64,000 bases of DNA, taken from positions 259,748-323,747 of the forward strand of contig CAVSSR010000002.1 in the NCBI GenBank assembly GCA_963730615.1, in the 5' to 3' direction. Shown here one piece after another: positions 1-64,000 of this stretch. Within the stretch, counting starts at the first letter, position 1. Every line of letters begins with the position of its first letter. The notes beneath the pieces are model-generated. The model saw only the letters and a program-made list of their open reading frames with translations. It ran no database searches and was not told where the DNA came from. The translations under genes and the position numbers were made by a program. The stretch is from an uncultured Bacteroidales bacterium. Lineage in GTDB: Bacteria > Bacteroidota > Bacteroidia > Bacteroidales > VadinHA17.

Positions 1-144
1 TCATTATAAGATTCCTTAAATGCAAGGAGCCAAAGGCAGATAAATATTTTTTCATGGTGATTATTGCTTTAGTTCTTTGGAGTAGTCATTAATTCTTTAG
101 GAGGTACGTACTGTCGCTTATATGACAGGGGCGGAAATCCTGTT

Positions 145-1862
145 TCAACAGGGAACTCTCGCCGGTAACTGATCAGCCAGTGTTTCAAAAGGTGTCCGGC
201 TGGGGAGAATAACGTTATTCTCCTTTGCATATTTGTCCCATAACAGTAACATTTCCTTCACTTTTCCCGGATTCTCCGCGGCAAGGTCATGCTTCTCGGC
301 CGGATCAGTAGCAAGGTTAAACAGCTCCCAGTCAGATTTGCCCAGCGGAATAACTTCCCACCGCAACTTCCAGTCGCCCTGGCGGATTGCGCGATTGCCG
401 AAGATCTCCCATGCTATATAATCGTCCGCGGTGCGGGGTGACTCTGCCTCATTGGCCAGCACGCCGGACCATGACTTTCCGATAAGCTGTGGCAGCTCAT
501 GTCCATTATTTTCTTCAGGATACCTGGCACCCGTGATATCAAGGATGGTAGGCATGATATCTGCTATAAACATAAGCCCGTTGTTTATACTTCCCTTCTC
601 GCGCTTGACGACAGGGCCGCTGACGACAAGTGCATTCCTTATTCCGCCTTCGGCAAGCCAGCCTTTATACTGGCTGAATGGGGTCATTGAGACCTGGGCC
701 CAGCCCGGACCATAACCAACATAAGAACCCGGGTCGCCCCATGCATTCGGATCATTTTGAGACCATTTCATTGCAAAAAACAGATTGTCGCGGGTTCCGG
801 GTGTACCTGCAATCATTGCGCCGAGATCGTTCCCCTCCGCACCGTTGTCTCCAAAAATGATGAAAACGGTGTTTTCGTATTCTCCGATTGCCTTAAGATG
901 ATCTATAAGCCTGCCGATGTGATAATCCAGATTCTCTACCAATCCGGCATAGAGCTCCATTTTTCTTCCCAATCACGGCCCTTGTGCCGGGTGCCAGGAT
1001 GGAATATTCAGGTATGAACCACATACGCTCAGCCAGGACGCTGGATTCCGGCACTATACCCAGTTCTTTTTGCCGCTTCAATCGTTGCTCCCTCAGCATA
1101 TCCCATCCGAAATCATATTGCCCGACATGCCTGTCGCGCCAATCCTTCGGAAGATGGTAGGGATCATGGGGCGCCTGGTGTGCGACATAGGCGAAAAACG
1201 GCTTGCCGTCACCGTGATTGGCATCGATGAAGCTGATGAGCTTGTCAGTATAGGTTTGTGTAGCGTAATAGTCCTTTGGAAGCTTTGTCAGGTATTTGCC
1301 ATCCTCAGTAAAAAGGGTGTTGGGAGTTAAGGCATTCATATTTGTCATATCCCAGTAGCTGCCCATCCCGTCAAGCATGACTGAAATCGCGTTCGAAGCC
1401 GCGGGCTGCAGGGATTTTATCAGGCGACTTCCCCAGATGCCACTTCCCGACCATATATGTATGATAACCAACTTCTTTGAGCAATTGGGGAATTGTCACC
1501 ACGCGGTTATTTAGATCTCCTTCATACCCGTCTTTGCCCACCTGGTTGGGTGCTGTCCATTCGTTCATATTGCCGAGGCCGTTAAGGTGTGTATCCACAC
1601 CTGATAACATCATCGATCTCGAAGGTGAACAGCTGGCATGGGTGTAGAAATTCGTAAAGCGAACTCCGTCTGACGCCAGGCCGTCCATGTTGGGTGTCTT
1701 AATCTCACTCCCGAACATACCCATATCTGAATAGCCCATATCATCCGCAAGGATGATAACGATATTTGGTCGCCTGGCTTCTTTCTGCGGATTTGAAGTC
1801 TGGCCGTAGGCAACCTGTAACACTAAAAGCAGTGTACAGCTAATTAAAAGACTCTTTTTCAT
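145..1862 (-). pseudogene. arylsulfatase (formylglycine type), reading frame broken twice
   Basis: Three overlapping minus-strand ORFs (1371-1862, 893-1471, 145-972) read as one sulfatase. Signal peptide MKKSLLISCTLLLVLQVAYGQ, metal site ILADDMGYSD, C-x-P-x-R signature SCSPSRSMMLSG, C-terminal FGDNGAEG block. Frame changes near 1400-1450 and 930-975. Confidence 0.85.
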
Positions 1863-1950
1863 ACAAATTCTCGTGTTTGAAATCTATTTTAATAGTGTTA
1901 TTTTCAGTAAACAGAACCATTTAGCCTCATTACCAGCAATTTGACTTTAG

Positions 1951-2295
1951 TTATTGATCAACTGCATTCACTTCTTCAATTTCTCCGGGCCGCCACCTTT
2001 TGTCAAACCATCCATCAAGAGGATAATAAAGACGCAAGATAACATACCAGTTCTTACCGGGTATAGTCTTTACCCAATTATTTTCTCTTCCCTCAAAGGG
2101 CTTAGGACCGAACCAGACATCAACCGACCCGTCACTGTTGTAAAAAAGGTTTTTGCTTGTATTAAAAACTGAAGGCCATGACTGATCAGTGCTTATTATT
2201 GAGCGGTTAGTCGAATCATATACAACAACAGACCAGAACTCTGAGGCAGGGATATCTGATGGCAGATGCAACTTGTATTCCTTACTGCCCTTCAA
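1951..2295 (-). pseudogene. C-terminal remnant of a DUF1214-type protein
   Basis: 114-aa ORF opening at TTG directly after an in-frame stop. EFWSVVVYD...NWYVILRLYYP resembles the C-terminal DUF1214 domain of the roughly 450-aa DUF1254/DUF1214 proteins (recalled). No matching N-terminal coding sequence in 2296-2509. Confidence 0.45.
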
Positions 2296-2475
2296 GCAGT
2301 CTTCCTTTGCAGTCGTATGATATTATATGTTGCATTTCCCCTTCCGGAGAATTTACATGAGAAACTGTCATTAATGCTACATTAAATAATAAGGTTATTT
2401 CTGATCTTGTTATGAGGAATGTAAAATTATGCCTTATATCACCTATGCACAATACCAATCAATGCGTATTTTTTC

Positions 2476-2483
2476 TAATTTTG
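2476..2483 (+). promoter_or_regulatory. candidate Bacteroidota -7 promoter box TAATTTTG
   Basis: Exact match to the TAnnTTTG consensus, 27 nt upstream of GTG 2510 and preceded by a GTATTTTTT tract. The same module recurs upstream of the other PAS-LuxR paralogues. Confidence 0.4.
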
Positions 2484-2509
2484 CTGCTAACCGTTAGATT
2501 AACTAGCTC

Positions 2510-3270
2510 GTGACTGAAGAAAACCGATCATACGAATTATTTTTCAGGTTCATTCAAACCTATTTGCCGGTTGGTTTCAAGGACATCGACCGGCATGATC
2601 CCCTGATACTGGAACTCGAGGAATTTACGAAGACCAATAATCAGTTTTTCTATGTTGCCGATATGGTCCGCATGAAGTTCGAGTTTACCAGCCTGAGAAG
2701 CAAGGAGATGCTGGGCATTGAACCGGAGGAATTAACTTCTTATCATTTAAAGGAAGCAACCCATCCTGATGACCTTGCGAGACATGGATTGGGCATGGCC
2801 CAGTTATTTAAAATAGCCCATGAACTTGCTGTCGCAAAAAATGGCAGCAGGTTAATTTCATCAAATGTCAGGTATCGCAATCCCACGGGAAATTACTCCG
2901 AATCACCTTGTTCAGTGCTGGTTTTTTTATGCCCAGGCTCCCTTTCCGGCAGTCTGGCTGTTAGATGTTCACACTGATATCGGGTGGTTTAAAAAGATGA
3001 AAAACGGTTACCATTATTATCTTGGCGACGACATCAAATTTTTCAGATTCCCTGATGAGTGCCCTGTTGATGCATGGCCCTGTTTTTTCAGACCGGGAGT
3101 TTGAGATCATAAAACTGATACACTCAGGCCTCAGCAGCGAACAGATCGGTGAAAAACTATTCCTGAGCAAATATACAATCGACACCCATCGCAGGAATAT
3201 TCTCGAAAAAACCGGCAAAACTCATATCTCAGAACTGATTTATGACCTCCACGAGAAGGGATTACTTTAA
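2510..3270 (+). pseudogene. PAS-like sensor / LuxR-type HTH one-component regulator (paralogue A), two frame breaks
   Basis: GTG start. N-terminus MTEENRSYELFFRFIQTYLPVGFKDI...HPDD is PAS-like. C-terminus REFEIIKLIHSGLSSEQIGEKLFLSKYTIDTHRRNILEKTGK is a LuxR/GerE HTH. The product is spread over three frames (2510-2977, 2865-3104, 3022-3270). Breaks near 2899 and 3060 are each repaired by dropping one base. Confidence 0.8.
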
Positions 3271-3458
3271 CCATCAGCCAATTGTTACTTTTTCGTGACC
3301 CTGCTTCTGATCAGGTTGTTACTTTCTTTGCCTTGATGCAGAAAAAGTAACCAAAGAAAAATCAACCTGTGCATTTATTGCACAAGTTCAAACAGAAGGT
3401 GGTCGGGAAGTTAGCCGAAAAATAAAGTCAGCCATTTCGCACTCATATAAAAACAGGA

Positions 3459-3481
3459 GGAGCCAGCTTTTGGCTGACTCC
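3459..3481. terminator. hairpin, possible bidirectional intrinsic terminator
   Basis: GGAGCCAG (3459-3466) pairs with CTGACTCC (3474-3481) with one mismatch; loop CTTTTGG. On the minus strand it is followed by TCCTGTTTTTAT just downstream of tRNA-Val. On the plus strand it is followed by TTCATTATTTCT. Confidence 0.45.
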
Positions 3482-3496
3482 TTCATTATTTCTGTG

Positions 3497-3571
3497 TGGG
3501 ACGTGGCAGGCTCGAACTGCCGACCTCTTGCGTGTGAAGCAAGCGCTCTGAACCGACTGAGCTAACGTCCC
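3497..3571 (-). tRNA. tRNA-Val (anticodon CAC)
   Basis: Reverse complement reads GGGACGTTAGCTCAGTCGGTTCAGAGCGCTTGCTTCACACGCAAGAGGTCGGCAGTTCGAGCCTGCCACGTCCCA. 7-bp acceptor stem GGGACGT/ACGTCCC, D arm GCTC/GAGC, anticodon stem CTTGC/GCAAG with loop TTCACAC, T arm GGCAG-TTCGAGC-CTGCC. CCA is not encoded. Confidence 0.92.
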
Positions 3572-3646
3572 GGGGGAGGCAAAGATAAATAAAAATCCCT
3601 GCTTCACCGTTTCACCGCTGCAATCAGAGCGCTGAAATCATGCAAT

Positions 3647-5537
3647 TCACTTCTTCTCTTTTTTGGCCAGGATCTTTTCAATCTCGTCCATGACCTTGTT
3701 CATCGATTCGATTGTCTTGTCAAACGGATCAGATGTGGTCATGTCAACCCCGGCTTTTTTCAGCAATTCAATCGGGATAGTCCGATCCTCCTGCTGAAAG
3801 GAATGAATGTATTTATCCAGCGCTGTCTTATCGCCACTCATTACTTTTTCAGCAAGTGATATCGATGCAGTAAATGAAGTACTGTATTGAAAAACATAGA
3901 AATTCATATAAAAATGCGGGATGAATGCCCATTCCATTTCAATGTATTTGTCGATGTTGCAAATCCCTTTGTCATGGCCGTAGTAAGCTTTCAATATGTC
4001 CATATACATTTTCGAAAAGGTATCGCCGGTCAGTGGCAGTCCTTTTTCTGCAGTCTCGTGTATCTTCAGTTCAAACTCGGCAAATTGTGTCTGACGAAAC
4101 AAGGTGCCTTTAAAATTATCGAGCCAGTTCATCAGGAGCGAAAGTCTGATGTCATCGTTCTTCTCGTTTTTCATTATATAGTCAAACAGCAATACCTCAT
4201 TAAAAGTGGATGCGACTTCTGCAACAAAGGTTTGATAATCAGCCAGTGGATATGGCTGTGTTTTATTCGAAAAATAACTATGCATCGCATGTCCCATTTC
4301 ATGGGCCAGTGTACTCATATCCCCGTATAAATCAGTGTAGTTAAGTAGAATAAACGGATGCACATTGTAAACTGCCCCTCCATAAGCGCCTGACTGTTTA
4401 CCTGCTGTAGGGTATACATCAATATTGCGTTCACTGATGACTTTTCTCACAGTGGAAATATACTCTTCCCCTAACGGTTTTAAAGCCTCAAGGACAATCT
4501 TCGACGCTTCATCATAGCTGTATTTGAGGTCAACATCTTTTACCACCGGAGCATAGAGATCGAGGTATTTCAGCGTGTCAACTCCCATCATTCGCTTTTT
4601 GATTTCGAGGTAACGATGGAAGGCTGGCAGATTCTTGTTCACATTGTCAATCAGGGCATGGTAGACTTCAACGGGGATATTATTGGGATACAATGCTGCT
4701 TCAAGAGATGAGCCGTAATTTCTGGCCTTGGCATTAAACCAGTCCCCCTTAACGTTTCCGTAGAGCATCTCACCGTACGAAGCTTTGAATTTTGCATAGT
4801 TGTTCCAGAAGGCATTGAAGACAATCTCCCGGTCAGCGCGGTTGGCTGATGCACGGTATTTACCGTATTCTGCCTTGGTTACGACAACTTTTTCACCGTC
4901 TGAAAGAACGACTTCGGGGTTGGGCATTTCGGCGTTTGAGAAGGTGTTGTATACTGAAGACGCCACTCCCCCGGTCATGCCTGACAGGGCAATGATACGC
5001 TCTTCGGGTTCACTCAATGTGTGCTTTTTGGTCCGGAACAAATTGTCAAGCCCCATCCGGTACGGCTCAAGTTTAGGCTCTGATTTGATGAAACCATCAA
5101 TCACACTCCAGTCGGCAGTCAGGATTTCAGGCTCGATAAATGCTGCCTTGGCACCGAAGTCAGAAAACATCTGCTCCAGTTCCTGCTTCATGCCGGTATA
5201 TTTCATGTCACGGGTGTCAAGATCCGAGCTCATGGAAGCATAAGTAGAATAATTTATATGCCTCCTTATTGATTTCCGTACTGAATTCCATGCATTTCAG
5301 CAGGTTTGCTGCCGAAGCGGTCAGGGTCCCCCTGAATTTTGTCACCTCATCAAGTTTAAGCGCGATGCCGTCTTTGGCTGCGCGCCAGTCAGCATCGGAC
5401 TTGTAGATGTCAGTCAGATCCCATTTATATTTATCGGGGATCTCTTCCCTTGTTTTCTGGCCGTAGCCTTCGATGCAGAAAAGCGTACTGAAAATAACAA
5501 GAAATGCTATTCTCAGTGATAATGTAAATTGTTTCAT
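3647..5537 (-). pseudogene. secreted M3B oligoendopeptidase F-like metallopeptidase, one frame break
   Basis: The 528-aa ORF carries the HEMGHAMH zinc motif. The upstream ORF 5217-5537 supplies the signal peptide MKQFTLSLRIAFLVIFSTLFCIEGYGQ and the family N-terminus. Removing one base near 5242 gives ...KLFYYASMSSDLDTRD. Confidence 0.85.
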
Positions 5538-5768
5538 CTCTTTGTATTAGGGTTATTGAATCTGTAAATGGATTAAATAAGCCCGGTCGGCTTAAAACCC
5601 CCGGGATCAAAGTTATACCTTCTTCAGTACCAAATCAACTTCTCTTCCTTTTCGGTGCAACTTGAAGCACAGAGCCAGCTTAGGTCACAAATTATTGAAC
5701 AGGTACAAATAGTATGGCATTTATTGATTAAATTAGGAGAGGATTAGGCATAAAACGCCGGAAAGCAT

Positions 5769-7160
5769 ATGGAATCAAAAACTCACTTTAAAGAACAGCG
5801 CAAAACCATTGAAGAACGTATTGCTGAAGGCAAGGCTCTCCGTGTGAAATTTCCGCGGATCGATCAGGGTAATTACAAACCGTCAGCCAAACGTGCCGAT
5901 CCTGTTGCTTTTCTGGAAGCACAGGGCAAGACCCGGCTGAAACAGCTGGTGCCCATACGTTATGCACGAATGCTTACTTCATCATTCGCGTTCCTGCGCG
6001 GTGGCGCCGGCATAATGGCCGCTGACCTGGCTGCCGGTGGTAAAACCACCGGAATAACAGTCCAGGCATGCGGTGACTTGCATGTGGCCAACTTTGGAGT
6101 GTTCGCTTCCGCAGAACGAAAACTTATTTTTGGGATCAATGATTTCGATGAAACACATCCGGGCCCGTGGGAATGGGATCTGAAGCGGCTCGTGGCAAGC
6201 ATTGTCGTTAGCTGCAGGTTTCTCGGAGGTGATGATACTCTGTGCCGTGAGGGAGTAATGGCAGCGGTAAGCTCCTATCGCAGGCACATGAAGGAATATG
6301 CACATATGGGGTATATGGATTTATGGTACTCGACAATCACTGAAAAAGATATCATAACGTCGCTGCCGTCCTCCGTGCAGAAAGGCCTGAAAAAAATAAC
6401 CACGAAAGCCCGTGGCCGGACGCATATGCAGGTGCTTGGCAAACTCACCGATATCGTAGACAATAAATACCGTCTGCGCGAAGATGCACCGTTTATTGTG
6501 CGGGAAACCCATACCGAGGCAGGCAAACCGGTTGATGTAGCCCTGGGATTGTTGCTCGAATCTTATGTCAGTTCCCTTGCCGATGACCGGAAGGCATTGC
6601 TGGACCAGTACCGGGTTGTCGACGTGGCAAGAAAAATAGTAGGTGTGGGCAGTGTGGGAACACGATGCTGGGTTATTTTCCTTGCCGGGAACAGTTCAGA
6701 TGATCCTTTGTTTCTTCAGGTAAAGGAAGCACAGCCTTCAGTGCTTGAGCCTTTTGTACCGGGGGTGTCTTATTCGAATAATGGCCAGCGTGTGGTAGCA
6801 GGACAACGCCTTATACAGGGTGCACCAGATATCTTTCTCGGTTGGGGGGAAAATTACGGGTACCATTTTTATGTGCGCCAGTTACGTGACATGAAAGGCG
6901 GCGTTGAATTCACACCGGGCCAGGTCGACATTAAACATATACCTGACTACTGTAACCTGTGCGCCTGGGCCCTGGCACTGGCGCATGCAAAATCAGGTGA
7001 CGCTGCCTTGCTCTCAGGCTACCTCGGCAACAGCGATGAACTGGATGAAGCAATGGTCAAATTTGCTTTCGCATATGCCGGCCAGAATGATAAAGACTAT
7101 AAGGCATTGGTCAAAGCAGCCAGGAGCGGAAGGATTAAGGTTGCGAAGGAAGCAAATTAA
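5769..7160 (+). CDS. DUF2252-family protein
   Basis: Intact 463-aa ORF. PIRYARMLTSSFAFLRGGAGIMAADLA, GDLHVANFG and GINDFDET match my recollection of DUF2252. Confidence 0.55.
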   Translation: MESKTHFKEQRKTIEERIAEGKALRVKFPRIDQGNYKPSAKRADPVAFLEAQGKTRLKQLVPIRYARMLTSSFAFLRGGAGIMAADLAAGGKTTGITVQACGDLHVANFGVFASAERKLIFGINDFDETHPGPWEWDLKRLVASIVVSCRFLGGDDTLCREGVMAAVSSYRRHMKEYAHMGYMDLWYSTITEKDIITSLPSSVQKGLKKITTKARGRTHMQVLGKLTDIVDNKYRLREDAPFIVRETHTEAGKPVDVALGLLLESYVSSLADDRKALLDQYRVVDVARKIVGVGSVGTRCWVIFLAGNSSDDPLFLQVKEAQPSVLEPFVPGVSYSNNGQRVVAGQRLIQGAPDIFLGWGENYGYHFYVRQLRDMKGGVEFTPGQVDIKHIPDYCNLCAWALALAHAKSGDAALLSGYLGNSDELDEAMVKFAFAYAGQNDKDYKALVKAARSGRIKVAKEAN

Positions 7161-7231
7161 TTTGCCCTGATTTTGCTTCCCGGCGGGCCTCCGGATTTGC
7201 GGACCCTGATTGCCACTTTACGCGGAATTTG

Positions 7232-7239
7232 TATATTTG
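7232..7239 (+). promoter_or_regulatory. candidate -7 box TATATTTG
   Basis: Matches TAnnTTTG, 26 nt upstream of ATG 7265. Confidence 0.3.
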
Positions 7240-7264
7240 ATCCTCGTAAAAAGATATTACCTGA

Positions 7265-7942
7265 ATGAAACGCATTTCAATTCTTCTGGTATCGCTTGTG
7301 TTACTTGCTGTAACTGCAAACGGCCAGCAAAAAAAAATATACACTCACACCGGTCTCGAAATGATTTTTTCATTCGCCGACGTTGAGCAAAACGGCACAT
7401 CCTATGGTACCCCGCTGAGATTTACACCGGTCATTAATATTGAAACGTTTGTCGCCACCGATATCAGCACCCACTTCGGGTTGTTCACGGGGCTGGCTGT
7501 AAGGAATGTCGGCTATGTATTCGATGAATATCACGACTTTGCCGAAAATGCAATCTACCAGAAGAAATTCCGCTCCTATAACCTCGGAGTCCCGGTGGGA
7601 TTCAAGATAGGTGACCTTAAAAAGCTGTTTTTATATGCAGGATATGAATTTGAGGTTGCTGCCCTGTATAAGGAAAAGACTATTGAAGCAGGTGACAAAA
7701 TAGATCAGAAGGTGGAGTGGTTCAGCGACAGACAGGATTTATTCCAGCACGGGCTTCTGGTTGGCGTACAGTTTCCAAAGGGAGCAAACCTGAAATTCAA
7801 GTATTACCTCAGTGACTTCCATAACCAGGATTTTATTGACAAAGACAACCACAAGCCTTACGAGGGGCTTAATTCAAATATCTTTTACTTCTCTTTTAAT
7901 ATAATGCTCTTCAGGAACCGGAAACCATACCTGTTCGAATAA
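7265..7942 (+). CDS. hypothetical outer-membrane beta-barrel protein
   Basis: Signal peptide MKRISILLVSLVLLAVTANGQ, alternating hydrophobic/aromatic beta-strand pattern, aromatic-rich C-terminus. Confidence 0.5.
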   Translation: MKRISILLVSLVLLAVTANGQQKKIYTHTGLEMIFSFADVEQNGTSYGTPLRFTPVINIETFVATDISTHFGLFTGLAVRNVGYVFDEYHDFAENAIYQKKFRSYNLGVPVGFKIGDLKKLFLYAGYEFEVAALYKEKTIEAGDKIDQKVEWFSDRQDLFQHGLLVGVQFPKGANLKFKYYLSDFHNQDFIDKDNHKPYEGLNSNIFYFSFNIMLFRNRKPYLFE

Positions 7943-7978
7943 AATACCCGAATGCCACTCAATTAACCCGTCAGCTTT

Positions 7979-9280
7979 TTGAACCAGATTCCCGATAGCG
8001 AAAAGAGCAGCAAATCCAGGCTTGGGTTGATTCTGCATCTTCATCCCCGCAAGCTGAAGGAATCGACATTGCGGTTCAATCTTACTTTCGGGCTTGGGGG
8101 TATGGCCGCCATTCTGGTGGTTGTACAGGTGGTCACCGGGCTGTTGCTGAAGTTCCATTATGAGCCTTCACCGGAAGACGCCTATAATTCAATTCTGAAC
8201 CTGCAGGACAGCCTGCTGTTTGGCAAGATGCTGCGCAATATCCACCACTGGAGCGCAATAGGACTTCTATGGGTTACTTTCCTGCACCTGCTCAGGGTCG
8301 CTTTTACAGGAGCTTACCGCAAACCGAGACATGCCACCTGGATATTCGGGCTGGCCCTGTTAATACTCGTTGTTCTATCGAATTTTACAGGATATCTTCT
8401 GCCATGGGATCAGCTCTCTTACTGGGCTGTCACAATAAGCACAAGCCTGCTGGCTTACGTGCCCCTGATCGGAGATCCGATCAGGGAGGCCCTGCTGGGA
8501 GGGAAGGAAGTCGGACAGGCCACCCTGACCAATTTCTTTAACCTGCATACCGGTGTCATCCCGTTGCTCCTTGTGGCTTTTATGGCATATCATTTCTGGC
8601 GTATACGAAAGGCAGGTGGGGTCATCGTGGCTGAAAAGGACAAAGATGGTCCCATGGTTGATACCAGGCCTCATCTTGTAAACAGGGAGTTTGTTGTGGC
8701 TATGGTGCTGCTTGCCCTTCTGTTCATTATCAGCAGCCTGTTTGACGCACATCTCAGGGAGAGGGCCAACCCGTCATTCAGTCCTAACCCCGCCAAGGCG
8801 CCATGGTACTTCATGGGCCTGCAGGAGCTACTGATCCATTTCCATCCCTTCTTTGCGATCGTGGTCTTCCCCTTAACCGTATTAATTGCCGCCTGCTGGC
8901 TCCCTTATATCAGACTGGAAGATAAAAACCAGGGCATCTGGTTTTTGTCAGAAAAAGGTATCAGGTCAGCAAAATTCGCACTTGTATCCGGGATTGTTTT
9001 TACTGTTCTTTTCATCGGGTTCAGCGAGCTGCTGCCTGATCCTGAAGTACTCCTTTCATCCGTTCCCTCCCTGATCACCAAAGGACTTATCCCCTTTGTA
9101 ATACTTGCTGTGACACTCTATTTCTTCCTGAAATACATTCGGCGGAAGTTCTCATTAAACCGGTCGGAGGTTATTCAGTCGGTCATTATTATAATGATCG
9201 TGTCGTACACTGTTCTGACCCTGACCGGGATATTTTTCAGGGGGGCGGGAATGAACCTCATGTGGCCGTGGAAGGTGTGA
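7979..9280 (+). CDS. cytochrome b (fused b6 / subunit-IV type) of a Rieske/cyt b complex
   Basis: 433 aa with about 8-9 hydrophobic helices. Haem-ligand His contexts NIHHW, FLHLLR, NLHTG, AYHFWRIRK. PEWY-equivalent APWYFMGLQELL. TTG start in the ORF track. Followed after 22 nt by the Rieske gene. Confidence 0.8.
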   Translation: MNQIPDSEKSSKSRLGLILHLHPRKLKESTLRFNLTFGLGGMAAILVVVQVVTGLLLKFHYEPSPEDAYNSILNLQDSLLFGKMLRNIHHWSAIGLLWVTFLHLLRVAFTGAYRKPRHATWIFGLALLILVVLSNFTGYLLPWDQLSYWAVTISTSLLAYVPLIGDPIREALLGGKEVGQATLTNFFNLHTGVIPLLLVAFMAYHFWRIRKAGGVIVAEKDKDGPMVDTRPHLVNREFVVAMVLLALLFIISSLFDAHLRERANPSFSPNPAKAPWYFMGLQELLIHFHPFFAIVVFPLTVLIAACWLPYIRLEDKNQGIWFLSEKGIRSAKFALVSGIVFTVLFIGFSELLPDPEVLLSSVPSLITKGLIPFVILAVTLYFFLKYIRRKFSLNRSEVIQSVIIIMIVSYTVLTLTGIFFRGAGMNLMWPWKV

Positions 9281-9302
9281 TACGGTCAAGAAATTCTGAG
9301 AA

Positions 9303-9791
9303 ATGAAGAAAACGGTCAATAAAACAAGAGGTACAGGGGAAACCGGCAGGAGGGATTTCCTCAAGAAAGCCTGGATGATACTCGGTACCGTCGCCGTTGC
9401 AGAGCTTGTATTTTTCGTTGTCAGCCTGCTGAAGCCGTCCAGGGAACTAAGTAAGAGCAAGCCCGGCTCAACAGTCAGAATCATCGGAAATGTTGATGAT
9501 TTTCTTCCGGGTACGGTCACACCTGACCGGATAAATAAGCTTTTCATAGTCCGTGAAAGCGACGGCGGTTTCCTGGCCCTTTCACTGATCTGCCCTCATC
9601 TCGGTTGTTCGGTTCTCTGGGATGAATCAAAAAAGCAGTTTGACTGTCCGTGCCACTCATCGGCATTCGACAAATACGGGGTTGTGATTAATTCTCCTGC
9701 CCCGAGACCGCTTGATTATTTCCCTGTGACCGTCGAAGCAGGAAAAGTCAAAGTAGATGTCAGCCTGAAAGACAAAACGAAGGAAATTTGA
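9303..9791 (+). CDS. Rieske [2Fe-2S] protein
   Basis: RRDFLKK twin-arginine/anchor segment. Cluster boxes CPHLGC and CPCHSS. Confidence 0.85.
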   Translation: MKKTVNKTRGTGETGRRDFLKKAWMILGTVAVAELVFFVVSLLKPSRELSKSKPGSTVRIIGNVDDFLPGTVTPDRINKLFIVRESDGGFLALSLICPHLGCSVLWDESKKQFDCPCHSSAFDKYGVVINSPAPRPLDYFPVTVEAGKVKVDVSLKDKTKEI

Positions 9792-9835
9792 AACCAGTCA
9801 GATGACTTATGCCATTTAATGAAGGAAGCGATAAA

Positions 9836-12137
9836 ATGAGATCCTGGAAGATAGCAGGGTTTACGGCGACAGTCATTCTGGTCACTGGCGTTTCCGGTAT
9901 ATTTTGCCCGCATGTCTCTTGACAAATCAAAAGGAAAGGCCGAAGAGGGTGTACAGTTTGTGGGGAGAAGCACCTGTATCGAATGCCATAAGAAGGAGGA
10001 CGATCTGTGGCTCGGCTCGCATCACGATCTCGCCATGGATGTAGCTAATGACACAACCGTACTGGGTGATTTCAACAATTATGAGTTCAGGCACAAAGGC
10101 AAGACGCACCGCATGTTCAGGAAGGACGGTAAGTTTTACATCAACACCGAAGGCCCGGCAGGTGTTTTCGGCGATTTCCAGGTCACCCATACATTCGGTT
10201 ACACTCCACTGCAGCAGTACCTGGTGCCTTTCGAAGGCGGACGACTGCAATGTCTTCCCATAGCCTGGGATACTGAACGTGGCAAATGGTTCCACCTTGG
10301 CGATACCGTTTACGCAGGGCAGGATATCAAACCTGACAACTGGCTGTACTGGACCAACCAGGCCCAGAACTGGAACGGCATGTGCGCCGACTGCCATACC
10401 ACAAACCTGAAGAAGAATTACGATCCTGAAGCAAAGACCTTCAACACCACATGGTCGGAGATCGACGTCAGTTGCGAAGCCTGTCACGGTCCTGCCTCGG
10501 ACCATCTCGTCTGGGCGAACCTGCCAGAGGGATCGAGGCCGGCGGATGTAAATACAGGTCTGATCGTCAGAACCAGGGATCTGGATAACAAGGAATTACT
10601 CAATGTATGTGCCCGCTGCCACTCACGCAGGTCGATACTGGGCGATTACGAAGATGACAACAGCGACCTGCTGAACTATATGATCCCCCAACTGATCACT
10701 CAGCCTGTCTATCATGCCGACGGGCAGATCCTTGATGAGGACTATGAGTACGGTTCGTTCACCCAGAGCAAAATGTTTGAAAAGCTGATCAAATGCAGTG
10801 ACTGTCATGACTTACATTCGGTTAAAACCAAGGAGCCTGATAACAAGCTTTGTCTTCAGTGTCATCGCCCGGATATCTATGATACCCGCCGTCATCATTT
10901 TCACAAGCCTGATCCCGGGGCAGGAGAAAACCGCCTGATAAACCGCGGGGAGCCTGAGTATGTGGAAGGTTCCGGAGCCCAGTGCGTTAACTGCCACATG
11001 GTCGGAAGGTATTATATGGGAAACGATTACAGGCGCGATCACAGTTTCAGGATACCCAGTCCTGCAATGACATTGAGTATAGGTACACCCAATGCTTGCA
11101 ATGACTGCCACAAGGATAAGACAACGGTCTGGTCGCAGGGTTACATGCAGAAGTGGTACGGAGAAAAAACGAGGCCTCATTACGGTGAGACCTTCGCAGC
11201 AGCATCTAATGGAGACAGAAGCGTGATACCTGATCTCATCCTGTATGCCGGCAATGAGCTGTTCCCGCTTATGGTGAGGGCTACGGCGGTGCATTTCCTC
11301 GGGACTTTCAACACGGCAGAAAGCAATGATGCAGTTGACAGGGCGCTCAGCGACCCGGCCTCTCTGGTCAGGCATACAGCTATCATGAGCTTTAATTCGA
11401 CTAATGCTGTGTCATATGAAAGGTTGCTGATGCCGCTTCTTAACGACCCTGTAAGGGCAATACGTGCCGAGGCCGGGATAAGGCTCTCGGAGGTTCCGGA
11501 GAACCAGCTGAGTGTACCGGCAAGAAAGGCCAGGAAAGCTGCACTGGAGGAATACAAGGATGTGCACCTTTATACTTCCGACTTCCCGGGAGGACGTTAC
11601 AATCTTGGTATCATGTATGCCAATGCCGGAGAATTGGAGCAGGCTGCCCAATCTTACCGCGAAGCACTGAATATTGACGGGCTCTTTTACATGGCAAAGG
11701 TGAATCTTGCCATGGTGTATGCACAGCAGGGGAAGAATGATGAAGCTGAAAAACTGCTTCGTGAAGTGCTGATTGAAAATCCTGAGATAGCAGAGATAAA
11801 CTACTCTCTAGCCCTTTTGCTGGCCGAAACAGGCAAATATGATGAAAGCAGAAAGTTCTTTCTGAAGGCCGCTGGGCTGATGCCGGCACAACCCCGGATA
11901 TTATATAACCTGGGGTTGCTGGAGAATTCCCTCGGAAACATGGAAGCATCTGAGGGGTATCTGCTTAAAGCGCTGGGCCGCGAGCCTGACAATTTTGATT
12001 TTCTCTATGCCTTAGCCACTTTCTATCTTGAGCATCAGCAAAAAGCCAAAGCCCTGCCATATGCAAGGCAGATAGCTGAGAAATTTCCACAGAATCCTGC
12101 AGGAAATCAATTGCTGGAGGCTGCAAAAAAGCAGTGA
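9836..12137 (+). CDS. octahaem c-type cytochrome with C-terminal TPR repeats (signal anchor separated by one frame break)
   Basis: Eight CxxCH motifs (CIECH, CADCH, CEACH, CARCH, CSDCH, CLQCH, CVNCH, CNDCH), then TPR-like repeats in the last ~180 aa. The main ORF starts at 9912 without a signal. ATG 9836 encodes MRSWKIAGFTATVILVTGVSGIF in another frame; dropping one T in the run at 9902-9905 joins the two. Confidence 0.8.
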
Positions 12138-12158
12138 CATACAATGGCATGTCACTGC
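12131..12158. terminator. bidirectional intrinsic terminator
   Basis: Perfect 10-bp inverted repeat GCAGTGACAT / ATGTCACTGC with 8-nt loop, flanked by AAAAAA upstream and TTTTGG downstream. Lies between convergent genes ending at 12137 and 12165. Confidence 0.7.
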
Positions 12159-12164
12159 TTTTGG

Positions 12165-13184
12165 TTATTCAAAAGGGAAAATCCTTTTGAAATCTTTTTG
12201 CATATCAATTACCAGCCAGTTTTTAAGCTTAGCTTCTTCCAGGGCGGTCTCAAGGTGACCGCTGAGGGTTTTTACATCATAGGCATATTCACGAATACTG
12301 TCAGTATGATGTAGCAATACACAAAGACTCTTGTACTTCGACCCGCTGGTATATTGCATCATGGCCTGGTCGCCGTCACTGTTGCCGCCGCAGAAGACCG
12401 GCACCTTGCCGATGAAACGGTGAATGGCAACAGGTTTGGCAGCCGCATCATCAAGGAATGGCTTTCCTGCTATTTTCATTATGACAGGTGTACCGTCCTT
12501 CAGTTCATAAACCGCCTCCTCATAGCTTCCCACCACCTGGTAGGGCGGGATGCCATAGACCTCCTCTGTCCATGGTCGCATAAAATCTGCGCCGCCACCG
12601 CTGACGATGAACGTTTTAAATTCATGTTCGCGCAGGTACCTCAGCAACTCGAGCATAGGCTGGTAGACCACCTGGCTATAGGGTTTTCCAAAGCGTGGAT
12701 CCAATGTTATGGTGGTCCATCTGTATGCTGCATTGCTGAACTGCTGTTCTGTCATACCGGAGTGGCTGACAGCCATCACTTTCACCAGGCCGGTTTCACC
12801 GATTTTTCCAAGAGAACTCAAGCCGCCCTCAAGTACAGTTTTCAGGACAGGATCTTTTTGCCAGACAGGATTATCTTCAGCCCTTGCCTTCAGGTAATCG
12901 ACTGCAAAGATCAGTTGTGTGGGCACAGGCTGTTCGGGCCATAGTGTGCCGTCATTGTCAAACACGGCAATCCGGTCTTTCACAGGTATGAAGTCGGGTG
13001 AGGCGGTATCTGTCACTGCCTTGACCCAGGATTCAATGGCCTGTCGTGGTGTTTCAGCCCATGAAACCAGCACATCCGCCTGTGCTGCATCTTTCAGAGG
13101 CGTTGCAGGTTGATGATGGCGGCAGGATGAAAGAGACGAAACCAGGATCATAGGAGCCAGAAGGAAAGATATTGTTTTCATCAT
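12165..13184 (-). CDS. HAD-superfamily hydrolase (HAD-IB-like), lipoprotein
   Basis: Lipobox-like SSLSSC and HAD motif I FDNDGTLW. Intact 339 aa. Confidence 0.6.
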   Translation of the reverse strand: MMKTISFLLAPMILVSSLSSCRHHQPATPLKDAAQADVLVSWAETPRQAIESWVKAVTDTASPDFIPVKDRIAVFDNDGTLWPEQPVPTQLIFAVDYLKARAEDNPVWQKDPVLKTVLEGGLSSLGKIGETGLVKVMAVSHSGMTEQQFSNAAYRWTTITLDPRFGKPYSQVVYQPMLELLRYLREHEFKTFIVSGGGADFMRPWTEEVYGIPPYQVVGSYEEAVYELKDGTPVIMKIAGKPFLDDAAAKPVAIHRFIGKVPVFCGGNSDGDQAMMQYTSGSKYKSLCVLLHHTDSIREYAYDVKTLSGHLETALEEAKLKNWLVIDMQKDFKRIFPFE

Positions 13185-13219
13185 TGTATCTTGACTATAA
13201 ATGAGTTAATGATAATGGA

Positions 13220-14830
13220 TTATCTTCCTGTATTTGCGCCTTGTTCAAGAGACTTGAGCACCTGGTCGATATTAAAGCTGGCTGATTTCTGTCTCTGCGG
13301 GTACTCCTTGAAAGTCTGCAGAAACTGGGCAACTACTGTCTGCATCGGCACAAAAGCCCAGAACTTGTCAGTCATCCACCTCGCGGACATGAACGATTCT
13401 GAGTAGTCCTCGAACGGATCCATCCGCAGGTTTATGATCTTGGGGAAGGTCAGCGGAACCGGAGGGCCGGCACTAAACCAATCACCCGGCAGCGCGAAGT
13501 GAGCCTTCCAGTCGCGGACCCTTACGGCGTTCAGATTACCGTTGTCGTCGAAGTAAAAGATCTCATTCCGTTTGCTCGGGCCTGTGCCTGAAAGCATCTG
13601 CCGTTGATCATATCCATCAAGATGAACCTTGAATGGTTTGCCGTTGGCGGTGTACCCTTTCAGAAGCTCTTCCTTGATGTTCGGGTCACCTGCTGCAGCA
13701 ATCAGCGTTGGTGTCCAGTCCTCGTGCGACATGATACCGTTAAAGATTGTGCCGGGTTTAACTGTCCCGGGCCAGCGGACGAGGCAGGGTACGCGCATGC
13801 CGCCCTCCCATGTGCTTCCCTTCTCGCCACGGAAAGGTGTGGTGCCGCCGTCAGGCCAGGTAGCTTTCTCGGCACCATTATCAGTCGTGAAGATCACGAT
13901 GGTATTGTCGGCGATGCCCAGATCTTCGATTTTTTTGAGCAGGGCTCCGACGACGTCATCGAGCTCCGCCATCCCGTCAGCGTACAGACCATACCCCGTC
14001 TTGTCACTGTACTCCGGAGAGAGCCTGGTCCAGACATGCATCCTGGTTGAGTTATGCCAGATGAAGAAAGGCTTGTCTTCTTTTACCGCACGTTCCATGA
14101 ACGAAAGCGCGGCATTGAGGAACTCATTTTCCACTGTCTCCATGCGTTTTTGGGTTATCGGACCTGTGTCCTCTATCGTCTGCTTTCCGACCTTGCCAAA
14201 ACGCGGATCAATGGTTGGATCATCGATATTGGTGGCCTTGGTCCTGAGTGCTCCCCGCGGACCAAATGTCTGCCTGAACTCCGGTGACTTCGGATACTGA
14301 GGATCCTCAGGCTCCTCTTCAGCATTGAGGTGGTAGAGGTTACCGAAGAACTCGTCAAATCCATGTACTGTCGGAAGGAAAACATTCCGGTCTCCGAGGT
14401 GGTTCTTGCCGAACTGCCCGGTGACGTAGCCCTGGTTCTTAAGGAGATCGGCGATGGTCGGATCTTCAGGCTGCAGGCCGAGCGCTGCTCCCGGAAAACC
14501 TACTTTAAGTAATCCGAGACGGAACGGGTGCTGGCCGGTGATAAACGCAGCCCTGCCGGCCGTGCAGCTCTGCTGCCCGTAGTAATCTGTGAAGATCGCT
14601 CCCTCCTTTGCCAGTCTGTCAATGTTGGGAGTCCGGGAACCCATCATACCCATGTTATAGGCGCTGATGTTGCTCCAGCCGATGTCATCACCAAATATTA
14701 CGAGGATATTCGGTCTGCCTGACTGAGCAGGTTTTTTAGCCTGTGCGCCTGCCGTTAAGGTCATTAATGTGCTGATTGTTGCTGTAATCAGCAAAAACGC
14801 AATAAAATGGTTAGATTTTTTCCTCATCAT
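13220..14830 (-). CDS. arylsulfatase (formylglycine type)
   Basis: Signal peptide, PNILVIFGDDIGWSN, signature SCTAGRAAFITG (C-x-A-x-R), TTDNGAE block. Intact 536 aa. Confidence 0.9.
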   Translation of the reverse strand: MMRKKSNHFIAFLLITATISTLMTLTAGAQAKKPAQSGRPNILVIFGDDIGWSNISAYNMGMMGSRTPNIDRLAKEGAIFTDYYGQQSCTAGRAAFITGQHPFRLGLLKVGFPGAALGLQPEDPTIADLLKNQGYVTGQFGKNHLGDRNVFLPTVHGFDEFFGNLYHLNAEEEPEDPQYPKSPEFRQTFGPRGALRTKATNIDDPTIDPRFGKVGKQTIEDTGPITQKRMETVENEFLNAALSFMERAVKEDKPFFIWHNSTRMHVWTRLSPEYSDKTGYGLYADGMAELDDVVGALLKKIEDLGIADNTIVIFTTDNGAEKATWPDGGTTPFRGEKGSTWEGGMRVPCLVRWPGTVKPGTIFNGIMSHEDWTPTLIAAAGDPNIKEELLKGYTANGKPFKVHLDGYDQRQMLSGTGPSKRNEIFYFDDNGNLNAVRVRDWKAHFALPGDWFSAGPPVPLTFPKIINLRMDPFEDYSESFMSARWMTDKFWAFVPMQTVVAQFLQTFKEYPQRQKSASFNIDQVLKSLEQGANTGR

Positions 14831-15048
14831 GTTTTGTATTAGTTAGTATAATTTGAGAAAAAAGATTAACCGAAAGGTTCAGTCTAAAAAGGTATTAAAT
14901 AATATTCACATATATATTTGAAATAATAGAAATAATATACCCGTAAAGGATATTTATTTATTAAAATCAGTAGGGAAATCAGGATCCTGAGGTTGCTAAA
15001 TAGTAAGATGGGAGGTTAATTATTCTTTTAACCACCCCTCCATCATTA

Positions 15049-15525
15049 TTATTTAGGCTTATCCTCCCTGCGCATCAGGAAAAGTGCAAGTGTGAGAATT
15101 AATATTGCACCCGGTAATATCAGTGAATTAAGTGAATGGCCTTCAGGTGTCAGCAAAACATGAAGGCTGAAAATAACCAGGGTAACAAGTATTGCTTCCC
15201 AGATAAGCACTTTCAATCCTTTCAGATCATTGATACGAAGCCATGACGGGACCTGCTCATCGGGGGTCTTGTCAAAAAGGAACAAGCGCGCGATGCCCAG
15301 ACCGAAAATCATAAATATAATTGCAAGCATAAATGCATCAAGGCCATTCATCACATTGAATCCTGCCTTGAATTCTTCATTAGGCATAAATCCATTCTGG
15401 ATATAATACATATAGCCTTTGACAGACATGACAGCACCCCCTATTAAGAAAAAAAGAGAGCTGACAAGCATTATGATTACCACGATAATCATAATGTACC
15501 GGAAGCGAAGCAGTTTCTTAAACAT
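15049..15525 (-). CDS. small integral membrane protein (YqhA/UPF0114-like?)
   Basis: 158 aa with four hydrophobic helices. Loose resemblance to YqhA topology only. Confidence 0.35.
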   Translation of the reverse strand: MFKKLLRFRYIMIIVVIIMLVSSLFFLIGGAVMSVKGYMYYIQNGFMPNEEFKAGFNVMNGLDAFMLAIIFMIFGLGIARLFLFDKTPDEQVPSWLRINDLKGLKVLIWEAILVTLVIFSLHVLLTPEGHSLNSLILPGAILILTLALFLMRREDKPK

Positions 15526-15572
15526 GATGATGTGAATTTAGTTCAATAAAATGACATACACCTCTTTTTAAG

Positions 15573-15622
15573 CAGAAAGCGGGATGAATTCCCTGGTCAG
15601 GTTTTCATGCTCCCGCTTTCTG
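15573..15622. terminator. long-loop hairpin downstream of the sulfatase gene
   Basis: Perfect 12-bp inverted repeat CAGAAAGCGGGA (15573-15584) / TCCCGCTTTCTG (15611-15622) with a 26-nt loop. No strong U-tract on the minus strand. Confidence 0.3.
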
Positions 15623-15678
15623 TTCTGTTGGTTTTCCCTTGTGATTAATTGAGGGAAATCCGTAAAATTATTGTTTTA

Positions 15679-18054
15679 CTATTTCACTTCCACCACCAGT
15701 TTGGGTATTTTCCCATTAAATTTCGATTTGGCTTCAGCGCCGATTCTCTCTACAACGGGTGTGGCCAGGTCAATTCCCACATCAGCCGTTTCATCAGCCG
15801 AGAAGATGCCTGGTTGAGTGCGTTCAATCCTTCCTTCTCCCACTTTTTTATCATCGATATAAATTGTGCCTAAACCGCCTTTACCAATGCCACCTCCATC
15901 GTAAGCAAAATCGAACTTAACAGTATGTTTGCCAGGTGTCAGTTTTTGATTTGCGGACACGGTGAAGCGCTCCATACCAAGGAAATTATAGTCATATGCT
16001 GCCACTCCGTCTTTTACATAAAGAGCCCATCCGCCAAACCGGCCACCCTGTGCAATAAGAATACCGTTTGCTGTCTTACCTGCAGGTATTTCCACATCAG
16101 CTGCAAGTGTAATAGGCCTGTTTTTAATATTGATGAACACATTTTCAGACATGCCTACCATTCCTTCAGCCAGAGTGAGCGATGAGCGACCACCCATGAT
16201 ATCGGGACGATTTACATTTTCTGCGATAATGCGCTCCATGGTACGGTCATCAATGGGTAATACATGGTTCTTTTCCGCCTCTTTCATGAACAGATCCTGC
16301 AACTCTTTCAGTTTTTCAGGGTTCTGGGCTGACAGATCATTTGCAAGGCTGAAGTCATCAGGAGTATAGTAAAGTTCCCAGATGTCTTCAGTTAACGGCC
16401 TCCTTGGTGTGGGTTCCCATGGTGCCCTGTGGATGGTGCGTGCATACCAGCCCTCGCTGTAAATAGCACGGTTACCGGTTATTTCAAAATATTGTGTTAT
16501 GTGTTTTTCTGCGGCGCTGGCATCATTGAATGAATATACCAGGCTGGTTCCGTCCATTGGTCGCTGTTCAATACCGTTTACGATTTTTGGCTCAGGCAAA
16601 GCGGCAGCTTCCAGGATGGTTGGTGCCACGTCAATCACATGGCTGAACTGGGGACGCAGTCCGCCATTGGCTTTGATGCCTTTGGGCCAGCGGATAGCCA
16701 TGCCCACTTTGGTTCCACCAAAGTCCGAACCGACCTGCTTAGTCCACTGGAAAGGTGTATCGAACATTACTGCCCAGCCGGCAGCCATGTGCGGATAGGT
16801 TTCGGGGCCGCCCCACTTATCATATTTTTTGAGCATGTCCTCGACTGTCTCCTGTACACCGTTGAAATAGGTCATCTCGCTGTACATGCCATTAGCGCCA
16901 CCTTCTGAGCTGGTACCATTATCACCATACACAAAAATTATCATGGTATTGTCTGCCTGTCCGGTTTCCTCAACTGCATCCACCAGGCGGCCAATTTCAT
17001 GATCGGTCATATCCAGAAATCCGGCAAACACCTCAGCCTGACGGGTAAACAGCTTCTTCTGATCAGCGGTTAAGCTATCCCATGCCGGAATGGCCTCGGG
17101 TTTTGGTGCCAGTTTAGTGCCCTGGGGAACAACCCCCATTTCGATCTGACGGGCCAGGATTTGCTCGCGCATAACATCCCAGCCTCCGTCGAATTTACCT
17201 TTCCATTTGTCAATGTACTGCTGAGGCACGTGATGCGGGGCATGTGTTGCGCCCGGGGCAAAGTACATGAAATAAGGCCTGTCGGGCGTTAATGCCTTTT
17301 GATATTTCATCCATGCTATGGCCTGATTGGTCATATCGTTCATGAAATGGTAGTTGGGATCCTCCGGTAATTCAACCACATGTGTTCCATCATACACAAA
17401 TGGCGCCCACTGATTGGTTTCTCCTCCGAAAAATCCATAGAACTTATCAAAACCCTGACGGTGCGGCCAACGGTCCATTGGGCCTGAAACACTGGTTTCC
17501 CAGGTTGCCGTTTCGTGCCATTTGCCGAAGGCTCCGGTGCTGTAGCCGTTCAGGCGAAGCATTTCTGCAACGGGAGTGACATTTTGAGGAATTTCGCCTG
17601 TGTTCCCAGGGAAACCTGTTGCCATTTCGGTAATGAATCCCATGTTATTGACCTGGTGGTTGCGTCCGCTTTTAATTGCCGCCCGGGTTGGAGAGCACAC
17701 AGCAGTGGTGTGGAAATTGTTGTAATAAATACCCTCACTGGCGATGCGGTCAAACGTAGGTGTACTTACCGGCCCGCCAAAGGCGCTGGTTCCGGCAAAA
17801 CCCAGGTCATCCACGAGCACCAGGATTACGTTCGGGGCTCCTTCGGGGGCTTTTACTTCGAACCGCTCCGGCATTACTGCATTGCGTACATCCAGTTCAG
17901 TGAAGGTTGGACGGTCAGGCACTTTGATCGGCAGGACCGTTCGGTCGATGCCGTCACCAGAGGCTGTGACAGCCGGCTGGTCTGCTTTCTTCTGGGTGCA
18001 CCCGAAGAGCAGAAGACCGGAGAACAACAATAAAACAAATGATTTCTTTTTCAT
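15679..18054 (-). CDS. large arylsulfatase (formylglycine type), lipoprotein
   Basis: Lipobox LLLFGC, PNVILVLVDDLGF, signature VCSPTRAAIKSGRN, YGDNGTS block. Intact 791 aa with a C-terminal extension. Confidence 0.9.
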   Translation of the reverse strand: MKKKSFVLLLFSGLLLFGCTQKKADQPAVTASGDGIDRTVLPIKVPDRPTFTELDVRNAVMPERFEVKAPEGAPNVILVLVDDLGFAGTSAFGGPVSTPTFDRIASEGIYYNNFHTTAVCSPTRAAIKSGRNHQVNNMGFITEMATGFPGNTGEIPQNVTPVAEMLRLNGYSTGAFGKWHETATWETSVSGPMDRWPHRQGFDKFYGFFGGETNQWAPFVYDGTHVVELPEDPNYHFMNDMTNQAIAWMKYQKALTPDRPYFMYFAPGATHAPHHVPQQYIDKWKGKFDGGWDVMREQILARQIEMGVVPQGTKLAPKPEAIPAWDSLTADQKKLFTRQAEVFAGFLDMTDHEIGRLVDAVEETGQADNTMIIFVYGDNGTSSEGGANGMYSEMTYFNGVQETVEDMLKKYDKWGGPETYPHMAAGWAVMFDTPFQWTKQVGSDFGGTKVGMAIRWPKGIKANGGLRPQFSHVIDVAPTILEAAALPEPKIVNGIEQRPMDGTSLVYSFNDASAAEKHITQYFEITGNRAIYSEGWYARTIHRAPWEPTPRRPLTEDIWELYYTPDDFSLANDLSAQNPEKLKELQDLFMKEAEKNHVLPIDDRTMERIIAENVNRPDIMGGRSSLTLAEGMVGMSENVFINIKNRPITLAADVEIPAGKTANGILIAQGGRFGGWALYVKDGVAAYDYNFLGMERFTVSANQKLTPGKHTVKFDFAYDGGGIGKGGLGTIYIDDKKVGEGRIERTQPGIFSADETADVGIDLATPVVERIGAEAKSKFNGKIPKLVVEVK

Positions 18055-18210
18055 AGAAAAAGTTATTTAAGTACTCATTAATTATTTTGAAAGATCGTAA
18101 TTAAGCCGTGTTAAATTTAAAACTATTTGGTACTGCGGACAATACATATTACCGGGTATTTTATTCTTTAGAACTAATTTTCAATTTATTCATTCATTCA
18201 TTTTTAATTG

Positions 18211-19377
18211 CTAAGCAATCAGATTCAGCACTTTTTTTACCAGTTCAAATAATGGAACTTCGACAAGAACCACAAAGATAAATGGCAAAGCTGTCATAAC
18301 CCATAGCGCTATAAAATCCTTTAATCCGAACGGTACAAATCGCATTTTTAACGTATTATTTATTATGCTGCTGAAGTCAGTAGTAGCTGAATAATCAGGA
18401 ATAGTCAGGTCTTCAGCGGAAACCTTGTCAAAATCCTTTGAGGTCTTCTTCTGAAGCTCTCTGAAAAGGCCATTGGCAAAATCATTGTTTTCAAAAATGG
18501 CCTTATCCCTGGCGTTTATCAGTTTGGAAATAAAAGAAAAAAGGGGCACAGCAAACAGAAGGGTAATAATGACAAAATAAATCAGGAAAGAAATTTTCAA
18601 GTCTGAAACATGAGATCCTCCAATTAGTATTGCATCAATCATTCTTCCGGCCACTGCTGCTGAAATTGCAAAGGCCACGGGTGTAAAATACCGGATGGAA
18701 TAGCCCAGGAAACCCAGCCCTCCGGACAGATCCGGGTGAACTGTGTAAATATTTAAATTGAGTTTTGAAATTTTACGCAGGATTATTGTCCACACAATTA
18801 TGTACATTAACCAGCGATAGAACAGAAAGAGAACAACCGGCCTGCCCACCAGTAAGCTCCACCATCCTGCAAAACTGGGAATAACTTCACCTCCCGTGCT
18901 TAGAGTATTCCAGGTATGGAGCGATAAGTCGGGATTATAAATGAAACCCATAAGCAGGGTGTGTGCATAACAAACAGCAAAAATTGCGAGATCAGTCCAG
19001 CCTGAACTCAGAAACCGGGATTTACGTTGAATGATCTCATCGAAAATGCCCCGCTCCTCGCTTCTTACAATTCCTGATTTAACGAACTGAGCTAATACCA
19101 GGTCCAATTTTGGCAAAATGATTCTCTGGGCGAGTATCAATATTGGCATTGAAATCAAAAGCCGGGTCTGTGTATCGAGGTTTGAAATAAAGGAAGTACT
19201 GACATTGCCTGTCCAGAATGTATGATTAAGAATTGTTATTACCGCCAGGGGCAACCAGCAAACCAAAAGCGGTAAGAGCACCATCAGCAGGGCCGACTTA
19301 CTGCCACTTCCCGTGATGCCGATTCTTTTCAGCATCCTGTTAGAAGCGTAATCTTCAGAATCGAAACTCATATTCAA
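18211..19377 (-). CDS. hypothetical polytopic membrane protein
   Basis: Intact 388-aa ORF with multiple hydrophobic helices. No motif recognised. Confidence 0.45.
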   Translation of the reverse strand: MNMSFDSEDYASNRMLKRIGITGSGSKSALLMVLLPLLVCWLPLAVITILNHTFWTGNVSTSFISNLDTQTRLLISMPILILAQRIILPKLDLVLAQFVKSGIVRSEERGIFDEIIQRKSRFLSSGWTDLAIFAVCYAHTLLMGFIYNPDLSLHTWNTLSTGGEVIPSFAGWWSLLVGRPVVLFLFYRWLMYIIVWTIILRKISKLNLNIYTVHPDLSGGLGFLGYSIRYFTPVAFAISAAVAGRMIDAILIGGSHVSDLKISFLIYFVIITLLFAVPLFSFISKLINARDKAIFENNDFANGLFRELQKKTSKDFDKVSAEDLTIPDYSATTDFSSIINNTLKMRFVPFGLKDFIALWVMTALPFIFVVLVEVPLFELVKKVLNLIA

Positions 19378-19458
19378 ACTCCTTTTTAATCACAATCAAA
19401 CTTAATTCAAATATTGGTTTTTTTGTCCGGTTCATAGTAATTTCCTCAGTGTTAAACC

Positions 19459-19466
19459 TATCTTTG
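19459..19466 (+). promoter_or_regulatory. candidate -7 box TATCTTTG
   Basis: Matches TAnnTTTG, 41 nt upstream of ATG 19507. Confidence 0.35.
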
Positions 19467-19506
19467 TAAATAACGTATCAGCGGAATTAACTAAAACAGA
19501 GCATCT

Positions 19507-19998
19507 ATGAAAAACAGGGTTGGAAAAGGGCTGTTATTTATCATTATGACATTGATGATAGTTTCTTGTCAAACGAGGGATGATAAGAAAGGAACGGCAG
19601 TGATTGACACAGAGCAGGTAAAAAAGGAGATACAGGCAAAGGAGAATGAATTTGCGGAGGTCTACAACACCGGAGAAATGAAAACCATCGGATATTATGC
19701 AGATGATGCAATTACTTTTACTCAAAACTCCCCGGCCATAGTCGGCAAGCCCGCAATAATTGAGTATCTGAAAGCCCATATTGATTCCTTGTCAAAGAAC
19801 AATAAGATATCATTTCAGACCAATGAAGTGTTTGTATCAAACGATGCAAATCAGGTGGTTGAAATTGGCTATTACAGAGTGGTTGACTCTGCCGGGACTT
19901 TAATTAATTCAGGAAATTATATGAGCCTGTTTGTGAAAAGGGATGGCAGATATGTCAGTCTGAGAGATATGAGCGCTTCTGATATTCCGCTCGAGTAA
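19507..19998 (+). CDS. DUF4440 / SnoaL-like (NTF2 fold) lipoprotein
   Basis: Lipobox IVSCQ. YADDAITFTQNSPAIVGKPAIIEYLK pattern is typical of DUF4440. Confidence 0.55.
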   Translation: MKNRVGKGLLFIIMTLMIVSCQTRDDKKGTAVIDTEQVKKEIQAKENEFAEVYNTGEMKTIGYYADDAITFTQNSPAIVGKPAIIEYLKAHIDSLSKNNKISFQTNEVFVSNDANQVVEIGYYRVVDSAGTLINSGNYMSLFVKRDGRYVSLRDMSASDIPLE

Positions 19999-20020
19999 AA
20001 ATATCCGTATAAAGAACAAA

Positions 20021-20056
20021 AAAGGCTATCCTGTCGCGGTAGCCTTTGTTTTTATT
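20021..20056. terminator. bidirectional intrinsic terminator
   Basis: AAAGGCTA (20021-20028) / TAGCCTTT (20040-20047) with 11-nt loop, followed by GTTTTTATT and preceded by ACAAAAA. Lies between convergent genes. Confidence 0.6.
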
Positions 20057-20064
20057 GAAATATC

Positions 20065-21124
20065 TTAACGTCTTCTGCCTCCTCCGCCACTTCTGGCACC
20101 GGAGTATGAACCAGAACTACTTCTCGACGAGGATGATGGAGAATATGACCTGGATGCGGACGGTGAACCGTAATTGGATTTGGATGAAGAAGACATATTT
20201 GATGATGATGATCCGGTAGACGGACGGGTTGATGCTGAGGATCCTTTTGACTGACTGGTTGATGGTTTTGCAGCAGAAGAAGAACCCTTTGACTGACTGG
20301 TTGATGGTTTTGCAGCAGAAGAAGCACCCTTCGACTGACCGGTTGACGGTGATGCAGAAGTTCCGGCTGATGGCCGTGTCGATGCAGAAGTGCCTGTTGA
20401 CGGTCGGGCCGAAGCATTATTACGGTTATAGTTACCGCTGGCATTATTATGGTTCACGGTATTGGAACTGTTTCTCGAATTATTGTAATTGTTATAATTA
20501 TTTTCATTATGAATCACTACTGTGTTACCATGAGCCGCCATGATAACCGCCGTGGTGATAGTAATTATTATGATGATAAATACTGACTGCCATTACGGTA
20601 AAAGCTGCATGATAAGGAGGATAATATCCGTAATAATATGGCGGATAATATGGTACGTAAACAGGCGAATAAACATATTGCACTATTGGCGCTGATTCAA
20701 CGACTACAACAGTTGTCGAGGCCGGAGCTGCTGCAGGAACAGGATCCGTTCCGGTATAGGCAGGATTGGGAGTAACAGCAGGAGCTGCAGGTTTGGGTTC
20801 AATAACATAATCTTTACCATACAGATCCTTATCACCGACAATCTGCATCGTAACTTTCCCATCTTTATCCTTTGATACTAAAATCACCGCTACATCCTGT
20901 ATCTCCGTTTTGCTGACGTCAACCTGAAGTATAAATGAAAAATCAGTGTCTTTCTGCTTTGTCACAACCTTTATGAAATCAACAGTATCATTAAGGTCCA
21001 GGTCGAGGTTATTGATCCCTGTTTCCTTTAAGTTCAGGGTTTTTTCAAAATCCTCAATGGTCTTTGACTTTTGAAAAAGATCCAGTACGGCAAAAAGATC
21101 GAGGTTATCACCGGGCAGGCCCAA
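20065..21124 (-). pseudogene. low-complexity Tyr/Pro- and Ser/Asn/Thr-rich protein, at least one frame break
   Basis: ORF 20525-21124 (globular N-part, then YVPYYPPYYYGYYPPY) continues in another frame as ORF 20065-20541 (N/S-rich, 14-aa repeats, C-terminal GGGGRRR). A possible earlier ATG at 21223 lies in a third frame. Confidence 0.45.
20243..20368 (-). repeat. 42-bp in-frame tandem repeat (about 3 units)
   Basis: Units 20243-20284 and 20285-20326 are nearly identical (ccytttgactgactggttgatggttttgcagcagaagaag). The third unit is degenerate. They encode SSAAKPSTSQSKGS repeats. Confidence 0.8.
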
Positions 21125-21319
21125 TAAGGTAGTGTCTGCGTATCATTCTCTGTCTGAGAAAAAACCGTGAAGCTCAACAAGCTCATGATTAGTATTAGAT
21201 AATGGTAAAAAGCTGTTTTTCATGATATTATGAAATAATGTACAGATGAATTCATGCTCAAATTTACAAAAAATCATTGGTGCTCAAAATACATTCAGAT
21301 CAACAAGCCGGCCAGCTTG

Positions 21320-22145
21320 TCATAAGATCTGCATTATCCTTTCACTGACGATCTGCCTGCGTAACAATGCGTCACCCTCGCTTTCGCTATCGAAATGATA
21401 CAGTTTGGCTATTGTGATCCGTTTTGCAAGCAGACTGCAGGCAAGGCTTGCCAGCAGGGCTCCTGCCAGCGGGCCAATCAGATAGATCCACCATCCGTCC
21501 CACTGTCCGGAAATAACTGCCGGACCAAGACTTCGTGCAGGATTGGTGCTGATGCCTGAGATATGCTGCTTCAAGCGGAACCATTATGGCATAGAGAAAA
21601 GGAAACATATACGGGGTAAACTGACGGATTTGCCTGAATCCGATGAATAAAACAAGAAGTGAGACCATGGTAAAGGTTGTGATAACTTCTCCCAGCAATG
21701 CGGTCTGTGTTGAGTAGCCTTCTCCCGGGACAGTAGCACCGAAATCAATGCTTCGGCCCATCTGACCCCAGATCAACAGAGGCAGGCAGCCAATAATTGC
21801 ACCGGTCAGCTGAGCCAATATGTATGTAATGGCAAGGCGTCCTTCGATCTTACGAAACAACCAGAATACCATTGTAACAGCAGGATTGATATGTGCTCCG
21901 CTTACTTTTCCGATGGGGGATAGTGCAATTGATGCACCTACAGATCCAAACAGGAAACCGGTTATCATCTGGCGAATCTTCACATTCGGAATAAGCTGTG
22001 CCATCGGGCTGCCTGATCCAAACATGAAAATGACGATCGACAGACCTACCAGCAATAACAGAGCTGTACCAAAGAATTCAGAAACAAAAAATTTTGAGCG
22101 GTATTTCAGATACCTCGCATTATTCTGTATCTTCACATCATTCAT
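21320..22145 (-). pseudogene. MIP-family channel (aquaporin/glycerol-facilitator like), one frame break
   Basis: First NPA box in SGAHINPAVT (ORF 21387-22145). Second NPA box in ISTNPARSLGPAV (ORF 21320-21574). Break near 21575. Confidence 0.85.
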
Positions 22146-22199
22146 AGGATTGAAAATATTTATAGCTGACTAAGTCATATAGAAGTCTGAAGCCGGATA

Positions 22200-25152
22200 T
22201 TATTGTTTTACAGCTACCGGACGGTCGGCCCTGATTCGTGCGCATGACGGGCATAATTCACGATCCATAAGTGCTGCCATATGATCCGGCAGACGATTTC
22301 TGACGAACTCCCTGTGAGCAGGTGTCTGTGTTGGTGCACCACATTCGCTGCAGGTCAGCAGCGGTTGTTCACGTACTACTGTTCCGGTGATGACCGTGCG
22401 CCGCATCCCATCCTGATCATCGAAGTGAGATCGCACCTGTCGGGCATACCTGTGTACAGGCACCGCAACCGATGCATAGCTCTGCAGGCCTTGTGAAATC
22501 TAAATGAGCAAGCCGGCCGGCCTTGGTGTCGGCCATTCGCAGTGCCTCAACTCCCATTTCACTGCAGGCGGCCATGCACAGGCCACAACCGATACAGATG
22601 TCGCAGCGCAGGCAACGCCGGGCTTCATTTTTCGCCATTGAATCGGTCAGTCCTTCTTCAATCTTGACATAGTTGCCTTCTCCAACGGTTTCCTCAACAG
22701 TTCTCTCAGGCATCATGGTACGGCGCAAATGACTCCGGTCGTCTGCATTTACAGATAAGGGAGTTACATCAGCCCGCTTTACAGGCTTGCCTGTTTCTTT
22801 GTCCATAGATACTCCCTGAAGCCATGCATCAATGGAGGCTGCTGCAATCTTTCCTGACCGGATGGCTTCCACAGCCGTCCGCGGTCCGTGCTGTCCGTCA
22901 CCACCGGCAAAGACACCCGGTACATTTGTCATCTTGGTCTTAGGATCAGCGACTATAAACCCCCGGTTGTTCTCCACAGCGCTGCCTTCAAGAACTGCCA
23001 GGTCAGTGCCCTGACCGACGGCAAGGATAACATGATCAGCTTCGAGAGTAAGAAGACGGTTAGTATCGAATATGCGGATCGAATTTACCGGTCGCATCCT
23101 TTACCCGTTCGCAGTATTGCAGGATGAACCTGCCATCTTCCTCTATGCGTACAGGTCCCCATCCTGCATGTATCTGAACACCCTCCGTCACGGCAAGCTC
23201 TATCTCATGCGGGCTGGCCGGCATATCACGTCGTTTTTCAAGCGAGGTAAGGTCGACATGCCTGGCACCCTGTCTCAGAGCTGTCAGAGCAACGTCGATA
23301 GAGACATTGCCACCGCCAACAACCACAACACGTGGCCCGACACGAACATGTTCACCGCTTCGCACAGCGCGAAGGAAGTCAATACCGCCCATGACAAATG
23401 GCAGTTCGACACCCTCAATTGTAAGAAGACGTGTCCGCTGTGTACCAGGACCAAGAAAGACAGCATCGTAATCCTTACGGAAAGCCTCAAGGTTTGCAAC
23501 CGGTGAGCTGGTGTGTATCCTCACACCCAGTGCACGGATCTGGTCAAGCTCCTTCTCAAGCAGATCGGGAGGATTCCGGTAGGCAGGAATACCATAGCGC
23601 AGCATTCCTCCTGCATATTCCTGAGCTTCAAATACATCTATCTCATGTCCAAGGATTCGCAGATAATATGCAGCTGTGATACCTGCAGGACCGGCACCGA
23701 TGATGCCAATCTTTTTTCCCTGTATCGGGTGCTATGGCGGGTTTCGGATAGCCTCCTTCTGCAAGGCAATGTTCTGCCGCCCTTGCTTTCATCGGCCTGA
23801 TAAAGACAGCACCGTTACCCTGCCTGCGGACACATGCCGATTCGCATGGAGCAGGACATACCAGTCCGCATGTCAGCGGAAATGGATTATCCTGCCTGAT
23901 AGTCTCAATTGTGGAACGATAATCTCCATTACCAAGATGAGCCATGAAAGCTGGGAATATCTATGTTGGCAGGGCAGGTACGATGACATGGTGCAGCATT
24001 CCGCACCAGGCAGAGACCTTCCGGACAGGACTCATTGCGGGCATGACTTTCCCACTGTCCGCGGAAGTACCGAAGTGAGCTGACCAGTGGCCAGGCAGCT
24101 GCAAGTCCCTGCGTGGTAAGCGATACTGCCAATTCATCAAGAGCTGCCAGATGACTTATGCTGCCAACGCCAAGTGTGATCTCTGTTACCAGACGCGCAG
24201 CCCGGGCCAGTAATGCACGAACAGGCGCATCTTCGCCTTCGGAAAGCTGCCAATGGCGATAAAGAGCACGCCGGGTTTGCTTAACGACACATACATCACC
24301 GGTTATCACCATCAGCGTCGATGGTGACGGGATAACACCTGCAGAAAGCAGAGAAAACGGATCCGAAGAAAGATCAGCTTTGGAAAGCGGAAGAAATCCA
24401 CCCAGCCCGTCATCAAATACAAGAACCGGATCTGAACCTGCGATTTCTGTTCCTCCCCCCCATTTATCTACCTGGCTTTTAAGATTAACTGACCTTGAAA
24501 ATTCTACAAGTCCGCGTTCATTCAATCCCTGACGAAGAGTAAGCAACGAGGAATTAAGATCAGTTTTACCTGCAAACAGAAGGGCAATACGGCACCATGT
24601 TTCGGGAGTGTGGACCAGTCGTGTTTTATCTGACGGATGGCCTTCGCTCCAGCAACCCGGCTTGCTGTCACGCAATACCTCAATCTGCCGACCCGGGTTA
24701 GCTATATCAGCCAGAGACCGGATTGCGTCAACAGCATTTAAAAATGCAGCTTCGCGACCGTTCAGCCCGGCCGGCAGCAGCAACTCAATCTTCTGGCTGT
24801 CGCGCAGTCCAATCGCAATCATCAGACCCTCAGCCAGAAGCCAGGGTGCCCTTTCGAGCACTGTTGCCGATCCACGGGAATGAATGTCAGGACAGGTAGC
24901 ATCTATCACCAGTACAGAAGGGCCATACCCGCGAAGGAACTGGCGCCAGGCAAGATGGATTGGTTCGCCGGAAGCGCCGCATTCAGAGATTCCGGATTCC
25001 TGTAATCTCTGCAAACGCTCTAAAGGCGTCATTGAAAGTGCATGGGTAAATGCCGGCAAAGCACCGGCTATTGTATTAGCCGGTGGAACAGCTCCTGAAA
25101 GTGTGGCAGCATCATGGTCAAGCCATGGTGGAAGAATTATGTTGTCGCTCAT
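22200..25152 (-). pseudogene. multidomain oxidoreductase: degenerate NuoF-like domain + GltD-like FAD/NAD(P) domain + 2x[4Fe-4S] ferredoxin domain; at least 5 frame breaks
   Basis: ORFs 23929-25152, 23643-23945, 23060-23605, 22417-23097 and 22200-22463 concatenate. NuoF-like core VLVIDATCPDIHSRGSATVLERAPWLLAEGL. GltD-type Cys region CGLVCPAPCESACVR. Dinucleotide fold IGIIGAGPAGITAAYYL, recovered by dropping one base near 23711. VVVVGGGNVSIDVA. CLRCDICIGCGLCMAACS and CIGCGACTQVCPTGA. Confidence 0.75.
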
Positions 25153-25677
25153 GACTCACTCCTTACGCTCTCCGGAGGCTCTGCAACGATCATGCGGGCA
25201 TATCGCTCACGCCTCGGATCTGGCACTTCGTTAGCTTTTTCGAAGGAGAGGCAACCTGTTACACATTTTGTTACACATGCCGGCTGTAATCCGTCATCGA
25301 GACGGTCTTTACAGTAGTCACATTTAACAACTTTATGTGTTGCAGGGTCCCACTGCGGAGTACCCCATGGACAGGCTGCCATGCAGCTCTTGCATCCTAC
25401 GCAGAGACTTGACTGGACAAAAACGATATTGTCTTTTTCGCGCCTCTGCATGGCCCCGGTCGGGCAGGCTTTTATGCACCATGCATCTTCACAGTGAAAA
25501 CAAGGCATATAAACGAAACGGGTGCGTGGATGCCCTTCAATATTAACCGGGCCTAATATGATTATCTTGCATGGAGCAGGACCTGCTCCGAGATTCTTGT
25601 TTGTCTTGCAGTGTACTTCGCAGGCTTTGCAACCGATACAAGCTGGCATCGTCGTGCTTAAGGGTGTACTTGCTCAT
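25149..25677 (-). pseudogene. 4x[4Fe-4S]-type electron-transfer subunit (PsrB/DmsB-like), one frame break
   Basis: ATG 25677 overlaps the upstream stop (ATGA) and reads MSKYTLKHDDAS. Dropping one base near 25640 continues CIGCKACEVHC...CFHCEDAWCIKACPTGA...CVGCKSCMAACPWG...CDYC. Its own stop overlaps the next ATG (ATGA at 25149-25152). Confidence 0.8.
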
Positions 25678-27879
25678 TTTTTACCTCCTTTCGATGCAAC
25701 AGGTTTAATTTGAATAACAGTCTCGGTCATGGCACATCCTCCACCGGCAGGGTCGAACTCATAGAGTTTGCCATGCTGAAGACGCTGATCGGCTACACCC
25801 AGTCCAAGTGCACGGGTGGCAAGCGGCACCGTGGCACCATAGCCATGAAGCATGAATACTGCCTCAGGATGGATCCATGGAGTTACCAGGGCTTTCATTC
25901 GGCCGGTATAACTGCCACCGCCGTTGATTTCTACCTCATCACCATCTGATATGCCGAGCTTACCGGCACGATCGGGATGGATCCAGAGCACCTGTTTCGG
26001 AGAAATTTCATTCAGTATCGGGTTGTTGAGAGATTGTCCGTGTGCCAGAGTAGCTGTTCTTCCGAATAAAAGGTAGAATTTGTCACCTTCCGGTGCCTCT
26101 TTCGGAATGTACGGTGGAAGTCCGGGCAACCCTGCCTGCTCAAGGATAGAGCTTTCAATCTCTATCTTACCCGATGGGGTCGGAAATTTTAGTTCTTCCC
26201 TGGATATTAACTTCGGTGAATCTGACAGAGTTACAAAACCTTCCTCACGCATTTCGGCAACAGTCACTCCTGTGCCATCGAGCTGATAGTTCCATAGTTC
26301 CTCAATGGTCTGGAAGTCGAGAACATCCTTAATACCCATCCGGTGCAGAATCTCCCTGAAGATCCACCATGCCGGGCGGCTGTCGAAGCGGGGAGCGATA
26401 GCCTGATCGCGCATGGCGAAAACAGGTACAGGACCATTCATCTGGGCCAGGATATTAGCACGCTCGAGGTATGTCGATTCGGGAAGGATGACATCTGAAA
26501 ACCAGCCTGTTTCTGAATAGCGTACGTCAATGGAAACCAGAAGTTTAAGCTTGTCCAGAGCACGTTTTGTAGCCTCAGGATCGGGCAGTCCGGTGAGAGG
26601 GTCGTGGCGATAAGCGAAATAGGCACCAATGCCATATGGCTGTGCCGTCTCCATAGCTGCAAATGCCTGGTGCAGCATACCTATCTTGGGATCCCATTGC
26701 GGCCTGGTTGTACCTGCACCATCTACACGGGGATCTGCTGGTTTTGGTGCACGTGAAGAAAGCTGGTTAAGACTTTTGCGGCCATAATCTTCAGGTGATT
26801 TGCCAAGTAATACATCCCTCCGGGAACTTCTATGTTGCCCATAAGGGCATTCAGTATCAGAGCAGTACGGCTGACGTAAAATGATTGTTTATGACGGGCA
26901 GTCATCCAGCCCGGATGGAATATCACCTGTGGTGCATCTGTTGCAATCTCGCTTACAAATTCACGAATCTCTGCGGCAGGAATACCTGTGTGACTCTCCT
27001 GCCATTCCGGCGTAGTATCCTTTACCATCTCATGCAGATAGTCCATTCCGGAAACATAACGTGTTACAAACTCCTTGTCGTACGCTTCCTGCTTCAGTAC
27101 CTCATGTATTATGGCAAGGTTGAGGGCATAGTCGCTGTTCGGACGTACCTGCCAGTATCGTGTTGCCTTGCAGGCAGTTATGCTGGCGCGCGGATCGATA
27201 TAGGTGCATTTCATACCTCAGCCAGCGCTGCCATGAAGGCCTTAGACTCTTTTACCATAAGAGATTCGACGATATTCCGGCCATAAAGCACAAGGTGTTT
27301 CGTATTTTTAAAGTCGAAAACTAACCCGGAGTGACCGATACCAAAGACAGAGAGTGCAGGCGTTGTGAATGTTACCTGCGCAACCGGCATCATGGTTAAA
27401 GTAGTTGGGAGATCCCAGCGCATGTACAAAGGTTCGTGGTAAGGTCGTTAAAGAAGCCGCCACGATCGGATAGCATGATGCCTCGTCCTCCAAAGGTTTC
27501 TGTGGTCTCCTGCAGCTTGTCAGCAATATAATCAAGGGCTTCGTCCCAGGATGCACGCCGCCATTTACCACCACCGCGAGGACCTGTACGGATGAGAGGT
27601 GTCTGAGGCCGCTCATCGTCAAACTCAAATGCCAAGACCTGCGGAACCCTTTGCACAAAGGCTTGTTCCGATGGCCTTGTCGTGATGATTTCCCTGAAGC
27701 CAGACTATCTTCCCGTCTTCGACTGTTACTTCTATCGGGCAACGCACGGCACACATACCGCACATGCTGTAAACCGTTCGCCTTCCAGGGGTCCCCACTC
27801 CTGAAACGTTTGGTGCCATTACTGAATTCATTAATGCTCCTTTCAACTGTTTTTTACACCTCAGAGAACTGAATGACAA
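25674..27879 (-). pseudogene. molybdopterin (bis-MGD) oxidoreductase catalytic subunit, Psr/Phs-like, cytoplasmic; at least 5 frame breaks
   Basis: N-terminal FS0 motif SMCGMCAVRCPIEV with no twin-arginine signal. Candidate Mo ligand in NYFNHDAGCAGNIHNA. C-terminal MopB/molydop-binding region (WIHPDRAGKLGISDGDEVEI) in intact ORF 25674-26678. Fragments 26723-27214, 27211-27429, 27396-27656, 27625-27879. The likely true start is ATG 27831. Confidence 0.8.
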
Positions 27880-28910
27880 CCTTTATATCATCAGGTTGTC
27901 TTTCGAGTGCCTTCATGAAATTTTCAGGTTTTTCCCGTCGGGTAATAAGTTTTGCCAGCCAGTTGCGGTCGGCTTTGGCCAGGGTTAGTCCGGCCCTGTA
28001 CCATTGACGCTTATTTGCATTTACACTTCCTACGATCACATTATTCCTCAATACAGCAGCAGCAGCCATATCGGCCAGTACACCGGCTGCCAATTGCTCC
28101 TCCCTGTCCGACCCCTGTGAGACATAATGATCCCGCTTGACCCTATTTTCTTGAATACAATCTGCGATTACCGGTCCGACACCGGTACATTCAACTATGG
28201 CATCCGGTTCGAAATCCAGATCAGCAACACTTGCCGGAATGATAGATAGCACCAAGTTCCCGTACAAGGTCAGGTTTGGACCCTGATTCCATCCTGTCGA
28301 GTACATGTACTTCTTCAATCCCCCATATTTTCAGGCTCAGGGCAGCCAGAAGTCCTATCGGTCCTGCTCCTGTAACCAGAACAGTATGAGGTTCCCAGAA
28401 CGACCGGCGGCCAATCATTCCTATCTGTTCCAGAGCCTTGGTAACAACAGTGGTAGGTTCAAGAAGAACACCCAGAATACCAAGTGTAGGATCAACTTTT
28501 ACAGCATATTCAGGTTCTATTCTCCACCGCTCCGACATATATCCGTGTATCTCCTTGATACCACGTTCGGTATAAAGGCCGTTACGGCACATATCCCATT
28601 CACCTACTGCACAGTTCGGGCAGGGAACAGGATCGGGACGTCTGACGATGCCAACTACAAGATCGCCTTTTTTAAATCCGGTTGATGTACCCGGATCAAT
28701 CACGCGACCCAGTGATTCGTGACCCAGGATAAGATGCTTTTGCCCGGGAGGGGCCCAGCCATATTTCCCTTCCACAATTTCAACATCGGTACCGCATACT
28801 CCTACGGCAATGGCTTCAACAAGTATTGATCCATCACGCATATCAGGTTCCGGCATATCCATATATCTTGCGGTTCCGGCTTTTTTTGGTTCAACTGTAA
28901 TTGCTTTCAT
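27854..28910 (-). pseudogene. Zn-dependent MDR dehydrogenase resembling archaeal-type glucose 1-dehydrogenase, one frame break
   Basis: [12 protein letters not shown]...GVCGTDVEIVEGKYG...LILGHESLGRV...VLVTGAGPIGLLAA aligns by eye with Thermoplasma/Sulfolobus glucose dehydrogenase as I recall it. The C-terminal half lies in ORF 27854-28318. The start overlaps the upstream stop (ATGA at 28907-28910). Confidence 0.7.
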
Positions 28911-31720
28911 ATTGGCTTATCTGTGTTATTTGTTTCGTGTTTTTCTTCAGCCTGAACCGGCTTCGGGGTTTTCCTGAACGCCTTTGCCTTGCTGAATTTA
29001 AGAGCTGTCTTTCGGCCGACATTTGCTGCAAACAATTGCATCGTCCGTGCAATTGTACCTGTCCAGCCGGTCTGGTGGCTTGCACCAATACCTGCACCGG
29101 TATCTCCATGGAAATATTCATGGAACAGTATGTAATCACTCCAGTAGCGGATCCTCCTGAAATTTCTGAATATTCCCATACACCGGCCTGTGACCTGATT
29201 TATCGCGCAGGAAAATGGCGGAAAGCCGGCTGGATATTTCTTCGGCAACCTGGTAGAGATTCATCATATTTCCGGAACCTGTCGGACATTCGATCAGGAA
29301 ATCATTTCCATAATACTGGTAATAATTAAAAAGCGCCCTGACGATGATCATATTGACCGGCATCCATATCGGACCGCGCCAGTTGGAATTTCCTCCGAAC
29401 ATTCCATTATCGGAATCGCCCGGTAAATAGGAGACAGTAAATTCATTATCACCAACACTGAATTTTGTAAGGATGTTCTCCATGTATCCTTGAGAGAGCC
29501 CTGATACCATACGGACTCAAAAATTCTTTCTCGTCCAGCATCACTGTCAGAACCCTTCGCAAATTTGTCTCATTCAGAACCGATGCCAGGAACCTGCCAT
29601 TCTGACCGGGTTTGCCAGGATTATGGATAAAGGCAGTTAATTCAGGTTTGGTTGACAGGAAGTTTGATGATCTGCTGTACCAACTTCAGGATATTTTTCC
29701 CTCATTTCCCTGTTATAAACAGTGACTGCACATAAAGGAAGCAAGTCCTACCATCGACCGTGACTTTCAGCCTTTGGTTACCTCCATCGGGCAGACAAAG
29801 CACATCATAAAAAAATCCGTCATGTCTCATCCCACATCCCTCCGTCTTCATCAGCACGTATCATGGATGATGAGATCCACAAAAAGTGTTCAAACAATTT
29901 CATGGAGATATCGACATAAGCCGGATTGACCAATGCCAGCTGTATGCTTATTTCCATCATGTTCTGGCAAAAAAGAGCCATCCATGCCGTACCGTCAGCC
30001 TGTTCGAGGTATCCTCCGGTAGGCAGGGCAGAACTCCGGTCGAACACTCCAATATTATCCAGTCCGAGAAAACCACCCTCAAAAGCATTATTTCCTGCCC
30101 TGTCCTTCCTGTTAACCCACCAGCTGAAATTCAGCATCAGTTTATGGAAAGAACGTTCAAGCCACTCGATATCACCTTTGCCGTTGGTTGCCTTTTCAAG
30201 GAAAAAAGTGAATATTGTTGACCATGCATGCACAGGAGGGTTTACATCGCCAAAATTCCATTCGTAAGCAGGTATCTGACCGTTGGGATGCTGATAGTCC
30301 GTACGCAGCATCAGTTCCAGCTGTCCCTTTCCGAAATCCTCATCAACAAGTGTAAGCGCAGATAACATGAAATGCCAGGTCCCATGCAGCATACCATGGA
30401 TATTCCCATTTGTCGGGCATGGAGATAATGTCTGAGTTGTTCATATGATGCCAGCGATCGTTACGGATGTCCCGCTGCCTTGATTTGGACGGATTAACAC
30501 CATGCTCCTTAAGCCATTTGCCGACATCATAGTTGAAAAACTGTTTTGACCACAACATCCCTGCCAGCGCCTGCCGCATAACATTTGCTTCATCAGCGCC
30601 CAGAGAAGAGGGAATAACTGTGGCATAAAACTCATCAGCTTCCTTAAGTCGCGATTTGAATATGTTATCAAAGCCGGCACCGAAGTGCAGTTTGTCTCCT
30701 TCTTATCTGTTTTTTTATCTGCCACAGCCATTTTTGTAAGACGCAGATTCAGTGTTTTGGATTTACCTCCCTTTAATATTCAGAATATACTGAGCAGCGG
30801 CTTTTGTCCCGGTTTTCTCAGGATTTACAGCATTTTTTTGTCCCATGACGATATAATTATTGATACCGTCTTTTACATAAGGGATTATGTTAGGAACACC
30901 AGCAAGCCTGTTGATATTTGTTTCATTATTTGTAAAAAGCAGGTCATTTGCTCCGTTTGCGCTGAACAGCCATTTTCCCATATCTTTTTGCGAGGCTTCT
31001 ATCACACCTGATTTCTTATTGAGAGTGACCTGTTTCAGTACCGGGATCTCTTCATCCGCCACTATCATGCCATGTATTGCGGAACCAGAGTGTTGGCAGA
31101 ACATGTCAAGGAGGCAGTCTTCAGCTCCGCGGTTAAAAACAGTGATGCGGATCAGAATGTCTTCCGGTGAGTCCTTGGCATATTCCACAAATACATCAAA
31201 ATAGCGGTTGTCATTAAAGATGCCTGTATCCAGTAACTCATATTCAGGCTCATTCCGGCTTCGACGGCGGTTAGTGCTGACAATATCATCATAAGGATAG
31301 GCCCTATGAGGGTACTTATACAGGTACTTCATGTAGGAGTGGGTAGGAGTGGAGTCGAGATAGAAATAGTACTCTTTCACATCCTCACCGTGGTTACCCT
31401 CGCTGTTGCTTAAACCGAACAGCCTCTCCTTAATGATGGGATCATTGTCCGTTCCATAAGGCCAGTGCAAAGCAGAGCAGCTGTTTATCATCGGAAATAC
31501 CTGCCAGTCCGTCTTCGCCCCATCGGTATGCACGCGAACGGGCCTGGTCATGCGTAAAATAATTCCAGGCATCACCGTTTTCGCTGTAGTCCTCACGGAC
31601 AGTTCCCCACTGACGTTCACTTAGATAAGGTCCCCATTTTTTCCAGGGGATATTATTTTGCCTGGCCTCTTCCAGTCTTGCTTTTTCAACACAAATATCA
31701 CCCTGCGCTTGCTTTTTCAT
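28907..31720 (-). pseudogene. GH63-like (MGH1-like) glucosidase / mannosylglycerate-hydrolase family protein; at least 7 frame breaks
   Basis: N-terminus [54 protein letters not shown] and NSEGNHGEDVKEYYFYLDSTPTHSYMKYLYKYP are typical of the cytoplasmic GH63-like family (recalled). Catalytic (alpha/alpha)6 part is in fragments 29820-30392, 29136-29510 and 28907-29248. Confidence 0.7.
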
Positions 31721-32078
31721 TTTTTTCCATATTTTTCTTTATCAGTTCCGGCAGTTCATGAAGTTCTTTGCTCAGAAAATAATTCAGGAATGTTCTTATT
31801 ATTGCAACCGCTCCAAGCTGAATAAGATTTTCATAAGTCGGGGCAACCGTTGTTTTCACAATGTCAGCAGCAAGCTGAAACTCAAGTGCCAGTACCAGCC
31901 ATCCGCCAAACAATAGCCGTAACCTGTTGTACATTGGAGAATAGTGTTCCTGCCTTCTTTTAAGCAAAAGAATAAATGCTTTGACAAAGCCTACCGCAAT
32001 ACATAAAACGGCGGTGAATTCCAGGGCCAGTGCTACTACCTTGACGAATTCTTCCAATATTAATTCTGCTGTTTCCAT
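31698..32078 (-). CDS. DUF1622-like small membrane protein
   Basis: 126 aa. [15 protein letters not shown] ... [20 protein letters not shown] pattern recalled from DUF1622. Overlaps the GH63-like start by 23 nt. Confidence 0.5.
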
Positions 32079-32090
32079 AAATTCCTGAGT

Positions 32091-32995
32091 TTATTTTTTG
32101 TTCTGCTTCTGATTTATTTTATGCTGTTGCAGCTTCCTTTCCGGCCTTCTGCCCATAATAGGTGCAATAATGTAGCTGAGGATAAAAGACCACAGAGTCC
32201 AGATGACAACCATCGCCACCATATTTGGTTTTACATTCGGAATTGTAAGAACTCCTATCAGAACAGCAGCTATATTCCGTGTACCCATTCCCAGTGACAT
32301 GACAACTTTCTCACCGCGGTTAAGGCCGAAACCGGCATAAAAAGAGATCAGTGCCATTACAAAACAGAAAATTGTAAGTGAAAGCATTGCCATGCTGCCG
32401 GCAGTAGCCCACATCTGCTTGTAATAAAGCAATAAAGCAGAAGATAATTGTCAATAATGTAGACAAACCCGCCAGCTTCTTTACCGGATTGAAGATCTTA
32501 TCGGCCACATTGCTGGCAAATGTCTTGATCAAAGCGCCAATAAGCAAAGGTAACAGCACTGATAATAAAGAGCGGTTTCAGGAGCGACATTACGCTTAAT
32601 TCTATCCCCTTGACCAGGAGTGGTGCGAAAATCGGCATTAACAGGGATGTGCCGATCGCTGCCACCGGGATGAAGGCTCCGGCGAAGACAACGTCTCCAT
32701 TCGCTTTGGGGAGAAGCGGCGGGAGAAAGGGTGCACAGGGAGCCAGACTTCCGATGAACAATACTATTACGTACATATTATCCAGGGGAAGTAACAAGTG
32801 TAATCAGAAATGCTATAGCAGGGCCTACCACCCAGCCTAATCCAAAGATCAGACCCAAGGAACTTCGGATTTCCAACTATTTTGAACATCTTGCCCAGGT
32901 TCACCTGAAGCCCCATGCTAAAGAGGTTCGAAATGGTGAAGACCAGTACCAGTGGCTGGAATATTGACTGACAAAACTGTAATAATTTCGTTCAT
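32091..32995 (-). pseudogene. SBF-like (bile acid:Na+ symporter family) transporter; about 4 frame breaks
   Basis: ATG 32995 gives MNEIITVLS. Hydrophobic segments QSIFQPLVLVFTISNLFSMGLQVNLGKMFKIVGNPKF, LPPLLPKANGDVVFAGAFIPVAAIG and GLNRGEKVVMSLGMGTRNIAAVLIGV are spread over frames (ORFs 32498-32797, 32320-32559, 32091-32432). Confidence 0.55.
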
Positions 32996-32997
32996 AG

Positions 32998-34706
32998 TTA
33001 TATGTTTATAAAGTTAATACACTGCATAATAGAACGTGCCAGCATACTTCCGGAGATATTCACTGCCCTGAAGCCGTTCTGCAGCAGTATTCGTGTTGCA
33101 TAATATGACCGCTGTGCCGAGCGGCAGAATGATGCTATCTGCTTGTCCTTCGGCAGTTCAGCCAGGCGTGAGCGCAACTGGGGAAGAGGTATATTGACAG
33201 CACCCGGAACAGGATCAGCTGCCACTTCAGGCGGATTACGCACGTCTAAAAGAAAGCTGTCGCCCAGTGAGTCCCAATGAACAACCGGCATGTCGCCCCT
33301 GAGGATATTTGCAGCGATCATACCGGCAAAGTTGACCGGATCTTTTGCACTTCCGTAATGGCGGAGCATAGCAGAGTTCAGATTCTTCAAGATCATAAAT
33401 TGTACATCCCATCTGAATTGCCATGGCAAAAGAATCGATCCTCTTTGGTAACTCCGTCTTCGCCAAGAACCTGTGCACCAAGCACTTTTCCGTCTGACTT
33501 GCGGAAGATAACCTTTATAACAAGCATTTTTGCACCCGGGTAATATCCGGCATGTGAATTAGGGAAAAGGTATACTTTCTCGTAATCAGTATCACCAAGT
33601 TTTTTAAGAGTTTTCTCGCTGACACCTGTCTGTGCTATTGCAGCGTCGAACAGCTTGCATATTGATGTTCCCTGTGTTCCGCGGAACTTCGATTTACGTC
33701 CTGCTATCACATCGGCTGCAATACGTCCCTGTCTGTTTGCCGGTCCTGCCAGCGGTATCAGAGTCCACTCTCCTGTAACAAAATCCTTCACTTCAACTGC
33801 ATCACCAACTGCCAAGAATATCGGGATCGGATGTGACCATATGTTCATTTACCCTTATGCCTCCACGTTCTCCGATCTCTAATTCCGGCCATCTTTGCCA
33901 GTTCAAGTCTCGGGTTTTACTCCAATAGCCATAATGACAATGTCAGCCTTATAAACCTTCCCTTTTTCGGTAAGCACTTCCAGATCCACCATTTTCACCC
34001 TTACGGAATCCTGCCACGCCATCACCGGTTTTAACGGTTATTCCATGTTTCTTCAGATATCTCTTAACGACGCGTGCCATTTCCGGATCGAGCGGAGGCA
34101 TAACCTGGTCGAGTTTCTCAATCAATGTGACATTAAGGGCTCTTTCAACTAAGGTTTTCAGCCATTTCCAGGCCAATGAATCCTCCGCCTATGACCACTG
34201 CCTTCTTTGGTTTTGAAATCTTGTCAACACCTGTGAATGAATTTCCAACGGAATTGTCGGTATCCCTGTCAAGCCACTCTTTGATATTTTTTGAATCTGC
34301 AACTGTTCTTACTGAAAATATTCCCGGAAGATCGAGTCCGGGAAGGGGAGGACGAATAGGTGCTGCACCGGGAGAAAGTACCAGTTTGTCGTATTTTTCA
34401 GTTGTGACTTCACCGGTGAGATGATTTTTCAGCTTAACCGTCTTCTCCTTCGCTGAGATACCAACCACCTCACAATTTGTCCGGCAGTCGATGTTGAATA
34501 TCACCTTGAACATCTGTTCCGTGGCAACGAGAAGTTTTGATTCTTCGTCTATCGATCCCGCCTACATAGTACGGTAAACCGCAGTTTGCATAGGATACGA
34601 ATGGTCCGCGTTCCACCATCAGGATCTCGACTTTTTCATCAAGCCTGCGGAGTCGTGCAGCACATGATGCGCCACCTGCAACTCCACCAACGATAATTAC
34701 TTTCAT
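32998..34706 (-). pseudogene. CoA-disulfide reductase / NAD(P)H sulfur oxidoreductase with C-terminal rhodanese domain; at least 5 frame breaks
   Basis: MKVIIVGGVAGGASCAARLRRL and redox Cys in SYANCGLPYYVGG. Second dinucleotide fold KKAVVIGGGFIGLEMAENL. Rhodanese loop FCRSAQRSYYATRILLQNGF. Fragments 34470-34706, 34145-34513, 33949-34176, 33393-33848, 32998-33429. Confidence 0.8.
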
Positions 34707-34881
34707 AGTTTTTGCTTTTAATTTGTTCTTGCTTATTTGAAATGAAATTTAAGGCTAGTTTTAATGGGGGACAATACTTAACAATCAGTATTTATCTTAA
34801 CCAGCTCAGCCCCTCATCCGGTATATACCTGGTCAAATTGTTCTGTCCCGGCGTGCATCGCAATAAGGGAACGCATTACAT

Positions 34882-34916
34882 TCAGTTTAGTGTTTCGCGT
34901 TTGTCGTTCGTCGTCG
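34882..34916 (-). repeat. five degenerate heptamer repeats abutting the stop codon
   Basis: Plus strand reads tcagttt agtgttt cgcgttt gtcgttc gtcgtcg, immediately followed by the stop (tca, 34917-34919) of the OMP gene. Confidence 0.5.
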
Positions 34917-35705
34917 TCAGAAGTTAAACCCAAATCTTACGACCGGGCCAAATGAAGCCATATTAAAGACAAACCGTTCTGTATCAACTCCCTTGTCATA
35001 ATTAACACTTAGATATCTGTATCCTGCCGTCAGCTGGAATACTTTGCCGAACCGGTAACCGGCGTAAGCCTGAAGTTGCCAGGTTAAGTCCGATCCTATA
35101 CCGAAACCGCCAATATCGCCCCTGAATTGAAAAAGCCACTTGTCATTAATATCAGCAGTGATTCGGGTAATCAAAATGGGGTCAAACCATGTTTTTGATC
35201 CGCTCGCTGTTACAGCTTCTGTTCCGAAAGGAAATACATTCCGGCGAACATCAATATCTGTTGAAAGACTGGTCAGTCTGCCGCCAATGCCAATTTCCAG
35301 GAATGGCACAATTCTGTAAAATCCGGCAGGTTCCCAGATAAATTCTTTTGCTGTTACTTCGCCGGAATGTAATAAAGTACCCGGAGTTACCTCCTGGTTC
35401 AGGCTCATGTAAACCAGGTCGGAAGTTATTGCCCATTTATCGGTTTTAGCCTCAAAGTATAGCATAGCTGCCATCTTCAGTTTGCTGAAGATATCGCCGG
35501 GATTGGCATCTACAGGTACCGTAATCACATTACCTATGCCTGTTTCTCCATCCATATAGGGAAACATCAGGTAGACATCGGTAAGGAAGTTCCATTTTTT
35601 CACCCTGGCGGTATCCTGGGCAAAGGCGGGGTTATTACCCCAACTGCACATCAGTGAAAAAAACAATACCGGAGCAATAAAAGAACGGCCTTTAATAAGT
35701 CCCAT
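34917..35705 (-). CDS. outer-membrane beta-barrel protein
   Basis: Signal peptide ending NPAFAQ, beta-strand periodicity, C-terminal VVRFGFNF. Confidence 0.55.
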   Translation of the reverse strand: MGLIKGRSFIAPVLFFSLMCSWGNNPAFAQDTARVKKWNFLTDVYLMFPYMDGETGIGNVITVPVDANPGDIFSKLKMAAMLYFEAKTDKWAITSDLVYMSLNQEVTPGTLLHSGEVTAKEFIWEPAGFYRIVPFLEIGIGGRLTSLSTDIDVRRNVFPFGTEAVTASGSKTWFDPILITRITADINDKWLFQFRGDIGGFGIGSDLTWQLQAYAGYRFGKVFQLTAGYRYLSVNYDKGVDTERFVFNMASFGPVVRFGFNF

Positions 35706-35816
35706 TTGTCAGTATTTTAATTTTAATATATCCAATTAATAACAAAAATATTATAGTTGCAGAACAGGAACAATACTTAGTAATGGTAAAAAAAGCCTGA
35801 GTGTGAGGATTGTTTT

Positions 35817-35844
35817 TTGGAATGCGATTTTCGATTTTGGATTT
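35817..35844 (-). repeat. four degenerate heptamer repeats abutting the stop codon
   Basis: Plus strand reads ttggaat gcgattt tcgattt tggattt, running into the stop (tta, 35844-35846) of the next OMP gene. Confidence 0.45.
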
Positions 35845-36605
35845 TAATCATCAATGTCGGGATTATAAAGGCTTCCTAAAATTCCCTTATTAATACCCAG
35901 TTTGATATTTATGCGGTAGATATTATCTGTGTATGTTAAGCCGCTTTGTTCATCCGGTTGTGTAAATTGTGCATGGTATATGAATTCAATTCTGATTGGC
36001 AATGATTTCATAACATAGCCAATGCCTCCGCGGATACGCATCGGATCGACCCAGTTTTTATCGAACCGAAAGTAGGGTTCAATATCTGCCAGGCCATAAA
36101 AACTACGCGGCTGAAAGGCCTTTTCCCTTTTGGTGAAAGGGAGTTCAACCCCGAATCGAACGCGCAGACGGCCGTAATTATTCCAGTCTAATGTTTCACG
36201 ATCCTGCAGTGCCCGGTATTCATAACGTGTAAAATTATAGATGTTCCATTTAAGGTTATTGGGCATAAAAAACTTCGCCCCGGCAAATGGACGAAGCTCA
36301 AGCAGGTCGGATTTATCTTCATTATTTGTATAAGCACCTATAAGACCACCCCAAATCTGTATCCATGCTTTTGGTGAGTAGGTAGCGCATGGCCAACCCA
36401 GGTAATAAGTCTGATAATTTTTTACGGGATTCCATACATAGCCCAGGTATCCGAACCCGCCAATTTTATCGGTTACTCTGTGACTGGGGAAAAGGGTAAT
36501 TCTGTATTCGTTTCCAATATCATCCTGGGCCATCAATTTCGATGAACCAATTGTCACCATAAGCAGGATTGCTATAGATATTATTATTGATTTTCTCATT
36601 TTCAT
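35844..36605 (-). CDS. outer-membrane beta-barrel protein (DUF2490-like?)
   Basis: Signal peptide MKMRKSIIISIAILLMVTIGSSKLMAQ and aromatic-rich beta-strand pattern. Family guess is weak. Confidence 0.45.
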   Translation of the reverse strand: MKMRKSIIISIAILLMVTIGSSKLMAQDDIGNEYRITLFPSHRVTDKIGGFGYLGYVWNPVKNYQTYYLGWPCATYSPKAWIQIWGGLIGAYTNNEDKSDLLELRPFAGAKFFMPNNLKWNIYNFTRYEYRALQDRETLDWNNYGRLRVRFGVELPFTKREKAFQPRSFYGLADIEPYFRFDKNWVDPMRIRGGIGYVMKSLPIRIEFIYHAQFTQPDEQSGLTYTDNIYRINIKLGINKGILGSLYNPDIDD

Positions 36606-36666
36606 GTTACCGGTTTTTCAATATATTTTCCAGGATTGTTGGGAATGCTCATGAATTCATATTTTC

Positions 36667-36715
36667 TGACTTCCGTCTTCGGTCTACAGTCTACAGTCTC
36701 CAGCCTTCAGTCTTC
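36667..36715 (-). repeat. seven heptamer repeats (nGTCTnC) abutting the stop codon
   Basis: Plus strand reads tgacttc cgtcttc ggtctac agtctac agtctcc agccttc agtcttc, one base before the stop (cta, 36717-36719). Confidence 0.6.
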
Positions 36716-36716
36716 G

Positions 36717-37538
36717 CTACTTTTTCGGAAAAACAAAAATCGCTGCGGCCCTGACACCAAAAGCAGACATACTTCCTTCCGGCGCAGCCACTTGTATTCG
36801 GGGTCCGACCTGAAGCTGCACAAGCTGATTCCCGAATTTTGTAAGCCCACCGGCCATAATATTAATGAATGCATTGGTCGTACCGGCTTCCCAGTTTTGT
36901 GTCAGTTCTGAATTGACAGTCAGTCCTGCTCCGCTTTTCCAGTTATAGGTTAAAAAGGGTTGCAGGTACATCTGGTTTACATCTGCTCTGTCCGCATCGC
37001 CGGCCACCGACCATATTTGATTCATCAATGCACCGTAAGTCCAGCCGTTCTTTTGCTGCAGGACAATTACTGTCGGGCCTACGCCAAATTTTTTGGTTCC
37101 CAGAAAATCATCGGTGGCTGTAGGAATTAAAAATGCGGCTCCCACGCCCCATACAAAACCATTTTTCACTACGGCGTTTGAGATCCATCCGCTTACCAGG
37201 GCATCCGAAAGCCCAATTTCCTGAGTGCCCTCGCCGGTAATGTCGTATTGAGCGATTACGGGCACAATATATCGTGTAATCAGACTATATTTTGCATTGA
37301 GACTGAAAGGAACAATGGGTTGAAAGTTCAGCGTATTTCTCGAACCGTTATAATCTCCTATGCCTATATCCGTATTATTCTGAAACGGCACGCTGATCAG
37401 CGCCCCGATCGGATTTGCCAGTTTCTTGGCAATCGCTGCAGCATCATCTGCTGCCGGCTTCGGTTCCTCCTGTGCCAATGCGCAAACAGTATATAAAATA
37501 CTGATAAGGAGGGTACTGGCAATTCTATTTAGTTTCAT
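36717..37538 (-). CDS. outer-membrane channel, MetA-pathway/phenol-degradation-like transporter family (tentative)
   Basis: Signal peptide ending CALAQ. LANPIGALISVPFQNNTDIGIGDYNGSRNTLNFQPIVPF resembles PF13557-type OMPs as I recall them. Confidence 0.45.
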   Translation of the reverse strand: MKLNRIASTLLISILYTVCALAQEEPKPAADDAAAIAKKLANPIGALISVPFQNNTDIGIGDYNGSRNTLNFQPIVPFSLNAKYSLITRYIVPVIAQYDITGEGTQEIGLSDALVSGWISNAVVKNGFVWGVGAAFLIPTATDDFLGTKKFGVGPTVIVLQQKNGWTYGALMNQIWSVAGDADRADVNQMYLQPFLTYNWKSGAGLTVNSELTQNWEAGTTNAFINIMAGGLTKFGNQLVQLQVGPRIQVAAPEGSMSAFGVRAAAIFVFPKK

Positions 37539-37775
37539 GTGTCAGTTTTATTTTTTTATGCTATTATCACTTAAAATAAATTATAAACCATTTAAACCTT
37601 ATCCTTTGTAACGCGGTAAATCGATCTCGGAAGTGTTTCCATCTGATTACCCCGACACCCCTGAAGTATAGTACAGTAAAACAAATATCAGTGGCACCTC
37701 CTATAAACTGGTATTCTTTCGTTTCCATGCGGAATGTGCCACTTTCTCGTCTCCTGAGAGTTTTTTGACAGATTC

Positions 37776-38162
37776 TTACTTCTTGGCGGCCTTAGCTACC
37801 GCTTCCTCGCCTGCCACAAAATCAGCCGCGTTGCTGAACTCGATGATCTCGCAGGCAACCGGAGCGTTCTTGTCAATAATCATGGTATGATCCTTAGGGA
37901 GGTAAAACACGTCCCCGGCCTTGACAATTTCTTCAGTCCCGTCTTTGTAACGCATGATCATCTCGCCCTTGAAGCAGTAGCCCCAGTGAGGCACCGGACA
38001 CCAACCCCCAAATGGTTCGAAAGCGGGCGTGATATCCGTATCCGGAGCGAAATGGTGAACGGCACACACCATACCGCCGTGCTCCTCTCCCCAGATCTTG
38101 ATGTCAAAGTTCTCGGTGAAGAAACTGTGCTTCGGTGTCATTTCATAAATTGGTTTTCTCAT
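37776..38162 (-). CDS. cupin-fold protein
   Basis: 128 aa. HHFAPDTD...VPHWGYCFKGEMIMRYKDGTEEIVKAGDVFYLP is a typical cupin two-motif arrangement. Confidence 0.55.
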   Translation of the reverse strand: MRKPIYEMTPKHSFFTENFDIKIWGEEHGGMVCAVHHFAPDTDITPAFEPFGGWCPVPHWGYCFKGEMIMRYKDGTEEIVKAGDVFYLPKDHTMIIDKNAPVACEIIEFSNAADFVAGEEAVAKAAKK

Positions 38163-38227
38163 TTTGTACTCCTTCCTACTAAGTTAAACACTAATTAAGT
38201 TTCTATATACATTTGACTGAAAGCATA

Positions 38228-39571
38228 CTAAATGTTGAAAGCTTTTTTTATCTTCTCAACATAGTCCAGTTTTTCCCACGTAAAAAATTCAACCTTCTTG
38301 TGATATATTTTTTTACCATTGCCATTTACTGATACCGGTATACTTCCGGGAACCTCATAATAAACTTCAACGTTTTCAGAATAACTGTCACGGCCAAAAT
38401 GTCCGTAAGCAGCTGTTGGAAGGAAGATTGGATTCTTCAACCCGAACCGCTTAACTATATGATAAGGCCGCATTTCAAAAAGAGTTTTGATCTTTTCAGC
38501 TATCTCCCCGTCACTCAGACGATTGCCTTTTTTATCTTTGACTTTCGCTGTTCCATACGTATTTACAAATAAACCAACAGGTTCCGCAACACCAATGGCA
38601 TAGGCCACCTGGATAAGCGCCTGGTCGCAAACACCTGCTGCCACCATGTTTTTGGCGATATGCCTTGCTGCATAAGCTGCTGACCTGTCAACCTTTGAAG
38701 AATCTTTTCCGGAAAATGCTCCTCCTCCGTGCGCTCCGTGACCACCATATGTATCAACAATGATCTTCCGGCCGGTCAGCCCGGTGTCACCGTGAGGACC
38801 GCCTATAACAAATTTCCCGGTGGGGTTCACCAAAAGCCTGAAATCATTTGTAAAAAGTTTCTGTACCCTTGCAGGTAACAGTTTCTTTACGCGTGGTATG
38901 AGAATTTTGTTGATATCTTCCTTGATCGCATCCTGCATGGCTTTTTCTGCCGCCTTTTCAGAAGCCTGTGTTTTATTCTTCGGAAGGATAAATTCATCAT
39001 GCTGGGTGCTTATGACTATTGTTTCGATACGAAGCGGCTTATTATTGTCGTCATATTCAACCGTCACCTGCGATTTACTGTCGGGTCTCAGATATTTCAT
39101 CTTTTTCCCTTCGTGCCTTATTGCTGCCAGTTCCTGGAGCAACAGATGAGCCAGGTCAATCGTCAGGGGCATATAGTTATCCATTTCGCGACAGGCATAA
39201 CCAAACATCATTCCCTGGTCGCCCGCTCCCTGATCTTCAGGTTTCTCACGTACAACGCCCTGGCGGATATCGCCCGACTGTTCATGAATAGTAGAGATTA
39301 TACCACATGAATCACAATCAAAACGGTATTCTGCCTTTGTATAACCTGTTTTTCTGATCACCTGGCGGGCAATCTCCTGGTTATCGACCCAGCCATTGGT
39401 ACGTACCTCGCCGCCGCAGACAACCAGGCCTGTTGTCACAAAGGTCTCGCATCCCACTTTTGATTCCGGGTCCCACCGGAGGAATTCATCAAGCAGTGCG
39501 TCTGATATCTGATCGGCAATCTTATCGGGATGGCCTTCAGAAACTGATTCGGAAGTAAAATAGTATGGCAT
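38228..39571 (-). CDS. metK: S-adenosylmethionine synthase (long Bacteroidota-type)
   Basis: [63 protein letters not shown]. Intact 447 aa. Confidence 0.95.
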
Positions 39572-39600
39572 AGTTTGTTTCTATTAATTGTTTCTAAAAT

Positions 39601-40790
39601 CTACTTCCCCATTCCCATATTCTTTATCCGCGCCTCTTCCCATCCGAAGAAACTGGAGGCTACCTGTATCCATTCCTTTTCAGAAACCGGCTCAAGGTGA
39701 AGCGCACCCGACGGGCATCCCAGACCACAGGAGCCGCAGCCCACACATTTGTCCCTGTTGTACACCGACATTCTCCCGTCATCGGTTTTCTTCCATTTAT
39801 GGGCAAAGAACTGGCAACGCCTGATGCACTCGCCGCAGTTGGTGCATTTGTCATAATCCTTTACAACACGGTAGTTCGATCGCTCTACAGACTTCGGTGA
39901 GCTTACCATTACGCCCACCCTGCAATATGGTGCAGCAACAGCCGCAGCAGTGACAGCCGCCGACGAACTGGGGCTCCTCGGCTCCCATGGTGAACCCATA
40001 GAAACCCTGAATCATCATGGTCCCCATGGCATCGAGCTCATCCCAGAGCTTTATGGCCTCTTCCCGGCTGATCACGTTTTCAGAAAGAGGAACCACCGGA
40101 GGCATACCTACGAAGCCGCAACGCTTGATGGGCATGTCGCAGCTATGGCCTTGAAAAGCAACTTTCTCCTTCTTGCATACACAATCTAATACAAGAAAAC
40201 GGTCGTGCCTCTGGAAGTGGGCATCAATATCATTGTGTGGTTCCCGCTTTAACCATTCGGGTTTAAGCGAGCCCCGCATCGGAATTGTGCCCTGCGGGCC
40301 CGGACGTGGTGCAAAGATTTTTTCGCCTCCGCCCTCAATCACATATTGTTCGAACACTTTTGCAAATTCAGTACTTTCAGGCTTAACATCCTGCAGGTAC
40401 GATTCATACCAGCCTACAAGAAAAGAGAAAAGCCGGTATTTTTTCACACCTTCTTCCTTCTTCTGGCCCGGTTTTGCCTCTATTTTTCCAAGTCCCTTTA
40501 CACCGGACTCAAGGGCAAGTAGTTTCATCTTTAACCATGCGGCGGGGTATCATTCCCTCGAGTAACACAGTTACTTTATCCAGGGGAAGACCAACCCGTT
40601 CAGCAATTTCGTCAGCAGTTTCGAGCTTACGGCTCATGGAGCTGGCAACCAAAGCCTCTTCAGGTGAGAACACCATCTTGATAAGCTTTATTTCCGATTT
40701 GGAAGGAGTTCTGGTGAAACCGGCAGGAAGTGCATCAAGCGCATCGGCAAGTTTTTCATAAACATCTTCGGATATGGTAATATTTTTCAT
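39601..40790 (-). pseudogene. Fe-S protein: wHTH-like N-terminus, CHCCGCC Cys run, C-terminal 2x[4Fe-4S] ferredoxin domain; two frame breaks
   Basis: ORFs 40509-40790, 39851-40528 and 39601-39999 concatenate. GGCHCCGCC. CTNCGECIRRC and CVGCGSCGLGCPSGA. Confidence 0.6.
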
Positions 40791-40810
40791 TGCATTCTGT
40801 TTTTAAAGAT

Positions 40811-41939
40811 TTATAACCGGTTACCAAGGTAAATTCCCAGCGACTGTGCAATTCTCATAAATTCGCTTTCAGTAGGCACAGTTCTCACTTTGTCAACAGC
40901 ATCTGTCAACGGCACAAACCTGATATCGGGTGGCATAAAAGATACCATCACCCCATTTTGTCCTGCTTTCAGCACCTGGATAGATCCGGCACCATAAGCC
41001 ATTCCCAGCTGATGGTCGGTTGCGGTGGGATTTCCGCCCCGGGCCCAGGCGCCAATTACAAGCGGATAGGTTTCCGCAGTAATCAGTTTCTGAAGCCTTG
41101 TTGCAACAGTGCCGGCCACCTGGCCTGCAGGTATAGATTCCGGGGATGATGCGGATGACTTATCATCCTGTTCAACCGGGTAATCAACTAACTTTGCCCC
41201 TTCGGCAACTACCACAAGCCCGTAAGGCCTCCGGACTGATATTTTATCTTTTAACCGCTTTGCCAGGTTCTTCAGATCGCAGGGAATCTCAGGCATCAGC
41301 ACTGCATCGGCACGGACGGCAATACCAGCCTGAAGTGCGATCCACCCGGCATGTTCACCCGGAACCTCAACAACAGCAATCTTGCTGGCTGATCTGGCCG
41401 CCTGGTAAGCCTTGTTCAGCATTTCGATGGTGACGCTGAGTGCACTGTTGAATCCAAACGATACAGCAGTATTGGCAATGTCGTTCTCTATCGAACGGGG
41501 AATACAAACCGTATGGAGCCCTTTGTTATGGAGCTTTTGCAGAATGCCAAGCCCCTGTCCGCTCACGATTGAAATCAGCGCATCGATGTCTTCTTCCTTT
41601 ATCCTTTTTAATATCTGATCGGAAAGATCTTTTTTGCCTCCCTTAACTGAGGAAGCATGAAACGGATCGACCTTTGGCGCCTGGCCAAGGATACCTCCGG
41701 TAGCAGGATCGAGATTTTCGATCAGCTCGGGGCTGAGGTTGATCATTCCGCCACCGGGGAAACGGTCCGGGAACAGACAGTCCCTCGAAGCCGTTGCGGA
41801 TGCCGACCATCTCCCATCCCAGTTTACCTCCGGCAATGGCTGCACCCATAACCACTGCATTTGTGCCGGGAACAAATCCCGATCCTACATTGATTGCGAC
41901 ACGCCTGTGCGTGCCTGCATGACCAAGTGATTTAATCAT
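40811..41939 (-). pseudogene. phosphofructokinase-fold protein, degenerate signatures (PFK-like 2), one frame break
   Basis: Roughly 55% identical by eye to PFK-like 1. VAINVGSGFVPGTNAVV, ISIVSGQGL, CIPRSIENDI, VVEVPGEHAGWIALQAG, ARGGNP. Break near 41790 (GFEGL | LFPDRFPGGG). Confidence 0.75.
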
Positions 41940-42023
41940 AACTTTTATTATTTAGGCATCAATATTCTTTCAATTTCTGTTTTATGCAGCTACTGTTATG
42001 GAGATCCAGGGATTCTCATTTTT

Positions 42024-42302
42024 TTAATTCCTTGCAACCATTTCAAGAGCATTATTCGGGCAAACCGCAATACACTCGCCACAGCCGGTGCATTTTACCG
42101 GATCAATCTCCGGTTTGCCGGGCAGCATTTCAGTGCTTTGACACATATTCTTGGGCAGACGTTCCGGCCCCTGGGTGATGGCATTTTCCGGGCAGGCTGT
42201 TATACAACCATAGCTGCTTTTGCAACTGTAGAATTTCAGCTGTGCCATGAAGCCGGGGCCAGTTTTAACGGCCCCGGCCGGCTTGTTATCTGAGTTGTTC
42301 AT
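42024..42302 (-). CDS. small 2x[4Fe-4S] ferredoxin
   Basis: 92 aa. CKSSYGCITACPENA and CTGCGECIAVCPNNA. Confidence 0.75.
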   Translation of the reverse strand: MNNSDNKPAGAVKTGPGFMAQLKFYSCKSSYGCITACPENAITQGPERLPKNMCQSTEMLPGKPEIDPVKCTGCGECIAVCPNNALEMVARN

Positions 42303-42340
42303 GATCTAGTCCTTTGGGTAAATCAAATTGTTTGTACCTT

Positions 42341-43298
42341 TTAAGCTTCTGCCTCCCGCCCAAACGCCTTATCAATCATAGCCTGAAATCGTTTAACAAC
42401 TTCATCCGAAGGTGTTTTGTAATCGTCGAGTTCGTAAACCACACCAAGCGATTCATACTTGCCAAGTCCAAAACGGTGATAGGGCAGCAGTTCATAATCA
42501 ATCACATTCTTGTGCGGTTTAATGAATTCCAGAACACCCAGGATATGTTCATCATCGCAATTAACTCCCGGAATAAGTGGTGTACGGGCAATAAAATCAA
42601 TGTTTGGAAAAGTTTCATAGGCTTTTTTGAAATTGGCCAGAATCCGCTCGTTACCAACTCCTGTCCACTTCTTATGCCTTTCCGAATTCATCAGCTTCAG
42701 GTCGTGAAGCATGGTATCAACATGAGGAAGTACTTTCTCGAGATTCGCCCAGGGTGCATTGCACGCGGTTTCTATTGCCGTATTAATGCCTCTGTTGTGG
42801 GCTTCCTGCAGCAAAGCTGCGGCAAAGTCGGGTTGCAGCATCACTTCGCCACCACTCATTGTCATAGCCTCCGCCGGAACTGCGATAGATGGAGGCGTCT
42901 TTTTCCACTTCTTCCATTACTTCGCCAACTGTCATTGTTTTGCCAAACATTTCGAGCGCACCGGTGGGGCAAAGCGCAACCATCTCCTCAGTAGTGCCTG
43001 CGGCCAGCTGCCAGTTCACTTTTACCTTTGCATCGTCTCCCTCCACAAAATAAAAACCACCTTCGGGGAAGGGTGCTTTCAGGCAAATGCTGCACTTTTT
43101 CCCTTCACATTTTTTTGGATCGTACGAAACTTCCGGCTTCAGCCTGATACTTTCAGGATTGCCGCACCATTTACAGCGAAGGGAACAACCTTTTATGAAA
43201 ACATTTGTGCGGATACCGGGACCATCGTGGCTGCAATACCGCTGGATATTCAGTACTCTGCCTGTAATATCCAATATATTATTTGTTTGATTTGTCAT
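42341..43298 (-). pseudogene. glycyl-radical-enzyme activating enzyme (radical SAM), one frame break
   Basis: CSHDGPGIRTNVFIKGCSLRCKWCGNPE (CxxxCxxC), ferredoxin-like insert CEGKKCSICL...LCPTGALE, then SSGGG|MTMSGGEVMLQPDF after removing one base near 42866. Probable start MTNQTNN at 43298. Confidence 0.85.
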
Positions 43299-43311
43299 GA
43301 TTCTTCCCTCC

Positions 43312-44469
43312 TTATTTTCCAACGTAAATACCAAGTGAATCCGCTACCTGAAAAAACATGCTTTCAGCGGGTACCGTTCTTACCTTGTTGATGGCCTCGG
43401 CAAGCGGAACGAACTTAATATCCGGAGGAACAAACGACACCATTACACCGTTTTTGCCGGCTTCAAGCGCCTGGATAGCTCCTGCACCGTAAGCCACACC
43501 CAGCTGGCGGTCGACTGCCGATGGTGCACCACCCCTTACCCAGGGGCCGATTACCATTGGAAAAGTTTCTTCTGCTATCCGCAGTTGCAGGCCTGTTGCC
43601 ACAGCCTGTGCAGCCTGTCCTGAACTGTGAATTACAAATTCACTGTTGGAATCGCTGGTTGCCAGTGGCGATAACGAAGCTTTAAGTGAGGATACGGGTT
43701 CTTCATTTTTAGGCTGATTGATAATTTTTGCGCCTTGGGCCACGACTACCAGACCCCAGGATTTTTTACCTGACATTTTATCTTTCAGGTGTGCTGCCAC
43801 ATTTTTCAGATCAACCGGAATCTCAGGAATCAGTACTGCATCTGCAGCAACTGCAATACCGGCCTGCAGGGCAATCCATCCGGCTTCCTCTCCCTGTACC
43901 TCGACCACTGCAATTTTATGGGCCGCCTTGGCTGCCAGACGCGCACGGTCGAGCATATCTATTGTAAAAGTAAGCGCAGTGTTAAACCCGAATGATACCG
44001 AAGTTGAAGCAATTTCATTTTCGATTGAGCGTGGGACACATACTGCATTGAGCCCTTTCCGGTGAAGCTGGTAAAGAATAGTAAGACCTTTTCCTCCAAC
44101 GATCGAAATAACTGCATCGATCTTTTCTGCCTTCAGTTTTTTAAGCAGTTCATCCGACATGTCCACCTCTTCCACCATTTCGTCCTTGTTGATGGTGCGG
44201 ACATTAAACGGATCGATCCGGGCCGACTGGCCAAGTACACTGCCTGTATTCGGATCTAAATTCAATACCCGGGGATTGATCGCAATCAATCCGCCATCGG
44301 GGTATTTTTCGGGATGAAGAATACCTTCAAATCCATCGAGAATGCCCACCAGCTCCCAGCCCAGTTTGCCGGCGGCAAGAGAGGCCCCTGCAACCACGGC
44401 ATTTATCCCGGGAATGTAACCGGCACCTACCATTATGGCAATGCGTTTACGTCCTGTATCTTTACTCAT
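43312..44469 (-). CDS. phosphofructokinase-fold protein, degenerate signatures (PFK-like 1)
   Basis: Intact 385 aa. Collinear with E. coli PfkA as recalled, but GGDAPG is GAGYIPG, GGDGS is GGKGL, GTIDND is RSIENE, VMGR is VQGE. RGG is retained (WVRGGAPS). Confidence 0.8.
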   Translation of the reverse strand: MSKDTGRKRIAIMVGAGYIPGINAVVAGASLAAGKLGWELVGILDGFEGILHPEKYPDGGLIAINPRVLNLDPNTGSVLGQSARIDPFNVRTINKDEMVEEVDMSDELLKKLKAEKIDAVISIVGGKGLTILYQLHRKGLNAVCVPRSIENEIASTSVSFGFNTALTFTIDMLDRARLAAKAAHKIAVVEVQGEEAGWIALQAGIAVAADAVLIPEIPVDLKNVAAHLKDKMSGKKSWGLVVVAQGAKIINQPKNEEPVSSLKASLSPLATSDSNSEFVIHSSGQAAQAVATGLQLRIAEETFPMVIGPWVRGGAPSAVDRQLGVAYGAGAIQALEAGKNGVMVSFVPPDIKFVPLAEAINKVRTVPAESMFFQVADSLGIYVGK

Positions 44470-44522
44470 AATTATTTACTCCTTTGGTTCTTATGTTTTT
44501 TCGTATGTTAATTAACATAAAT

Positions 44523-44547
44523 AAGGCATGGCAATCTGCCATGCCTT
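44523..44547 (-). terminator. strong hairpin between the GRE gene and PFK-like 1 (attenuator / partial terminator candidate)
   Basis: Perfect 11-bp stem AAGGCATGGCA / TGCCATGCCTT with 3-nt loop. On the minus strand it is followed by ATTTATGTT. Confidence 0.5.
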
Positions 44548-44572
44548 ACTTTACTGCTTCTTTATTGTAAAT

Positions 44573-47008
44573 TTATTCGCAGCGCTGCAGGGTCCGTTCG
44601 ATGATCTCATTCTGCACGCCCACATGCAGCTTTGTGAAGAAGGCGCTGAAACCAGCCACCCTGACCACGAGGTCGCGGTATTTTTCAGGATGTTTCTGTG
44701 CATCCCTGAGGATTTCGGTGTTCAGTACATTGAACTGAATGTGATAGCCACCGTTATCGAACAGCGTCTTGACCAGACGCAGCACATTATCCCTGCCTTT
44801 ACGGGTTTCGAGCTGATCAGGCGGAAGCTTCATGTTCATGTGCGTTGCGCAATATGCAACTGCATCAATACCTTTCGCTGCAGACATCACCAACGCAGTC
44901 GGTCCGTTGACATCGGTGCCCGGCATGGCCGAGATACTTCCGTCGGTGAGCGCCACTCCGGCCTTCTTGCCGTTCGGCAGTGCCCCGCACACCATACCAA
45001 AGGGGTTGTGGCCACTCTTGGTATAGGCATCGAGTGAGGTCTTGATGTCCTTGCTGATGTAGTTGCCACCGCCATCCACATTACTAAATGCTTGCAAGAT
45101 GGTGTTGTAAACCCGGCGGACGAACCTGTTCACTTCGGGGATGTCGTTGCCGTGCTTGGGTGCTTCAAAGCACATCTTCCCTACTTTTGCGTATTCTCCT
45201 TCGAAGTTGGCAGCCAGGGCTTTTTTCAGTTCGGCCATAGTCACTTTCTTGTCATCGTACACCAGTTTCTTCACTGCCATCAGCGAGTTGGCTGCATCCA
45301 CGCCGCCTATGGAGATCTGGGCAACCGTGTAGTAGTTGGCCCCGCCGTCCCAGGTCTCGGTACCGGTTTCGATGCATCCGCCGGTCAGGATGGAGCGCCA
45401 GGCGCAGGGGAGGAAATCCGCCTGCAGGATGTTTGAAATCCAGGCTGAATGGCGAAGAGTGTCCTCGCAGAATTGAAGCTGCTTCTCGAATGCGGCATAC
45501 AATTCTTCGAAGTTTTTGAAGTTCTCAGGATCACCGGTCTTGGGTCCGATCTGCTTTTTGGTGCGGGGATCGAAGCCATTGTTCATGGTCAACTCGATCA
45601 CCTTGCCCAGGTTAGGCTGGCCCTCCACCGGGTGACCGGTCTCATACGGGATGTAGCTTCCCACACAGGCTCCGACACAGGTGCGCCGGGCTTTCTCCAA
45701 TGGGAGATAACCGTTCCTTTCGGTGTAGCCCCAGAGGTTCAGGGCCCGCTTGAACATCACTTCGGCATTCACGAACTGAGGCATGCCCACACCGGTGCCA
45801 ATAACATCGAGGACCTTTTCAAGGAATTTGCCGCTCATCTGTTCCGTGTAGGCGCACGACAGCGGAGGTTGCGGCAGAGCGAGATAGGCTGCTGAATCCA
45901 GAATCACATAGTCCATTTCTGCAGTGGCATCTTCACCATTCTCGGTATAACCGCCAAGGGTGATGCTCTGTCCCAGATCGGCGGAGTTCTGCTTAGCGAT
46001 TCTCTCGCCATAGTAGTAGCCAATCTCATTCAACTTGATGGTGAGGTTCTCGAACATGAAGAGGGCGTCGTCATAAGTAACAAGCCCGGCTGCCTTGTCG
46101 GCCTGATAGAAAGGCTCCAGATTCTGACCCAGATAGGCTTCAGAGTACCCGCAGCCGATCTGCTCGAGTTCTGCCACGATGTGACAGAAGAAGTGACTCT
46201 GGATTGCTTCTCTCAGATTCCGGGCGGGATGCTCGGGAACCCATTCGCAGGTTTCGGCAATAGCGATCAGCTCTGCTTTCCGGGTTTCATTCTTCTCTTT
46301 AGCAGCCATCTCCCGGGCCAACTCGGCATAACGATGGGCAAACCGGATCGCTGCTCTCATCACGATGAGGGCTCCCTCATAGAAGTAAAACTTGGAAACG
46401 TTCGGCAAACGCATCTCGAGAGACATCTGCCGCTCCTCTACCTCCTTGATCATGCTGGCAAGACCCTCCCGGTAAACCCGTGGGTAGTTAAGATTGCCAC
46501 CGCCGGCCGGCCAGTCAGAGAACGATCCAAAAAGGCCGGCGTCGGTAGCACAGATTTCGGGTCGTATCCAAATCGCTTCTGAAAGATCTCATCGACCCTG
46601 GGTTTCATCGCACGTTTGCCCCAGTATTCGAGCGCCCACTGGTTGGCCTTCTTATCTTCCGGAGTCGGCGACTTTTCGACTGTCTTCTCTTCTATCATCC
46701 AATCCACCTGCCATTCGGGATAGGGGTACATGGCATTGGTCTTGCCTGCCATGGCACCGACAAAGAGGTTGTCGTCGATATACAGTTTCTTACGCTCCAG
46801 GACGGCTGCCAGGAATTTGGCACGTCTGAGTACCTGGTGTATCTCCAGCGGTTTCCTCATAGACATCATGCATGATCCTGACTCGCTCGAAGTCGAGTTC
46901 CGGCTCTGTGCTCCTGAGTTGTTCTTTCAGCCGGTCAATACGCTTCGTATCGGCTTTGACCTTTGCTGTTGTAGGATTTAATGTTTCTGTTTTCATTTTT
47001 TTCTCCAT
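44573..47008 (-). pseudogene. glycyl radical enzyme (PFL2 / dehydratase-lyase type), two frame breaks
   Basis: ORFs 46790-47008, 46450-46869 and 44573-46453 concatenate to about 810 aa. Glycyl radical motif VVRVAGFSAFF. Thiyl loop LTGGCIETG. GPTALVMSAAK and YHIQFNVLN blocks. Confidence 0.9.
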
Positions 47009-47076
47009 TTACACTTATTGTTTAACTGGTTCTTGATATTTCACATTTAATATTAACTATGGTATTATTTTCTTCT

Positions 47077-47619
47077 TTATAGTCTAAGCAATTCTGAAAA
47101 ACTTAGAGCTGTTTCAGCCTGTTTTTCAAGCAGTGCATTAAGCTCTTTTGCTGTTCTGATGCGCGTGGCAGCAATTTCGAGAATCCCTTTCCTGAAACTT
47201 TGTAGGGTGTACCTGAAACTGTCGTTATCCAATAGTTCGCACATGACAATATGATCAGTCGGATCATCGCATTCCTGTTTGCATTCATGGCAGAAACCGT
47301 AAAGAACGCTTATCCCGTTTACGACCTCCTGTGATGTCCATTGAATTTCACCGTATCCTCCAAATTCATTGTGCCATACATGACTCCATCTCCTTATATC
47401 GTGTCGCCAGCCTGAAACGGAAACCTGCCTGGTATCATCGAGAACGCCTGACCCCTGGGGTACAATTAATCCCGGTTCAGTCCCAAGGCAGGAGTTGTTG
47501 CTGCTTAATTCGGGCCAGTTGAATACCACCTCACGCTGGAATTCACCGTTTCTGGTAACCTTTGCTGACCAGCTCCCTCCAAAAAAATCACGGAATAATT
47601 TTGCTGTTAACTCAGCCAT
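47077..47619 (-). CDS. hypothetical protein, first gene of the GRE-containing transcription unit
   Basis: Intact 180-aa ORF, 68 nt upstream of the GRE start. No motif recognised. Cys-rich patch GFCHECKQEC. Confidence 0.45.
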   Translation of the reverse strand: MAELTAKLFRDFFGGSWSAKVTRNGEFQREVVFNWPELSSNNSCLGTEPGLIVPQGSGVLDDTRQVSVSGWRHDIRRWSHVWHNEFGGYGEIQWTSQEVVNGISVLYGFCHECKQECDDPTDHIVMCELLDNDSFRYTLQSFRKGILEIAATRIRTAKELNALLEKQAETALSFSELLRL

Positions 47620-47718
47620 AATTTTATTTTAAAATGAAGGGATTCAATAATTTGTTTTTTGAGTCTAAATAATATCGCCTCCGACAGATCAAAATTACGG
47701 GTGATTAAAACCGGCTGC

Positions 47719-47738
47719 AATACTGACGTGTCAGTATT
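47719..47738. promoter_or_regulatory. palindromic operator candidate
   Basis: AATACTGAC-GT-GTCAGTATT has perfect 9-bp arms. Located in the divergent intergenic region between 47619 and 47791, abutting the -7 box. Confidence 0.4.
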
Positions 47739-47743
47739 TTTTC

Positions 47744-47751
47744 TATTTTTG
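47744..47751 (+). promoter_or_regulatory. candidate -7 box TATTTTTG
   Basis: Matches TAnnTTTG, 40 nt upstream of ATG 47791. Part of the conserved GTATTTTTTnTAnTTTT module. Confidence 0.4.
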
Positions 47752-47790
47752 AAGACTAATATTGTATATCAGACTCATATTCAGCGCATA

Positions 47791-48549
47791 ATGCCAAATC
47801 CTTATAGCTATAGCATCTTTTTTGATTTTATTGAATCATATCTGCCATCAGGGTTTCTGAAAATAAATCCTGATGATCCTATTATGCTAAAACTCGAGGA
47901 GCTGACGGATGAGAATGACCAGTACTTTCAGGTTTTCGATCTGGGGCAGATGAAGTTTCTGTTTACCAGTAAAAATATCTTTCAAATGATCGGTGTTACA
48001 GCTGAAGAGATTAATCCCGGACATTATACACAGCTTATACATCCCGATGATGAAGAGAGGCTTGGGCAGGCCAGGTCGACGGGTTTACAAGATGGAGAAG
48101 GAGATATTCAAGGCACAAAAGGGCAGCGCATTGACATCATACAACCTTACGGATCCGCAATGCTGCCGGTAATTATAATAATCTGTTTGTTCAGGACTAT
48201 ATGTTTTATCAGTCCGATCCCGTACAAGGCAGTATTTCTGATACAGGTTATTACAAATATTGACTGGTATAAAATGAAGAAAGACCGTTTTCATCATTAT
48301 GTCGGAAATGATCTTTCGCTGTTTAGATTTCCTGATCAGAAATTGCTGGAAATTGGTCCTGATCTGTCATATCGTGAATTTGAGATCATCAGACTGATTG
48401 AGTCAGGTTTGAGCAGTAAAGAAATAGCTGACAAATTATTCCTGAGTGTACACACTGTAAATACCCATCGCTCCAATATTCTCGAGAAATCAGGTAAATC
48501 GCAGATCTCAGATCTTATTTATGAGTTCAAGGAGAAGGGATTGCTGTAG
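47791..48549 (+). pseudogene. PAS-like / LuxR-HTH regulator (paralogue B) with compensating internal frame breaks
   Basis: MPNPYSYSIFFDFIESYLPSGFLKINPDDP...HPDDEERLGQAR and C-terminal REFEIIRLIESGLSSKEIADKLFLSVHTVNTHRSNILEKSGK. Residues 48076-48225 read family-like (VYKMEKEIFKAQKGSALTSYNL, RIRNAAGNYNNLFVQDYMFYQS) only in the other two frames. The ORF stays open by chance. The track start 47659 is an upstream extension. Confidence 0.75.
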
Positions 48550-48593
48550 GAAATCTATCCGGAAATATAATCAGCCCTGTTTATTACAAAATG

Positions 48594-48927
48594 TCAAAGA
48601 ACTTGGACCCAGGTTCTTGAATCAGCCCGGTATATTGTTTCTATGATTTGCTCTTCACTGCTTTTTACAGAATCCTGAAATACTTCCCAGCTCAATTCGG
48701 TACCTGCTTTCATATCCTCCCAGGCATTTCCGCTTGCTTTCCTGATTTTGGCAACTTTATTCTGCAACTCTTCTTTTTTTAAAAACAGATCTTTTATCTG
48801 TTGATTGTACTCAGCTTTTACCTCTGTCGACTGCCTTGTCTGCAATCTTCTCGAGTTCACTAATTTCACTCTCCAGTTCTTTTAGCCTGGCAGCCATCTT
48901 GTCTATATATTCTCTTTGATTTTCCAT
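48594..48927 (-). pseudogene. small coiled-coil protein, one frame break
   Basis: ATG 48927 gives MENQREYIDKMAARLKELESEISELEKIADKA, then shifts into ORF 48594-48869 (QSTEVKAEYNQQIKDLFLKKEELQNKVAKIRK...). Confidence 0.4.
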
Positions 48928-49095
48928 TACCTGGTTTTTTATCTGAAAGGGAAGAAATCAATTGAATTTCAGATTAACGTTAAAAGGTATCTGTTCCTCA
49001 ATCAAAGGTATCCCTCGTATAAACTGATCGTCAATACGTGATGAATCTGTATTTTTTATACTATTCGACTTTGAATCATTATAACATTACTCTCT

Positions 49096-49877
49096 TTGGA
49101 ATCAATAACAGCCAGATACGAGGATTACAGCCTGTTTTATAAGTTCTTTCTAACTTATTCACCGAAGGTAGATTTCAAAGGGATCAGTCCAAGGATGATC
49201 CGCTGTTGATGGAGCTTGACAGCTACATGGACAATAACAATCAGCTTTTTTATATAACCGATGTAATACAACTGGATATAAAATTTATCAGCAAAGGAGT
49301 TAAAGTCGATGTTTGGGATTGACCAGGATAAAGTTACTCACCGGATTTTTTCTTACAACCACACATCCGGATGACCTGAAACGACACCATCTTGCCAGGT
49401 CAAAGCTGATCAGTGTGGCTCAGGAACTATACATTCAGAAAAGCGGCACAAGTATCATTTCGGCTAATTTCAGGGGAAGAAATACCGGAAGGCAAGGAAT
49501 ATACTGATTATCTTTATCAGTGCTTTATTTTTTACAGTAAGATTCCTTACGAATCCACATTTCTTATACTGGTAATTACTGATATTTCCGGATTTGAGAA
49601 GATCCATCAAAGGATTTCATTATTACATCGGAAACGATCCAAAAGTCTTTCGTTACCCTGATGAAGGAGCTCCTTTCATCCGGACTTATTTTTTCCCATA
49701 CCGAATTCAGGATCATTGAACTTATAGATGAAGGGACTGAGCACCAAGGAGATTGCTGAGAAACTTTTCAGGAGTCCGCTGACAATCAATACGCATCGTA
49801 CCAATATCATAAAGAAAGCAGGGAAATCCTCTGTTACAGAAGTGATCCGTGAATTGAAAGCAAAGGGATTACTTTAG
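49096..49877 (+). pseudogene. PAS-like / LuxR-HTH regulator (paralogue C), heavily degraded (6 or more frame breaks)
   Basis: Family blocks are scattered over all three frames: YSLFYKFFLTYSPKVDFKGIS, DDPLLMELDSYMDNNNQLFYITDVIQLDIKFISKG, HPDDLKRHHLARSKLISVAQELYIQKSGTSIISANFR, IPYESTFLILVITDISGFEK, HYYIGNDPKVFRYPDE, TKEIAEKLFRSPLTINTHRTNIIKKAGK...KAKGLL. Confidence 0.75.
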
Positions 49878-49890
49878 GCTTGTTAACCCT

Positions 49891-49915
49891 TTATGGTCAG
49901 GACTTCACGCTCTGG
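49891..49915. repeat. 25-nt element, copy 1
   Basis: gacttcacgctctggacttcaaata is 22/25 identical to 55201-55225 (gacttcagactctggacttcaaaaa). Internal heptamer periodicity. Confidence 0.5.
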
Positions 49916-49967
49916 ACTTCAAATATGAAGCGTACCGTTCTGACGGCTGTGACAGCGGTAACAATAA

Positions 49968-50411
49968 TTAACTTATGCCGTTCAGTTTGAATACGATCCC
50001 CAGAAAGAGAACTATCCCAATGATCGTAATGATTACTGATATTAAAAGAGAATACATGGGTCGCTTAACGTCTAATTGTTTCCTGTAGAATTTTATTGTA
50101 GATATGTTTTCAATCGTCCCAAGCACCAGGCAGAGGATACCCAAGCCTATCATTAAGAGACCAATCACTTTAGGGCTTGAAATGGTGGAAATCACCCTGT
50201 CCAATGCCTGAAGCTGCTCCCTCTGATATTCAAGGAATTTATAAATAGTGAACCCAAAGCTTATCAGCGACAGACCGGTCCGCACCCATGCCATCAGCGA
50301 CCGGTCCGCCGCCATCACAGTCCGCTCAACCGCCATATAATTACCGTCAACAGTGGGAATTGGCTTTATAGCTTCCTGCTCGTTGTTTATTAATGTTTTT
50401 TCGTTTTGCAT
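49968..50411 (-). CDS. DUF202 (YidH-like) membrane protein
   Basis: ERTVMAADRSLMAWVRTGLSLISFGFTIYKF plus two further helices. Confidence 0.6.
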   Translation of the reverse strand: MQNEKTLINNEQEAIKPIPTVDGNYMAVERTVMAADRSLMAWVRTGLSLISFGFTIYKFLEYQREQLQALDRVISTISSPKVIGLLMIGLGILCLVLGTIENISTIKFYRKQLDVKRPMYSLLISVIITIIGIVLFLGIVFKLNGIS

Positions 50412-50620
50412 ATTCTTATTTCAAGGTTATACCAGGGATTTCCGGGTTGGAATATAAAGATATCTTCTTTATCCGTTTCGTTCATTTTTTAATAAGAACT
50501 GGTTTAAAGCCATGCAAGGGCGGCAAATCCCGGAATATTTCAGTTTGCCGCCCTTTTTGACTTAACATCTGCATCAGGATCTAATTGCCCGAAGCATTGT
50601 TCTCAGTACCTTCCGGCCTT

Positions 50621-51819
50621 CTACCCGACGCGTCGTACGGCTTGAAGTGCCTCAGCCGGTTCGGGAAGCTTTGAAGTAGTACGTTTCTTCCATTCGGCTT
50701 CAAGCAATTCTCTCGCTGCCTCTTCAAGGATATCCGGTGCAGCCCATGCATGCACATCGAAGTCGTTCTTGATGTAACCATGACTTCAGCATGAAATCCT
50801 TGCCAATTTCGACCGATACCAGGTTCTGTGGTGACAGGTTGGGAACAAGGTCTATTGGCTTGATTCCTTCATAGGTATCTTCTACATCAAGATAGAAGGT
50901 TTGCCTGTCGAGGATGCCTGCTGCGGCATGTTTGTTTTCATTGCTCCAGCGTCCTACCCTGATCATGCCTTTCATAAATGCAACAGCAAGTTCACGGTGT
51001 TCATTATACATCACATCGGAGCAGGTAATTGCAGCAGGTATGTTTGCCACTTGCAGTGTCCAGTCGGGATATAGCGACAAGTCTTCAATAGCCTTGAATT
51101 TGCCGGTAGCTTCCTGAAGATGCTGGAACGGTTTGCTCTGGGTATAGCAGGCATCGATAATCCCTTTTTCAAGCGCAGTCTCCAGCGGACGGAAGGCAAG
51201 GTCATGTTTATGATCGCGCTGCAGCCATAAGTCTGATGGATTGTACATTGGTTCCAGCATCTTCGGATCGTTATACCAGTCATCGGCATAAGGGAATTCA
51301 ACGAGTTCAATATCTTTCATGGTCATTCCGTTCATCCGGAGCATCAGCTCAATACCCTGATGTTCCTGAATGCGCCACCAGTCGTTTTTAACCTGGTTCA
51401 TACTTCTTGAAATTCCGATTTTTTTGCCTTTCAGATCAGTCATCCTGTAGATATCATCTCTTGAGCGAACCATCATACAGCCGCCTTCTTTTGGAGCATG
51501 GGTCACTCCCAGAAGCCTTGTTCTGCGTATATCTGCATGAACATGAATTGGAGGAAACAAACCGCCAAATCGAATGAGGTTGTCCAGGTTGTGAATGTAG
51601 TGCGGGTACCAGTCGTTCTCGCGTTTGTAGCGGAAATAATCATATTGTACACCAAGTTTTTTGAATTCTTCCCTGTGTCCAGCCAAGTTCCTGGTCTACA
51701 TTGCTTGCCGAAATAAGCGGGCAATTGGTATAGTACACCTCTTTCCAGTTCAATGGAATGACATTCAATTTTGTGTTTTCAAAAGTTGTCACTTTAATTT
51801 TCTCATCACTGTTTGCCAT
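50621..51819 (-). pseudogene. NMT1/SsuA-fold protein resembling DszB (2'-hydroxybiphenyl-2-sulfinate desulfinase) family; two frame breaks
   Basis: ATG 51819. YYTNCPLISASN vs DszB YSNCPVPNAL (catalytic Cys region). LIRFGGLFPPIHVHADIRRTRLLGVTH vs YTRFGGEIPPLLSEGLRAPGRTRLLGITP. MMVRSRDDIYRMTDLKGKKIGISRS vs FFVRDDSPITAAADLAGRRIGVSAS. C-terminal DVHAWAAPDILEE vs LDQWAAPEFLNN. DszB is recalled from memory. Breaks near 51690 and 50783. Confidence 0.55.
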
Positions 51820-51942
51820 AATTATCAGTTATTAAAGGTTTTCTAAAATATTATCAGGTTTATATGATTTCAACTTATTAAGACTGATCAAAGTTAGAGC
51901 TGCCTGATGCGCTTGTCAATAGTTGTCAATCAGTATTTTTTT

Positions 51943-51950
51943 TATTTTTA
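51943..51950 (+). promoter_or_regulatory. candidate -7 box TATTTTTA
   Basis: Near match to TAnnTTTG inside the conserved CAGTATTTTTTTTATTTTT module. Preceded by the direct repeat TTGTCAAT (51913-51920 and 51923-51930). Confidence 0.3.
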
Positions 51951-51991
51951 CGGAGTGTTTCTGATATATACCGGCCTTAAATCAGATAACA

Positions 51992-52749
51992 ATGACTGAC
52001 AATCAGAATTATAATTTGTTTTTCAAATTCATGGAAACTTTTATGCCGGTGGGCTATAAAGGGATTGATCTCAATGATCCCTTTCTGCAGCAACTCGAGA
52101 TTCTGATGGAAGAAAAGAATCAGTTTTTCTACGTTGCTGACATAATCCGGATGCGGGTCATATTTACAAGCAAACGCAGTACTCAGATTATCGGCATTGA
52201 GGCCGGAGGATGTCAGCCCTTACCATTTTATGGAAGGAGCACATCCCGATGATATGCAAAGGCTTAACCTGGGCAGGTCTAAAATAATTAAACTGGCACA
52301 GAACCTGTTTATCGCAGAGAAAGGTTATAAATTAATGTCAGTTAACTACAGGTTCCGGAATCCTTCCGGGGGATACTCTAATATTCTTGTACAGGGATAT
52401 TTATTTTTTACATCCGTGCCTTACAAGACAGTCTTTTTCTTTAAACTTCATACCAACATAGACTGGTATAAAAAAAATAGCAAATTGTATTCATTATTAT
52501 ATTGGAAACGATCTGTCATATTTCAGATTTCCTGATGAAGAACTCCTGAAAACTGGCCATGTTTTCACTACCCGTGAATTTGAGATCATCAGGCTGATTG
52601 AAGCGGGTCTTAGCAGTGAACAAATAGCTGAAAAATTATTCCTGAGCCTTTATACTATAAATACTCATCGTGCCAATATTCTGGAGAAGGCCGGCAAAGC
52701 TCACATTTCTGATCTGATCTATGAACTTAAAGAGGGTGGATTACTATAA
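51992..52749 (+). pseudogene. PAS-like / LuxR-HTH regulator (paralogue D), two frame breaks
   Basis: MTDNQNYNLFFKFMETFMPVGYKGIDLNDP..., HPDDMQRLNLGRSKIIKLAQNLFIAEKGYKLMSVNYRFRNPSGGYSNILVQGYLFFTSVPYKTVFFFKLHTNIDWYKK, then HYYIGNDLSYFRFPDEELL...REFEIIRLIEAGLSSEQIAEKLFLSLYTINTHRANILEKAGK. These lie in three frames. Confidence 0.8.
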
Positions 52750-52815
52750 GAAAAGCATCGCCATTTAATAAAATGGATAGTCTGATTTTTACTATTATTC
52801 CGCTTTTTTATTCAG

Positions 52816-54444
52816 TCAGCTTTTCATCTTCCTGTATCGCCGGATAAGATTGTTGGTTGAACCGTCATGATTAAGCTCAGGAGTGCCTGCATTTTCAATT
52901 TCCGGAATTATCCGCTGTGCCAGCACTTTTCCCAGCTCCACTCCCCACTGGTCAAATGCATTAATATTCCAGATGACACTCTGGGTATAGGTGCTGTGTT
53001 CGTACAGGGCAACTAATTTTCCCAGAATGTCCGGGGTAAGACGCTCTGCCAGGATCATATTTGAGGGACGGTTTCCGTTGAAGACGCGGTGCGGTACCAG
53101 CCATTCTGCCGTTCCTTCAGCCCTGACCTGCTCAGCCGTCTTGCCGAAAGCAAGCGCTTCCGCCTGTGCAAAAACGTTCGAAAGAAGGATGTCATGATGA
53201 CGGCCAACCTGAATTAACGGGTTAACGAAACCAATAAAATCACATGGGATCAGGCGTGTACCCTGGTGGATCAACTGATAAAAAGAGTGCTGTCCGTTGG
53301 TACCCGGTTCTCCCCAGTAGATCGGGCCGGTATTGTAGTTAACTTTCTTTCCGTCAACTGTAACCTGTTTGCCATTGCTTTCCATTGTCAGTTGCTGCAG
53401 GTATGCCGGGAAACGTTTCAGATAATTTTCATAAGGCAGGACAGCGATGGTCTGTGCGCCGAAGAAATTGTTGTACCAGAGGGCCAGAAGTCCCATCAGG
53501 ACCGGCATATTGCGTTCAAACGGAGCGTTCCGGAAATGTTCATCCATCTCATGAAATCCCCTGAGCATGGCACGGAAGTTCTCCGGGCCGATAGCCAGCA
53601 TTGTTGAAAGCCCGATTGCAGAATCCATCGAATATCGGCCCCCGACCCAGTCCCAGAAACCGAACATGTTGGCTGTGTCGATACCAAACTCGGCGACCTT
53701 TCCGGTATTGGTGGAGACAGCAACGAAGTGCCTGGCAACTGCACTCACGTCACTGCCTAAACCATTCAACAGCCATTCTCTGGCTGTATGTGCGTTGGTC
53801 ATGGTCTCAATTGTGGTAAATGTTTTTGATGAGACGATGAACATTGTTTCCTCAGGGTTAAGGTCACGGGTCGCTTCGGCAAAATCAATACCGTCAATAT
53901 TGGACACGAACCGGAAGGTCATGCTTCTGTCACTGTAAAAACGCAGTGCTTCATAGGCCATGACAGGACCCAGATCGGAGCCGCCGATGCCGATGTTCAC
54001 AATATTGCGGATGCGTTTACCGGTATGCCCTTTCCACTGTCCGCTGCGTACACGGTTTGAGAAATCAGTCATCCGGTCAAGGACTTCATGAACCTGCGGA
54101 ACAACATTTGCCCCGTCAAACATGATCTTTGACCCTTTGGGAGCCCTTAAAGCAACATGGAGAACCGCCCGGTTTTCGGTGACATTGATCTTTTCACCGG
54201 TGAACATAGCCTCGATGCGGTTCTTTAATCCAGCCTGGTCTGCAAGCTTAATAAGCAGCTTCAGGGTCTGACCGGTGATCCTGTTTTTTGAATAATCAAA
54301 AAAGAGACCGATGTCTTCAATCGTCATCCGTTCACCCCGTTCCGGATCGTCCGCAAAGAGTTTGCGTAAATGTTGCCTGCCGATACTTTTTTTATGATCC
54401 AGCAGGGCAATCCATGCCTTGCTTTTAGTCAGCGGTAAATGCAT
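52816..54444 (-). CDS. pgi: glucose-6-phosphate isomerase
   Basis: Intact 542 aa. [38 protein letters not shown] and DQWGVELGK blocks. Confidence 0.95.
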
Positions 54445-54471
54445 AGTATCTCCGATTTTTTTGAAGGATAG

Positions 54472-55101
54472 TTACAGTTTCAACAGGATGTTTAACTGAT
54501 AATAGATAACCATTAATCCGAGCGCTACCTGTATTACACCGAAAATAGCACCAAGTACGGCAAGAATTATAGAAAGAGGTTTAAATATATACCTGGTTAT
54601 GAGCATGAAAATCAGGTTCAGCACCATAATTGCCAGAACTATTGCACCAATAGCCAGCTTGCTGTTGAGATCAGGGGACATGGCAAGAAAAATGATTACT
54701 GCGGCAATTCCGTATGGCGTAACAACAGTAGGAAAGGCAAGCGGACTGATGGCCATATTCATAGTCGGGGTTATAACATTTTCGCCCTGTGCGGTTGCCG
54801 GCGTAAACTGCTTAATTATATTCAGAAGAGCCACGAGAAAAAGGATAACGCCCCCGGCAATTCCAAGAATAGGCAGTGGAATACCATAATTGGAAAGCAT
54901 GGTCTCTCCAACCAGTCCTGCCAGCAGCAGGGCAGCAGTGGAAAAGATTATTGCGCGGATAGCAATCCGGCGGGTGAGAGCCGGAGTGGCACCCATCGTA
55001 ATTTTAGCAAAAGGACCAATTATTTTAAATGGTCCCAGCATCAGGAAGAGGAATGTGAAGATATGCACGTTGTTCATTGCGGTAGTAGTTTTAAAGGTCA
55101 A
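54472..55101 (-). CDS. MarC-family (UPF0056) integral membrane protein
   Basis: Six hydrophobic helices, FLMLGPFKIIGPF start region. Probable true start MNNVHIF at 55077. Confidence 0.7.
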   Translation of the reverse strand: MTFKTTTAMNNVHIFTFLFLMLGPFKIIGPFAKITMGATPALTRRIAIRAIIFSTAALLLAGLVGETMLSNYGIPLPILGIAGGVILFLVALLNIIKQFTPATAQGENVITPTMNMAISPLAFPTVVTPYGIAAVIIFLAMSPDLNSKLAIGAIVLAIMVLNLIFMLITRYIFKPLSIILAVLGAIFGVIQVALGLMVIYYQLNILLKL

Positions 55102-55140
55102 AAAGTCACAATGTCTGTAAAGTCACAAGGTCAAAAGTCA
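55093..55140. repeat. six degenerate 7-9-mer repeats (AARGTCA core)
   Basis: aaaggtca aaaagtca caatgtct gtaaagtca caaggtca aaagtca, in the intergenic region between the GH13 stop and the marC-like start. Confidence 0.5.
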
Positions 55141-55185
55141 AAAATATTGCTAGTCCAAAGATATGTCAAATACCTTTTTGTCGGC

Positions 55186-55220
55186 GGCTTCAGGCTTTAA
55201 GACTTCAGACTCTGGACTTC
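55186..55220. repeat. five heptamer repeats straddling the GH13 stop codon (contains 25-nt element copy 2)
   Basis: ggcttca ggcttta agacttc agactct ggacttc. The stop codon tta lies at 55197-55199, so the last units encode the C-terminal FEVQSLKS. Confidence 0.5.
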
Positions 55221-56736
55221 AAAAACATGATAGCCCCATGGTGGCAGGTGCAAAAAAAGGTGTTTAGAAAGAAGTTCATCCCCGTCACGGTCATAAAGGG
55301 CAGAGCTCATCAGGTCACTGAAGCGTACGGTTTTACCTGCCTGGTCGGCATAATGAAGGTTAACAAAGCATTGGCTGTCATGAGATGAGTAATTAACAGC
55401 AACCAGCGCCCGCTCTCCGCCTGTGCCTTTCCAGTCAAATGCCAGAAAAGAATCCCACGTATGATTTCCCTCCCAGGCCGGAATGCATTCAAGCAGATGC
55501 CAGTGGCCGTTGCGGAAGATGGGTTTCTTCAGTACGGTAAGTAACCCGAAATAGAACTTTTGCAGGACTTCGTTAACCGGTTCCAGCGGGCCACGTACCA
55601 GGTGTGGTGAGATGCGTTTCAGCCTTCCTTCAAACTGTCCCTGGTGAAAAAATCTTAACCCGGGAGAAAAGAAGGTTATGACTGCTGCCGCTTCATGATT
55701 CTTCTGCTCAAATGTTGCGGCTGCACGCGGTTCGTCATGATTCTCAAGGAACCTGGCAAGCTTATCCTGGTAATCAGGTGCTGCATAAAAATGCTCGCGT
55801 ACGGGTCTGGCATGGCCTTCACGCAGGCGGTCATAAAGCCGTTTGTCATAGGCATAATCAAATCCCTGCTGCTGCATGGTCCACTCCATATCCCAGTAAA
55901 CTTCAGCCATGAAGCAGAAGCCCGGGGCTTTCTCATGAACAGCTTTGGTTACCAGGGGCCAGAAAGGTCTGAGCCCTGCGGCCCCATGTCCTTTCAAAAA
56001 CATCAGGGAGGATAAGCATTGCCATATCGCATCTTACTCCGTCGCACTGTTCAGAGATCCTGAGAAGTTCATTGGTCATAGCCTCAGCGGTTGCCGGATT
56101 GCTGTAATCGAGCTGCAACGTGTCAGGCCATCCGGCAAAGAAAGGATCACGTCCATAGGCAAGGATGATGTCTCCTTTCAAACGTCTGACCCGGGTATAA
56201 TTCTGAGGAGATTTTTCAAGATCGCCCTCTGTCCCTGAAATAAACCAGTCAGGATGATCCTCAACCCACGGGTGATCCGGTCCCATGTGATTCGGAACGA
56301 AATCGAGCATTAGTTTCAGTCCCCGGTCTCTCATCCTGATGCGGAGACGTTCCAGCGCAGCATCTCCGCCCAGGTCAGGGTGCACGTTATAGCCGGTGAT
56401 GGCAAATCCCGAACCGGCGATATCATCCTCCTGCAGATCAGGCAGCGTCGATTCAAAATCGCGCCGGAACTCAGGGTTTTCACGTGAGACCTTCCTGCCG
56501 AGATCGCCTGTACACCATACACTCAGGAACCATATCCAGTCAAAGCCTGTCTCTGCCAGGCGGTCCAGTTCCTCGTCAGGAATATCATCAAGCGTAGCCC
56601 GGCGTCCAAGGTGCCGGGACAGATCAGTGAGCCATACCCTCGTGTTGATCTGGTAAAGCGACGGATAGTTTGGTTGTATCATATCGTTTCTTATATTGAA
56701 ATACAATATCTGCATTTTTTTCAGAGCAGATAACAT
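55197..56736 (-). pseudogene. GH13 alpha-amylase-family glycosidase, one frame break
   Basis: GH13 regions LDFVPNHMG, DGVRCDMAM, FMAEVYWD and FLENHDEPR. ORFs 55933-56736 and 55197-56003 overlap with a break near 55940-56000. Probable start MIQPNYPSLYQINTRVW at 56682. Confidence 0.8.
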
Positions 56737-56934
56737 GGTTGATACTTTTTGTACACCTAATAGTATTAAAGCTGGTCCGGAACAATGAAAAAACCTCAGG
56801 AAATAAAAAATTCCTGGAAAAGGCAGGTCAGTCTGACGATGAATATTTTTATTAATTTTGAACCATCAATATTAATTTTGTCACTCATTATCGGTTACCC
56901 CTCCATTTAAAAAACTTATAAAAACCCGGATATT

Positions 56935-57708
56935 ATGATACATCTCAACAGGCAGGTACCCGTATCAGCAATTAAGACCTTTTTTGTCCTTGTAACATTT
57001 ATCGGACTTTCGGTGCAACCAATTCATGGGCAGGAGGATAGTGTGAAATACTTTAAAAACACCATTCGCTATAATATTACAAATCCGGTGCTCTTTTCAG
57101 CGAAGTTTAATGTTATCGGATATGAACGTGTGGTAAAGGACTATCAGACATTTTCAATAAATATAGGCAGGTCCAGCTTTGGCACACTTTTATTTGACAG
57201 TGACTCTCTGGAACTTATAGACCAGACTAATGATAAGGGAGTTAATCTTTCTGTTGATTATCGCTTTTATTTACAGAAACAGAATAAATACCGCGCTCCC
57301 AGGGGGATATATGTCGGCCCCTATTATGCGTATAACTTTTTTTCACGTGATTTAATATGGGATCTGAATATCGAAAATTACAACGGAGAAGTGGTAACAG
57401 GAATAGATGTCAACGCTCACTTCATCGGGGCTCAGCTTGGTTACCAGTTCGTTTTCTGGAACAGGGTTTCACTTGACTTGATACTTATGGGCCCCGGCCT
57501 GTGGCATTTTAATCTTAAATCGACACTTGACACAGACTTGTCTGCGGAAGATGAAGCCATGCTTCTTGAACAGCTGAATGGGATGTTACAGGATAAATTT
57601 CCGGGATCCGATTTAGTATTCACCGGGGAAGGTCTTGACGCAACAAAAAATTCTTCAACATCGACAATGGGCTTCCGTTACATGATCAATATCGGATTTA
57701 GGTTTTAA
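56935..57708 (+). CDS. hypothetical outer-membrane protein
   Basis: N-terminal hydrophobic signal ending IHGQ, beta-strand pattern, C-terminal MINIGFRF. Confidence 0.45.
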   Translation: MIHLNRQVPVSAIKTFFVLVTFIGLSVQPIHGQEDSVKYFKNTIRYNITNPVLFSAKFNVIGYERVVKDYQTFSINIGRSSFGTLLFDSDSLELIDQTNDKGVNLSVDYRFYLQKQNKYRAPRGIYVGPYYAYNFFSRDLIWDLNIENYNGEVVTGIDVNAHFIGAQLGYQFVFWNRVSLDLILMGPGLWHFNLKSTLDTDLSAEDEAMLLEQLNGMLQDKFPGSDLVFTGEGLDATKNSSTSTMGFRYMINIGFRF

Positions 57709-57887
57709 ACAACACTGAAAACAAGCTTCCTGGTCGACGCGGCCTGAACCGGGCAGGCTGTATAAAATAGTTACGCAGGCCCTGAATGAGACCAATAGAA
57801 AAATACTCAACAATAAGTATTGCCAAGACTGCCTTAATGGCGTAATTTTATCGCAGATTTATTCATTAACGAATTAATTATAGACAC

Positions 57888-58505
57888 ATGAAAAAAAGAA
57901 TTTCAATTGTTTTAATAGTTGCCAGCGTGCTTCTGCTCTGGGGATGCTACCCGCAGGGACCAGAGTATGTTGAAGATATGGATGTTGTACTGACCAAACA
58001 CAATGAGGAGTACGATTTCACTGCCAAGGCAACCTATGCCATGCCTGACAAAATTGTCAAGATAACCGGAGACGTTATAGAGGGAGAGGAACCTTCATTC
58101 ATTCCGGATGCAAACGCAGCTGTGATGCTGACTACGGTTGCCAATAACATGGCTGACCTGGGTTGGGTCAGAGTGGATATTGAAGATGATCCCGATGTGT
58201 TATTACTGCCTGCCGCCTGGGAAACAACCACAATCTACTACTATTATGACTACTGGTATTATTGGTACGGAGGCTACTGGGGATGGTATTATCCCTACTA
58301 CCCACCAGTTTATGCCGGTTCATACACAACAGGTACATTTCTCATGAGTATTGCTGATCCTGACATTTTATCGACTGACGGTAACCGTATCAATCAGTGG
58401 TCAGGTGCAATCAACGGCCTTCTTACAGGTTCCTTTGATGCAACTCGCATAAATGAGGCCATTAACAAGGCATTTGCCGCATCACCATATCTGAAAACCA
58501 ACTAA
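57888..58505 (+). CDS. DUF4136-like lipoprotein with aromatic low-complexity insert
   Basis: Lipobox LLLWGC. Insert TTTIYYYYDYWYYWYGGYWGWYYPYYPPVY. GTFLMSIADP motif as in DUF4136. Confidence 0.55.
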   Translation: MKKRISIVLIVASVLLLWGCYPQGPEYVEDMDVVLTKHNEEYDFTAKATYAMPDKIVKITGDVIEGEEPSFIPDANAAVMLTTVANNMADLGWVRVDIEDDPDVLLLPAAWETTTIYYYYDYWYYWYGGYWGWYYPYYPPVYAGSYTTGTFLMSIADPDILSTDGNRINQWSGAINGLLTGSFDATRINEAINKAFAASPYLKTN

Positions 58506-58518
58506 AAAATCAATTGAA

Positions 58519-59106
58519 ATGAAAAAGATATTTCTTGTTGCCGTTTTCTCTCTGCTGGTTGGCACGGCTTTCTCACAGTCGAATTTTACTTCTCTTCAGT
58601 ATTCTGTCGGTTTTGGAACCGGAGATATGAAAGATTATATCGGCGCTGTCAGCTGGAGAGGATTTACTTTTGACTACCGGTCCTTTGTACAATCCAACAT
58701 TGGCGTGGGCGTTGATCTGGGATGGAATGTGTTTTACGAGGAAATGCCTGATGCTGTTTACGAATATGAAAACATCACATATTCAGGCAAACAGTGGCGC
58801 TACAGCAATCACTGGCCAGTTCTTGTGGCGGCTGATTATTTCATGGAAGGGGATGGGCGGATCACGCCTTATGCAGGATTTGGAGCTGGACTCATGTACT
58901 CTCTTCAGAATACTGACATGGGAACGTATACATTTGAGAGGGATGCATGGCATTTTGCAATCAGACCCGAGCTCGGACTCATTATAAAGCCTGCTCCCGG
59001 AATGGGTTTAAACGTTGTCGGAAAGTACTATTACGGCTTTAAGGCTGGTGACCTCCCGGCACAGGGCTATTTTACAGTTAATTTTGGATTTGTTTTTGAA
59101 CGATAA
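58519..59106 (+). CDS. outer-membrane beta-barrel protein (OmpW/OmpA-barrel-like)
   Basis: Signal MKKIFLVAVFSLLVGTAFSQ, C-terminal FTVNFGFVFER. 13-nt gaps to both neighbours. Confidence 0.6.
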   Translation: MKKIFLVAVFSLLVGTAFSQSNFTSLQYSVGFGTGDMKDYIGAVSWRGFTFDYRSFVQSNIGVGVDLGWNVFYEEMPDAVYEYENITYSGKQWRYSNHWPVLVAADYFMEGDGRITPYAGFGAGLMYSLQNTDMGTYTFERDAWHFAIRPELGLIIKPAPGMGLNVVGKYYYGFKAGDLPAQGYFTVNFGFVFER

Positions 59107-59118
59107 TAAACTTCGGAT

Positions 59119-59670
59119 ATGAAAAAACTATTCCTTTTATCAATTATCCTGATCACTGCAGTTTCCTGCAGTACGGTCAAGGTCTCATCAGATTTTGACA
59201 AGACAGTTAATTTCGCTGACTACAAAACCTTTACCTACACGGATGAAGCATTGGCTATGCCGATCGATGACATCAACCGTAACAGGATTCTTAACCTTGT
59301 AACCGCCGAAATGGTTGCCAAAGGCTTTACCAAATCAGAGGCTAATCCTGATGTTTTGATTGACATTAATATAAAGACCCAGACACAGCAGACTGCCACT
59401 GCCACAACAAGTGGTGCGGGCGGATATGGCTATGGTTACAGGTATGGCCGGTATGGATACGGCGGAGGTTTCTCTACCACAACAATTAATTATGATACCT
59501 ATACCGATGGCACGATGTTCATTGATATGATTGACGCGGCAAAGAAACAGCTTGTCTGGCAGGGCCGGGGCACCAAGACCCTTGAAGAAGATGCCAGTCA
59601 GAAGAGAAGAGAGGAAAACCTCGCATATGCCATTAAGCAGATTTTCACGCAATATCCGCCGAAAATCTAA
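59119..59670 (+). CDS. DUF4136 lipoprotein
   Basis: Lipobox ITAVSCS. SSDFDKTVNFADYKTFTY start typical of DUF4136. Gly/Tyr insert GAGGYGYGYRYGRYGYGGG. GTMFIDMIDA. Confidence 0.65.
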   Translation: MKKLFLLSIILITAVSCSTVKVSSDFDKTVNFADYKTFTYTDEALAMPIDDINRNRILNLVTAEMVAKGFTKSEANPDVLIDINIKTQTQQTATATTSGAGGYGYGYRYGRYGYGGGFSTTTINYDTYTDGTMFIDMIDAAKKQLVWQGRGTKTLEEDASQKRREENLAYAIKQIFTQYPPKI

Positions 59671-59694
59671 AAAGGGGACAATTCATATTAAAAT

Positions 59695-59738
59695 CAGCCG
59701 GCCTGGAAGTAAGTTTCCACCGGCTGTTTTTCTTTTTT
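59695..59738. terminator. bidirectional intrinsic terminator
   Basis: CAGCCGG-CC-TGGAA / TTCCA-CCGGCTG hairpin (59695-59726), followed by TTTTTCTTTTTT. Lies between convergent genes ending at 59670 and 59737. Confidence 0.75.
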
Positions 59739-61509
59739 AGAAGTCAAAGCTTGCCAGAAGTGAGAACCTTGTTGAGTGGCCCTTCTGTTTGTCAATGTTT
59801 GTCCTTGATCCTGTGGTGAACTCGGCGCCAAGCCTGATCGTCTCAATCGGATTATAAAAGATATTTCCTGCAAAGTATTTGCTTGACAGGAAGCTGTCGT
59901 CAGGCTCAAAGTCAAATCCCTTAATATACGATGTGCCTGCGGTGAATGAAAATTTCCAGGATGGGTTAAAAACGAACGAATAGGTCAGAAACCCTCCCCT
60001 GATTGACTTCAATCTCATTGTTTCAGCCAGGGGGTCATAGACAGCATCGAGCTGCCTTCCTCCGAAGCCGGCATAATAGTTGGCAATCCCGTCGCCAAAT
60101 GAGCCTTGCGCAAAGATTGTAGCTTTACGGGTAATACTGATACTGGTGCTTAATAGGAACCCCCATCCGTACATAACATCCATCTCCGTCTGCTGGAGGT
60201 ACCCTATTCTTCTGAATATTCCTGCAACCTGTACGTGACCGGGTCCGATTTCATATTTGTATCGCCCCACGATGTCGAAGTTTCCCTGTTTGTTTTTATT
60301 CGAGATAAGTGAATCGGCAGGGTTGTAATAATCAGTTTCAGGTGATTCAACTGATACCCCTGCCGTACCTTTGTCGAAGACTTTTCTTTCATACTTGAGA
60401 ATGCCATGTCTCTTGCTAAGGCTGCTGTTAGGCCCTTCAAAGTCAATTGTTGTAGGCGTTGACGCGTTGTCGAGAAACAGACTCCAGCTGTACCCCATCT
60501 TGAAGTAATTCCATTCGGCAAAAGCATGTCTGAGGCGCCAGAGCGATTGACTGCTGCTGGCAAAGTCAACCTCAATGTATGTTCTGATCAGTCCCACCTT
60601 TGTGCTGGCGGTCCCCTCCATCCCGAGGCGCGATTGCCTTGCTCCCAGGTATACGCTTGACAGCCCCTCGATCTTTTCTTCACCCACAGGGATTTCATAG
60701 GGCATGAAGCCTTCGGTATTATTCATTCCCGTAAAATCATAATAGGCATTTACCCTGATGCTTCCAAGCATCTGGATCTTATACTTTGATGCTTCGAGAT
60801 CATTAGGGTTCACATCTTTGGCAACCCTGCTCGTGTCAGTCCTGACCGGCTGCAAGGCGATAGTGTCAATGCGGCTTGAGAAGACGTAGACTGAGTCAGT
60901 AACAATTTTTTTTTCAACCAGGGTGATATTCAGCCTGAGGGTATCTCTTGTCTGGGCATTCCCGGCCAAAGCAGCCAGGGTGTAATTCCATATGTAGGTT
61001 GAGCCTTTTTTCAGTACCTCCCTGCCAAAGACCGGAAAGAGTCCGGGAGCGGAAGAGAAATATATTATCTCCTCCTCATTGAATACCAGATCCTTTTTCT
61101 CATGGGGATCAAGGTTGAAAATGCTCCTGTTTATCCATAAAAACAGAGGGTGCTCGGTGTTATTGATCATTTCCAGGTTGACAGCCCCCACGCTTCCTTC
61201 TCCTGATCTTTCAAAAAAATGCTGTTCACCGAAGTTAAGGGTATCTGTCACTGTTATCAATGACTCAAAGACAAACCCGATTGAGCTTGATTCGATGTCG
61301 AAGACCTCAACAAACCCGTTCTGCGGTTCGCGCGGCATAATGACAAGCAGGTTTGAACTGCCTACTGTACTCAGGACTTTTGAGTTGGTCCCGGGCGCCT
61401 GCCTGAAATTTATTTCATTCGCGGAGCTGCCAAGCCTGAGCTGGCCATACGACTTATATCCGACTGATAACAGCAGAAGAACGATAATTGTAATCCTTAA
61501 TCTATTCAT
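59737..61509 (-). CDS. SH3b-domain + DcaP-like outer-membrane porin
   Basis: Signal peptide. NFRQAPGTNSKVLSTVGSSNLLVIM is SH3_3-like. The C-terminal ~330 aa has a porin pattern ending FSLLASFDF. Confidence 0.55.
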   Translation of the reverse strand: MNRLRITIIVLLLLSVGYKSYGQLRLGSSANEINFRQAPGTNSKVLSTVGSSNLLVIMPREPQNGFVEVFDIESSSIGFVFESLITVTDTLNFGEQHFFERSGEGSVGAVNLEMINNTEHPLFLWINRSIFNLDPHEKKDLVFNEEEIIYFSSAPGLFPVFGREVLKKGSTYIWNYTLAALAGNAQTRDTLRLNITLVEKKIVTDSVYVFSSRIDTIALQPVRTDTSRVAKDVNPNDLEASKYKIQMLGSIRVNAYYDFTGMNNTEGFMPYEIPVGEEKIEGLSSVYLGARQSRLGMEGTASTKVGLIRTYIEVDFASSSQSLWRLRHAFAEWNYFKMGYSWSLFLDNASTPTTIDFEGPNSSLSKRHGILKYERKVFDKGTAGVSVESPETDYYNPADSLISNKNKQGNFDIVGRYKYEIGPGHVQVAGIFRRIGYLQQTEMDVMYGWGFLLSTSISITRKATIFAQGSFGDGIANYYAGFGGRQLDAVYDPLAETMRLKSIRGGFLTYSFVFNPSWKFSFTAGTSYIKGFDFEPDDSFLSSKYFAGNIFYNPIETIRLGAEFTTGSRTNIDKQKGHSTRFSLLASFDF

Positions 61510-61705
61510 GGCAATTTACCAACCTGTCCTACCTTATCTTGTATCCTGAGCTAAAATAATCATTTTTTTGCTGGACAAACATCCACCCCGATCCGGAAAC
61601 GTTTCGAAAAACAGTTTATGACAGGTTTTCCAATAGTAACTGGAGATGCAGGGTTGCAGAAGAAGGGAATGCCCGGGAGCTGAAAGGCGATCTCTCATGT
61701 GACTG

Positions 61706-62320
61706 TTACAGCTTCTCCAGGTATTTCTTTTTCAGCACTGTAAATTCAGCGACTGTTATTATCTGGGCATCGAGAAGCTCTTTTAGCTTTTTTAAATCAT
61801 TTACGGCAGTGGCTTTGATAACTTCTCCGGCCGTAAATATTTCAACCTTTTTACTCCAGTCGACGTTCGTACTGTCAATCTCAGCCCTGAGTATTTTGAT
61901 CTGGTTCCTCAGTATGGCCAGGCTGTCAGGCCCTGCGGGTCCTGCTGGTTCAATGATGAGAGCAACCGGCACAGCCTCGCTTGCCGGTAACAGCGGTACA
62001 GTGCCGGCTGCAGCAACCGGAACAGCGGAGGCATTGTCAGGTGCTGTTGCAGGCGCTGCCGCCACAGCCAGTACAGAAGTTGTATCTCCGGGAACCTTCA
62101 GTGTTTCAGGTGGCGGGGCATATTTCCCCAGGGCGAGGGATAAGGAATCAACTTGCAGTGTAAGATTTTTTGTGAGATTGGTGAGAGAATCAATCTGCGC
62201 GTCCCTGGGATCTGCATTTTTTGACTTTTTCTTGCCAAAAACCTGGGCATCAACCTGTACGGAGACAAGTAAAACCATCAGAAGCGTTACTAATGTTTTC
62301 ATGAGTTTAATTGTTATCAT
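61706..62320 (-). CDS. secreted Ala/Pro-rich protein with C-terminal SHOCT-like domain
   Basis: Signal MKTLVTLLMVLLVSVQVDAQ. C-terminal LKKLKELLDAQIITVAEFTVLKKKYLEKL. Confidence 0.5.
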   Translation of the reverse strand: MITIKLMKTLVTLLMVLLVSVQVDAQVFGKKKSKNADPRDAQIDSLTNLTKNLTLQVDSLSLALGKYAPPPETLKVPGDTTSVLAVAAAPATAPDNASAVPVAAAGTVPLLPASEAVPVALIIEPAGPAGPDSLAILRNQIKILRAEIDSTNVDWSKKVEIFTAGEVIKATAVNDLKKLKELLDAQIITVAEFTVLKKKYLEKL

Positions 62321-62623
62321 AAGATTATGGTTTATCAGGAATTATAATCACTCAGATGTACTTTTTGGGGCAGTGCTTGTATATAGTTCTTGGGTACTAT
62401 TCTTATCTGTGAAAAATCTTTAGCTACTTTGTGGGGGGGCTTGCCGGAAGATTTCTTTTTTGCTGATTTTTTCTTCAGCGTCCAGGTACTGATATAGATT
62501 AGAAGTAAATATATAAAAATCTCCTGAAACTTATAAAAATATCATGTGGGAAAATCATGTAAGCATATAAAGAAAGATCAATATTGCAGTTGCTTACACG
62601 TGCCAACTTATCATTTTTATGTT

Positions 62624-62631
62624 TATGTTTG
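62624..62631 (+). promoter_or_regulatory. candidate -7 box TATGTTTG
   Basis: Matches TAnnTTTG, 83 nt upstream of ATG 62714. Confidence 0.25.
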
Positions 62632-62713
62632 TATATAATAAGTTCTGAAGGTATTATGTAGGATTTCTGTCGGCCATAATGTGTATTTTTTAAACAATTT
62701 AAACTCTGGAATA

Positions 62714-63361
62714 ATGAAAAAATTTCTCGTTGTTATTCTTTGTCTCACCGGAAGCTATCTTTTTGCTCAGACCGGTCCGTCTTTACGTCTCAATGGATAT
62801 GCAACCTATGCATTTGATGACAACAGTGTGGATTCATACTACTCTAACAGCTCGTATTTTGATGGCTCCCTGAAAGGCGGTTTTCAATATGGGGGTGGAC
62901 TGGAGGTAATGCTTAATCCGGCCTATGGCGTTGAAATTATGTACCTGCGTCTTGATTCAGAAGCCCCGATGTATTATTGGGGTACTACAACAGAGCTATT
63001 TCAGACATTCGATATTGCGCATAACTATATTTTAATGGGTTTCAACCGTTATTTGCAGGTGAATCCCAAACTCGAACCTTTTGGCGGGTTACTGCTTGGC
63101 ATGGGTGTTTACAATGTCGAAAATCCAGATAACGGGGATACAGGCAGTGCCACCAAGTTTGCCTGGGGCTTCAGGCTGGGGTCAAATATCTGGCTAAGCG
63201 AGAAAATTGGTCTTAAGATACAGGCTCAGTTGCTGTCAGCGACCCAGTCGATGGGTGGAGGCATGTATTTCGGCACTGGTGGTGCCGGTGCAGGCGTGTC
63301 AACTTACTCATCGTATTACCAGTTTAACCTGGGCGGAGGCTTGGTGTTTAAACTGAGGTAA
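62714..63361 (+). CDS. outer-membrane beta-barrel protein
   Basis: Signal MKKFLVVILCLTGSYLFAQ, C-terminal GGGLVFKLR. The track start 62681 is probably an upstream extension. Confidence 0.6.
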   Translation: MKKFLVVILCLTGSYLFAQTGPSLRLNGYATYAFDDNSVDSYYSNSSYFDGSLKGGFQYGGGLEVMLNPAYGVEIMYLRLDSEAPMYYWGTTTELFQTFDIAHNYILMGFNRYLQVNPKLEPFGGLLLGMGVYNVENPDNGDTGSATKFAWGFRLGSNIWLSEKIGLKIQAQLLSATQSMGGGMYFGTGGAGAGVSTYSSYYQFNLGGGLVFKLR

Positions 63362-63567
63362 GGCCCCCGGCATTGCAACGTTGTGAGGTTGCACTGTATG
63401 TGTTCTGTCGTTAACCCGGATGGCCTCTGACTAATTTAATTGACGACGATCAGGTTGTTGCAGGTGGGTTTTAGTTTCTTCTCAATTCAACTTGCTTTAT
63501 ACAGCAATGTTCATTGGGTATTACCTATTAGAGTTATTACTCATAAGCAATAAAGGAGACTAAACTT

Positions 63568-64000
63568 GTGAAAAACTTTAAACCTGATTCGCTGGCAGCC
63601 GGATTCTCTCCAGACCCAATACTGGTCGAGCAATCCAAAGGGCCAATCCTGACTCTTCTGAGCGAGTTTTATAAAATGGGTCCGGGTCCTTCAAGCTCAC
63701 ATACTATGGGCCCGATGAGAATTACATACGATTTCTATCAGAGGATAATCAAGCTCCCTGCTGAAAAGCTTAACCAGGCTACCGGACTGAAGGTGCACCT
63801 TTTCGGGAGCCTGAGTGCCACGGGCAAAGGCCATGGCACTGACCGGGCTTCTCTTGCCGGTCTTTTGGGCAAGTCGCCTGCCGAATGCCCTCCGCAGTTT
63901 CTTGACGACCTGGCGAACAATCCTGATAAAAGCTACCCGCTCACCCTTGGCCCCAAAACCTTGAATCTTACTCTTAAGGACGTAGTTTTTGACGCTACAA
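63568..64000 (+). CDS. sdaA: L-serine dehydratase, iron-sulfur-dependent (5' part; runs off the window)
   Basis: Open frame from GTG 63568, with AAAGGAG 10 nt upstream. FYKMGPGPSSSHTMGPMRIT and LSATGKGHGTDRA blocks. No stop before 64000, so it is absent from the ORF track. Confidence 0.8.
   Translation, partial: MKNFKPDSLAAGFSPDPILVEQSKGPILTLLSEFYKMGPGPSSSHTMGPMRITYDFYQRIIKLPAEKLNQATGLKVHLFGSLSATGKGHGTDRASLAGLLGKSPAECPPQFLDDLANNPDKSYPLTLGPKTLNLTLKDVVFDAT

Follow-up and report, generated by a model that had tools for sequence, protein, structure and literature searches.

We found that the nine minus-strand genes at positions 21,320 to 34,706 of the window, the whole 64,000-nucleotide stretch of Bacteroidales DNA that was analysed, form a genuine operon, which occurs in many bacterial phyla and is uncharacterised; a literature search found no description of it. 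The operon joins a cytoplasmic, NAD(P)H-coupled, Psr/Phs-like molybdenum enzyme to sugar oxidation. In the window, eight of the nine genes are interrupted by ~43 frame-breaking events, which are most likely consensus errors of a Nanopore-only long-read metagenome assembly and not the marks of pseudogenes. As a whole, a real and conserved operon that encodes a cytoplasmic NAD(P)H-linked molybdoenzyme together with sugar oxidation, and whose breaks are artefactual, is probably the best explanation of the locus.

The gene order and the Pfam families agree with those given in the original prediction (the SBF transporter via homology), and the three ATGA stop/start overlaps that it listed, at 28907-28910, 25674-25677 and 25149-25152, are all present in the sequence. 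Through these overlaps the GDH start is joined to the GH63 stop, and the FeS gene is overlapped at each end. The remaining gaps are short, as had been claimed (22 nt from GDH to MopB and 54 nt from the fusion to MIP), and an AAGGAG lies 5' of the MopB ATG at 27831. In the relative L001, the genes are intact and have the identical order and the identical ATGA overlaps. The gap upstream of the first gene is the likely promoter region; sigma-70 and terminator scans found no more sites than in shuffled sequence.

Table 1. Features of the operon in the window, with the frame-breaking events placed in each gene
Feature	Position	Strand	Basis of assignment	Single-base insertions	Other frame events
CoADR-rhodanese (Npsr-type)	32998..34706	-	Pfam Pyr_redox_2, Pyr_redox_dim, Rhodanese on pieces	8 (near 34556, 34150, 33981, 33905, 33874, 33813, 33446, 33355; 6 frames result)	0
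SBF (bile-acid/Na+ symporter family) transporter	32119..32995	-	homology	5 (near 32980, 32856, 32795, 32560, 32433)	1 (two-base excess near 32150)
DUF1622 small membrane protein	31698..32078	-	Pfam PF07784, E 1.9e-27		
GH63 / MGH1-like glycoside hydrolase	28907..31720	-	weak Pfam GH63/MGH1-like matches on fragments	13	1
Zn-dependent MDR, archaeal-type glucose 1-dehydrogenase-like (GDH)	27854..28910	-	Pfam ADH_N + Glu_dehyd_C	4 (near 28226, 28147, 28125, 28085)	0
MopB catalytic subunit, Psr/Phs-like	25674..27831	-	Pfam Molybdop_Fe4S4, Molybdopterin, Molydop_binding	3 (27633, 27434, 27355)	2 (27218, 26808-26814)
Four-cluster [4Fe-4S] electron-transfer (FeS) subunit, PsrB/DmsB-like, 175 aa	25149..25677	-	Pfam Fer4_11, E 1.9e-22	1 (near 25638)	0
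NuoF-like/GltD-like/ferredoxin fusion, 982 aa	22200..25152	-	Pfam Fer4_20 + Pyr_redox_2 + Fer4 dicluster	4 (23952, 23717, 23071, 22419)	0
MIP-family channel (aquaporin/aquaglyceroporin)	21320..22145	-	Pfam MIP, E 1.5e-22	1 (near 21560)	0
Non-coding gap 5' of first gene, 210 nt, likely promoter region	34707..34916	-	same 210-nt spacing on Logan contigs		

The block did not hold up as a series of unbroken, translationally coupled genes, as only DUF1622 is intact in the window. The original prediction spoke only of a repaired MopB and did not report that nearly every gene is frameshifted. Frame-aware alignment to intact orthologues (L015 and L005 for MopB) placed 39 single-base insertions and four -1 or +2 events, and the SBF reading frame walks 2>0>1>2>0>1>0. 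After repair, not one of 3532 codons is an in-frame stop, and the proteins share 79-93% of their residues with the intact L001 orthologues (CoADR, 528/565; GH63, 719/905; GDH, 318/350; FeS subunit, 149/175; MIP, 221/267). The block has a dN/dS of 0.086, and an intact gene in the flank has 0.167. Microflora Danica MAGs, which were built with Flye and one Medaka round without short-read polishing, are the closest relatives. Of 58 Nanopore-only loci from Microflora Danica, 33 show frame changes in the operon, but only 1 of 22 other loci does (Fisher p = 1e-5); 86 of the 113 changes in the Microflora Danica loci are of the +1 type, and in four close relatives 35 of 41 events lie at positions different from those in the window. 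On Logan contigs that carry proteins identical to the 262-aa and 126-aa proteins of the window, SBF is a single 289-aa ORF, a length that equals the 877 nt that the gene spans in the window less 7 bases, its stop codon lying at 32119-32121; SBF homologues have 290 aa and 87-89% identity. A Logan contig with an identical upstream gene keeps CoADR open for at least 139 aa, where the window stops at 78 aa, and the exact DUF1622 protein of the window is present on independent Logan contigs. The lack of stops after repair, the high identity, the low dN/dS, the link to sequencing technology and the intact Logan SBF together make consensus errors the most likely source of the breaks.

Two observations count against consensus errors: an exact look-up of nine repaired SBF variants gave no match, and the insertions are concentrated in the operon (~3.2 events per kb versus ~0.2 per kb in the rest of the window), with the flanking genes at 34917-35705, 18211-19377 and 15679-18054 intact. 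Two specific error mechanisms were tested for this local excess and neither was supported. Indel errors are known from Nanopore-only metagenome assemblies made with Flye and Medaka (PMC12313526, PMC9262707); the breaks resemble these in that they are private, are not inherited and follow the sequencing technology, and differ in that most are single-base insertions at non-homopolymer sites, with a density in the operon ~15-fold that of its flanks.

Breaks that are limited to one functional unit, with boundaries equal to those of the operon, could also arise if the operon is truly decaying here, one inactivating event having freed the nine genes from selection to gather frameshifts; an IS66 element disrupts MopB in the relative L002, indicating that the operon can be lost. 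We consider such decay improbable, since the repaired codons contain no nonsense codon, the dN/dS is below that of the intact neighbour, the same error type follows sequencing technology over 80 loci, and independent contigs with identical flanking proteins show an intact SBF and an open CoADR. A deletion bias is typical of bacterial pseudogenes, and the 39 insertions versus at most four other events are the opposite of it. The almost exclusive +1 type of the changes and the CTT within some sites would be expected if the insertions were real and regulated the operon by being bypassed through programmed +1 ribosomal frameshifting or removed by RNA editing. We give this almost no credence because 35 site contexts share no common motif, close relatives do not share the sites, the ORFs are plain in isolates and in short-read assemblies, and ~43 serial sites would abolish the yield at any known frameshifting efficiency.

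MopB, the FeS subunit and the fusion are adjacent in all 79 genome loci, which span ~10 phylum-level groups, and the link to sugar genes is conserved across ~8 such groups. GDH is found in 47 of the 79 loci and GH63 in 35, and 37 have a lactonase, which belongs to one or the other of two unrelated families (PF10282 or PF08450); 54 loci have at least one sugar gene (GDH-like MDR, GH63 or lactonase) within 10 kb, while most beta- and alphaproteobacterial loci have the core without surrounding sugar genes. MIP adjoins the cluster in 14/79 loci, SBF is near it in 13 (including Alphaproteobacteria, Holophagales and Rubrivivax), and a split TauE/SafE gene lies directly upstream in six. In eight groups, the repaired MopB finds 75-81% identity over ~717 aa, even though the GC content of the gene is 51% in the window and 61-70% in those groups.

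MopB is nearest to the polysulfide/thiosulfate reductases, as predicted (PsrA, PDB 2VPW, E 2.5e-108), whereas acetylene hydratase (1e-49) and formate dehydrogenase (~1e-33), the clade raised beforehand as the contrary outcome, are far more distant. The best NCBIfam model is PhsA, but its curated cutoff is missed (492 bits vs 694), and the best model for the FeS subunit orthologue, DmsB, is likewise below cutoff. The cysteine aligned to PsrA Cys173 retains the Mo ligand, while, as we read the phmmer alignment, Arg and Trp stand in the MopB orthologue where PsrA has His145 and Arg332; therefore, the active site may differ from that of polysulfide reductase. The predicted cytoplasmic location was supported: in 60 loci, the CxxCxxxC...C motif of the FS0 cluster lies ~22 residues from the start with no hydrophobic Tat h-region, the N-terminus MNSxMAPNVSGVGxPGRRTVYSMCGMC is conserved, and no NrfD/PsrC-type anchor gene was seen.

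In the fusion, a NuoF-like module is joined to a GltD-like FeS/FAD/NAD(P)H module and to a 2x[4Fe-4S] ferredoxin that has a Cys-rich tail. Among PDB structures, the StnA/NfnA N-terminus is similar to residues 387-858, and HydB/HoxF/NuoF to residues 196-382. The expected GltD-like NAD(P)H/FAD module is present. In the NuoF-like module, the cysteines of the N3 cluster and the canonical motif for FMN/NADH (RGRGGAGFP) are missing family-wide, in 14 of 14 aligned members. This module therefore probably provides no second nucleotide site, and NAD(P)H coupling rests on the GltD-like module. On the sugar side, the intact GH63 protein has ~905 aa, its L001 orthologue carries PF22422, and a sequence search found no PDB relative; the nearest PDB relatives of the L001 GDH orthologue are the Haloferax (2B5W) and Sulfolobus (2CD9) glucose dehydrogenases.

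In the proposed mechanism, the core would be a soluble, cytoplasmic three-protein molybdoenzyme, made up of a Psr/Phs-family catalytic subunit with a Cys-ligated Mo/W-bisPGD and the FS0 cluster, a four-cluster FeS subunit and a large flavoprotein, in which the GltD-like module would exchange electrons with NAD(P)(H) and the NuoF-like N-terminal module is a degenerate relic. In most lineages, the core is encoded next to a GH63 hydrolase, an archaeal-type aldose (glucose) 1-dehydrogenase and a lactonase. Hydrolysis of a glucoside followed by oxidation of the sugar to an aldonate would make NAD(P)H, which the flavoprotein would re-oxidise, and we infer that electrons then travel along the FeS chain and that the Mo site uses them to reduce a small acceptor. 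The family resemblance and the recurrent anion-transporter neighbours (SBF, SulP, TauE/SafE) suggest a sulfur (oxy)anion, for example thiosulfate or polysulfide, as this acceptor.

The sulfur oxidisers Allochromatium warmingii and Sulfurisoma sediminicola, as well as Rhodocyclaceae, have the enzyme without the sugar genes, and the enzyme may not be a sugar-NAD(P)H-driven sulfur reductase. It could work oxidatively and make NAD(P)H, for example from sulfide plus sulfite to thiosulfate or with another donor, or act on a non-sulfur substrate (selenite, arsenate, an S- or N-oxide, or organic hydroxylation/dehydroxylation). Thiosulfate (~-400 mV) would be reduced uphill by NAD(P)H (~-320 mV), a poor donor by textbook potentials, metalloid hydroxides are also conducted by MIP channels, and the missed PhsA cutoff and the two PsrA residues fit this reading as well. 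Taken jointly, these options are nevertheless rather unlikely, as PsrA and PhsA are by far the best matches, an NAD(P)+-dependent aldose dehydrogenase and a lactonase beside the core in at least four phyla fit a supply of reductant, and TauE/SafE, SulP and SBF are anion carriers frequently linked to sulfur oxyanions; they compete with the functional inference only, and their likelihood is not to be added to that of other readings. More evenly balanced is whether the nine genes are one system. The CoADR-rhodanese had been taken as a pointer to sulfur, and its label stands (the L001 orthologue matches 3ICR, E 1e-160, and 3NTA, E 1e-153), but it adjoins the enzyme in 5/7 Bacteroidales loci and in only 1/72 others, an actinobacterial one, and so points to sulfur only weakly. 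Among the loci, DUF1622 was seen in the window only, with SulP in its place in relatives such as L001. CoADR-rhodanese, SBF and DUF1622 could thus be a separate, lineage-specific module abutting the sugar and molybdoenzyme genes, a serious possibility that we hold slightly the less probable, given the shared strand, the tight spacing (CoADR-SBF, 0-2 nt; SBF-DUF1622, 40 nt) and the recurrence of SBF-type carriers beside the core outside Bacteroidales.

Among known systems, the two-domain architecture of the CoADR-rhodanese is that of Shewanella Npsr (3NTA) and B. anthracis CoADR-RHD (3ICR), including the redox Cys (SYANCGLPYY) and the rhodanese Cys (FCRSAQRS); unlike these, it is below the TIGR03385 cutoff (461 vs 579 bits) and adjoins a molybdoenzyme almost exclusively in Bacteroidales. 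The operon GDH shares ADH_N and Glu_dehyd_C with the archaeal-type MDR glucose 1-dehydrogenase, which together with gluconolactonase forms the entry to the non-phosphorylative Entner-Doudoroff pathway, and an adjacent lactonase is likewise found in the loci. In contrast to the archaeal system, the operon GDH is bacterial and lies beside a molybdoenzyme instead of ED-pathway genes, and its sugar specificity is a prediction.

The best sequence matches of the core are PsrABC and PhsABC (Thermus thermophilus PsrA; Salmonella PhsA), with which it shares a MopB with the FS0 cluster and the Cys Mo-ligand and a four-cluster FeS partner. It differs from them in lacking a Tat signal and an NrfD-type membrane anchor, in the PhsA equivalog score and the two active-site residues described above, and in its electron partner, a soluble NAD(P)H flavoprotein encoded in the operon instead of quinol. 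The fusion is closest to the Sporomusa-type Nfn and NfnABC bifurcating transhydrogenases (StnABC 8OH5; NfnABC 9N5U; 9BOV), which also contain a MopB-type protein; its GltD-like module matches the StnA/NfnA N-terminus (E 1e-80 to 1e-97) and its NuoF/HoxF-like module matches StnB/NfnB (E 1e-10 to 1e-13). Unlike in those complexes, no NuoE-like gene was seen, the two modules are fused in one chain with the NuoF-like part stripped of its N3 cysteines and FMN/NADH motif, and MopB forms a subunit of its own that appears to be catalytic.

The nine gene families of the original prediction, from CoADR-rhodanese to MIP, were recovered in their predicted order on the minus strand by Pfam, with the SBF carrier identified via homology, and all three predicted ATGA stop/start overlaps were found in the sequence. 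The description of the genes as a translationally coupled block holds for the overlaps and the gene order, but the coupled ORFs appear only after ~43 frame repairs. Across the block, the ORF map shows a patchwork of pieces 60-400 aa long that switch from frame to frame, while the genes outside it are long and uninterrupted. A Shine-Dalgarno-like AAGGAG precedes the MopB ATG, which is unusual because Bacteroidota mostly lack SD-led initiation. Scans for sigma-70 promoters and terminators returned no more sites than shuffled sequences did, and the promoter model is the wrong one for Bacteroidota. Just downstream of the operon, an ORF with a Tyr/Pro/Gly/His-rich low-complexity tail (...YYPPYYYGYYPPYH...HHGGYHGG) had no Pfam match, and its exact look-up found nothing on record.

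Features of the operon and its surroundings, with frame events per gene (window positions unless a locus is named)
Feature	Position	Strand	Domains or observation	Single-base insertions	Other frame events
Operon	21320-34706	-	Nine gene families		
CoADR-rhodanese		-	Pyr_redox_2, Pyr_redox_dim, Rhodanese	8	0
SBF carrier		-		5	1 two-base excess
DUF1622		-	DUF1622		
GH63/MGH1-like		-	Weak Pfam matches only	13	1
GDH-like MDR		-	ADH_N, Glu_dehyd_C	4	0
MopB, repaired	25674-27831	-	Molybdop_Fe4S4, Molybdopterin, Molydop_binding	3	2
MopB Pfam pieces	27625-27879, 27396-27656, 26723-27214, 25674-26678	-			
FeS subunit		-	Fer4_11	1	0
Fusion		-	Fer4_20, Pyr_redox_2, 4Fe-4S dicluster	4	0
NuoF-like module of fusion	23929-25152	-	No PF01512 match		
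MIP		-	MIP	1	0
ATGA overlaps	28907-28910, 25674-25677, 25149-25152	-			
AAGGAG	27832-27850	-	7 nt upstream of MopB ATG		
262-aa protein gene	34917-35705		Exact match in Logan contigs		
Intact neighbour gene	18211-19377		dN/dS 0.167		
Downstream ORF	20525-21124	-	Low-complexity tail		
Sulfatase paralogue	145-1862	-	Two +1-type changes (frames -3, -1, -2)		
PFL-like glycyl-radical enzyme gene	44573-47008	-	Three frames (46790-47008, 46450-46869, 44573-46453), two +1 changes		
Chloroflexia counterpart of PFL-like gene	L025:14987-17378		80.6% DNA identity over 2.4 kb		
Overlapping ORF pairs, differing frames	20065-21124, 42314-43391, 55197-56736	-, +, -	Same strand within each pair		
MopB split in Bacteroidales relative	L001:9866-10013		Three single-base insertions within 150 bp		
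IS66-family transposase in MopB	L002:8204-9874		Related Bacteroidales contig		

The frame breaks were mapped with a frameshift-aware dynamic programme that aligned to the window the proteins of a related locus, L001, which lies on a contig of 1.1 Mb in an uncultured Bacteroidales MAG and carries the same operon with every gene intact save MopB; for MopB, the intact proteins of loci L015 and L005 were used instead. The ~43 frame events in the 13.4 kb of the block comprise 39 single-base insertions and at most four other events, and the majority of the insertions lie outside homopolymers. After repair, the block genes contained no in-frame stop codon and their proteins were 79-93% identical to those of L001. 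The dN/dS was 0.086 over 3532 repaired codons, and the intact neighbour gene had a higher value. The rest of the window shows roughly the error density typical of the data set, and the operon ~15 times more. Errors of this type also cluster locally in the MopB of L001, which they split (195 + 55 + 484 aa) in an otherwise intact operon. Elsewhere in the window, a sulfatase paralogue is broken by changes of the type seen in the operon, a PFL-like gene is fragmented both here and in a Chloroflexia MAG, and three overlapping ORF pairs look like further single frame changes.

We consider it highly probable that the operon frame breaks are consensus errors of the assembly. A scan that covered each GTDB species with a single genome returned 80 loci, the closest of which were in 'MFD...bin' Microflora Danica MAGs, assembled solely from Nanopore data by Flye plus a single Medaka round (PMC12313526). 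Frame changes in the operon were present in 33/58 MFD loci (0.22 per kb; 86 of 113 changes +1-type) and in just one of the 22 non-MFD loci (Fisher p = 1e-5), which come from isolates or from MAGs built or polished with short reads. Of 41 events in four close relatives, 35 fell at positions differing from those in the window, so the breaks are private to each assembly and not inherited. Independent Logan contigs (runs ERR15459711 and ERR12037366) encode exactly the 262-aa protein and the DUF1622 protein of the window. One of these contigs has the identical 210-nt spacing to CoADR, whose ORF runs on for 139 aa or more as against a stop after 78 in the window; in another, one uninterrupted ORF of 289 aa encodes SBF and ends 40 nt short of DUF1622, a length that equals the 877 nt of the window minus seven bases. 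Nine repaired variants of SBF were looked up as exact sequences and none was on record, and the best match in a homology search with the repaired SBF reached at most 89% identity; the Logan support therefore concerns gene structure (ORF lengths and spacing), not sequence.

Bacterial pseudogenes decayed by this many indels should also have acquired nonsense substitutions, deletions and a relaxed dN/dS, and we saw no nonsense codons, no mixture of insertions and deletions and no relaxed dN/dS in the repaired block. Programmed frameshifting is disfavoured by insertion sites that share no common motif. As for what produced the insertions and their local excess, retention of both alleles at wobble positions is compatible with 27 of 35 sites (77%), yet a simulation of 4000 random insertions gave a similar share (72%; p = 0.32), and a consensus chimeric between sampled relatives is disfavoured by the absence of a mosaic, one locus (L003) being nearest almost everywhere at 79-94% identity. 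Low local read depth, for example at an accessory island, or cross-mapping of reads from co-occurring carriers of so conserved an operon might have contributed. Selenocysteine at TGA was considered for the MopB homologues in databases, all of them truncated, and was rejected; isolates and short-read MAGs have plain 717-728-aa Cys ORFs, and the truncated entries are frame changes as well. In contrast to such single-base events, the transposase within MopB of L002 is a genuine disruption. Assembly error, the preferred explanation, carries a warning for genome scans, in that a conserved operon in a Nanopore-only MAG may bear more than 40 private insertion errors beside clean-looking neighbours, and such an error-dense region looks like an island of pseudogenes or a case of recoding.

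The MopB subunit belongs to the Mo/W-bisPGD superfamily, with its three Pfam domains present in order, the FS0 motif YSMCGMCAVRC...LCAKG kept in 60 loci and HDAGCAGN in the window protein. Among PDB entries, the intact Roseomonas orthologue matched T. thermophilus PsrA (2VPW) at E 2.5e-108, followed by acetylene hydratase (1e-49), ArrA (1e-37) and formate dehydrogenases (~1e-33), and a Cys of this orthologue aligned with the Mo-ligand Cys173 of PsrA. Its best NCBIfam model was PhsA (NF012032), at 492 bits under the curated equivalog cutoff of 694. The N-terminus M-x-S-x-MAPNVSGVGxPGRRTVYSMCGMC is conserved in the same number of loci, and none of these 60 recovered N-termini contains a Tat signal, there being ~22 residues without a hydrophobic h-region before the FS0 motif. 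No scanned ORF of the block matched an NrfD-type anchor, and the FeS subunit, which has four Cys clusters, leads directly to the flavoprotein in every sufficiently long fetched locus. Orthologues from eight phylum-level groups (L010, L030, L033, L036, L039, L040, L047 and L052, from Actinomycetota, Chloroflexia, Acidobacteriota, Planctomycetota and Proteobacteria) share 75-81% identity with the repaired MopB over ~717 aa despite a gene GC of 61-70% in these orthologues and 51% in the window, indicating very strong constraint.

The flavoprotein fusion has the GltD-type architecture, in which Rossmann folds for FAD and NAD(P)H come after a two-cluster Fer4_20 domain, and scored 494-498 bits with PRK12771, slightly below the cutoff of 516. 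PDB matches of the GltD-like module were StnA, NfnA, DPD and GltD, with residues 387-858 resembling the GltD-like N-terminus of StnA/NfnA (8OH5, 9N5U, 9BOV; E 1e-80 to 1e-97), while residues 196-382 resemble HydB/HoxF/NuoF at about 1e-13 to 1e-16. The FMN/NADH motif RGRGGAGFP is replaced by SECGASGEP and the N3 motif ESCGKCxPCR...SLCGLG by LSEGEDAPVR...SLTTQG, and the loss of this FMN/NADH motif and of the N3 [4Fe-4S] cysteines extends to all 14 aligned members; the NuoF-like module is therefore a relic. The first half of this module is absent from Allochromatium warmingii. NAD(P)H coupling is thus predicted to rest on the GltD-like module. A 1163-aa FeS-flavoprotein fusion in L002 was set aside as Rosetta-stone evidence, as one indel at the ATGA overlap of this Nanopore-only contig would give the same product. 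The original anatomy and its reading as a cytoplasmic, NAD(P)H-linked enzyme are largely right.

Among the sugar enzymes, the MDR is a predicted archaeal-type glucose 1-dehydrogenase, whose closest solved relatives are the glucose dehydrogenases of Haloferax (2B5W, E 5e-47) and Sulfolobus (2CD9, E 7e-38). The GH63 fragments in the window were sub-threshold; the intact orthologues in L001 and L002 carry a precomputed PF22422, and a sequence search with the GH63 protein found no PDB relative. In the repaired CoADR-rhodanese, the motifs of both the redox Cys and the rhodanese active Cys are visible, in agreement with Pfam, and its PDB matches were 3ICR (E 1e-160), 3NTA (E 1e-153) and 8A56, with a score under the TIGR03385 cutoff.

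The operon is real and widespread. The scan found at least 591 loci, and in all 79 non-redundant loci, MopB, FeS and flavoprotein are contiguous. The synteny check proposed with the original prediction found a GDH-like MDR within 10 kb of this core in 47/79 loci and GH63 in 35/79; a lactonase lies within 10 kb in 37/79, and 54/79 have at least one of these sugar genes. Chloroflexota and Bacteroidota have a PF10282 lactonase, and Actinomycetota, Gamma- and Deltaproteobacteria have one of the unrelated PF08450 (SGL) family; that two unrelated families were recruited speaks for a sugar lactone as the actual product of the MDR. CoADR-rhodanese adjoins the core solely in Bacteroidales (5/7) and in one actinobacterial locus. 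Of the anion carriers that recur around the core, SBF-type carriers are near it in 13 loci and SulP in Bacteroidales. Six betaproteobacterial loci without sugar genes (L065, L066, L067, L068, L073, L078) have a gene of the TauE/SafE (sulfite/sulfonate exporter) family, split into ~420-aa and ~131-aa parts, directly upstream of MopB. Full-text literature searches for the core and sugar gene combination turned up no description of it.

Together, these features describe a Mo enzyme of the Psr/Phs family, predicted to be soluble and cytoplasmic, which an FeS wire connects to a GltD-type NAD(P)H flavoprotein, with a hydrolase, an aldose dehydrogenase and a lactonase as conserved neighbours. The sugar branch would supply NAD(P)H for re-oxidation by the complex, with the electrons going to a small acceptor. 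To judge from family resemblance and from the transporter genes nearby, the putative acceptor is a sulfur (oxy)anion. Against this stand the missed PhsA cutoff, the replacement of PsrA His145 and Arg332 by Arg and Trp in the orthologue (our reading of the alignment), the weakness of NAD(P)H as a donor for thiosulfate and the presence of sulfur oxidisers, in which the enzyme might work oxidatively, among the carriers that lack sugar genes. We offer only tentatively, and with considerable doubt, the full proposal that this unusually conserved molybdoenzyme of soil and sediment bacteria passes electrons from the NAD(P)+-dependent oxidation of aldoses, by GH63, aldose dehydrogenase and lactonase in turn, to a small sulfur (oxy)anion in the cytoplasm. 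If true, sugar-driven, quinone-independent reduction of thiosulfate or polysulfide would add a fermentative electron sink, and a source of sulfide in the cytoplasm, to those already known.

If the reading of the complex holds, a large Psr/Phs-like molybdoenzyme family would be soluble and NAD(P)H-linked, not respiratory, and the automatic label 'thiosulfate/polysulfide reductase chain A' would mislead sulfur-cycle inventories. The association of this family with sugar oxidation is conserved in Actinomycetota, Chloroflexota, Acidobacteriota, Bacteroidota, Planctomycetota and Proteobacteria. The cultured carriers Roseomonas nitratireducens, Sulfurisoma sediminicola and Allochromatium warmingii allow a direct test of the acceptor. 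The PsrABC and PhsABC systems are respiratory, with Tat export and a quinol-binding PsrC/PhsC subunit, whereas neither was seen here, and we class the present system as a MopB enzyme of Psr/Phs type that has a soluble NAD(P)H flavoprotein as its new electron partner and is linked to the oxidation of aldoses.

Follow-up and report, generated by a model that had tools for sequence, protein, structure and literature searches.

Accessory subunits of glycyl radical enzymes (GREs) are known only for HPAD, BSS and MASS, and are small HiPIP- or rubredoxin-like Fe-S proteins (2026 review, PMC13450708). The locus described here resembles these systems, including hpdB-hpdC-hpdA (4-hydroxyphenylacetate decarboxylase), in that a PFL-like GRE has its own radical-SAM activase, a further gene that is not a GRE lies between the two, and Fe-S accessory proteins are present. 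It differs from them in that the accessory protein is a ~385-aa protein of the phosphofructokinase (PFK) fold, whose sequence shows no obvious Cys-cluster motif and which co-evolves with the activase and not with the GRE, and in that the GRE is by sequence neither a decarboxylase nor an X-succinate synthase.

The closest sequence relatives of the GRE (~30% identity, 280-370 bits) are glycerol dehydratase, HypD, CutC, IslA/HpsG and YbiW/PflD, which share its PFL2-type architecture and an HpsH-like activase. Unlike these eliminases and isomerases, it has a C-V-G loop without CXE, Gly or Cys at the His/Asp acid positions, and extra conserved loops (ETGHPVEGQPN and DxYTKSxHN). As in PFL/TdcE, several conserved Cys lie in or close to the active site, neighbouring genes point to CoA metabolism and the context looks anoxic and fermentative, but instead of an adjacent Cys-Cys pair there is a C-x3-C and a Cys on another strand, and TIGR01255 (cut-off 994) gives a score of 81 bits. 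The annotated neighbour families, which are a subset of all families, include no FocA gene and none for formate handling. Among active enzymes, the group III 'mixed-substrate' PFKs (TIGR02483; ~38-39% identity) are closest to the PFK-like protein, with the same fold and an alignment that runs through to the C-terminus, but the canonical members keep GGDG(T/S), (K)TIDND, MGR and GHxQRGG, which the PFK-like family has lost.

The window, that is, the whole stretch of 64,000 nucleotides of an uncultured Bacteroidales bacterium that was analysed, contains the locus at positions 39601-47619. The seven co-directional minus-strand genes given in a preliminary description of this DNA are present, and their families agree with the Pfam and NCBIfam assignments: a PFL-like + Gly_radical GRE, two PF00365 PFK-family proteins, a radical-SAM GRE activase, a small ferredoxin and a protein with a C-terminal di-cluster ferredoxin domain. 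The locus and its surroundings comprise the following features:

33025-34667, minus strand: CoA-disulfide/persulfide reductase with rhodanese domain (CoADR-RHD), fragmented here; accompanies the GRE in 52 of 85 loci
38228-39571, minus strand: MetK, SAM synthetase, 447 aa, directly downstream of the locus; linkage in 15 loci
39601-40790, minus strand: Fe-S protein, ~394 aa, three domains; frameshifts at ~40520 and ~39900
40811-41939, minus strand: PFK-like protein B, ~375 aa, paired with the Fe-S protein; one frameshift at ~41770
42024-42302, minus strand: small 8-Cys ferredoxin, 92 aa, optional (14 of 85 loci)
42341-43334, minus strand: GRE activating enzyme, radical SAM, CSLRCKWC; one frameshift at ~42866
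43312-44469, minus strand: PFK-like protein A, 385 aa, intact, activase partner; PFK fold without kinase residues
44519-44551, minus strand: 15-bp stem-loop directly 3′ of the GRE stop codon, kept across phyla
44573-47008, minus strand: GRE, ~810 aa, with Cys loop TCVGAC*VGSY and glycyl motif RVAGFSAFF; read in three frames (frameshifts at ~46840 and ~46558)
47077-47619, minus strand: U180, 180-aa protein, first operon gene, without Pfam or NCBIfam match; Bacteroidota-specific, in 18 loci
47659-48549, plus strand: divergent PAS-LuxR regulator (PAS_3 + GerE); true start probably near 47790, from comparison with a 251-aa orthologue (L051)
47719-47738: 20-bp palindromic operator, AATACTGAC-GT-GTCAGTATT, which precedes the first gene of the operon by 100 nt
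50724-51801, minus strand: SsuA/NMT1-like protein; same operator-marked gene set in Bacteroidota

Spread and composition of the system

The locus had been regarded as an orphan, which proved wrong. More than 1200 GRE homologues were found, the best 120 of these at an identity of at least 79%, and GRE, PFK-like and activase genes follow one another in that order in at least 80 genomes. The carriers, three cultured isolates among them, belong to more than 10 phyla, including Bacteroidota, Chloroflexota, Acidobacteriota, Planctomycetota, Verrucomicrobiota, Proteobacteria, Gemmatimonadota and Actinomycetota. No description of such a system was found in the literature, and the 2026 GRE review mentions no PFK-like partner.

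The locus set consisted of 84 related loci and the window (85 in total), with 80 syntenic genome loci among those fetched. A PFK-like gene is present in 81 and an activase in 76 of the 85, always in the same order, and the PFK-like gene is syntenic with the GRE in every locus with downstream DNA. Judged from this gene content, the conserved core of the system is the GRE, the PFK-like protein and the activase. The PFK-like gene co-occurs regularly with this GRE clade in other genomes; the Fe-S protein is an optional module found in about a third of the loci (29/85, window included). The CHCCGCC run and wHTH-like N-terminus described for it are present; its domains are the wHTH-like one, with weak TrmB/IclR matches, a 10-Cys domain (CxC...C-x6-C...CxCCxCCC) that matches nothing in Pfam or the PDB, and a 2x[4Fe-4S] ferredoxin. 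Genes found next after the activase encode rhodaneses, the Fe-S protein or, in locus L091, an AhpD-like protein.

The PFK-like proteins and their coupling to the activase

In hpdBCA, hpdC lies between the GRE gene and the activase gene, and the PFK-like gene is placed likewise, is universal with the GRE and is highly conserved (median identity 65%). The PFK-like protein could on these grounds be a stoichiometric structural subunit of the GRE, like HPAD gamma or BSS beta/gamma, stabilising it or gating its active site rather than acting with the activase. This is unlikely in view of several observations. In 13 of 30 loci the PFK-like stop and the activase start share 4 nt, pointing to translational coupling, whereas the gap from the GRE to the PFK-like gene has a median of 110 nt and contains the conserved hairpin, in which 12/12 pairs show compensatory changes (65 loci). 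Identity matrices of PFK-like protein and activase correlate at r=0.78, against 0.19 for GRE and PFK-like protein, a low value that could partly be due to the narrow GRE identity range, and 0.18 for GRE and activase. The same PFK-like/activase pair also serves a very different GRE: in L087 the GRE is HpsG-like (NF048011, 966 bits) and only 29% identical to that of the own family, but the activase is 69% and the PFK-like protein ~48% identical to theirs. L007 has a GRE gene of 93% nucleotide identity with a PFK-like protein of 69% identity, a case in which the GRE gene alone is seen, from these identities, to have been exchanged between phyla. L091 carries PFK-like protein and activase with no GRE in the fetched 6 kb upstream or ~3.7 kb downstream. 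Finally, in a metagenome control the activase was directly downstream of 12 of the 13 degenerate PFK-like genes with downstream DNA, and among 67 canonical PFK genes there was not one with an activase or GRE nearby. Gene order and covariation show the PFK-like gene to be genetically welded to the activase, and not to the GRE. In the activase itself, the ferredoxin-like insert has 4 invariant Cys only.

The replacements of PFK signatures listed in the preliminary description are all present and recur, in alignment with E. coli PfkA, across 69 family members, in which D103 is lost, R171 is changed to E, A or K, R243 to F or Y and H249 to P. The statement that these are unlikely to be ordinary fructose-6-P kinases is thereby supported, the alignments showing a PFK fold without the Mg-ATP and F6P residues; an AlphaFold model (pLDDT 48.7) was too poor for use. 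To call the two proteins degenerate paralogues does not go far enough, since they represent distinct subtypes: A goes with the activase, to which it is coupled, and B with the Fe-S protein.

It is still less probable than a structural subunit that the PFK-like protein is a neo-functionalised kinase or phosphotransferase with another donor or acceptor, making or consuming the GRE substrate (e.g. a sugar phosphate, as for YbiW/PflD). In its own clade S125, E127, N128 and D129 are kept, new basic residues occur at positions 103 and 124, and conservation is high for the loop R-S-I-E-N-D and for R72 and R252, so that a ligand-binding or even catalytic role may exist. GREs that act on sugar phosphates are known (PMC13450708), and the locus neighbourhoods include PPK2, G6PD, GH63 and a gene of amylase type. 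However, the Mg-binding D103 is missing along with R171, R243 and H249, the motifs are gone too in relatives at 40-48% identity, where the former active-site residues drift, every score against NCBIfam PFK models is below cut-off, and the cassette also accompanies the HpsG-like GRE, the substrate of whose characterised homologue, DHPS, is unphosphorylated.

Gene integrity and the active site of the GRE

Three broken genes had been counted; there are four (GRE, activase, PFK-like B and Fe-S protein), with six single-base frameshifts between them. Such damage might suggest a decaying pseudogene cluster, but this is very improbable: (i) every break is a single-base indel relative to a 96%-identical relative, whose own indels sit elsewhere, (ii) the shifted-frame pieces match intact homologues at 73-98% identity, (iii) splits also hit unrelated genes elsewhere in the window and (iv) the closest relatives among the fetched loci bear 'MFD...' isolate names, which we take to mean long-read assemblies. 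The frameshifts are most likely assembly errors of the long-read type.

The glycyl radical motif VVRVAGFSAFF was correctly identified and matches the GRE fingerprint (PMC13450708). The thiyl loop was not: in phmmer alignments with glycerol dehydratase (1r8w) and HypD (6vxc), the catalytic Cys433/Cys434 correspond to GAC*VGS, and the proposed GGCIETG, here rejected, corresponds to DNCIGKG/DDCIEKG, ~90 residues past the catalytic Cys. The true loop of the family is RRTCxGAC*VGSY, in which the residue at Cys+2, aligned with Glu435/436 of the two enzymes, is Gly; the CXE motif, kept by every GRE eliminase and isomerase (PMC13450708), is absent. Where a general acid would normally stand, the family has Gly or an invariant Cys. 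The likeness to dehydratase/lyase GREs is thus not supported, having been read from the mis-assigned loop.

Within the family, any two GREs are 59-100% identical, and 35% of the alignment columns do not vary. Scores against NCBIfam equivalogs (~400, cut-offs of at least 1000) are all far below cut-off, and the best PDB relatives reach ~370 bits, compared with ~1400 inside the family, supporting the earlier view that the system, on sequence grounds, is uncharacterised and maps onto no characterised pathway. A 1,2-eliminase of the diol, choline or hydroxyproline type, with PFK-like and Fe-S genes as unrelated passengers, would fit the best PDB/NCBIfam similarities of the GRE (glycerol dehydratase, HypD, HpsG, CutC), but this reading can practically be dismissed given the missing CXE, the Gly or Cys at the general-acid positions, the equivalog scores and the invariable synteny of the PFK-like gene.

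Linked operons and proposed mechanism

The divergent PAS-LuxR gene and palindrome reported at the 5′ end are present. Across 18 Bacteroidota loci there are 23 sites with at most 3 mismatches to the operator, where shuffles give 0.27; most precede the start of a U180, SsuA-like or cc95 operon by ~100 nt, two CoADR-RHD-associated sites lie 130 and 274 nt upstream of operon starts, and an operator-like site is found at 34773-34792, by the window's CoADR-RHD gene, whose homologues are often immediate neighbours in other loci. The palindrome, as a predicted operator, links the GRE operon to SsuA-like and CoA-persulfide-reductase operons in Bacteroidota. The SsuA/NMT1-like protein has no obvious N-terminal signal peptide on sequence inspection alone. 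The absence of an alcohol dehydrogenase holds inside the locus but not for the window, where there is a Zn-ADH fragment at 28221-28910 that has counterparts in 8 related loci. The proximity of sulfur and fermentation genes may be due to common regulation rather than a common pathway.

In the account preferred here, the radical-SAM activase and a non-catalytic PFK-like partner, as adaptor or regulator, would install the glycyl radical using SAM, a step that the often adjacent MetK would suit. The radical would move on to Cys443 (L002 numbering), which would take hydrogen from a small, probably anionic substrate, as alignment to other GREs suggests. Since the eliminase Glu base and His/Asp acid are missing and an invariant extra Cys, C281, aligns with the acid position, classical 1,2-elimination is not expected, and the chemistry would more likely proceed via a second thiol, as acyl or persulfide carrier or redox pair. 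Providing or withdrawing electrons or sulfur would be the task of the optional pair of PFK-like B and Fe-S protein, of the small ferredoxin and of the CoA-persulfide reductase/rhodanese, whose genes are tightly linked. The GRE operon is, in Bacteroidota, one of several with a common operator beside a divergent PAS-LuxR gene; the PAS-LuxR proteins would bind it in response to a signal, presumably oxygen or redox state.

This account, with its core of GRE, PFK-like protein and activase and the PFK-like protein acting with the activase, is on balance the probable one. On this account the system is a large, widespread, horizontally mobile and uncharacterised family of oxygen-sensitive GREs, and a PFK look-alike travelling with the activase is a kind of partner not reported for GREs.

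Gene layout and frameshifts in the window

Seven genes, all in one direction, occupy 39601-47619 on the minus strand of the window. They encode a glycyl radical enzyme (GRE), its activase, two proteins of the phosphofructokinase family (PFK-like A, the activase-coupled subtype, and PFK-like B, the subtype paired with an Fe-S protein) and accessory proteins.

First gene, minus strand: U180, 180 aa, no family match
Second gene, minus strand: GRE (PFL-like/Gly_radical)
44519-44551, minus strand: stem-loop directly 3' of the GRE stop codon, as in most loci
Third gene, minus strand: PFK-like A (PF00365), 385 aa, intact
42341-43334, minus strand, fourth gene: radical-SAM GRE activase
42024-42302, minus strand, fifth gene: ferredoxin, 92 aa, 8 Cys
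Sixth gene, minus strand: PFK-like B, the second PF00365 protein
Seventh gene, minus strand: Fe-S protein, ~394 aa; weak wHTH signal, Cys-rich middle part and, at the C-terminus, a 2x[4Fe-4S] domain
38228-39571: MetK, directly after the seven-gene set

The preliminary description had counted three broken genes; genes are indeed broken, but there are four of them, interrupted by six frameshifts: in the GRE (near 46840 and 46558), the activase (near 42866), PFK-like B (near 41770) and the Fe-S protein (near 40520 and 39900). Against a locus of 96% identity (L008) all six are single-base indels; L008 has indels of its own at other positions. Many unrelated genes of the window are also split, for example at 55197-56736 (amylase-like), 29024-31687 (GH63-like) and 33025-34667 (CoADR-RHD, a CoA-disulfide/persulfide reductase with a rhodanese domain), which is consistent with assembly-wide indel errors, and the closest relatives bear 'MFD...' isolate names, which we take to denote long-read assemblies. 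For these reasons the frameshifts are read as assembly errors and not as decay.

In the small ferredoxin, the first Cys motif is atypical, being C-x5-C-x3-CP plus a distant Cys and not CxxCxxCxxxCP. A tRNA gene at 3497-3571 is the sole Rfam match in the window; with the window and three loci scanned, neither a riboswitch nor any other Rfam family came up close to the operon.

A widespread glycyl radical enzyme clade without the CXE motif

The GRE matches PF02901 (7e-119) and PF01228 (6.5e-28), and its segment RVAGFSAFFTKLHVGVQNEIIER matches the fingerprint RVxG[FWY]x6-8[FL]x4Qx2[IV]x2R of the PFL-like GREs of IPR004184; the catalytic Cys in the Cys loop and the cognate CX3CX2C radical-SAM activase that go with this entry are likewise present. 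The nearest solved structures are those of glycerol dehydratase (GDH) and HypD, at ~370 bits. In phmmer alignments to these two (1r8w and 6vxc), the Cys of GAC*VGS, invariant in 50 members, falls on GDH C433 and HypD C434. The motif GGCIETG, earlier taken for the thiyl loop, instead aligns to DNCIGKG/DDCIEKG, some 90 residues past the catalytic Cys, and is a motif that the GRE shares with GDH and HypD. At the true loop (ACVGS) the position of the GDH/HypD Glu435/436 is Gly (Cys+2), and the CXE motif of eliminases and isomerases is absent from the GRE in the same alignments. Further active-site positions are replaced throughout the clade: GDH H164/HypD H160 by Gly (WPxGGGN), GDH S282/HypD D278 by an invariant Cys (EQxGC*GYSE) and GDH Y339/HypD F340 by Gly.

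Placement in a characterised class fails on several counts. None of the NCBIfam equivalogs (CutC, HypD, HpsG/HpfG, PFL2-3 subfamily) comes near its cut-off (345-409 bits vs 678-1100); these scores were obtained from a 626-aa fragment, which is ~77% of the protein, so that truncation alone does not explain the gap. As regards the formate lyases (PFL/TdcE), the loop reads TCxGACVGS (C-x3-C), without two adjacent Cys, and TIGR01255 reaches 80.7 against a cut-off of 994. For the X-succinate synthases and HPAD, NF033715 gives 331 vs 1150, and no family of small HiPIP-like Fe-S ORFs recurs beside the GRE in 80 genome loci. According to a 2026 review, CXE is retained in all 1,2-eliminases and isomerases, and two loop Cys occur in PFL and TdcE only (PMC13450708); the GRE therefore stands outside those classes as the review defines them. 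Its chemistry may well use a second thiol. As to the substrate, the leading guess, though a tentative one, is an organosulfur or sulfane-sulfur-linked reaction, in view of the sulfur-rich surroundings and of an activase that resembles HpsH; a fermentative 2-oxoacid/CoA reaction ranks second.

The locus had been called an orphan, a label that does not survive database searches: the GRE fragment retrieves more than 1200 homologues, the best 120 of them at 79-97% identity. When each species was represented by a single genome, 133 relatives were obtained, from which 80 loci were kept, spanning Bacteroidota, Chloroflexota, Acidobacteriota, Planctomycetota, Verrucomicrobiota, Alpha-, Gamma- and Deltaproteobacteria, Gemmatimonadota, Actinomycetota, Calditrichia and Ignavibacteria. 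Three cultured isolates are among them, Flavihumibacter profundi, Eudoraea adriatica and Lutimonas halocynthiae, all described as aerobes. Across its more than 10 phyla the clade has pairwise identities of 59-100% (median 74%) with 35% of columns invariant, and soil and sediment metagenomes are very rich in it. These GREs without CXE form a new, discrete and widely transferred clade.

A Chloroflexia MAG (L007) carries a GRE (10064-12420) with 93% nucleotide identity to the Bacteroidales GRE of the window, while its PFK-like protein is 69% identical to the window's at the protein level. This suggests a recent cross-phylum swap of the GRE gene alone, although mis-binning may also account for it. 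A Balneolaceae locus (L009) was entered alongside L007 in the GRE comparison.

Gene order was followed in 85 loci (84 related loci and the window). Wherever downstream DNA is available, GRE, PFK-like gene and activase succeed one another in that order, the PFK-like gene being found in 81 of the 85 and the activase in 76, with the remaining loci truncated. The expectation that the PFK-like genes and the protein with the CHCCGCC run would accompany this GRE was thus borne out for the former, but the Fe-S protein occurs in only 29 of the 85 loci, either right after the activase or in pairs with PFK-like B (at most two pairs per locus). The Fe-S module is optional.

PFK-like proteins and their coupling to the activase

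Both PFK-like proteins keep the PFK fold (PF00365 E-values of 2.6e-59 and 9.8e-48), and the reading of both as degenerate phosphofructokinases is upheld by an alignment of 59 A-type and 10 B-type sequences to E. coli PfkA, in which the GGDGS, TIDND and MGR signatures are lost and kinase residues are replaced. In E. coli numbering, G11, N128 and G170 are retained in all or nearly all members, R252 in 68 and R72 in 58 of the 69, and D129 in most (Glu in 10 of 69). D103 is absent from all 69, where it is G, K, R or Q; D127 is Glu in 63 of 69, and D12 becomes Y or F, R171 E, A or K, R243 F or Y, and H249 P. The residue set expected of ATP- or PPi-dependent 6-phosphofructokinases (D103, D127, R171, R243, H249) is therefore not found, and the best NCBIfam model, TIGR02483, scores 231 vs 430. 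Judged by its sequences, this is a PFK-fold family without its kinase residues. Among 1.8 billion cluster representatives searched, the family proved to be graded: relatives at 40-48% identity likewise lack GGDGS, TIDND and MGR and vary at the former active-site positions, and the nearest proteins with intact motifs, from ~39% identity, are group III 'mixed' PFKs. An AlphaFold2 model of PFK-like A, built on an alignment of 86-97% identical homologues, had a mean pLDDT of 48.7 and was left out of the fold search.

Genetically, the PFK-like protein and the activase behave as a unit. The PFK-like stop and activase start overlap by 4 nt in 13 of 30 loci, and the identity matrices of the two proteins correlate with r = 0.78, as against 0.19 for GRE and PFK-like and 0.18 for GRE and activase. 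Between GRE and PFK-like gene lies a gap (median 110 nt) with a stem-loop conserved across phyla, with z < -2 in 85% of 76 loci and compensatory changes at 12 of 12 pairs (alignment A3, 65 loci). It has the form GGTACGGCGTGGC-loop-GTCACGCCGTACC, or GTAAGGCATGGCA...TGCCATGCCTTAC in Bacteroidota. Its role could be that of an attenuator or mRNA stabiliser, by which the GRE would be made in far greater abundance than PFK-like protein and activase, or that of a protein-binding site.

The same pair serves a different GRE in L087 (4405-11102), where an HpsG-like GRE is followed by an SDR of the NAD-dependent epimerase/dehydratase family, a PFK-like protein (P0364, 48% identical), an activase and an SBF transporter. 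The GRE of L087 has a GCCE loop, scores 966 bits with NF048011 (cut-off 1000) and is 29% identical to the window's GRE; the activase is 69% identical to those of the GRE clade. L087 represents a second GRE clade with the same activation cassette. The SBF transporters of L087 and the window are non-orthologous (20% identity), so that no substrate can be deduced from them. Two more distant PFK-like proteins adjoin a PFL-like gene or an activase. In a further locus, L091 (5998-10708), genes for a PAS/GAF histidine kinase and a LuxR-type response regulator precede those for a PFK-like protein, an activase, a protein of the AhpD/CMD type and an Asp-Al_Ex transporter; the fetched flanks, 6 kb upstream and ~3.7 kb downstream, hold no GRE.

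As a control, 84 metagenome and related loci were divided into 17 with PFK homologues lacking all three canonical motifs and 67 with homologues retaining them. The activase is directly downstream in 12 of the 13 motif-less cases with downstream DNA, vs no activase or GRE nearby in any of the 67. GRE-activase-associated PFK-like proteins are proposed as a new family, recognised by loss of GGDG(S/T), TIDND and MGR together with an activase immediately downstream, both of which are seen in the window (the activase in 76 of 85 loci). The family is tightly and specifically tied to one GRE-activase clade, across at least two GRE clades. Its members would act as non-catalytic adaptors or regulators of activation. 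Apparent fusions of PFK-like protein with Fe-S protein or activase (L078, L017, L028) are frameshift read-through artefacts.

The activase carries CSLRCKWC and both of its halves match TIGR02494. Only four Cys are invariant in its ferredoxin-like insert (C64, C70, C73 and C111 in the numbering of locus L002; 30 loci), enough for one auxiliary cluster; related activases such as CutD have two.

In the Fe-S protein, alignment of 37 intact homologues defines a middle domain with ten conserved Cys (8 invariant, 2 in at least 90%) in the pattern CxC, C-x6-C, CxCCxCCC, besides classical ferredoxin motifs. Its AlphaFold2 model (pLDDT 70.6) matched PDB entries in Foldseek only through the ferredoxin and wHTH-like parts; the 10-Cys domain had neither a PDB match in that search nor a Pfam family, and kinship with FTR or with the CCG domains of HdrB was considered as an idea only.

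Neighbourhood, regulation and significance

Neighbours, counted over the 85 loci and usually in the same orientation, comprise CoADR-RHD (52, often immediately adjacent), an SsuA/NMT1-like protein with no obvious signal peptide (45), an SBF-family transporter (35), SulP (31), rhodaneses (27), a ~900-aa GH63-like protein (27) and MetK (15). More variable are a nitroreductase-ferredoxin fusion, enoyl-CoA hydratase, Zn-ADH, 2-oxoacid:ferredoxin oxidoreductase, acetoacetate decarboxylase with an SDR, molybdopterin oxidoreductase, PPK2, G6PD and glutamate dehydrogenase. Redox or sulfur needs of the enzyme may be what the thiol/persulfide reductases and Fe-S proteins serve, and the system probably works in intermittently anoxic habitats. 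Downstream in the window are a Zn-ADH (28221-28910), the ~900-aa GH63/MGH1-like protein (29024-31687) and a fragment of an SBF transporter (32091-32432); the same three genes are met again near the GRE in other phyla, so that the region resembles an anoxia/fermentation island.

The palindrome noted in the preliminary description, at 47719-47738, proved to be a conserved 20-bp element of Bacteroidota (consensus AATACyGAnnnnTCrGTATT), with 23 sites in 18 loci vs 0.27 expected. Most sites lie ~100 nt upstream of the U180-GRE operon, of the SsuA-like gene or of a gene for a 95-aa coiled-coil protein, each such operator adjoining a divergent PAS-LuxR gene (the genes being paralogues); two, at 130 and 274 nt, are associated with CoADR-RHD, and a weaker copy is found upstream of the window's CoADR block (34773-34792). 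From these predicted sites, a shared operator is present in Bacteroidota, and the operons carrying it are likely to be co-regulated; the PAS domain would point to an oxygen or redox signal. No convincing sigma-54 promoter was seen upstream of the GRE in those loci that encode a sigma-54 activator.

It is possible, though on balance doubtful, that PFK-like protein and activase make up a new two-component GRE activation module in at least two unrelated GRE clades, with PFK-like B and the wHTH/10-Cys/ferredoxin protein as a redox counterpart (quenching, repair or re-reduction), that the whole lets soil and sediment bacteria not known as strict anaerobes run glycyl-radical chemistry under fluctuating oxygen, and that the GRE is an eighth functional class, without CXE and with a second active-site thiol and a link to CoA-persulfide or sulfane sulfur.

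In the current view, a GRE system comprises the enzyme, a single activase and, in rare cases, small Fe-S subunits. The 2026 review lists accessory subunits for HPAD, BSS and MASS only and does not mention 'phosphofructokinase' (PMC13450708). Full-text literature searches returned no account of the GRE/PFK-like/activase system, which combines an active site new at the level of class with a new type of partner. A pseudo-kinase-like partner of the activase, if real, would be a new component in the installation or control of the glycyl radical, and might aid in vitro GRE activation, the main experimental bottleneck of the field (PMC13450708). Automated pipelines name the GRE 'formate C-acetyltransferase' and the PFK-like protein '6-phosphofructokinase', and both names mislead metabolic reconstructions. 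Because it does without the catalytic motif of all eliminases and isomerases, the GRE clade probably carries out radical chemistry of a new kind, with a bearing on carbon or sulfur turnover in intermittently anoxic soils.
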